Assembly (NCBI GenBank): GCA_963666835.2
Contig: CAXXGO010000006.1
Coordinates: 2,511,443 to 2,543,442 of the forward strand
Direction: 5' to 3'
Length of the DNA stretch: 32,000 bases
From: Phycisphaerae bacterium
Lineage (GTDB): Bacteria > Planctomycetota > Phycisphaerae > UBA1845
Part shown: one piece after another, positions 1-32,000 of the stretch
Numbering within the stretch: the first letter of the stretch is position 1
How the letters are laid out: the number at the start of each line of letters is the position of its first letter
Notes under the pieces: generated by a model
Database searches by the model: none
Told to the model about the DNA's origin: nothing
Seen by the model: the letters and a program-made list of their open reading frames with translations, nothing else
Made by a program: the position numbers and the translations under genes

Positions 1-2
1 GG

Positions 3-809
3 GGGGTGACGAAAACGACATGTGCCGGAGACTACAACGGCGATGGGGTCGTTGATACGACGGACCTTGACCGTTACGCGTTTTCCTCGTGCCAGAGCGC
101 TCACGAGGATGGGGTGTTCACTGACGATGCCTGCAAGGTCTACGACTACGATAACAGCGGCCTGATCGACGATGACGACGAGAATGTCTTCCGTTGCCTC
201 GCGGACGGTGGAACGGACTGTTGTGAGTATGTCGCCGACAACGGGTATGTGGCCGTGGTCTTCGGCGGTGTCTTCATCGACGGTGATCGCACGATCGATC
301 AGGTTGCCACGGACGATCTGCCGGGCGCCGTCTTTTATGGGGCGGCTGCCGGGCACCGGGCCGGCACGGATGTCGACTCGGCCGGCGACTTCAACCAGGA
401 CGGGTTCGGGGATATCCTCATAACGGTTCCGGGGGAGACGCGGCTGGACGTATCCGGGCGAGAGCGGCTCGGGGTGGCGTATCTGATTTTTGGCGGTACG
501 CATTTGTACAACACCACGTGGAGTCTATCGCAGGTCGGCTCTTCCGAGCTCCCCGGAGTTGTGTTCCTGAGCCCGTATGTGAAGGGGCGTCCGAACGAGG
601 CTCCGATGACGTCGGTGGCGAATATCGGCGATATCAACAACGACGGGTTCGGTGATATTGCGGTGGGAAACCCCACGGCGGACTTCATGGATCAGACGTT
701 CCCGCAAGGCCCGGACGCGACCGATGCCGCGCTCGGGCGGCGCAGCGATGCGGGAGATGTCTACATCATCTACGGCAACAACTACGGCAGCAACCGGGCG
801 ATGCCGTAG
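3..809 (+). CDS. FG-GAP repeat / dockerin-like Ca-binding exoprotein, C-terminal part (5' end outside window)
   Basis: The frame is open from the first bases of the window to TAG 807-809. Translation shows dockerin/EF-hand-like loops (DYNGDGVVDTTD, DYDNSGLIDDDD) followed by FG-GAP-type motifs (GDFNQDGFGDILI, GDINNDGFGDIAVG). Confidence 0.7.
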   Translation, partial: GVTKTTCAGDYNGDGVVDTTDLDRYAFSSCQSAHEDGVFTDDACKVYDYDNSGLIDDDDENVFRCLADGGTDCCEYVADNGYVAVVFGGVFIDGDRTIDQVATDDLPGAVFYGAAAGHRAGTDVDSAGDFNQDGFGDILITVPGETRLDVSGRERLGVAYLIFGGTHLYNTTWSLSQVGSSELPGVVFLSPYVKGRPNEAPMTSVANIGDINNDGFGDIAVGNPTADFMDQTFPQGPDATDAALGRRSDAGDVYIIYGNNYGSNRAMP

Positions 810-840
810 CCTGAGAGGGATCGGCGAATACGGGTTGCGA

Positions 841-894
841 CGCCCCTTGTTGGCGGTGAGACGCTTGTTGCGGGTCTAACGCCAACAAGGGGCG
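841..894 (+). terminator. Long perfect hairpin downstream of the FG-GAP gene (possible intrinsic terminator or protein-binding inverted repeat)
   Basis: CGCCCCTTGTTGGCG (841-855) is the exact reverse complement of CGCCAACAAGGGGCG (880-894), with a 24-nt loop. It starts 32 nt after the stop codon. The T-tract after the stem is weak (CCGTATTTAA). Confidence 0.4.
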
Positions 895-1107
895 CCGTAT
901 TTAACGTAATGCGCTCCGTCCAGCTTAACGGAAGCGCAGACGAGGCCCTCTCTTTGGATTTATCGCTGAACTGACAAACGAGGCGGGGCGTAGTATGCTC
1001 AACGAGGTACCCGCGTCCCGACCGGCACGGGCGAGGCTGCGCGGTTATCGGAGTATCCTGACGCTGGCGATCGGCCCTGCGGGAGTGCGCGGGCGGTCGA
1101 GAGCATT

Positions 1108-3123
1108 GTGAAAGAGGATTGTCGCTCGATGGCACACGATCATTTCAAGGACGTCCAAGCCGAGACTATTCGCGCCAGCGGTTTGTTGATCGGCACCATG
1201 ATGGGCGGAATGTTGGTGGTGGCGTCTTTTGTGGTGGACTTCCCGATCGTCGCCAACACGCTTTTCCAGTTTGATCCGACCGTTAACGGACGCATGCCGT
1301 ACTCCGATGTGTTGGCACTTCTCGGCGCGATCATGCTCGGCGGGCCGCTGGTGTGGCACGCGATCAAGTCGCTTCTGCAGTCGCATGCGCATATTGATGA
1401 GTTGGTGGCGCTGGCGATTGTGGCGGCCGTAGCCTTGGGCGAGTACCAGGAGGCGGGGATCATTGCCTTCTTCATGGTGCTGTCCAACCTTATCGAGACT
1501 CGGACTGCCCTGGGGGCGCGGGCGTCGATTGAATCCTTATTGCGGTTGACCCCTGACCAGGCGCATCGGATCCTTCCGGACGGTTCGGAGGAGGAGGTCA
1601 ATGCGCATGATTTGAAGCCGGGCGATGTGATCCGGGTGCGCCCGGGCGACAACATCGCCGCGGACGGGGAGGTGGCGGCGGGACAGTCGACCGTCAACCA
1701 GGCGACGATTACCGGAGAGTCGATTCCGGTCGACAAGGAAGCCGGCGATGAAGTGTTCGGCGGAACGAGCAATCTGACCGGGGCACTGGAGGTGCGGGTA
1801 ACCAAAGCGGGCAAAGATGCCACGCTCGGCAGGGTGCAGGAACTGATCCTCGACGCGGAGCGAACGCGCAGCCCGATGATGCGACTGATCGACAAATACG
1901 CGGCGTGGTATACGCCGACGGTGTGCATGTTGGCGGCGATTGTGTGGTTCTTTTCCGAGGACAAGGAAGTCGGCGTGAAGAAGGCGATTACTATGATGAT
2001 TATCGCCTGCCCATGTTCGTTGATCCTCGCTACGCCGACTGCGATGGTGGCGGCACTGAGCTGCGCAGCCCGTTTTGGTGTTCTGATCAAGAGCGTGATC
2101 CAGCTTGAGTTCGCCAGGACTCTTACCGCCGTAGTGTTCGACAAGACCGGTACGTTGACTACCGGAAAGCTGTCGGTGACGCAGATGAAGCCTGCTCCGG
2201 GCGTGGACGGGGCGGACTTGCTCTTCGCGGCCGCTTCCGCAGAGCATTTGAGTAAGCACCCGGCGGCCATTGCGTTGGTCGAGATCGCCAAGCGGGCCAA
2301 GATAGAAATCGCCCCCGCCGACGATTTTGAAGAAACCGCCGGCCGCGGGGTCAGCGCCCGAATCGAGGGGAGCGTCGTTTTAGTGGGGCGAAGCACCTGG
2401 CTGGCGGATCGTGGGGTCGATATGTCGTTGACTAAGGACCCCGAGTTCGCCGAACCCGAGGGGGTCAGCATGTTGTACGCGGCCCGCGATGGGAAGTGTC
2501 TCGGCTGGCTGGGGTTGGAAGACCGCACGCGCGGCGAGGCCCGCGCGGCGATCGATGAGCTTCGGAAGTTCAAGATCCGCAACCTGTCGATGGTGACGGG
2601 TGACAAATGGTCGGTTGCCCGGCGCGTCGGAGCGGAGATGGGCTGTACGGAGGTGCAAGCAGAGGTCCTTCCGGAGGACAAGCTCCGTCTGGTTGATGAT
2701 CTGCGGAAGCGAGGACACCGGGTTGCCGTGGTGGGGGACGGCGTAAACGACGCCCCGATGCTCGCGGCCAGCGACCTGGGTATCGCGATGGGGGCCGCCG
2801 GGAGCGATGTGGCAATCAACTCGGCGGACATTGCGCTGATGACCAACGACTTGAGCCGGCTGCCGTTCTTGGTTCGGCTATCGCAAGCCACGATGCGCGT
2901 GGTGTGGCAGAACATAGTCTTCGGGGTGCTGTTTATCGTCGGAATGATGACCCTGGCCATCTGGGGACCGCTCACGCCGATCATTGCTGCGGTGGCCCAC
3001 ACCGGGGCGGCGCTGTTCGTCGCGTTTAACAGTGCCCGGTTATTCCGGTTCGGCGAGGATCATGAGTCGGCCCTGGATGACTACGCGATGGCACTGCCGT
3101 CGCGCCCGGTTCAGGCAGGTTGA
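1108..3123 (+). CDS. Heavy-metal-translocating P-type ATPase (P1B family, Zn/Cd/Co-like), lacking an N-terminal HMA domain
   Basis: Motifs: ITGES actuator, IACPCSLILATP (CPC in the transmembrane metal site), DKTGTLT phosphorylation site, GDGVNDAP hinge. The N-terminus runs directly into TM helices with no CxxC ferredoxin-fold domain. The track start is GTG 1108; ATG 1129 is an alternative, with GAGGA about 10 nt upstream. Confidence 0.9.
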   Translation: MKEDCRSMAHDHFKDVQAETIRASGLLIGTMMGGMLVVASFVVDFPIVANTLFQFDPTVNGRMPYSDVLALLGAIMLGGPLVWHAIKSLLQSHAHIDELVALAIVAAVALGEYQEAGIIAFFMVLSNLIETRTALGARASIESLLRLTPDQAHRILPDGSEEEVNAHDLKPGDVIRVRPGDNIAADGEVAAGQSTVNQATITGESIPVDKEAGDEVFGGTSNLTGALEVRVTKAGKDATLGRVQELILDAERTRSPMMRLIDKYAAWYTPTVCMLAAIVWFFSEDKEVGVKKAITMMIIACPCSLILATPTAMVAALSCAARFGVLIKSVIQLEFARTLTAVVFDKTGTLTTGKLSVTQMKPAPGVDGADLLFAAASAEHLSKHPAAIALVEIAKRAKIEIAPADDFEETAGRGVSARIEGSVVLVGRSTWLADRGVDMSLTKDPEFAEPEGVSMLYAARDGKCLGWLGLEDRTRGEARAAIDELRKFKIRNLSMVTGDKWSVARRVGAEMGCTEVQAEVLPEDKLRLVDDLRKRGHRVAVVGDGVNDAPMLAASDLGIAMGAAGSDVAINSADIALMTNDLSRLPFLVRLSQATMRVVWQNIVFGVLFIVGMMTLAIWGPLTPIIAAVAHTGAALFVAFNSARLFRFGEDHESALDDYAMALPSRPVQAG

Positions 3124-3171
3124 TTTTAGCGGCATTCTGGACGGCTGAAGAGCGAGGTGCGTCGTTGTTGC

Positions 3172-3921
3172 CTACGATGGCTCGCGCAGGATGTGGACCA
3201 GCCCGATGCCTCCGCGTATTACCAGGCTGATCATCAAGAGCAGCAGTAACGTTGCTACGGTCAGGTTAAGAACAGCCCAGCCGTTCTGCACCCGCGGATC
3301 AGCGACATCGAACAGGGAACTGATCGTGGCGGCTGCGATGCCGAGGATGATTATTGCGACCAGCGACCCGCGGAGGTTCCCCGGGAACGGCGCGATCCGA
3401 ACAGTCAGACATACCAGCAGATAAACGAATAGCCCCGCCTTCCAGTCGGTGAATCCTGCGGTTGCCAATGCCGAAGCGATCGACTCGACCAGCGAGACTT
3501 GATCGCGCAGAAGCTGCCAGAAGCCCGGCCACGTGGTCGGCAGGGAGGGCCCCACGACCCGCGTATCCAACGCGGCCAGGATCGGCTGACCGAGTTGCCC
3601 GGCGACGAGGTATATTGCGACGGCACAGGCCAGGAGGGGGAGCAGGCCAATCACCACGGGTCCGACCACGGGTATTCGTGGTCGCGGGTCCGGGGTAGTC
3701 TCCGGGTCGCCGGATTCGTCGTCCTTGAATAGGGTGGTGTTGGTCACGGTAGCCCCGGTTACGAGCAGGCCGAGGACGTGGCCTACCTGAGCCACCAGCG
3801 TTCCGGGAAGCAGGATGGCGTTGAAGATCTTCGGCTTGACCATGCTGGCCCAGAGATTATGCACGCCCCAGGCAGTCAATACGATCAGCAGCAGCCAGAA
3901 GGTCAGCGCAAGGTAGAGCAC
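3172..3921 (-). CDS. Hypothetical polytopic membrane protein
   Basis: 249-aa ORF with several hydrophobic helices (LALTFWLLLIVLTAWGV, VVIGLLPLLACAVAIYLV, LFVYLLVCLTV, LVAIIILGIAAATI, LTVATLLLLLMISLVI). I recognise no family motif. It is convergent with the ATPase gene. Confidence 0.55.
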   Translation of the reverse strand: MLYLALTFWLLLIVLTAWGVHNLWASMVKPKIFNAILLPGTLVAQVGHVLGLLVTGATVTNTTLFKDDESGDPETTPDPRPRIPVVGPVVIGLLPLLACAVAIYLVAGQLGQPILAALDTRVVGPSLPTTWPGFWQLLRDQVSLVESIASALATAGFTDWKAGLFVYLLVCLTVRIAPFPGNLRGSLVAIIILGIAAATISSLFDVADPRVQNGWAVLNLTVATLLLLLMISLVIRGGIGLVHILREPS

Positions 3922-4214
3922 GTCTCACCGTCCTTTGGTTTGCCCAACCCACCCATCGATTCGCCCTCCTCTGCCGCGGCGCGCACACTCCAAATGCGCT
4001 TCCGAGATCATACCTTTCGACTATCGGCGCGGCGGTGGTTCTGTCGTCATTAAAACTGTGCTGAAGCGGTCGCGGCGACCGGAGCTTATGTGAAGGGAGC
4101 GAGGACGCCGCGGATCTGGGTTTCTTCTTGGAGCCGCAGGTTCTCCAAGGTAGCATGGCTTGTCGGAATCGGGGTCGGGACGATTACTCGCTGAGTTGCT
4201 TGGAGGTGGATGGA

Positions 4215-5519
4215 ATGTCGTTTCTACGAGTCAGGGCAGTGGTTGCGCTTCCGTTCTTCGTGTTGCTCGGGCCTGTGTTGGTTATTTGCATGGGTGGCGG
4301 GGGAGACTCTGCGGTTGCCGTCACGGGCGACTGCCCGGACGCCACCATTACAATCGAAATCAAGACCGATTTCTATCCTCAGGATATCACCTGGGAGCTG
4401 GTTCAGCAGGGTTACGGCGTGGTGGTTTCGGATGGGCCCCTCAGCCAGGCGTACACGGTACACACCTGGGATGTGTGCGTCGACTCGACCGCGTGCTACG
4501 ACTTCACCATCTATGACTCGTACGGGGACGGCTTGGAGCACCCGGAGTATTACCGCGTGTTCTATGAGGGGGAACTTGTCGGTTCGGGCGGTCCGTTCGG
4601 CGACTTCGAGACCGTGCTTGATATTGGTGACGGATGCGTGGCACCATTCTGCGGCGACGGAACTTGCGATCCCGACGAATCCCATCTGAGCTGCCCGGAG
4701 GATTGCCCGCCCTGTGAGTACTGCCAGGCATGTTACACCGAGCAGGAGAGCGAGTGGATTACCCGCGTCGTGTTCAACACGATCGACAACCGTAGCGGGC
4801 AGGACGGCCCGTGCAGTTATGGCGATTACACCGCGGTTTCGACAACGTTGATGCGCGAGTCGACGCATAATCTACGCGTGTCGTTCTTCTCGAACGGGCA
4901 GTGGGATGAACATGTGCGGGCGTGGATCGACTGGAACCGGGATTGTGCGTTCGAGTCCAGTGAGAGCTACTACCTGGGTGAGGGCGTGGATGCGACCCTT
5001 TCGAGATCCGTAACGGTGCCGGCGGATGCGCTACTGGGCTGTACGCGAATGCGCGTGGTCGACAACTACGACACGGATGCCCGCGAGCCCTGCCCCGATC
5101 TGCTGTACGGCGAGGTGGAAGACTACACGGTCTGCGTAACGGACGGCACTGTCGGGGCCTGTTGCGTCGATGCCGACCCTTGGTGTCGAGGCTTTGTCAC
5201 TGAGGCCGAGTGCGACGCCCAAGGCGGTATGTTCCTCGGCATCGACAGCACGTGCGACGTGCCCGACTGCAATGACAACGGCGTTTCCGATCTATGCGAC
5301 TTCGTTGCCGACGGTGATTTCACCGCCGACGGAGTCGTCGGGCTCGAGGACTACGAAGCGCTGGTCGAATGCCTGGACGGCCCGGGAGCATCACCGACCG
5401 TCCCGATCCCCGATTGCCTCAGTACTTACTTAGCCGCCTTCGACGCCGATATGGACGGCGACGTCGACCTGCGCGACGTGGGCGCGTTTCACATTTGTTT
5501 TGCCGTTTCGAATGAATAG
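4215..5519 (+). CDS. Secreted multidomain protein: TDxYPxE..W/DSYGDG module + GEVED-type domain + Cys-rich 'ACC' module + dockerin/EF-hand-like C-terminus
   Basis: ATG 4215 is preceded by GGAGG (4203-4207). The N-terminus is signal-peptide-like (MSFLRVRAVVALPFFVLLGPVLVICMGGGG). A GEVED-type signature is present (CTRMRVVDNYDTDAREPCPDLLYGEVEDYTVCV), and the C-terminus carries DADMDGDVDLRD. The track ORF starts earlier, at 4128. Confidence 0.8.
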   Translation: MSFLRVRAVVALPFFVLLGPVLVICMGGGGDSAVAVTGDCPDATITIEIKTDFYPQDITWELVQQGYGVVVSDGPLSQAYTVHTWDVCVDSTACYDFTIYDSYGDGLEHPEYYRVFYEGELVGSGGPFGDFETVLDIGDGCVAPFCGDGTCDPDESHLSCPEDCPPCEYCQACYTEQESEWITRVVFNTIDNRSGQDGPCSYGDYTAVSTTLMRESTHNLRVSFFSNGQWDEHVRAWIDWNRDCAFESSESYYLGEGVDATLSRSVTVPADALLGCTRMRVVDNYDTDAREPCPDLLYGEVEDYTVCVTDGTVGACCVDADPWCRGFVTEAECDAQGGMFLGIDSTCDVPDCNDNGVSDLCDFVADGDFTADGVVGLEDYEALVECLDGPGASPTVPIPDCLSTYLAAFDADMDGDVDLRDVGAFHICFAVSNE

Positions 5520-5616
5520 CGGGATTGTGTAACCACCGGTGCTTGTTTCTTTGGGGGGGCGTCTTTGGAGCGGGGGGACGCCCGCCGCCGGAGGGTCGGT
5601 CGTTGATGTCGTTCTT

Positions 5617-7335
5617 CTAGGGGACGGATTCAGGGATGGCGGCTTCTTCGCCCGGCTGATCGGATGGAACTCGTAGGGGCTGCCGGTCCTCGCCGATCAG
5701 CAGGCGGGTGGGCGTGCAGAACCTGTCGTACAACGTGAGAGACCAACCGCCGGCCACCCGCTCGATCTCGTATCCGCCGGGGACGTCCATCGCGATTGGG
5801 TCCAGCCGCCCGAAGTGGTCGCTGGCGAAGAGGTCGCATGCTTCGGCAAGCGCGGCAGGCCAAACCGCCTCCAAGCCACCAGTTTCCGGCCATCGTTTCA
5901 TCGACAGTTCGAAGGCGAAGTTGTTCACGTTTCTGTAGCGTTGCATTCCCAGCCACCCGGTCCCCTTGGGGCCCGTTTCTACGGTCGGCACGATTGCTGT
6001 CATCGAGAAACCGACGGCGGGGACCAGCAGCACCCCGCACACAACGTATGCAAGGAACCGCTTCGAACGTGCCTTGCCTGAGTGGCATCCCATGATCGTC
6101 AGCGACAAGGCAACAACACCAAGAGAGAAGAATGCAACGCCTTGCCCGACCTCTGCGGCCGCTTCGTGCGCATATTCGGTTCGTCGATACGGGTTGCAGG
6201 GCTCCCATTCCAGATAGAAATCCTCAGTCATATCTTCCGGGTCGAGCTCCCCGCGAAGGTGTGTCAACACGCAGTCCGGCCACATCACCGCTACAACCTC
6301 CGGATGACCGATGCCGGCGTTATGCGTGTTGTTCGCTCGGTACAACGTGGCACATTCATCCGTGACGAAGTCCGAGCGGTAGACACCTTGGTTACGCCGA
6401 TTGGTGTTCGTGGCGTCAGGTTGGTAACGATCCACAAGAACCGGCCTCATGGATCGGTGCGCCCCGGCCTTGTCTGCAATGATGAACAGATCAAGCTGCA
6501 TAGGATCAGCATTGACGCCGGTCAACTTCATGGGATAAACCGCACGCTCGGTCGGAAACACGAACTTCAGGGGATGAGGTGTGATTGTGGAGGAGCCGCC
6601 TGTTTTGATCTGGGCCGCCGCAAAGCACCAACCCCGTTTCGCGTAGTCGGAGAGAACGGGCTCGGCTTGCTCGGAAACGTGGAAGCCGCGCTCGGTGAGC
6701 CACTGGCGGATCGACTCGCCATTGGTGCCGCTGATGACGGCTACATCGTACGCTCCGATCTGGCGGCTATCGATAACCGTTACGCCAGATGCGCCCGGCG
6801 ATACGCCGGCCGTACCCAGGCTCGGAAGCAAGATGCCCGACACCACGAGAAAAACGAGCAGAAGCAGCACGGCATTCAGGACGGACCTGAAGGGCTTTTC
6901 GGGAGTGCCGCTCCAGTACTTTGCCAATGCGATTATGGATGCCAAGAGGCATGATACCGCCACCAGGCGGCCGACCAGCAGGATGCCGCTGGCATCAGAT
7001 CGAATCTCCGGCCCGGTCAGTAGATGCATGGTCCTGAGGAGCCCGGGCTTGCAGGCGGCTACATCGGTTGGGACCCCCGGCAGCGGCACGACCCATCCAA
7101 CGCGCTCTTCCGCGTTCTGCGCGGTCGATTCGACAATGAGGGTCTCAATGCCGTCCTTGTAGCTGACGATTGCTCTTTGATATGGGATCGTAGGATCGGC
7201 CTCGGCGCCTACGTTTCGGAAGAACTTGCCATCAGCATCGGCGGTGCCGGGTGTGCTCAACATCAGGAGTACGATTCCGAGGACCAATGCCCGAGTGAGG
7301 AGCTCGGAGCTTCCGTGCCTTTGGGTTGTTCTCAT
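5617..7335 (-). CDS. DUF2330-like membrane protein with a long C-terminal extension
   Basis: Signal/TM N-terminus, then PYQRAIVSYKDGIETLIVES...GWVVPLPGVP and later IGAYDVAVISGTNGESIRQWLTERGFHVSEQAEPVLSDYAKRGWCFAAAQIK...PHPLKFVFPTERAVYPMKLT. From memory this matches the DUF2330 pattern. There are additional TM helices and a roughly 200-aa tail. Confidence 0.6.
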   Translation of the reverse strand: MRTTQRHGSSELLTRALVLGIVLLMLSTPGTADADGKFFRNVGAEADPTIPYQRAIVSYKDGIETLIVESTAQNAEERVGWVVPLPGVPTDVAACKPGLLRTMHLLTGPEIRSDASGILLVGRLVAVSCLLASIIALAKYWSGTPEKPFRSVLNAVLLLLVFLVVSGILLPSLGTAGVSPGASGVTVIDSRQIGAYDVAVISGTNGESIRQWLTERGFHVSEQAEPVLSDYAKRGWCFAAAQIKTGGSSTITPHPLKFVFPTERAVYPMKLTGVNADPMQLDLFIIADKAGAHRSMRPVLVDRYQPDATNTNRRNQGVYRSDFVTDECATLYRANNTHNAGIGHPEVVAVMWPDCVLTHLRGELDPEDMTEDFYLEWEPCNPYRRTEYAHEAAAEVGQGVAFFSLGVVALSLTIMGCHSGKARSKRFLAYVVCGVLLVPAVGFSMTAIVPTVETGPKGTGWLGMQRYRNVNNFAFELSMKRWPETGGLEAVWPAALAEACDLFASDHFGRLDPIAMDVPGGYEIERVAGGWSLTLYDRFCTPTRLLIGEDRQPLRVPSDQPGEEAAIPESVP

Positions 7336-7526
7336 CCTGAATCTACCCCGATAGACGCAGCACCTGATGCGTGTGAGCTACAACTACATGTTATACGCTG
7401 GTTTTGTCAAACCGGTTTCCAGTAGGGTGACGTTTCCAACACGCGGCAAGCCGCCGGCGACTTCCCCGGACTTGGCACGCAACCCATCACCTTGGACACC
7501 TTGTCTAAAAGTCCCGTACGACCCTC

Positions 7527-7570
7527 TTGACGTGCGGGCTCTTACCTGTAATCATAATAAGTACTGATAA
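7527..7570 (+). promoter_or_regulatory. Putative sigma70-like promoter plus AT-rich Fur/PerR-box-like operator upstream of the Fur-family gene
   Basis: TTGACG (7527-7532), then TAATCA/AATCAT at a 16-17 nt spacing. The AT-rich stretch TGTAATCATAATAAGTACTGATAA (7547-7570) is unusual in this GC-rich DNA and loosely resembles 7-1-7 Fur/PerR boxes. It ends 10 nt before GTG 7580. Confidence 0.35.
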
Positions 7571-7579
7571 GGGGGGCGT

Positions 7580-7996
7580 GTGCAGACGAAGGGGCCACAG
7601 CGGAATACGCGGCAGCGGCAGGTGGTGTTGGAGGAGCTTAAGAAGCTGACTTCGCACCCGACGGCCGCGGAGTTGTACGAGATCACCCGGGCGCGGTTGC
7701 CGAAGATTAGCCTCGGCACGGTCTACCGTAACCTGGAACTGCTGGCCGAGAACTCGGTCATCCAGAAGTTGACGATGGGCGGCGGGGAGGCGCGGTTCGA
7801 CGGCAACCCGGAGCGTCACTACCACGTTCGGTGCGTCTATTGCGGACGGGTGGACGATGTGCATGACCTGCCGGCCGGTTTCGTGAAGAACGTCGCTCCG
7901 AAGCTCGGTGGCTATGAGATTCTCGGGTATCGTCTGGATTTCAACGGGATATGCCCCGAGTGTAAGAAGAAACGACCCGGATCGGAGAGAGGCTGA
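7580..7996 (+). CDS. Fur-family metalloregulator (PerR-like by genomic context)
   Basis: N-terminal winged-helix signature (RNTRQRQVVLEEL...HPTAAELY...ISLGTVYRNLELL), an HYHVRC His cluster and two CxxC pairs (CVYCG, CPEC). It lies directly upstream of peroxidase genes. GTG start with AAGGGGGG upstream. Confidence 0.85.
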   Translation: MQTKGPQRNTRQRQVVLEELKKLTSHPTAAELYEITRARLPKISLGTVYRNLELLAENSVIQKLTMGGGEARFDGNPERHYHVRCVYCGRVDDVHDLPAGFVKNVAPKLGGYEILGYRLDFNGICPECKKKRPGSERG

Positions 7997-8251
7997 AAGC
8001 GGCCCGATCGCGCGGGCGATGCGGCTGCGTTGGTCATGATTGACCGGGAACTGGGCGCACCGGTTCGACCGCGGACGCACAATAGGCGGTGTCGCTCCGG
8101 CAGCGGCGACGGGAGCGCCTCGCGGCGTTCTTGCTGGCGAGATGGGCGGGCTGCCCGGATGGACGCTCGCCGCGGGCATCGGTAGTATGAATATGACGTG
8201 TTCCCCGGCAGGGGGCATGGTTAGAGCCGTCGAGAAAGACCGGTCGACCTC

Positions 8252-8279
8252 TTGACGCGCTTTACGAGTGTTGTAGATC
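8252..8279 (+). promoter_or_regulatory. Putative tpx promoter sharing a 10-nt -35 region with the fur-family promoter
   Basis: CCTCTTGACG occurs at 8248-8257 and identically at 7523-7532. TAGATC lies 16 nt downstream of TTGACG, about 85 nt before ATG 8364. Confidence 0.3.
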
Positions 8280-8363
8280 ACTTTGAAACGTGCCGGGTAT
8301 CGCATCGAGAGTTCGGGCGGTCCGCACCGAGATACGGTTCCGCCTTATGGAGGTTCAACAGAG

Positions 8364-8879
8364 ATGACCGAACGTGCCAATGCAGTGACATTCAAGGGGG
8401 CTCCGCTGACGTTGATGGGTGGGGAGCTGAAAGTCGGGGATCAGGCTCCGCACTTTACGCTGGTGGGCAATGATCTGGCCGACGTCGAGTGCAAGAGGTT
8501 TCACGGTAAGGTGCGGGTGTTGAGCGTGGCCCCAAGTATCGACACGCCCGTCTGCGCCGCGCAAACGCGTACGTTCAACAAGGAAGCGGCGGGTTTTTCG
8601 GAAGATGTCGTGATTGTGAGTGTGAGCATGGATCTGCCGTTTGCCCTTGCCCGTTTCTGCGGTGCGGACGGCATCGAACGCGTCATCACGGCCAGCGATT
8701 ACAAGTATCGCAGTTTCGGCGAGGCCTACGGCGTCTTCATCCGTGAACTGGGTCTGTTGACCCGCGCGGTCTTTGTCATCGACCGTCAAGAGAAAGTGGT
8801 GTATGCGGAGTACGTACCGGAGGTGACGAGCGAGCCCGACTACGCTACGGCGTTGGAGGCCGTGAAGGCGGCTCTGTAG
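8364..8879 (+). CDS. tpx: Thiol peroxidase (atypical 2-Cys peroxiredoxin Tpx)
   Basis: VTFKGAPLTL...GDQAPHFTL, peroxidatic Cys in SIDTPVCAAQT, resolving Cys in ARFCGA. ATG 8364 has GGAGG 10 nt upstream. The track ORF starts earlier, at 8283. Confidence 0.9.
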   Translation: MTERANAVTFKGAPLTLMGGELKVGDQAPHFTLVGNDLADVECKRFHGKVRVLSVAPSIDTPVCAAQTRTFNKEAAGFSEDVVIVSVSMDLPFALARFCGADGIERVITASDYKYRSFGEAYGVFIRELGLLTRAVFVIDRQEKVVYAEYVPEVTSEPDYATALEAVKAAL

Positions 8880-8934
8880 GTTGTGGCGGCGGGAAGGACT
8901 CGCTCCGCGGACCGGCGCCGGATCCTCAATAAGT

Positions 8935-9022
8935 GGTCCGTACAGTGGACCCCTCGCTGAATAAGGCGGTCCGTACAGTGGACCCTGCGTATTCTCACTC
9001 AGTAGGGTCCGCTGTACGGACC
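8935..9022. repeat. Three copies of a 17-18 bp palindromic element GGTCCGTACAGTGGACC(C), the third inverted
   Basis: Copy 1 is 8935-8952 and copy 2 is 8968-8985; they are identical direct repeats. Copy 3, 9005-9022, is the reverse complement with one G/A change. Each unit is itself GGTCC-N7-GGACC. Confidence 0.85.
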
Positions 9023-9053
9023 GTATGGTTCTGGTTGTAAGAAAGGAATCGAC

Positions 9054-9389
9054 ATGAAGAAGTGGAAATGCAGTGCGTGCGGGTATATTCATGACGGTGA
9101 CGAGCCTCCGGCACAGTGCCCCAAGTGCGGCGCGATTGCCGAGAAGTTCACGTTGCTTGACGACACAGCGGCGAACCTGGTTGAGCGGTCGCGGCACACA
9201 AACTCTTTGCATTGCCGGCTCGTCAATCTGGGCCGCAAGATGGAGCAGGTCTGCAAGGACGGCATCGAAGATAAGCTGGATCCGGGTTGCGTGGACGTTT
9301 TCGAGAAGACCCTGGCGCACAGCTATGAGATCATGAAGCTGGCGATGACGGAGATCCAGGGACACATCGCCAAGGGCAAGTGGGGGTAG
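9054..9389 (+). CDS. Rubredoxin-like zinc-ribbon protein with helical C-terminal domain
   Basis: N-terminal KCSACGYIHDG...PAQCPKCGA (CxxC...CxxC rubredoxin knuckles). The remaining roughly 80 aa are helical with no clear diiron ExxH pairs. It sits between peroxidase genes. Confidence 0.7.
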   Translation: MKKWKCSACGYIHDGDEPPAQCPKCGAIAEKFTLLDDTAANLVERSRHTNSLHCRLVNLGRKMEQVCKDGIEDKLDPGCVDVFEKTLAHSYEIMKLAMTEIQGHIAKGKWG

Positions 9390-9479
9390 AGAAGACCAGG
9401 GGCGAGTCGGACGATAGCGGCGCCGAGACCACGAGGGGCTCGTCGGCACGTTCCCGGATTGCCGGAGGATTGTAGGGCG

Positions 9480-9608
9480 TTGGACAACGTGGACGGAATC
9501 CTCGATTACGCGATCAGCCAAGAGGAACAGGCGGCTAAGTTCTACACGGAGCTTGCCGAGGAGCGGTTCGAGATCGAGTACGACGATTACGTGTTCGGGA
9601 ACGGGTAG
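9480..9608 (+). pseudogene. Possible remnant of a ferritin-like/rubrerythrin-family gene (first helix only)
   Basis: Translation LDNVDGILDYAISQEEQAAKFYTELAEERFEIEYDDYVFGNG* resembles the first helix of ferritin-like diiron proteins and then stops. It has only TTG/GTG starts and is in the same frame as the upstream gene, beyond that gene's TAG. Confidence 0.25.
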
Positions 9609-9631
9609 GCTGGAAGAGCGAGGAGCTGTAA

Positions 9632-10144
9632 ATGGTACGCGAGCAAAGCCAACTGGCGGAGGGATTGCTGAAAGCGGCGCAGGCTGAGCGGGACGGCCAT
9701 AGTTTCTACCACATGGCCGCCACCACCAGCGAGGATCCCAAGGCCAAAGACGTTTTCGCCCAATTGGCCGCGGAAGAGTTGGATCACATGAACTTCTTGA
9801 TCCGGCACTACGAGGCCGTGGTGAAGACGGGCAGTCCGGATCCGTCGGCGACCTTGGGAAAGCGGGTGGCGCTTACCGGAGCGTGGCCGATTTTCTCCGA
9901 GGGGATCAAGACGCGGCTGAAGGATGCTCATTACGAAATGAGCGCGCTGTCAATCGGCGTCCAGCTCGAGTTAGATGCCCAGAAGTTCTACCGCGAACTG
10001 GCAGGCCGTACGGATGAGCCGGCCGCGAAGAAGTTCCTGCTGGACCTGGCGGATTGGGAAGCGGAACACTATCAAGCGTTGCTTCGACAGCAGGAAGCGT
10101 TAAAAGAAGACTACTGGACCCAGAACGGCTTTACGGCGTTCTGA
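9632..10144 (+). CDS. Ferritin-like diiron protein, rubrerythrin family without rubredoxin domain (erythrin-like)
   Basis: Two half-domains, each with E...ExxH ligands (AQAERDGHSFY / AAEELDHMNFL and VQLELDAQKFY / DWEAEHYQAL). GAGGAG RBS 6 nt upstream of the ATG. Confidence 0.8.
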   Translation: MVREQSQLAEGLLKAAQAERDGHSFYHMAATTSEDPKAKDVFAQLAAEELDHMNFLIRHYEAVVKTGSPDPSATLGKRVALTGAWPIFSEGIKTRLKDAHYEMSALSIGVQLELDAQKFYRELAGRTDEPAAKKFLLDLADWEAEHYQALLRQQEALKEDYWTQNGFTAF

Positions 10145-10177
10145 CAGGAATATCAGGCCAACAACGAAGGAAGTAGC

Positions 10178-10753
10178 ATGGCAACACTCAAGGGAAGTCA
10201 AACCGAGAAGAACCTCCTGACGGCATTTGCGGGCGAATCGCAAGCCAGGAATCGTTACACGTACTTTGCCGGAAAGGCAAAGAAGGAAGGGTTCGTTCAG
10301 ATTGCGGATATCTTCGAAGAAACTGCGAACCAAGAGAAGGAACACGCCAAGCGGTTCTTCAAGTTCCTTGAAGGCGGAGACGTGGAGATTTCAGGGACGT
10401 TCCCGGCCGGGGTCATCGGTAGCACGGCCGAGAATCTCAAGGCGGCGGCGGCCGGGGAGCACGAGGAATGGGAGTGCATGTATCCGGAGTTCGCGGCGAC
10501 TGCGCGCAAAGAGGGCTTCGAGGCTATAGCAAAGGTGTTTGAGGCGGTTAGTGTAGCCGAGAAGCAGCACGAGAAGCGTTACCTTGATCTGCTGGCGAAC
10601 GTCGAGGCCGGGACGGTCTTCAAGAGGAAGGAAAAGGCCGTTTGGCGTTGCCGGAACTGTGGCTACCTCCACGAAGGTACCGAGGCTCCGGACACCTGTG
10701 CGGCGTGTGCCCATCCCCAGGCTCACTTCGAGCTGCTGGGGGAGAACTGGTAG
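10178..10753 (+). CDS. rbr: Rubrerythrin
   Basis: TEKNLLTAFAGESQARNRYTYFA, EKEHAKRF, GEHEEW, EKQHEKRY diiron motifs, plus a C-terminal rubredoxin domain (WRCRNCGY...CAACAHP). Confidence 0.92.
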   Translation: MATLKGSQTEKNLLTAFAGESQARNRYTYFAGKAKKEGFVQIADIFEETANQEKEHAKRFFKFLEGGDVEISGTFPAGVIGSTAENLKAAAAGEHEEWECMYPEFAATARKEGFEAIAKVFEAVSVAEKQHEKRYLDLLANVEAGTVFKRKEKAVWRCRNCGYLHEGTEAPDTCAACAHPQAHFELLGENW

Positions 10754-11013
10754 GGAGTAGGCGGTGAGGGGAGGTCTGCGGACTACGCTTCCGCCGGCGT
10801 TGCGTAGATGACGCGCACCTCCAGGCGAGGAGTCCGTGCGCAGGGTCTCTCAAACCGAGATTGCGCGCTGCCGAGGAGCCGTCCTCCAGGGTCCGAGTGT
10901 TTTCGTCTGCGGGCGCCCGTTCGATTAACGCCGTATCGAGAATCGGTCTCAGCGGTACGCGGCATATCAGACGCTGCGCTTAGTCGAGGATTGAGCGGCC
11001 TCCCCGTGATCGG

Positions 11014-11967
11014 GTGGACCAAGACCCCAAGATGAAGATTGGAGCGCGCAAACGCGGTACTTTGCGACAACCAGGGACGTTCTGTCCAATCCACTCAGAT
11101 GTACCGGCCCTATTCTCGCTTGGCTTTCAGGTGACTTACGTCCTTGGACTATGGACATTGGAACTGGGTAACCGGGGGTGGCCACGGTGGCTTGCTGCGG
11201 TTCTTCCGGACTGGTTTCCAGGACCGGCGGTCCTCCTGTTTCTGATGCCATCCATTGCGATCTTTGCGGCAGGAGTTTCACTTATCTGGACGGAACGCAG
11301 AAGCCCTCGCGAGCAGGCGGCGTTTTCTGCCACTCCGAGGATCTGTCGGGTAGCAGCGATAGGGTCAATCGTATTGTGGATCGACTTGCTCTGGCGGACA
11401 CGCTGGCACCTTTGCGAACTACCTTGGTTACTCGTCACGTGCTTCGCGACCTTACCGATGATGCCGTTGGTCGATCGTCCGTTCCGTAGCTTCCGTCGCT
11501 GGCGTGCTGGGAGATGTATGCGATGTGACCACGAGCTTTCTGCTAGGTCGCTCGCTTGCAGTACGTGCGGTCTCACAAATGCTGCAGGGAGTCCAGAGGA
11601 AGTATGTCCGGTACATTGGCTGCCCGCGACGATGACTCTAGCCTCGTCTGTCGTCGTGGCCATTCCCGTGCTTGGATTCCACGTTTTTCGAGCCGCACAC
11701 GGAATCCGCCCGATCGAGCTTTTCGATGCCTCGCGAAGGGTCACACCCGGCTCAGCCGCGAGTCGCTTTGTTGAGTCTGGACTGCTCATAGGGCTTATAG
11801 TTCCCTGGGTCGCGTGTGTAGTGGGAGTCTGTTCCGTCATCGTTATAGGCGTCGCGGTCATACGAAAGGACGGACGTGCCGGACGGTCTGCCGCAATAGC
11901 CATTGCGTTGAGCTGCCTGGCTGGCCTAATGGCATACCAAACGGGTATGGCGATCCGTGGGACTTAG
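11014..11967 (+). CDS. Hypothetical polytopic membrane protein with embedded CxxC-N11-CxxC zinc ribbon
   Basis: At least six hydrophobic segments and a cytoplasmic-looking loop, RCMRCDHELSARSLACSTCG (11515-11571). A 255-aa antisense ORF overlaps, so the strand call rests on the TM-helix pattern. The start is uncertain (GTG 11014 or ATG 11032). Confidence 0.5.
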   Translation: MDQDPKMKIGARKRGTLRQPGTFCPIHSDVPALFSLGFQVTYVLGLWTLELGNRGWPRWLAAVLPDWFPGPAVLLFLMPSIAIFAAGVSLIWTERRSPREQAAFSATPRICRVAAIGSIVLWIDLLWRTRWHLCELPWLLVTCFATLPMMPLVDRPFRSFRRWRAGRCMRCDHELSARSLACSTCGLTNAAGSPEEVCPVHWLPATMTLASSVVVAIPVLGFHVFRAAHGIRPIELFDASRRVTPGSAASRFVESGLLIGLIVPWVACVVGVCSVIVIGVAVIRKDGRAGRSAAIAIALSCLAGLMAYQTGMAIRGT

Positions 11968-12153
11968 TACGGTAGGCCGGTCGGGCTTGGCTGATCATCG
12001 GCTCCCCCACGTCCAGCGGGGGTGCCATTGAACGGCCCGCGGAGGCGCGCAGCGCACGGCAAAGACAAAAGGACGCGGGCCACCCGGCGTTGGGCAGAGC
12101 CCACCCTACTTGGCTTTGTCCTTGACATGCTTCAGCCCTTTGTCTGTCACCGC

Positions 12154-12726
12154 TTAAAGATCATCCGCCACGTGCCAGTCGACGGCGTCGGTCTCGCACG
12201 TGATCGCGGCCACGTGGCTGTTGTGGAAGAAGTGCTCTACGGGCCAGGTCTGCCCTTTGTATTGCAGGGTCATGCGCGACGAGTTCGTGACCTCGACCAG
12301 GCGGCACGCGGAGAGCCCGGCGACCCCGGTTCCATTCGCCTTGAGGACGGCCTCCTTCGCCGTCCACAGGCGGAAGAAGGTCGGCCAGGATCGCCCCCGC
12401 AGCATATCCCATTCTTCCGGGGAAGCGGCGGCATCCATGATGGCTTCGTTACGCCGGGGGGCGACGTGCTCGATGTCGATGCCCACCGGGCGGTCGGCGA
12501 TTACCGCGGCCGCCCACAGACGCTTGTGCGTGATTGACCAATACCAGCCGTCTTGCGGAAGGGGGGCGCCGGCGGCGTTTTTCTTCCAGCCGTTCTGCGG
12601 TGCTCCGCAGAGCCGGGCGCATTCTCGCAAGGCCGCGCGCGCGCTGGCCTGTTGTTGTTTGACTTGGTCAGGGATGCGAGTGCCTTCGCGCTGGGGGATC
12701 GGGGTGAGTACCGGGCGCAGGATCAT
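12154..12726 (-). CDS. 4'-phosphopantetheinyl transferase (Sfp/AcpT type)
   Basis: GIDIEHV Mg-binding motif and [12 protein letters not shown] (W/FxxKEAxxK) motif. Its ATG overlaps the upstream stop codon (ATGA at 12723-12726). Confidence 0.85.
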
Positions 12727-13544
12727 GGCGATTCGGTCGGCCAGATGCCGGCGAGAGTGTGCTTGACGACGTCGGCGTCGAAGTAGTTCGTCTCCATACC
12801 GGCGTCCACCACAATACCCTGGGCATTGATGCCGCTAGATCGCTCGCTCAGCAGAAACAACGCCGTGTTGGCCACTTCGTCCGTATCCAATCCGCGCTTG
12901 CGCAGCGTGACGTGCTCCGCGTACATGTAGTTGTCGATATACCCGGGGATGCCGGCCGAGGCGCTGGTCTTGAGCAAGCCCGCCCGCACCCCGTTAAAAC
13001 GAACCTCGGAGAACCGACTGAACGACTTCGCCAGAAAGGCCAGTGACGAGTCCAACGCCGCCTTGGCCGGAGCCATATATCCGTAGCTCTCCACGGCCAT
13101 CCGCGTGGTCGAGATGGAAATGGTCACCACGCTGCCGCGGCGGTCGAGCAGATCTCGAAAGGCGTTGGCTACGGCAATGAGCGAGTAACAGCTTACCGAT
13201 ACGCATTGCAGGAAATCTTCGCGGCGCACCTCATGGAATTTGCCGGAAAACGATTCGTAGTTGGCGAACGCGATTGAGTGGACGATGCCGTCGATTTTCT
13301 GGTGCTTCCGGCCGACCGCTTCTGCCAAGGCGGCAATCTGTTCGTCCTGCTCGACGTCGCACACGTGGACCTCGCGGCCGGGCAGCAGCTTGCTTGACTC
13401 CTCTCGGCGGGTCTCGTTGCGGACCCCGTATACGACCCTGGCGCCTTCTTCTTCCAAGAGCCGGGCGACGCGATAGGCCACGCTGCGCTTGTTGGCCACG
13501 CCCAATACGAGGTATGTTTTGTCGGTCAGATTAAGATAACTCAC
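12723..13544 (-). CDS. Enoyl-ACP reductase, FabI-like SDR
   Basis: N-terminal [16 protein letters not shown] (FabI-type glycine motif with SIA-like triplet) and a Y-x6-K catalytic pattern ([12 protein letters not shown]). GTGA start/stop overlap with the upstream gene. Confidence 0.8.
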
Positions 13545-13979
13545 GCCGACGGTTCCTCCGCCTCAGCTTGCGTACAAGTGAACGTGACGCGAAGGGCCAA
13601 CTTATCTTCAACGGTAACCCTGCCCGTGAGAAAGAACGCGTTCTGCAGTTCGTCGTCGAGCGTCACCTCGACCCGGAGCATCTGCCCGGGACGTACGATC
13701 TGCCGAAAGCGGGCGTCGCGAATCCGCGTGAGGACCGGGACCCCGGCCGTGGGATCGTATCCGCCGAGTCGATGCGCGATCAGCAGGGCTCCAGCCTGAA
13801 AGCAGCACTCGCAGACCAAGACCCCCGGCATCACCGGGTGCCCGGGATAGTGCCCCGTGAAGAAATCGGCTTTCGGGTCGGCGAGCGTTGTCGTGACGAT
13901 GCGGTCGTCAGTGACTTCCACGATGTCGTCAACAAAAAGAAACGGAGGGCGGTGGGGGATCGAAGAAACGCTTAATATG

Positions 13980-13987
<8 letters not shown>
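13541..13987 (-). CDS. 3-hydroxyacyl-ACP dehydratase, FabZ-like hotdog fold
   Basis: [32 protein letters not shown] (catalytic His and Glu context). 8-nt overlap with the upstream gene. Confidence 0.85.
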
Positions 13988-15422
<1,435 letters not shown>

Positions 15423-15431
15423 AATCGTCGA

Positions 15432-16871
15432 TCACGAATCCGAAAGTACGTGCAAGTTCGCCACAGTTATTCCGCTCAGCATCGCCCCGATGATACCGAG
15501 AAACCCCTGGTCCGTCCCGCAGATGAAGAGATTTTCGTACTGCGTCCGTCCGTCACGGATCTTGCGAGGGGAGCCGTATACCGCACCGCTAATGTGTCCG
15601 GTAAACCGCTCAATGGTCCGCGGCGTGAACATGTCCCAGTCTACCACGTGTTCCCGGAAACGCGGGAGGTACGCCTCGGCGCGTTCGATTGCCTTGGCGA
15701 AGCAGGCCTGCTTCATCGCTACGTAGGTGTCGGCGTCGGCATCCATCCACGGGGCGAAGTCGGCCAGCCATGTGAGCCTGACGATACCCTCGGCCAGGTG
15801 CTTGTGCCGATCATAGTTATTCGGGCAGCACAACACGCCGCTGCGCAGGTCGACCGGTTCGCGGGGCCGGGCATAGTGGAACTTCTCGCTATCGTTGAAG
15901 AAGACAATCGCGGCCTCGTGCCCCAGGTCGGCCGGCGTGCGATCCAGAATGCAGATCGTCTCGACAAACGATACGGCGCCCGTGTCCGGCAGATCCGGCG
16001 TTACTCCGTTTTCTTGGCAGATCTGCATGGTTTCGTAGTGGCCGGCGGAGGAGATTACGATATCTGCAGTTAGTTGCTCGCCGGAATCCAGAGTCAGTCC
16101 CGCCACCCGGTTATTGCGGATTTCGAGCCCCGCGACCCCGTCGCCGATGCGTAGCTCGCCTTTGCAGCTTCGGTATTTCTTCACCAGCGCTCGGATGATT
16201 GCCCTGACTCCGCCGCGGGGGCGGGCGAACCCCTCGAAGAAGAGGCTCTTGAACATGGTCACGAACTGCGTGAAGTCCATGTCGTGCTCCTCCGCGTTGC
16301 CGTAGTACATGACAGGGCAGAGGAGCATCTCGATAAGCTGTGGATCATGGAGGGACTCGCGCATCGCCGAACGGGCTGAGTGGTGCGGCTGATCGAGCCG
16401 AGTATCTTCGAACTCGGCTACGTCCGCCAGAAACCGGCGGAAACGGTCAATCTCCTGCGGGAACTCCTCTGCAACCTGCGCGGTGAGAACGGCGATGTCG
16501 TTTGTGAACCGCAATCGCCGTCCGGGGAACGATACCTCGGAGTAACGCTGCTCCGCCAGGTCCAGCTCGTTGCGCGACAGACGCAGTTGTCGCAGCAGCT
16601 TTGCGAGCGGAGTCTGCCGTTTCCCCGCGGGTACAAAGTTGGTCAAGGCGTGAAGCCCGACATCGAACTCACGCCCGCCGCGCTTGTAGTAGGAGTTCAG
16701 GCCGCCGACGGCGTGATGTCGCTCGACCACGCAGACCCGGTAGTCGTAGTAGGCCAGCCGGATGCCCGCAGCGAGCCCTGACATGCCCGCGCCGATAATG
16801 ACCACGTCATAGTGCATGCGTTTATGCAGGTCTGTCCCGCGGAGCTGCCCGATAGTCGGGCGGCAGGACAA
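15432..16871 (-). CDS. FAD-dependent oxidoreductase, phytoene-desaturase (CrtI/amine-oxidase) family, copy A
   Basis: YDVVIIGAGMSGLAAGIRLAYYDYRVCVVERHHAVGGL and C-terminal FICGTDQGFLGIIGAMLSG. The track start is TTG 16871; ATG 16817 (MHYDVVIIGAG) is a plausible alternative. Confidence 0.8.
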   Translation of the reverse strand: MSCRPTIGQLRGTDLHKRMHYDVVIIGAGMSGLAAGIRLAYYDYRVCVVERHHAVGGLNSYYKRGGREFDVGLHALTNFVPAGKRQTPLAKLLRQLRLSRNELDLAEQRYSEVSFPGRRLRFTNDIAVLTAQVAEEFPQEIDRFRRFLADVAEFEDTRLDQPHHSARSAMRESLHDPQLIEMLLCPVMYYGNAEEHDMDFTQFVTMFKSLFFEGFARPRGGVRAIIRALVKKYRSCKGELRIGDGVAGLEIRNNRVAGLTLDSGEQLTADIVISSAGHYETMQICQENGVTPDLPDTGAVSFVETICILDRTPADLGHEAAIVFFNDSEKFHYARPREPVDLRSGVLCCPNNYDRHKHLAEGIVRLTWLADFAPWMDADADTYVAMKQACFAKAIERAEAYLPRFREHVVDWDMFTPRTIERFTGHISGAVYGSPRKIRDGRTQYENLFICGTDQGFLGIIGAMLSGITVANLHVLSDS

Positions 16872-16896
16872 GGCACCAGACCCCGGCGATCATTGG

Positions 16897-17196
16897 TCAG
16901 AGTGCGGCGACCGCCTGCAGTTTCGGAGTGAGGTACTCAACGCACCCGTCAAGCGTCGCGAGCTGCGTGTAGTCTTCCTTAGGAACCTCGACTTTGTAGC
17001 GCTTACGTAGCTCCATGACAATATCGAGAAAATCCATGGAATCCATGTCGAGCTGATCGCGCAAACGCACATCGCTCTTGACGCTGGAAAGATCGGCATC
17101 GGGCGCAACCAGCTCGATGATGTCCAGAACGATCTTCTTGACCTGCTCTACGGTACTGTTCTTGAAACTTGCGTTCATCTGTCTCACACGTAACAA
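16897..17196 (-). CDS. Acyl carrier protein (pathway-dedicated)
   Basis: Phosphopantetheine attachment motif LDMDSMDFLDIVMEL; size and acidic helices are typical of ACPs. The track start is TTG 17196; ATG 17178 is an alternative. Confidence 0.85.
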   Translation of the reverse strand: MLRVRQMNASFKNSTVEQVKKIVLDIIELVAPDADLSSVKSDVRLRDQLDMDSMDFLDIVMELRKRYKVEVPKEDYTQLATLDGCVEYLTPKLQAVAAL

Positions 17197-17205
17197 CGGC
17201 CAACG

Positions 17206-18444
17206 CTACACGGGGTATCGCCTGACTACCACGGCCGAGTTGGTCCCCAACATCCCGAACGAGTTGTTCAAGATGTGATCCACCCGGCCAACCTGTTTGG
17301 ACTCATTCAGCACCAAATTCCGCATCGCACACTTGGGGTCGAGATTCGTGACGTTGATCGTCGGATGCACTACGCCGTCCTCGAACGAACCCAAGTTCCC
17401 CGCCAACTCCAGGGCACCGGCCGCGCCCATTGCGTGGCCGATGTAGCTTTTCGTGTTATTAATCGCAACCCCCGGGAAGTCCCCAAAAACCTCGCGGGTT
17501 GCTCGTACCTCTAACTCGTCACCGGTCTCGGTCGCCGTTGCGTGCGTGCTCACGATACCGACGTCTTGCGGCTCGATCCCCGCCCGGGCAACGGCCAACT
17601 TCATACATTCGGCAATGCGCTCCGGGTCCGGCTGCACCGGATCGCGCGCATCCGAATTCATCGCATAGCCGATAATCTCGGCTATGATGGTCGCTCCGCG
17701 CCGCTTGGCATCCTTCAGCCTCTCAAGTACGTACAGGCACCCCCCTTCGGAGACCACGATTCCGTTCCGGTTCTTGTCGAACGGGCGGGACGCTTTAATC
17801 GGGTCCTCATGCCGCGCGAGAGCGTTCTGGCTCGCGAAGCTGGCGAAGATCCCGAACGAGCCGATTGCCTCGGATACTCCGCCGGCCACGGCAAGGTCGA
17901 CCTCGCCAAGCCGCAGCATCTGCACGCCCTGAATCAGCCCCGCGTTGCCCGCTGCACAAGCCGCGCCGATTGTATAGTGCGGGCCGCAAAAGCCCAAGTT
18001 CATCGTCACCTCCCCGGCGGGGTTGTTGGCCACCGTTCGGGGATTGTGGTGATGCGACCAGTATTTGGTGTCATAGTCGTACTGGCGGATGACGTCAATC
18101 TCGTTCTCGGTTTCCACCGTGCCGTGCTCGGTGATGCCGATGAACGTGCCCACACGGGAGAGATCCACGCCGGCGACGTCTATTTTCGCTCGGTTCAAGG
18201 CCTCGTGGGCGCAGTAGATGGAAATCGCCCCGGCTCGGGTTCCGCGCCGCCGCTCCCGGCGCGGTTGGTACTTCGTCTCGTCGAAATGGCACACTCCGGC
18301 GTGCACCTGCCCCATAAAGCGGGTCTCGATGTTGGTTATGCCGGATACCCCGTTCAGCAGGTTCCGCCGAAACGCCTCAAGCGTGTCGCCGTTGGGGGAC
18401 GTTAGCCCCACGCCAGTAATGACGATTCGCTCTGAGTTCGACAT
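17206..18444 (-). CDS. Beta-ketoacyl-ACP synthase (FabF/KAS II-like, catalytically complete)
   Basis: RIVITGVGLTSPNG; active-site Cys in IGAACAAG; His motifs STHATATETGD and SYIGHAMGAAG. Confidence 0.9.
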   Translation of the reverse strand: MSNSERIVITGVGLTSPNGDTLEAFRRNLLNGVSGITNIETRFMGQVHAGVCHFDETKYQPRRERRRGTRAGAISIYCAHEALNRAKIDVAGVDLSRVGTFIGITEHGTVETENEIDVIRQYDYDTKYWSHHHNPRTVANNPAGEVTMNLGFCGPHYTIGAACAAGNAGLIQGVQMLRLGEVDLAVAGGVSEAIGSFGIFASFASQNALARHEDPIKASRPFDKNRNGIVVSEGGCLYVLERLKDAKRRGATIIAEIIGYAMNSDARDPVQPDPERIAECMKLAVARAGIEPQDVGIVSTHATATETGDELEVRATREVFGDFPGVAINNTKSYIGHAMGAAGALELAGNLGSFEDGVVHPTINVTNLDPKCAMRNLVLNESKQVGRVDHILNNSFGMLGTNSAVVVRRYPV

Positions 18445-18600
18445 TTACACCGTGCCTAGGGAAAACTCCACGCTCCGACGCGACTGCGCACCGTACCATG
18501 CTGTAAGGCGGTGGATGTTAGCAGATTCACTAGAAACATGAAACGGAGCAACTTCTCGGGGGGTTGGTCTTTCCAGTACGATTCTCCCGGGATCCGCCAG

Positions 18601-19590
18601 TCAATCACGTCTCAGCGAACGAATCAGCTTCGCCAAGCCCTCTGATGTCGAAACCCGTGGCTCATAACCGAAATCAGCCCTGGCCGCGGAAATATTAAAG
18701 TAGTGCGAATAGGCAAGCTGGGAGGCAAGGAATCGCGTCATGCGAGGTTCCCTTGATGGGCAAAATGCCCGGTGGATCAACTCAAACGCTGCTCCTAGGC
18801 GCCGGGCTGCGTTGTACGAAATCGTTCGTTCGACCGGCGGAATGCCCAGCTCCGCGAGGATGCCGTTTAGCCAGGGCCAGAGCTTCACCGGTTCGCCCTG
18901 GCTTATGAAGTAAGCCCGGCCCGCGCAAGCTGCTTTGGGGGTCAGAGCGTCCGCCGCCCGGAGGTGGGCCTCTGCGGCATTATCGATGAAGGTTATGTCG
19001 ACCAGGTTCTCGCCGTCTCCGACGATTCTAAGTTGGCCCCGGCGGGCGCGATCGATCACCCGCGGGATCAAATGAGGGTCGCCGGGACCCCAGATCAGGT
19101 GCGGACGAAGGGCGATTGTGCTCAGCGCGGCACTGTTGGCGGCCAGGACCATCCGCTCGGCCGCAGCTTTCGTTTCCGGATAGTCGGCCAGGTACTGTTG
19201 CGGGTAAGGCTGCGACTCGTCCACGCCGCAGAGGGGGCTTTCTCCGAACACGACACTGGGAGTACTCGTGTGGACTAGCCGGGATACTCCGGCGTTCTTG
19301 CACGCATCAATGACGTTTCGCGTGCCGACGACGTTGATGTCTTGGAATATCTTGCGCCGGCCCCAGATTCCGGGTATGGCGGCCACATGGAAGACCGTTT
19401 CCATTCCTTCGCAGGCCTGACGGATTGCCGTGGACTCCCGAATATCGGTTTGGATTGTCCGTATCCCGGCCTGCTCGTGATGGGGGTACGCCCGTCTCCC
19501 CAGCACGGTGACCTCGTCGCCCCGTTCTTTGAGCAGTTGGGCGATACGGCTGCCGAGAAAACCACCTCCGCCGGTGATCAGGGCCTTCAT
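18601..19590 (-). CDS. Extended SDR, NAD-dependent epimerase / 3-beta-hydroxysteroid dehydrogenase family (OleD-like)
   Basis: MKALITGGGGFLGSRIA Rossmann motif, catalytic YPETK (YxxxK), LRPHLIWGPGD, AYFISQGEP. ATG 19590 overlaps the upstream TGA (ATGA). The track ORF starts at 19611. Confidence 0.8.
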   Translation of the reverse strand: MKALITGGGGFLGSRIAQLLKERGDEVTVLGRRAYPHHEQAGIRTIQTDIRESTAIRQACEGMETVFHVAAIPGIWGRRKIFQDINVVGTRNVIDACKNAGVSRLVHTSTPSVVFGESPLCGVDESQPYPQQYLADYPETKAAAERMVLAANSAALSTIALRPHLIWGPGDPHLIPRVIDRARRGQLRIVGDGENLVDITFIDNAAEAHLRAADALTPKAACAGRAYFISQGEPVKLWPWLNGILAELGIPPVERTISYNAARRLGAAFELIHRAFCPSREPRMTRFLASQLAYSHYFNISAARADFGYEPRVSTSEGLAKLIRSLRRD

Positions 19591-21278
19591 GGGGCTTGCC
19601 TCTCTGCCCAATCCGCAAGTTGCTCGCGGTTGATCTTCGTGTTGTGACGGATGTCCACGGGAAGCGAGCGGTGCAAGAGCACTCGGGTGATACTACGCGT
19701 CAACTCGTTTCCGCGGGCCAGCTCCAGGAGTTCCTCTTGCAGCTTCCGTCCTCGGCCTCCCTTGAGATCAGTGGGCGATTTGGGTTCCACCACGATGACC
19801 GGGCTCTGTGCTCCGGGCGGTCCGACCCCTACCAGGGCTGATCGGGAAACCTGACGATGTTCGTTGAAGATTGCCTCACACGGTACCGTGAACATCGGGC
19901 CGTGTGACGTTTGTACTCGATGCCCCTTCCGGCCGCAGAACCAGATTCGCCCCTGTTTGTCGCGATAACCTAAGTCCCCGATCCGGTGCCAGATTCGTTC
20001 GCCGTCGCGGATCTTGGCCAGGGCGGTGGCATTCGGAAGCCCAAAGTACTCTTTGGTTACCACGGGGCCTGACACTACGATCTCGCCGATCTCGCCGTCG
20101 GGAACAAGTAGGTTACTAGACCATTCGGCGATCGGCTGGTCGGTTACGGTGATCACTCGCAGGTCGATCTCCGGCATCGTGGTTCCCACACAGGTTCCGG
20201 CTCCCGTCCGGGTCTTATCGGTGCAGCCTCCCAGGACCTCTCGACCGCTGATCGACGACACTGGGAGGGATTCGGTTGCTCCGTAGGGGGTGTGAACGTC
20301 TGCCTCGTCGCGGAGCATGTCGTGAAGCTGCCTGATGACGGGGTACGGCACGGGGGCTCCGGCAATCAGAATCCGGCGCAGGCTCGGTAGTCTTACGTTG
20401 TGATCCGTCCCATAGGCTGCCACCCTCCTCCAAAGTGCAGGGGATCCGAACGTGTTCGTCACCCGGTGGTCCAGGATCGGCCCGATGATCTTGGCAGGAT
20501 CAACCTTAGCCGGATGGGCGGGGTCCATGTCCGGGATCACGGTCGTCATGCCCATTGCGATGCTAAAGAGCCCGAAAAGCGGGAAGGTCGGCAGGTCGGT
20601 CTCTCCCGGCTCAATGCCGTAACGCTGCTGAATCTGCCGGACCTGTGCTCCGAACATGCCGTGCTCGTATACCACACCCTTCGCCGGGCCGGTGCTTCCT
20701 GAGGTGAACAGGATCGCGGCCGTCTCATCAGCCGCCGTATCGACCGTGGCGAAATCCGGGGCGGCGGTCCGAGCGAGTCCTGTCAGAGTCGGACCACCCC
20801 AAAACCAGCGACGCCCGACCGTGATTACGCAGCGGACCGATCGAAAGGGACCGGGTCGAAGCACCCGCATGGCGTGGGCCAAGGGTATCCCGATGAAGCC
20901 GTGAAGATCCACCCCGCGGATACACTCCATCATCCGCCCGATGCCCATGCCCGGGTCAATCAGCACCGGGACGGCACCCATCTTGAACAGCGCGAAGATC
21001 AGCCCCATGAAGTCGATCCCCGGCCGGACCATAACCAGAACCCGCATTCCGCGAGCCAGCCCGGCCGCGATCATTCCGTTGGCGAACCGGTTCGAGAGAG
21101 CCTCGAGTTCGGCGAACGTGATCGACCGGTAGACCGCGCGGCCGTTACCTTCGTACGACGACGTCACGACTACGGCGGGGTGATCCGGGACCTTCCGCGC
21201 CATTTGAGGAAGGTGCGACGCGATGTTAAACCGCTCCGGCGAATCGTGGGTGCTCGAATGATCGGGTGCCGTGGTCAA
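19587..21278 (-). CDS. AMP-dependent synthetase/ligase (ANL superfamily; OleC / fatty-acid-CoA-ligase-like)
   Basis: ILFTSGSTGPAKGVV (A3 core), PYGATE (A5), FALFKMGAVPVLIDPGMG. TTG start at 21278 with GAGGA 6 nt upstream. First gene of the operon. Confidence 0.85.
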   Translation of the reverse strand: MTTAPDHSSTHDSPERFNIASHLPQMARKVPDHPAVVVTSSYEGNGRAVYRSITFAELEALSNRFANGMIAAGLARGMRVLVMVRPGIDFMGLIFALFKMGAVPVLIDPGMGIGRMMECIRGVDLHGFIGIPLAHAMRVLRPGPFRSVRCVITVGRRWFWGGPTLTGLARTAAPDFATVDTAADETAAILFTSGSTGPAKGVVYEHGMFGAQVRQIQQRYGIEPGETDLPTFPLFGLFSIAMGMTTVIPDMDPAHPAKVDPAKIIGPILDHRVTNTFGSPALWRRVAAYGTDHNVRLPSLRRILIAGAPVPYPVIRQLHDMLRDEADVHTPYGATESLPVSSISGREVLGGCTDKTRTGAGTCVGTTMPEIDLRVITVTDQPIAEWSSNLLVPDGEIGEIVVSGPVVTKEYFGLPNATALAKIRDGERIWHRIGDLGYRDKQGRIWFCGRKGHRVQTSHGPMFTVPCEAIFNEHRQVSRSALVGVGPPGAQSPVIVVEPKSPTDLKGGRGRKLQEELLELARGNELTRSITRVLLHRSLPVDIRHNTKINREQLADWAERQAP

Positions 21279-21520
21279 TGCGAATCCTCAACGGATGCTC
21301 TTCACAGGCGCGTCGTTGGCCGGTACGTTCACTATACTGACCCGCCAGGAGGGTGTCGACGTTTCGTGGGATGGTCCCCGGTGTCCGACGTAACCCTGTG
21401 AGAACATGGGCGATGCGGGATCGGGTGTTGCCACTGCTTCTGAGCAGTGCAGGGACGGGGCAGGGTGTGGATTGGCCCCGGGCCTTTACGTGTGGCGATG
21501 TACGAGTGCTTGCGCTTATC

Positions 21521-22981
21521 ATGGCTAGATGTTCTTCTCGTTTGCGAATCGTCTTCTTCGGTTCTGGAATCCTGTGTTTGGCGGTTGTACGCCCGGCGCT
21601 GGGGCAGCAGAGTCTTGCGGCGCAACTTAGGGCCACGCTGGCCTCGCCGCCGCACGGGCAGACCGTTGCTGGGGTGTGTGTGGTTGATCTGGACACCGGC
21701 GGCAGCGTCTTCGAGCGAAACGCGGACCGGCCGATGGTCCCGGCCAGCAACATGAAGGTGTTCGTGATGGTCGCCGCTCTGACGGAGCTGGGTCCCGGTT
21801 TTGCTTTCGATACCGTCTTCGCGACCGATCGCACCCACATCTACTTGATCGGTGACGGCGATCCTTCTCTGGGGGACGAGAAGCTCTGCCAAGGTCGAGG
21901 AGAGCCTCCGACAGCCTTATTCGAGCGTTGGGCGGATGCGCTTCGTGCCGAGGGCATGCCGGAGGTGCCCGGTGATCTCGTTTTCGATGAATCCGTGTTC
22001 GATGACCAGTACGTCAACGCGACGTGGGAGGAAGTCGATCTCGACAACTGGTTTGCCGCACCGGTAGGGGGGCTCAACTTCAACGACAATTGCGTGGACA
22101 TAACGGTGACTCCGCCGAGCCGTTTGGGGGCTCTGGTGTCGGTTGCGATTCGGCCGGAGTGCTCGATAGTCAAAGTCGTCAATGAGTGTCGGGCAGGAAG
22201 ATCGGGTACGCCGGTTCTGCGCCACCGGCACGATTCCTTCGAATACCGCATAAGCGAGCGTTGTCCGAAGCGTTGGACGTTCGGGCCCGTCTCGTTCCCG
22301 GATCCGGGTTTGCTCACGGCCGACGCCTTCCGCACGACGCTGCGCAGGAAAGGGATCGCCTGTCACGGTACGCTGAAACGTCAGCGCGTTCGTCGAGCCG
22401 ACGGCAGTATTCCCGCCACGTTGACGGTGCTCGATCACCATCGCACGCCCATTGCAGAAGTGTTGCGTCGAACGGGGAAGGACAGCCAAAACGTCTTTGC
22501 GGAGGCTCTGCTCAAACGGACCGGGTACGCCTGGGCTCAGCGACGCGGACTCCCGGTGCCGCAAGGAAGTTGGGCGATGGGGAGCCGGGCGATCCTCGAC
22601 GTGATGGAAGTTGCCGGGGTGAACGTGGAGGGCCTGGCGATTGCCGACGGGTCGGGGCTCAGCCGGGCGAATCGTTGCACCGCGCGGCAGTTGACCAGCA
22701 CGTTGTCGTGGATGGCTACGCAACCCGGAGCGCGGCTGTTTCTTGAGAGCCTCTCTATTGCCGGGGTTGACGGCTCCTTGCGAAAGCGGCTGAAAGACGT
22801 TCCGGACCGGGTCTTCGGCAAGACGGGTACGATGCGCGGAATCCGCACGTTAAGCGGGTACGTCGAATCCACCAGCGGTCGCCGGTTCGCCTTCGCCGTG
22901 CTGTTCAATGGCTACCCCGGTCCGAGCACCCCATACCGCGAGATCCAAGACCGCATCTGCCGTATCCTGATCGGCGCGTGA
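21521..22981 (+). CDS. dacB: D-alanyl-D-alanine carboxypeptidase/endopeptidase, PBP4 (peptidase S13) family
   Basis: SxxK (PASNMKVFV), DGSGLSR and KTG (GKTGTMRG) motifs. Signal-peptide-like start MARCSSRLRIVFFGSGILCLAVV at ATG 21521. The track ORF starts at 21353. Confidence 0.85.
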   Translation: MARCSSRLRIVFFGSGILCLAVVRPALGQQSLAAQLRATLASPPHGQTVAGVCVVDLDTGGSVFERNADRPMVPASNMKVFVMVAALTELGPGFAFDTVFATDRTHIYLIGDGDPSLGDEKLCQGRGEPPTALFERWADALRAEGMPEVPGDLVFDESVFDDQYVNATWEEVDLDNWFAAPVGGLNFNDNCVDITVTPPSRLGALVSVAIRPECSIVKVVNECRAGRSGTPVLRHRHDSFEYRISERCPKRWTFGPVSFPDPGLLTADAFRTTLRRKGIACHGTLKRQRVRRADGSIPATLTVLDHHRTPIAEVLRRTGKDSQNVFAEALLKRTGYAWAQRRGLPVPQGSWAMGSRAILDVMEVAGVNVEGLAIADGSGLSRANRCTARQLTSTLSWMATQPGARLFLESLSIAGVDGSLRKRLKDVPDRVFGKTGTMRGIRTLSGYVESTSGRRFAFAVLFNGYPGPSTPYREIQDRICRILIGA

Positions 22982-23058
22982 GGGACGCGGCGTGTACCGG
23001 TAGACCGGCTTTCTCCTGCATGTGACATAGAGGCGTCACACGCGGGATAGCCGAGCCG

Positions 23059-23631
23059 TTACTTCTTTCGAGTATACGTTGCGGTCATCTCGAGTTTCTT
23101 GATAGTGTGCAGCCGGTTGCGCCATTCCGTCATGGTCCACTCGAGCGTATCGTTGTCCTTGACCTTCATGACGTACCGACCGTAGCTGGTGGTGCCGTCG
23201 AGGCCGACGCTCTTATATGGCATGGTCCAAGTCTTGGAGTCAGCGCAGTACTTGGCGGAACCCTCCTGAGGGAAGCCCCAGTTGTTGAACATCCACCAGA
23301 TGTACTTCTCTTTCTTGGGATGCCAGCTCCAGACCCCGGCGGCCTCGAACTCGGCGTGGGCGCACTTCGCCGACATTGTCCCGTGCAGGCAGCGGTTGTC
23401 CAAAGTCCAATTCCACTTGGCCGTGCCGGTCCAGGATTTGTCCTCCGCGGCGGCGTTAACAACCTCGGCCTTCCAATCCCATTCCCCAACGAACACGTCG
23501 TAAGCGCTGAGCTCCGCGGCCCGGTCGGGACGCTCGATGGTCGAGAAGTCTACGTTCCTGGCGGTACATCCCGGCAACGCCAGCGCGGCGAGAAGCACAA
23601 TCGTAACAGCAGCCAGTTTGGTCGTTTTCAT
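23059..23631 (-). CDS. DUF1579-like lipoprotein
   Basis: ATG 23631 with GGAGG 7 nt upstream; lipobox-like LALPGC; VGEWDW...WTGTAKWNWTLDNRCLHG...YIWWMF...; a beta-rich pattern similar to the 31323-31967 product. Confidence 0.6.
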   Translation of the reverse strand: MKTTKLAAVTIVLLAALALPGCTARNVDFSTIERPDRAAELSAYDVFVGEWDWKAEVVNAAAEDKSWTGTAKWNWTLDNRCLHGTMSAKCAHAEFEAAGVWSWHPKKEKYIWWMFNNWGFPQEGSAKYCADSKTWTMPYKSVGLDGTTSYGRYVMKVKDNDTLEWTMTEWRNRLHTIKKLEMTATYTRKK

Positions 23632-23916
23632 CGAACTACCTCCGATCGATGTAGACACTGTCCAATTCCGATTCCGTTGGCTCCATAGCATACGCGGCGC
23701 TGTGCGGCCGTGCCAGTGTCCGGAATCGAATACGGTACGCGGGACGTCTTCGCTTTCGACGGACCTTACGCTCGGGCGCGGCTTGCCTGCGTACGGCTAA
23801 GAGGTTGCCGCGTGAATATGGGCGGGTCACTTGCGGGGGGATGGGAGATATGGCGGCTCTGCTCGCGCGTAGATACAATCGTCTGGAAGATCACCAGATA
23901 CTCGAGGGCCGGAATA

Positions 23917-24891
23917 ATGGCAGAAGTGCACGAGGATGCGGTGGCGCTAACCGCGTGTGGGTGGGTCACTCCGTTTGCGGTGGGGGGCATTACTGAGGTG
24001 CTGTCTGCCGGACCCAGCGCTGAACTGCAGAAGGACGAGAACGGGACATACTCGGCTGTCAGTGGTTTGGATGACACCGTTTCGGGTCTTTCGACGGAGG
24101 TGAAGCGGGACCACGGGGCGCTAATGGCTGCGGTCGCGCTGGAGTTAGCCCGCCGTGGCGCCAAACTGACCGCCGAAGACTACTCGGCAGAGCGAACCGG
24201 CCTGGTGTTGGGTGTCGCGCTGGCGGGGCAGATGGGCATGATTAAGTTCGCCGAAGAGGTGCGTCAGCAGACGGCTCGCTTCGTGACGCCGATCCACTTC
24301 CCGCAGACTGTCGGCAACTACATCTCCGGAGCTCTGGCACGCGCCTACGGGATTCGCGGTCCCAACTCGACGATTGCCGGGGGTGTTGCTTCGGGGCTGG
24401 ATGCCATCAAAGAGGCGGCGAGGTTGCTGGCCGATGGCGAAGCCGACGTCGTGTTGGCCGGTGGAGTCGAGCAGCTTTCGGAGGAGTTGGCTGCCGGGCT
24501 GGCCCAGCCTGGTACGCGGCTGAGCGAAGGGGTCTGCCTCTTCGTTTTGGAGCGTACTCGCCATGTGCAAAACAGGGGCGGAACGATTTTGGCTACATTG
24601 GCCGGGGATGAAGACGCGGACAAGGCTGTCATCCATGCGACTGCGGGGTTCGTTGAAGATGGGGCGATAGCGATCGGGCAGTGGGTCGGTGACTGCCTGG
24701 GAGCCCTCAGTGCCGCTGCGGTGGCGGCGTCGATTGGCGCCGCGGAAGGGGCTCGAGTCCCGTTTGCGAAGTCAGCGGGGGCATTCGAAGTCAAGGCGGT
24801 AACCGGTGACGACGGCGCCGTTGCGACTCCGGGTGTCGTCTCGGCGAACGGCCTCGGCGATTCGCGCTCAAGTCTCTTTCTCGTAATCTGA
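23917..24891 (+). CDS. Beta-ketoacyl synthase N-terminal-like protein lacking the catalytic Cys (chain-length-factor-like)
   Basis: Thiolase-fold pattern (TGLVLGVALAG..., HFPQTVGNYISGALARAYGIRGPNSTIAGGVASGLDAIKEAARLLADGEADVVLAGGVE). GGVASG stands where KS enzymes have ACxSG, and the C-terminal His motifs are degenerate. The start is uncertain (23917, 23818 or 23710). Confidence 0.65.
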   Translation: MAEVHEDAVALTACGWVTPFAVGGITEVLSAGPSAELQKDENGTYSAVSGLDDTVSGLSTEVKRDHGALMAAVALELARRGAKLTAEDYSAERTGLVLGVALAGQMGMIKFAEEVRQQTARFVTPIHFPQTVGNYISGALARAYGIRGPNSTIAGGVASGLDAIKEAARLLADGEADVVLAGGVEQLSEELAAGLAQPGTRLSEGVCLFVLERTRHVQNRGGTILATLAGDEDADKAVIHATAGFVEDGAIAIGQWVGDCLGALSAAAVAASIGAAEGARVPFAKSAGAFEVKAVTGDDGAVATPGVVSANGLGDSRSSLFLVI

Positions 24892-25025
24892 GCAGGCGAT
24901 CTGGTTGGTCCAGACCTTATCTGCCGGTTTTGGGCGGGCGGCGCCACGAAGGCGACACTCGCCGATACGAAGGCTGCACGAAAGCCGCCTAGACTGATGC
25001 CGGCCGGAGTAATGCGGACTTTTTT

Positions 25026-25053
25026 CTTGGAATCCGGCCGGAATCATGTATAC
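25026..25053 (+). promoter_or_regulatory. Putative sigma70-like promoter of the giant exoprotein gene
   Basis: TTGGAA (25026-31), 16-nt spacer, TATACT (25048-53), in a locally AT-richer patch preceded by a T6 run. This would give a leader of about 330 nt before ATG 25392. Confidence 0.35.
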
Positions 25054-25391
25054 TTCTTAGTCCAATAAGCAGTGCGGGGCCGTTTTGCAGATCATGATGG
25101 CTTCGGACGGGCAATTCGTGCGGAGCGGCAGGACGGCGGGTCCGTCGGTCGCGCGGTGCAGTTGTTGCAGATGGTGCGATTCTACCAACTCACGAAGGGG
25201 TCTTGCTTGGAATCGGTTCGTTTAGCGGGCCGGCCGGGTGGTGCCGGCCAGCCGTAGGTTGTAGCGAACATATAGGTCAATCGCGGGCGTCGGCGTCTTA
25301 CGGAGGGGGGAGACGCCGGCAACCGGCGACCAGCGTGGGAATCGGGCAAGCCACGCCAACTCAAAAGACCGGTCAGGTCAAGGAGAGAGTC

Positions 25392-28300
25392 ATGATTGCG
25401 GCACATGGGAATCGAGTGATGCACGGAAAGGTACGGCTATTGCGGTGGTTAGCGATTCCAGCGATTGTTGGAATCGTGGGTCTGCTGGGGGCCGTTCCGG
25501 CGGCGGCAACGGATGTGCTGCCGGGCTCCGATTTGTTCCTCAGTCCGGCCCCGCCCGGGGGACTGGCGGGGGCTACTTACGATGACCTTGGCAACAGCCC
25601 TTTACCCGCGGATTTCTTCGGGCCCGGGTCGGATCCGTTCGACGGAGTTATCCACCTCGAGGGTCTGCCGTTTTCGGTGGCCGGACCGTTGGGGTTCGAG
25701 ACGGCTGACACGATCGTGGAGCGACTGACTACGGCCGTACTACCCGATGACTACACGAGCGAAGATACCGTGGATACGGTGATGGTGGCGTTGAGTTTGG
25801 CAAGCACCTCGCCGATTACCGTCACTTTCGACGGCGGGCCGGACACGTCGCTGTATGACGTCCAAGTATGCCTGTCGAGCTTCACCCCCCAGCCGGGGGG
25901 ATGGATGACAATACGGCATCTCTGCCCGGAGGGGGGTAAGTTCGAGTCGTTAACGCCGGTGATTCCGCGACTGATCTTCACCAAGGTGTCGGGCAGTTCA
26001 GGCGTATCCAACGCTGTTTTGGATCCTGCTCCGCAATTGGATTTCGTTGTAACGGACGGGTGTTGGGCGCACTCCGCCCCGGTGAGTTTTGGCGTCTACA
26101 AGACAATCGGGGGCGTGGCGGACCATGATTGCGATGGGGTTTTCGACGCTTATTACCCGGCATCCAGCCCCGATCCGAACGGCTTCGTCGTGGGCGTGTG
26201 CATGTTGCCCTGTGATGACAGCGGTACGACGCCCGAACCGCGCAAGCGGATGACTGTCGAGGAGCAGCTCTGGGCGTCACACGGGATTCTTCCGGCGGAG
26301 GAGGAAGGGCTGGATACAGAGGGCGACGGCGTACATGATTTGGGTGATAATTGCCCGGAGGACTTCAATCCGCTGCAGACCGACAGTGACAACGATACCG
26401 TCGGCGACGATTGCGACAATTGCGTAGACGACTACAACCCCTTCCAGGAGGATACCGACGAGGACGGCATCGGCGATGCGTGCGACATTGGCCCGTACGA
26501 CGTCCTGCCGGGGTACGATCTCTGGGTGACGCCCGACGAGGGTTCGTATCTCGAGTTTGGGGGAAGTACGCCCAACCCGCCTATTCCTGCCGACTACTTC
26601 TGGCCGGGCTCGGACCCGTTTGAGGGAGTAATAAACCTCGTCGGGGATCCGATCTTCCCCGCATTATACGGCGATGTTTCTACGATTGTGGAGCGACTCG
26701 AGCGCGCGATTCTGCCGGATCCCATCGGCTCGTCGGATACGATAGACACGCAGCTTACAGGGCTCCAGCTCCGCAGTGCCGCGCCGATTACGGTTACGGG
26801 AGTGGGCGGTCCCGGGGAATACGATGTCATGATCTCGTTGGACCCGGGCATTCCGTCTACCGGGCAGATGACCATCCACCACGAGACGATCGAAGGCGGC
26901 ACGTACGACGGCGTGTCATTCCAGGTGTACGTACAACTGGATTTCATGGCCCTGAGTGGTCCCGGTGGGGACGTCACCGCTCCACCTGAGTATCCGTACC
27001 TGCTGGAGGGGATTGGGCCATACGGTTGGCAGCATGATCCCCCGTTTGAACCGCAGTTGCCCGGTGCCGGGCCGAACTTCTTCCCGATCGATCCGATGAG
27101 TGACCTGACTCTGTACTGGCCCTACGGTCCGCCGTGGGAGCAGGTAGGGGCGCATGGCGTTATCCCACCGCCTTTCCCCGATGGTTGCTGTCTGTCTGAT
27201 GGAGTGTGCGTGAACGTCGACCCGACCGACTGCGTGATTATGGGGGGTACTCCCCAAGGGGCGCTTTGCACCGGTGAGACGGAGGCCTGCTGCTTCGTCG
27301 CGGACGGAAGTGGAACATGTCTGGACGTCGACCCGCTGTGTTGTGATGACTTGGGCGGGGTTGCTCAGGGAGCCGGATCGTTCTGCGCGAATTCGACGGT
27401 GGCCTGTTGCCTGCCGGAGGGCGGTTGTGTTGATGCGGACGCGACGTGCTGTGATGCCCTGGGTGGAGTCCCCTCGCCGTACGGCCACGCGTTCTGTCTG
27501 GGGGATAATGACGAGCCGCCCAACGGGATCGATGACGCTTGCGAACCGGAACCACAACCGGAGCAAGCCTGTTGCCTGCCGGACGCAACGTGTGCGGATG
27601 TGACTCACGACTCCTGCGTTGCGCAGTTCGGCGACCCACAGGGCCCGGGTACGACTTGCGATGACGTTTCGGTGGTCTGCCATCCGCTCAAATGGTCGCA
27701 GCCACCGACGTTCAACTCCGACTCACCCGTTCCGGAGTGCTTCTGGGGTTGGGACGAAGTGTCGTATTATGGTCAGGCCGATTGGCCGATAGTGGCGGAC
27801 GATTGGGTTTGTATTGGTCCGGAGCCCGTGGCGGACATCCACTGGTGGGGGTCGTATCTTAACTGGGATGAAGCGGTTCCTCCGGCGGACGCACCATTTT
27901 TCTTCTACATTGGAATCTGGGCGGATGACTCGAGCGGACTGTTCGGTCATCCGGGAGATTTAGTGTGGCAGTGGGTAGCGGCTCGAACATCTCTCAATGA
28001 AAGAGCGGTGGCCTGCGATTTCCATCCCGATTTCCTGACTGCGCCGGAGAGTTGTTTCAAGTATGACCTGGATATCCCGGAGGCTGAGTGGTTCTATCAG
28101 GCCGGTGGGGCAACCGTCTATTGGTTGAGCATCTCGGCGGCGGATATGCCGGGAGCCCACCCGTGGGGCTGGAAGACGCGCGAGCATTACTTCGGAGATG
28201 ACGCCGTGCGGATCGTCGATCCGGTTGCGCCGGGGATCGGAGATGCGTATGTAGCCGGTGAGCCGATCGAGGACGGCGGAGGGGCTACGTGGGATATGGC

Positions 28301-29378
28301 GTTCGTCCTGACGACGGCGGAGACATGCCCAATCGCCAATCGGCCGCTACCGGAGCCATATTCTGAAACCACATGCATCCTGGATTCGGATTGCGATAAT
28401 GAGGCGACGTGTATTGGTGGGACCTGTTACGTGCCGAAGAACCGGTACATTTCGTTCGTGCCGAACAATGGCAGCGCTTCGGTTGCCGTCCGCGTGACGC
28501 ATGTCGGCAGTGGGCGGCAATGGTGGGTGGATGAGCCCCTTCTCGTTGAGCCGGGTGTGTGGGTTGCCGGCCTGGTAAGCGATCCGGTGTGGCGAGCCTG
28601 GCCTGAGCCGGTGGTCCACGTTGCGGGTTGTGGTACGGCTCCCGTCGCTCTTTATGATGTTCAGGCGATCGATGCGGCATGTGATCCTGAGAACGAAAGC
28701 AACTACTCGCCGGCGTTGTCGTTGCCGACGATCGCGCAGCCGATCCCGAAGCACTGGGGCGACTGTGTGGGTAACTTCGCCGGGACGTGGAGTCCGCCCA
28801 ACGCGGTAGTGAGTATGGATGACCTGATGGCGGCACTTCAGAAGTTCGGGTCAGCGCCTACTGCTCCACCGCTGGTGTGGGTCGATGTAGCCGGAGAGGA
28901 GCCCAACGCGATCCTCAATATGACGGACATTCAGCAGTTCGTCGGCGCGTTCAAGGGGGAGGCGTATCCGTTCTCCGACCCGGCGGAGTGTCCCGCGGAC
29001 CCCGAGGTGTTATCCTATTCGAATAGCGGGTGTCTCTCCGGTGGCTCAATGGTCATGGCGAGCGACGATCCCTATCCCTTCTGTGGCGATGATGTGGTCG
29101 TTTTCACCGCGGTGGAGGGTGGTTTGCACGTATTGCATCAGAATGTGACCTATAACTGCTGCCCGGATGACATCATCATCACGCTGTCTGTGTCGAATAA
29201 CGATCTCCACCTGACTGAGGAGGAGATCCTCACGACGCCGTGTGATTGTCTGTGTTGTTACGATGTAGAGGCGAACATCGGCGGGCTATCGCCGGGCACC
29301 TACAACGTCGATCTATGTTGGCAGGATGCGGAGACCGGCGGCGAGATGTGTGTCGAGGATATCATCGAGATTCCGTAA
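25392..29378 (+). CDS. Giant secreted multidomain protein (duplicated N-terminal module, thrombospondin type-3 repeats, 4x Cys-rich 'ACC' modules, Trp-rich domain, C-terminal Cys-rich beta domain)
   Basis: ATG 25392 is preceded by AAGGAGAG. Signal-anchor sequence LLRWLAIPAIVGIVGLLGAVPAAA. TSP3 repeats read DGVHDLGDNCPEDFNPLQTDSDNDTVGDDCDNCVDDYNPFQEDTDEDGIGDACD. The frame is continuous to TAA 29376-29378. Confidence 0.85.
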   Translation: MIAAHGNRVMHGKVRLLRWLAIPAIVGIVGLLGAVPAAATDVLPGSDLFLSPAPPGGLAGATYDDLGNSPLPADFFGPGSDPFDGVIHLEGLPFSVAGPLGFETADTIVERLTTAVLPDDYTSEDTVDTVMVALSLASTSPITVTFDGGPDTSLYDVQVCLSSFTPQPGGWMTIRHLCPEGGKFESLTPVIPRLIFTKVSGSSGVSNAVLDPAPQLDFVVTDGCWAHSAPVSFGVYKTIGGVADHDCDGVFDAYYPASSPDPNGFVVGVCMLPCDDSGTTPEPRKRMTVEEQLWASHGILPAEEEGLDTEGDGVHDLGDNCPEDFNPLQTDSDNDTVGDDCDNCVDDYNPFQEDTDEDGIGDACDIGPYDVLPGYDLWVTPDEGSYLEFGGSTPNPPIPADYFWPGSDPFEGVINLVGDPIFPALYGDVSTIVERLERAILPDPIGSSDTIDTQLTGLQLRSAAPITVTGVGGPGEYDVMISLDPGIPSTGQMTIHHETIEGGTYDGVSFQVYVQLDFMALSGPGGDVTAPPEYPYLLEGIGPYGWQHDPPFEPQLPGAGPNFFPIDPMSDLTLYWPYGPPWEQVGAHGVIPPPFPDGCCLSDGVCVNVDPTDCVIMGGTPQGALCTGETEACCFVADGSGTCLDVDPLCCDDLGGVAQGAGSFCANSTVACCLPEGGCVDADATCCDALGGVPSPYGHAFCLGDNDEPPNGIDDACEPEPQPEQACCLPDATCADVTHDSCVAQFGDPQGPGTTCDDVSVVCHPLKWSQPPTFNSDSPVPECFWGWDEVSYYGQADWPIVADDWVCIGPEPVADIHWWGSYLNWDEAVPPADAPFFFYIGIWADDSSGLFGHPGDLVWQWVAARTSLNERAVACDFHPDFLTAPESCFKYDLDIPEAEWFYQAGGATVYWLSISAADMPGAHPWGWKTREHYFGDDAVRIVDPVAPGIGDAYVAGEPIEDGGGATWDMAFVLTTAETCPIANRPLPEPYSETTCILDSDCDNEATCIGGTCYVPKNRYISFVPNNGSASVAVRVTHVGSGRQWWVDEPLLVEPGVWVAGLVSDPVWRAWPEPVVHVAGCGTAPVALYDVQAIDAACDPENESNYSPALSLPTIAQPIPKHWGDCVGNFAGTWSPPNAVVSMDDLMAALQKFGSAPTAPPLVWVDVAGEEPNAILNMTDIQQFVGAFKGEAYPFSDPAECPADPEVLSYSNSGCLSGGSMVMASDDPYPFCGDDVVVFTAVEGGLHVLHQNVTYNCCPDDIIITLSVSNNDLHLTEEEILTTPCDCLCCYDVEANIGGLSPGTYNVDLCWQDAETGGEMCVEDIIEIP

Positions 29379-29416
29379 CGGTTGCCCGAGAAGACGCGCG
29401 CCCAGCGCTTGCGAAA

Positions 29417-29459
29417 GGCCGCTACGGTCGGTGAGTCTGGTTAACCGACCGTGGCGGCC
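29417..29459. terminator. Bidirectional hairpin terminator between convergent genes
   Basis: GGCCGCTACGGTCGG (29417-31) pairs with CCGACCGTGGCGGCC (29445-59). The stem is 15 bp with one G-U pair and a 13-nt loop. It lies between the stops at 29378 (+) and 29548 (-). Confidence 0.5.
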
Positions 29460-29547
29460 TGTTGTACGGCCCCGGTCTCTGTCAGACGAGCCGGCGCGTT
29501 CGAGACGTTGTTGATGGGATCGATATTTGAGAGGTATGCGACGACTC

Positions 29548-31269
29548 CTACAGTACTATGACGCCCCATTCCACGACGGTGAACCCTTCACGCACGAACG
29601 CGTCGCAGTTGGGAGGTGTGGGGATCGTTATACGATGGTCGAGCGGACGAATCAGGAGGATGGCTCTCAGGATGCTGTCTGGTGACGGTGTAATCGTGAG
29701 CGTGGTGACCGCTTCGGCATTCTGCGGATAAACCGCGTACCAGGCAGAGCCCTCGAGAATCGGCACCCAGTGGTTTACGAAGTCGTCAATCTCTCGACCT
29801 TCAAAACCCAGCTCCGCCAGCAGAGTTCGAAGCTCAGCTTCCAGCTTCTCCCCTCGAAGTACCCATCCGGTTTCACGATTGAGCGGTACGGACACCATTG
29901 CCTCGTAGAATAAGTACCCGTATACCCCGTTGATCGTGCCGTCGGGCCGGGCGTGCACTTGCCAGCCGGCTTGATACGGCGGCTGCGAATCGGTTATGTA
30001 GCCGCCCGACGGCACACCGACCGAGACGCTCATGTCCATTGTGGTAGTCGGGTACAAATAGAGGTTCGGAGCATCGGCTTGCGCCGGTTCCGGGAATTGA
30101 AGATCGTAGTAATCCACCCCGGACGTATTAGTGACGTCAAAGGACACCGGGAACTTCTCGTCGTCATTGAACTGGCAGTAATCAAAAGCTAGGGTATAGT
30201 CTCCTGGGGGTAGACCGCTAAGGCCGAACCGTCCTTGCACATCGGTTGTTGTTGTCGCGGAGAACGTGTTTGCAGAATTGGTGATTTGGAGTGTGTGTTC
30301 GGCCACCGGGCTGTCGGCAAAGAACCCCTGCGTTCCGAAGATCGTGCCGGCTACTGCCTCAGCGTGATCCGGTACGGCGTCAAGGTCGATGGTGATAGTC
30401 TCTCCCTTCACGCATTTGTAGAGCTCGGTATAGAATCCTGTGGCCGTGGCGTAAAGGTAGTAGGCGGGCGGATCGCTGTACGGCATCTCCTCTTCAATAT
30501 CGATCGTCACGGCACCCTCCGTTTCGAGGGTCTGCGTGTCGAGGAGTTCGCCCCAGCCGTCCGAGTATATGGCCAGGGCGATATCGGTTGCGATACCATC
30601 CTCGGGGATTAGGTCCACCGGCTCGTTGACCAGGGTGTAATGGCATACCCGGATGCCGGCTTCGTCCGTGTCGGCACAGGTGTCCACGGTGTTCTCGTCG
30701 CCGTCATCACAATCGGCATCGACGTTACACATGCGGTCGCATCGTTTCGCAACTTCGTTGCAAACCTCGTCCTCAGCACACGGCGATCCCGAGCTTCTGC
30801 AATCGGCGGGACAGCGATCGACCGTGCAGTGTTCCTCGCCGGTGCAGAACAGACCGTCATCGCATTCAGTGTCGTCGACGCACAGCGGTATACACGTGTC
30901 GAAGGTGCAGGTGTCCGTGGCGGTAACCCCGTCCGCGGTGGTAGCCGTGAGCGTAACGATAACGCTACCCGATGCGTCTTCGGAGGGCGTGACTGTCGGC
31001 TGAAACGTGTCGCCGTTTATGATCTCGCAGCAGTCGGCGGACGTCTCTATTGACACGTCAGCGCTTTCGGGAACTGTGTTAAGTGCAAACTCGACGGATC
31101 GGCCGATCGGAAGACCTTCCTCCGGGCAGCCGTTGATCTGCAGCTCGAGTTCGGCAGTTTCGCCGCCGAAGATCGTTTCGAACAGCGGAAACGTATCGCA
31201 GGCGGCTGATCCGGCAAGCAGAACTCCAGACAGAAGCAACTCGACGACTGCGGTTACTCGGCGGCCCAT
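29548..31269 (-). CDS. Secreted protein: Cys-rich repeat region + carboxypeptidase-regulatory-like beta-sandwich + conserved C-terminal domain of unknown function
   Basis: ATG 31269 with GGAGA RBS. Signal peptide MGRRVTAVVELLLSGVLLAGSAAC. Cys-rich block CVDDTECDDGLFCTGEEHCTVDRCPADC...CNVDADCDDGDENTVDTC. TTTTDVQGRFGLSGLPPGDYTLAF is a CarboxypepD_reg-like motif. Confidence 0.75.
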   Translation of the reverse strand: MGRRVTAVVELLLSGVLLAGSAACDTFPLFETIFGGETAELELQINGCPEEGLPIGRSVEFALNTVPESADVSIETSADCCEIINGDTFQPTVTPSEDASGSVIVTLTATTADGVTATDTCTFDTCIPLCVDDTECDDGLFCTGEEHCTVDRCPADCRSSGSPCAEDEVCNEVAKRCDRMCNVDADCDDGDENTVDTCADTDEAGIRVCHYTLVNEPVDLIPEDGIATDIALAIYSDGWGELLDTQTLETEGAVTIDIEEEMPYSDPPAYYLYATATGFYTELYKCVKGETITIDLDAVPDHAEAVAGTIFGTQGFFADSPVAEHTLQITNSANTFSATTTTDVQGRFGLSGLPPGDYTLAFDYCQFNDDEKFPVSFDVTNTSGVDYYDLQFPEPAQADAPNLYLYPTTTMDMSVSVGVPSGGYITDSQPPYQAGWQVHARPDGTINGVYGYLFYEAMVSVPLNRETGWVLRGEKLEAELRTLLAELGFEGREIDDFVNHWVPILEGSAWYAVYPQNAEAVTTLTITPSPDSILRAILLIRPLDHRITIPTPPNCDAFVREGFTVVEWGVIVL

Positions 31270-31322
31270 GTTAATCTCCGTACAAGTTGGTTGTCGTTCG
31301 GCAAGAGAATCCACATATAGCT

Positions 31323-31967
31323 CTACTTCCGCGTGTACGTAATCTCCAGGACCTTGAACTCGGTGCCGGTGCTGTCCGGCTCATACAGTTCGAGAACGTG
31401 CTTGTTGTCGTCGACCAGCCGGGTGACCCCGCGGCTCGTGCGCATGGAGCCGGACCAGGGATCGCCGTGGCGGCCCGTGAATGTGATTACTTTGCACTCG
31501 TCCTGGCAGATGCCGAAACTGCGCGTCATGGCGTTAGACGTAGTGTCGACCCAGACAGACGTGTATTTCTTTTCAAACGTATCGTATCCGTAGATTGCCA
31601 AGGCCTGAAAGGGCATCCCGAGATTGCCGCCGTCGAACTCCTCGAGAACGAAGCGATTGCCGAGAATCCACTTGCGTTCACACGTGCCCTCGGATTCGAC
31701 GACGGGCGACTCGGAGTTCATCCGGTATTTGATGGCGGTCTTCCAGCTTCCGACGAGGCGGCGGAGGACCTGATGATGTTGCCCCGGCATGGCGTACTCT
31801 ACCCACGTATCGATCATCGATTCACTGTCGCATCTCGGTTCCTCGACCTTCTGGGTTGGGCTCGCGGGACGAGAAACGCTCTTTGGCTCTTCCGAAGTCA
31901 GATCGCCGGCAGGCACTGCCGTTGCCCCGATCAGCAATATCGCCGCAAGCAGCATTCTGAGCATCAT
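31323..31967 (-). CDS. DUF1579 domain protein (secreted)
   Basis: Signal peptide MMLRMLLAAILLIGATAVPAG. LVGSWKTAIKY...GTCERKWILGNRFVLEEF...YGYDTFEKKYTSVWVDT... matches, from memory, the DUF1579 pattern common in planctomycetes. It ends 53 nt upstream of the next minus-strand gene. Confidence 0.65.
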   Translation of the reverse strand: MMLRMLLAAILLIGATAVPAGDLTSEEPKSVSRPASPTQKVEEPRCDSESMIDTWVEYAMPGQHHQVLRRLVGSWKTAIKYRMNSESPVVESEGTCERKWILGNRFVLEEFDGGNLGMPFQALAIYGYDTFEKKYTSVWVDTTSNAMTRSFGICQDECKVITFTGRHGDPWSGSMRTSRGVTRLVDDNKHVLELYEPDSTGTEFKVLEITYTRK

Positions 31968-32000
31968 GGTTTTGGTCCTTTCTTGCTCTGCGGAGCGGTC

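Follow-up and report, generated by a model that had tools for sequence, protein, structure and literature searches.

The ole pathway is the textbook bacterial route to long-chain olefins and beta-lactones, and to our knowledge the Pfa synthase is its sole dedicated acyl supplier described so far. Canonical oleABCD loci are those of Xanthomonas campestris, Stenotrophomonas and Micrococcus, and a survey of OleA contexts recorded three types, namely oleABCD interrupted by 0-3 other genes, loci with an oleBC fusion, and oleACD arrangements, the last of which, lacking oleB, are known to yield beta-lactones (PMC7064751). Homologous OleC-type beta-lactone synthetases and OleD-type reductases occur in the lipstatin (LstABCD) and nocardiolactone (NltABCD) systems (10.1101/856955). 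In the pfa-ole loci of Shewanella and Photobacterium, a synthase dedicated to secondary lipids, equipped with a carrier protein and a 4'-phosphopantetheinyl transferase (PPTase) of its own, adjoins the ole genes, and the C31:9 hydrocarbon derives from a Pfa-made 16:4 acyl chain; it has been proposed that pfa and ole genes are linked and that OleA takes acyl groups directly from the ACP domains of Pfa (PMC6463001). Besides, the anammox gene cluster kuste3603-3608 and Desulfotalea psychrophila combine a ketosynthase (KS), an acyl carrier protein (ACP), FabZ and a CrtI-family flavoprotein. CrtI-like flavoproteins in such type II fatty-acid-synthase clusters were proposed to be anaerobic acyl desaturases, and Desulfotalea makes C31:8/C31:9 hydrocarbons (PMC2649909), whereas anammox CrtI-like proteins did not desaturate phytoene (PMC4790861).

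The 32-kb stretch of DNA analysed here (the window) comes from a Phycisphaerae bacterium, a member of the Planctomycetota like the anammox bacteria. It shares the oleC-oleD adjacency, order and conserved columns of the canonical loci, and the same species also encodes an OleA and an OleB that retain the catalytic residues, yet oleAB and oleCD are separate, at megabase scale in the nearest complete genome. Neither such a split nor a type II fatty-acid-synthase cassette, as found here downstream of oleD, is among the OleA context types of the earlier survey (PMC7064751).

OleC and OleD orthologues in the window

The pair consists of the following genes:

19587..21278, minus strand: oleC orthologue, ANL-superfamily enzyme and predicted beta-lactone synthetase, 563 aa, TTG start
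18601..19590, minus strand: oleD orthologue, extended SDR and predicted NADPH-dependent 2-alkyl-3-oxoalkanoate reductase, 329 aa from ATG

The original prediction had described a ligase and an SDR, fused by an ATGA overlap, as OleC-like and OleD-like. Both minus-strand reading frames are real, the overlap lies at positions 19590-19587 (...CCC ATG A AG...), and the motifs quoted at the time are present, namely FALFKMGAVPVLIDPGMG in the ligase and LRPHLIWGPGD together with YFISQGEP in the SDR. Strings near-identical to them recur in a ligase-SDR pair from a Lysobacterales locus (L072). Without the TTG start, the ligase would lack the conserved residues N18 to A27.

The ligase matches Pfam PF00501 (1.6e-51), i.e. 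the adenylate-forming fold of the ANL superfamily, and its core motifs are intact when read from the sequence (TSGSTGPAKG, YGATE, GDLGYRD, GRKGHRV and the C-terminal HNTKINR lysine). It exceeds the cut-off of NCBIfam NF006754/PRK09274 (712 bits against 478) and stays below those of the OleC models NF045786 and NF045785 (595 and 539 bits against 900 and 850). Since the OleC proteins of contiguous oleABCD loci fail the latter two as well (688/674 bits in L042, 586/524 in L128 and 546/534 in L015), these cut-offs are not discriminating; NF006754 is passed by all three, as by the window ligase. The SDR matches PF01073 (3-beta-HSD type) at 1.9e-53, and its Rossmann motif GGGGFLG, TSTPS and YPETK (YxxxK), with the Ser, Tyr and Lys residues, can be read in the sequence. 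Against the OleD models NF042422 and NF042423 it reaches 398 and 377 bits, below the curated cut-off of 580, which OleD proteins of oleABCD loci likewise miss (447/416, 382/359 and 333/337 bits), so that these cut-offs are clade-specific. Taken together, the NCBIfam scores of OleC and OleD from the canonical loci L042, L128 and L015 follow the pattern seen in the window proteins.

Among columns with a conservation of 95% or more in the proteins of contiguous oleABCD loci, the ligase retains 107 of 110 and the SDR 54 of 55. Mean identity of the ligase to the oleABCD-locus ligases is 48.8% (range 45-52%), within the spread of those ligases among themselves (mean 52.1%); for the SDR the corresponding value is 48.4%, likewise within the range that the OleD proteins of oleABCD loci show to one another (mean 50.3%). 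In a neighbour-joining tree, the clade of the window ligase is nested inside the OleC radiation, beside loci with oleABCD. Finally, among 83 homologous loci, drawn from many phyla, 58 have the ligase and SDR genes side by side, so that their pairing is not due to chance. By their conserved columns, degree of identity, placement in the tree and gene order, the two proteins are orthologues of OleC and OleD, indistinguishable from those of contiguous oleABCD loci, and the identification is stronger than the "like" with which it was first worded. The ligase is predicted to lactonise 2-alkyl-3-hydroxy acids in an ATP-dependent manner.

A probably complete OleABCD pathway divided between two loci

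Within the 32-kb window, tblastn returned no homologues of OleA or OleB, as had been stated before, and neither oleA nor oleB was found within 10 kb of the related pairs in L001 and L004. The window holds no contiguous oleABCD operon, taken as one with 0-3 intervening genes, and a divergent S13 peptidase gene lies upstream of oleC. On the level of the genome, however, the claim of a pair "without OleA or OleB" is not supported. The ENA assembly ERZ21869600 includes a contig that encodes the ligase protein and is 99.08% identical to the window at the DNA level, and hence stems from the same species; contig_123 of this assembly (L085) carries an oleA-oleB pair. The tetranucleotide correlation between L085 and the window is 0.982, as compared to 0.967 between the two halves of the window. 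Family matches confirmed the L085 proteins as a thiolase (OleA) and a haloalkane-dehalogenase-like hydrolase (OleB), the former keeping Glu-x25-Cys, His and Asn and the latter the HDWGG nucleophile motif. The evidence for oleAB thus comes from a 99%-identical population assembly and from the nearest complete genome (CP070744), both distinct from the window's own contig; in CP070744, oleAB is located at 3.27 Mb and an oleCD-KS operon at 4.45 Mb, 1.17 Mb apart. The neighbours of oleAB in L085 (PutA, a UvrD-type helicase and an M10 peptidase) are homologous to those of an oleB-oleC-oleD-KS run in L002, pointing to one ancestral locus.

The OleABCD pathway is therefore probably complete in this species, with oleAB apart from oleCD. 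A canonical, contiguous oleABCD locus elsewhere, named in advance as a finding that would detach the pair from the pathway, was not seen among the loci surveyed; since only oleAB was found there, the oleCD genes of the window are its likely partner. In this scheme, OleA would join two acyl chains by condensation, OleD would reduce the resulting 2-alkyl-3-keto acid, OleC would close the beta-lactone ring, and OleB, encoded elsewhere like OleA, would decarboxylate the beta-lactone to a long-chain cis-olefin. Clusters of the oleACD type lack OleB and release the beta-lactone, whereas the present species has OleB next to OleA, and an olefin is thus the expected end product. Split systems of this kind are missed by genome mining that demands contiguous oleABCD genes, and "OleC/OleD without OleA/OleB" is unsafe to call from one window.

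The cassette downstream of oleD

Beyond oleD, seven genes follow on the same strand, and two promoter-like sites were located:

21331..21359, minus strand: TCGACA-17-TATAGT, resembling a promoter, 53 nt ahead of the oleC start codon
18515..18523, minus strand: TGCTAACAT, box resembling an extended -10 element between oleD and the KS gene, 71 nt ahead of the KS start codon
17206..18444, minus strand: FabF-type beta-ketoacyl-ACP synthase (KS), 412 aa, PF00109/PF02801
16897..17196, minus strand: dedicated ACP with DSM serine motif, PF00550
15432..16871, minus strand: CrtI/amine-oxidase-family FAD protein A (CrtA), 479 aa, PF01593
13980..15422, minus strand: CrtI/amine-oxidase-family FAD protein B (CrtB), 480 aa, PF01593
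13541..13987, minus strand: FabZ-type (ApeI-like) 3-hydroxyacyl-ACP dehydratase, 148 aa, PF07977, 8-bp overlap with the CrtB gene
12723..13544, minus strand: FabI-type enoyl-ACP reductase, 273 aa, PF13561, 4-bp overlap with fabZ
12154..12726, minus strand: Sfp-type PPTase, 190 aa, PF01648, 4-bp overlap with fabI

The enzymes of fatty acid synthesis score below the cut-offs of their curated models, with catalytic motifs legible in each: the KS reaches 313 bits against the fabF model (cut-off 494) and has its Cys-His-His residues intact (GAACAAG, STHATAT, KSYIGH), FabZ reaches 99 bits against the fabZ model and has the catalytic His and Glu motifs (relatives are also annotated as PF22818), and FabI reaches up to 194 bits against FabI models and has Y-x6-K. 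CrtA and CrtB are only about 24% identical to each other. The nearest PDB relatives of CrtA, 3KA7 and CrtI (4DGK), are both remote, and its matches to carotenoid isomerase and CrtD models are weak (84 bits against a cut-off of 587). For the two flavoproteins, scores were 84 and 108 bits with TIGR02730 (cut-off 587), and 73 and 86 bits with TIGR02734 (cut-off 238). Neither thus scores at family level as a carotenoid desaturase or isomerase (CrtI, CrtD, CrtISO), the matches denoting superfamily membership only. CrtB belongs to a narrow family: in a set of 1.84 billion proteins, only 203 representatives, mostly fragments, matched at E <= 1e-30. Its comparison with kuste3607 covered the first 128 residues of the latter, in which an 86-residue part of the FAD-binding region is 44% identical to CrtB, and this is not orthologue-level similarity.

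We observed the order KS-ACP-CrtI-CrtI-[FabG]-FabZ-FabI-[PPT] as a conserved cassette in several phyla. CrtB is its most conserved member (66-82% identity across cassette loci), the KS is 60-78% identical, the ACP gene is kept after the KS gene, and the PPTase gene also closes the cassette in L001, L004 and many metagenome loci. The Phycisphaerae form has no ketoreductase of its own, while other versions include FabG. Whereas ole gene order was assessed in 83 homologous loci, cassette context was assessed in 29 informative metagenome loci. Ole genes adjoin the cassette in 20 of these 29, and 12 of the 20 have an oleA-like gene immediately ahead of the KS gene. In L128, oleA-oleB-oleC-oleD-KS-ACP-CrtA-CrtB-FabG-FabZ-FabI...PPT form a single run, L015 reads oleABCD-KS-ACP-CrtA... 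to the contig end, and in L002 oleB directly precedes the same oleC-oleD-KS order. We found no earlier description of this flavoprotein cassette, which is widespread and apparently undescribed; the OleC and OleD steps themselves are ordinary, and the unusual trait is their position beside it.

Part by part (KS, ACP, [KR], DH, ER, PPTase), the cassette mirrors the Pfa synthase. The latter, however, consists of multidomain PfaA/PfaC with tandem ACPs, a FabA-type DH and PfaD, whereas the cassette is assembled from separate type II proteins, FabZ and FabI among them, and includes two CrtI-family flavoproteins, of which Pfa synthases have none. We therefore rejected a Pfa-type PUFA synthase as its identity, all proteins being discrete and single-domain, and regard the likeness as a functional analogy and no more. 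In 16 of the 83 loci, oleA is immediately preceded by a Pfa-type multidomain gene with two KS-type domains and a FabA-like DH; among the surveyed loci, this gene was never found together with the cassette. The anammox and Desulfotalea clusters differ from the cassette in their radical SAM genes and single flavoprotein, and no ole genes have been reported beside them.

As to transcription, the site at 21331..21359 is the sole sigma-70-like match between positions 11900 and 21600, fewer than the 2.5 to be expected by chance, and thus suggestive through its position alone. Within the 156-bp spacer that follows oleD lies a box like TGnTAACAT, which relatives conserve ahead of the KS gene and which may act as a promoter element. 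A like-placed box precedes the KS start in L001 (TGCTAACAT) and L004 (TGCTAGGAT), boxes at a similar distance occur in L087 (TGGTAAGAT), L094 (TGGTAGGAT) and L161 (AGGTAGGCT), and the one in L002 (TGCTAAGAT) is more distant, about 179 nt upstream. The pair and the genes after it had been taken for one operon, yet the gap and the conserved box indicate that oleCD may be transcribed separately from the KS cassette.

Proposed acyl supply to OleA and competing explanations

On balance, we favour the explanation that the cassette belongs to this split olefin pathway, building a special acyl chain on its own ACP and handing it over to OleA. It would then be a self-contained type II fatty-acid-synthase-like unit, with no part in it standing in for OleA or OleB, and its ACP-bound chain would reach OleA much as has been proposed for the product of the Pfa synthase beside ole genes elsewhere. 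A supply via OleA, rather than a bypass of OleA and OleB, is suggested by the oleA-like genes upstream of the KS gene in 12 loci and by the full oleABCD sets of L128 and L015. The acyl-ACP is probably unsaturated, in that an oxygen-independent formation or isomerisation of double bonds in the ACP-bound chain is the most likely task of the two flavoproteins. Flavoenzymes that isomerise or dehydrogenate acyl chains independently of oxygen are known, namely the polyenoic fatty acid isomerase of Propionibacterium acnes, which has an amine-oxidase fold, and Helicobacter FabX; both serve as mechanistic analogues of the cassette flavoproteins only. The sequences thus show the orthology of the pair, the genomic split and the conservation of the cassette with its ties to ole genes, whereas the direction of substrate flow, the flavoprotein chemistry and the product are inferences. 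Several observations count against this explanation: FabI would saturate the chain unless bypassed, the Phycisphaerae form lacks a ketoreductase, the conserved promoter-like box ahead of the KS gene hints at separate transcription, cassettes and CrtB-like genes also occur away from ole genes, and the anammox CrtI-like proteins did not act on phytoene.

If the cassette did not feed OleA, the pair would still be OleC and OleD, but the flavoproteins might desaturate the finished olefin beside its central double bond, as phytoene desaturases do, or the cassette might simply neighbour the ole genes and make a lipid or polyene unrelated to their product. Long hydrocarbons with an existing central double bond are the usual substrates of CrtI-family enzymes, and the separate box ahead of the KS gene would fit such independence. 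Besides, 9 of the 29 informative cassettes have no ole gene in reach and 22 CrtB-like genes stand alone, with examples of 66-68% identity in unrelated contexts, so that cassette and flavoprotein are separable from the ole genes, at least physically. On the other hand, the flavoprotein genes invariably sit between those for the ACP and for FabG/FabZ, overlapping them or separated from them by short gaps, as expected for enzymes that work on ACP-bound intermediates, and ole linkage in 20 of 29 loci from distant lineages, with oleA-like genes in cassette order, is hard to explain by mere neighbourhood. We thus regard this alternative as unlikely.

We consider it improbable that the ligase acylates the cassette ACP with a starter acid while the SDR serves as the missing ketoreductase, without any role of the pair in an Ole pathway, although this was one of two readings offered by the original prediction. 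The ANL superfamily does include acyl-ACP ligases, FabG is absent from the Phycisphaerae form while present in others, and among the 13 cassettes that OleD immediately precedes, 10 lack FabG. However, OleD, and with it the ligase-SDR pair, is not beside the KS gene in 16 of the 29 informative cassettes, 8 cassettes lack both OleD and FabG and 3 have both, and the complementarity of FabG and OleD adjacency was not significant across the 29 (Fisher p = 0.25). A change of substrate class would also be expected to erode the OleC and OleD columns, which are kept, and the oleA and oleB of the species need an OleC/OleD partner. Very improbable, lastly, is a route independent of OleA and OleB, in which a beta-keto-ACP from the FabF-type KS would be reduced by the SDR, released and lactonised by the ligase to give a beta-lactone or alkene: oleA and oleB are absent from the window and the surroundings of the L001 and L004 pairs, and oleB-less clusters do yield beta-lactones, but both this species, at another locus, and the nearest complete genome have an oleA-oleB pair, the same gene order is preceded by oleB in L002 and by oleA and oleB in L015 and L128, and the KS has the Cys-His-His of a decarboxylating, elongating FabF, which would give an unbranched 3-ketoacyl-ACP and not the 2-alkyl-branched substrate of OleD and OleC. 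From the other original reading, a new way of feeding an OleC/D module, the tie between the KS/ACP cassette and ole genes survives, while the supply would run via OleA.

Returning to the favoured supply of OleA by the cassette, a second supplier of the ole pathway would explain unusual hydrocarbons in lineages without Pfa, add a flavoprotein-based, oxygen-independent chemistry of acyl unsaturation, and provide soluble, widespread relatives for studying the anammox CrtI-like proteins, which have long been suspected in lipid synthesis. More tentatively, next to oxygen-dependent desaturases and Pfa synthases, the cassette might represent a third route to polyunsaturated or polyene acyl chains, one that needs no oxygen, with two CrtISO/CrtI-like flavoproteins that isomerise or dehydrogenate enoyl-ACP and a dedicated ACP that delivers to OleA. 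Anaerobic Planctomycetota, Gemmatimonadota and further lineages without cultured members would in this way build polyunsaturated long-chain hydrocarbons; if so, it would offer a tractable model for the CrtI-like enzymes of the anammox 'ladderane' clusters. The window also holds genes for a Fur-family regulator, a thiol peroxidase and rubrerythrins, which fit an oxygen-sensitive lifestyle, in which oxygen-independent unsaturation would make sense.

The ligase-SDR pair

According to the original prediction, the first two operon genes encode an OleC-like ligase and an OleD-like SDR that are joined by an ATGA overlap and followed by a KS and an ACP. ORF calls and Pfam/NCBIfam matches bear this arrangement out, and the peptide strings quoted with it were all found in the ligase and SDR translations:

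19587-21278, minus strand: ligase ORF of 563 aa with a TTG start; Pfam AMP-binding enzymes
18601-19590, minus strand: SDR ORF of 329 aa, its ATG shared with the ligase stop codon; Pfam 3-beta-HSD/epimerase extended SDRs

Among NCBIfam models, the ligase passed NF006754/PRK09274 (712 bits; cut-off 478) and scored 595 and 539 bits against two OleC models, and the SDR reached 398 and 377 bits with two OleD models, the runner-up, HpnA, scoring just 125 bits. Both proteins stayed below the curated OleC/OleD cut-offs. This carries little weight, however, because OleC and OleD encoded in oleABCD loci (Geomonas limicola L042, L128 and the Muiribacteriota locus L015) likewise fall below them, and we dropped the equivalog cut-offs as an uninformative membership test. 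PDB sequence searches with the two proteins returned no OleC/OleD entry, only remote ANL and epimerase relatives.

Scanning one genome per species uncovered homologues of the ligase (45-64% identity) at 80 loci in many phyla, and the ORFs of these loci were grouped by all-against-all BLAST. The commonest order was a FabH-like gene matching NF006720/PRK09258 (the OleA family), a haloalkane-dehalogenase-like, OleB-type hydrolase, then ligase and SDR, i.e. oleABCD; an SDR directly followed the ligase in 58/83 loci. Mean identity of the window ligase to the ligases of contiguous oleABCD loci was 48.8%, compared with 52.1% among the latter themselves (5th percentile 42.7%). Of the columns conserved to at least 95% in oleABCD-locus proteins, the window ligase kept 107 of 110, with conservative changes at the other three, and the SDR kept 54 of 55. 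Neighbour joining placed the clade of the window (L001-L006, L010) within a star-like OleC radiation, beside clades with full oleABCD. Based on these conserved columns, the identity range, the place in the tree and the locus order, the sequences identify ligase and SDR as OleC and OleD orthologues, as had been proposed. The pair itself is an ordinary new member of these families, and very probably acts as OleC/OleD in a split pathway.

Two further settings of the ligase family emerged from the scan. Eight Nitrospinota loci (L011, L019, L024, L025, L031, L044, L045, L049) hold OleC-like ligases that form a clade of their own (46-53% identity) and have none of OleD, OleA and OleB nearby. Without exception, two HtrA-like protease genes and a constant set of small conserved ORFs come before the ligase gene, which represents a different context for this family. 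A Lysobacterales MAG (L072, 9935-12699) carries an oleC-oleD pair with peptide ABC-transporter genes upstream and no adjacent oleA/oleB; split ole loci therefore also exist in the order in which the pathway was characterised.

Whereabouts of OleA and OleB

OleA/OleB homologues were not detectable across the 32 kb of the window. The nearest complete genome (CP070744, Phycisphaerales) has the same operon, with a ligase 69% identical and oleA/oleB absent from its neighbourhood. Searching with the OleB of L002, a locus in which oleB precedes oleCD and the cassette described below, revealed a homologue on the same 5.67-Mb CP070744 chromosome, where an oleA-oleB pair lies at 3.27 Mb and the oleCD operon at 4.45 Mb, a distance of 1.17 Mb. 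The source genome of the window was absent among the 120 matches listed for this query. With the CP070744 OleA as query, we retrieved P0252 (78% identity) in the ENA assembly ERZ21869600, which holds the exact window ligase protein on a contig 99.08% DNA-identical to the window. On its contig (L085), the P0252 OleA is followed by an OleB-type hydrolase, and the tetranucleotide correlation of L085 with the window (0.982) exceeded that of every other locus as well as that between the two halves of the window (0.967). The L085 OleA has Glu98-x25-Cys124, His276 and Asn306, a spacing that matches the Xanthomonas OleA set (Glu117/Cys143/His285/Asn315), and the L085 OleB has the HDWGG nucleophile motif.

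Since oleAB is present both in the same species and in the nearest complete genome, the predicted lack of OleA and OleB is a property of the window; it holds for these 32 kb and fails for the organism. The neighbours of oleAB in L085 (M10 peptidase, UvrD/PDDEXK helicase, PutA) are homologous to genes directly upstream of oleB-oleC-oleD-KS in L002, with 52-65% amino-acid identity in tblastx segments and in inverted orientation. These shared neighbours are most simply explained if a rearrangement broke up a single ancestral ole locus.

A conserved cassette associated with ole genes

Behind the pair, the genes are packed tightly, with 4-8 bp overlaps or short gaps:

downstream of oleCD, minus strand: KS, FabF-type, Cys-His-His
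downstream of oleCD after the KS, minus strand: ACP
after the ACP, minus strand: CrtA and CrtB, paralogous flavoproteins of the CrtI/amine-oxidase family, ~24% identical to each other
downstream of CrtB, minus strand: FabZ-type dehydratase
downstream of FabZ, minus strand: FabI-type enoyl reductase
last in the run, after FabI, minus strand: Sfp-type PPTase

In the species-genome scan, the order KS-ACP-CrtA-CrtB-FabZ-FabI stands behind oleCD in the window, L001, L002 and L004; a Gemmatimonadota locus (L034) shares it up to FabZ, apart from an inserted FabG-like gene, and in L015 a full oleABCD is followed by the cassette start up to the contig end. A metagenome scan seeded with a CrtB alignment added 80 loci, and L128 unites everything in one run, oleA-oleB-oleC-oleD-KS-ACP-CrtA-CrtB-FabG-FabZ-FabI...PPT. 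Counting as informative those metagenome loci with a KS and usable upstream sequence (n=29), ole genes adjoin the cassette in 20, of which 12 have an oleA-like gene immediately before the KS (its product 50-55% identical to the OleA of the species and retaining Glu/Cys/His, the gene sometimes being part of a duplicated oleA-KS unit) and eight have oleC and/or oleD adjacent. The remaining nine show no ole gene within reach and conserve only the cassette core; they include L121, whose "ligase" was dropped as OleC given 26% identity and opposite strand. The cassette is thus conserved and tied to ole genes, and is a more interesting object than the oleCD pair itself.

Four loci (L096, L110, L111, L115) have a duplicated arrangement, oleA-like-KS-ACP-oleA-like-KS, before CrtA-CrtB-FabG-FabZ-FabI-PPT, and the pair of OleA-like proteins is reminiscent of the heterodimers LstA/LstB and NltA/NltB.

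CrtB is the best-conserved cassette gene (66-82% identity) and its family is narrow: of 1.84 billion proteins, 203 representatives reached E <= 1e-30, and most of these are fragments. It scored far under cut-off against carotenoid isomerase/desaturase models, and PDB sequence searches with both flavoproteins gave only remote CrtI relatives.

A survey of OleA contexts distinguished oleABCD with 0-3 intervening genes, oleBC fusions and oleACD (PMC7064751), and ole genes have been reported from Proteobacteria, Planctomycetes, Verrucomicrobia, Chloroflexi and Actinobacteria (PMC7158056). Neither paper contains the split oleAB/oleCD-plus-cassette arrangement, nor the cassette and its occurrence in Gemmatimonadota and Muiribacteriota. 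We found no description of the cassette-ole association in the full-text literature searched, which covers subscription papers only partly, and split ole genes may have been mentioned earlier. What is new is the arrangement of oleCD with the cassette, a variant of the known ole system.

Possible role of the cassette

The ole pathway starts with the head-to-head condensation of two acyl chains by OleA; the keto acid is then reduced by OleD and converted by OleC to the beta-lactone, from which OleB makes a cis-olefin by decarboxylation (PMC7158056, PMC7064751). In Shewanella and Photobacterium, a 16:4 chain comes from the Pfa synthase, whose ACP domains probably hand it directly to OleA, and pfa operons can lie next to ole operons (PMC6463001). 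Pfa-type multidomain genes, with two KS-type domains and FabA-like DH domains, lie directly upstream of oleA in 16/83 loci, and among these 83 loci never occur together with the cassette. The cassette could be a type II counterpart of Pfa, whose parts are matched by its KS, ACP, KR, DH (FabZ), ER (FabI) and PPTase, the KR presumably being its own or a housekeeping FabG. Where Pfa has FabA-type dehydratase/isomerase domains, the cassette has the two flavoproteins, which we therefore propose might preserve, move or introduce double bonds while intermediates are bound to the ACP, by chemistry that needs no oxygen, before the product would be passed to OleA. We consider it an even call that the cassette feeds OleA; that its flavoproteins would make the chain polyunsaturated is a more tentative suggestion. 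If true, the cassette would use flavoproteins rather than oxygen to provide OleA with unsaturated chains, and would thereby gain in interest. A related idea has been proposed for CrtI-like genes in type II FAS clusters of anammox bacteria and of Desulfotalea, which makes C31:8/C31:9 hydrocarbons (PMC2649909), and the anammox proteins did not desaturate phytoene (PMC4790861). Similarity of anammox kuste3603-3607 (partial sequences) to the cassette proteins was confined to generic regions.

There is a small but real chance that the flavoproteins act on the finished olefin instead, or that the cassette merely neighbours the ole genes. Some independence from ole is indicated by standalone CrtB-like genes in unrelated contexts, and some independence of the cassette by a conserved box before the KS gene:

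18515-18523, minus strand: TGnTA(A/G)(C/G)AT box, extended -10-like, in the oleD-KS spacer before the KS

This box recurs in the oleD-KS spacers of L001, L002, L004, L087, L094 and L161, at a similar distance to the KS in most loci (~179 nt in L002), and its conservation suggests a separate promoter for the cassette. The spacer shrinks to just 6-24 bp in L114 and L128. Promoter and terminator scans gave counts no higher than shuffled expectation, and Rfam gave no match. The standalone CrtB-like genes, found in ~22 metagenome loci (L126, L127, L134, L146, L154 and others), are 66-68% identical to that of the window, have neither cassette/ole genes within 10 kb nor any conserved neighbours (the surroundings of one, with DUF1501, are Planctomycete-like), and fall among cassette-embedded ones in the tree.

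It is improbable that the ligase loads a starter and the SDR serves the cassette as surrogate ketoreductase, for OleD, and hence the ligase-SDR pair, is not beside the KS in 16/29 informative cassettes. Nor do OleD adjacency and FabG complement each other significantly (OleD only 10, both 3, FabG only 8, neither 8; Fisher p = 0.25, n=29), and this argument for a surrogate ketoreductase was dropped. Of the cassettes without adjacent OleD, the eight that contain FabG all have an oleA-like gene, and the eight that lack FabG have no ole gene at all, a pattern that may reflect lineage structure or might indicate that OleA-type condensation goes together with a ketoreductase. A route independent of OleA/OleB is very improbable, as it clashes with the presence of oleAB and conflicts with the elongating, decarboxylating type of the KS.

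Other genes in the window include the following:

23710-24891, plus strand: degenerate KS-like ORF, PF00109 N-terminal ketoacyl-synthase domain only (64 bits)
25203-29378, plus strand: 1391-aa secreted-type protein, DUF7901, short match to the MYXO-CTERM cell-cohesion protein MtsC
6-809 and 4128-5519, plus strand: FG-GAP repeat protein and GEVED-domain protein, large secreted-type
7580-10753, plus strand: oxidative-stress run of Fur-family regulator, thiol peroxidase (Redoxin/AhpC-TSA), rubredoxin-like-domain protein, rubrerythrin-like protein and rubrerythrin

The degenerate KS-like ORF, which probably begins only at Met70, has its active-site Cys replaced (GPNSTIAGGVASG) and is just 25-30% identical to cassette KS genes; it had an orthologue in none of the 160+ related loci, and was dropped as chain-length-factor partner for this lack of conservation. 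The DUF7901, FG-GAP and GEVED proteins are typical Planctomycetota surface proteins with no evident link to the lipid genes. Sets of Fur, thiol peroxidase, rubredoxin-like and rubrerythrin genes are typical of oxygen-sensitive bacteria, and the Fur-family regulator, thiol peroxidase and rubrerythrin genes of the window agree with an oxygen-sensitive organism.
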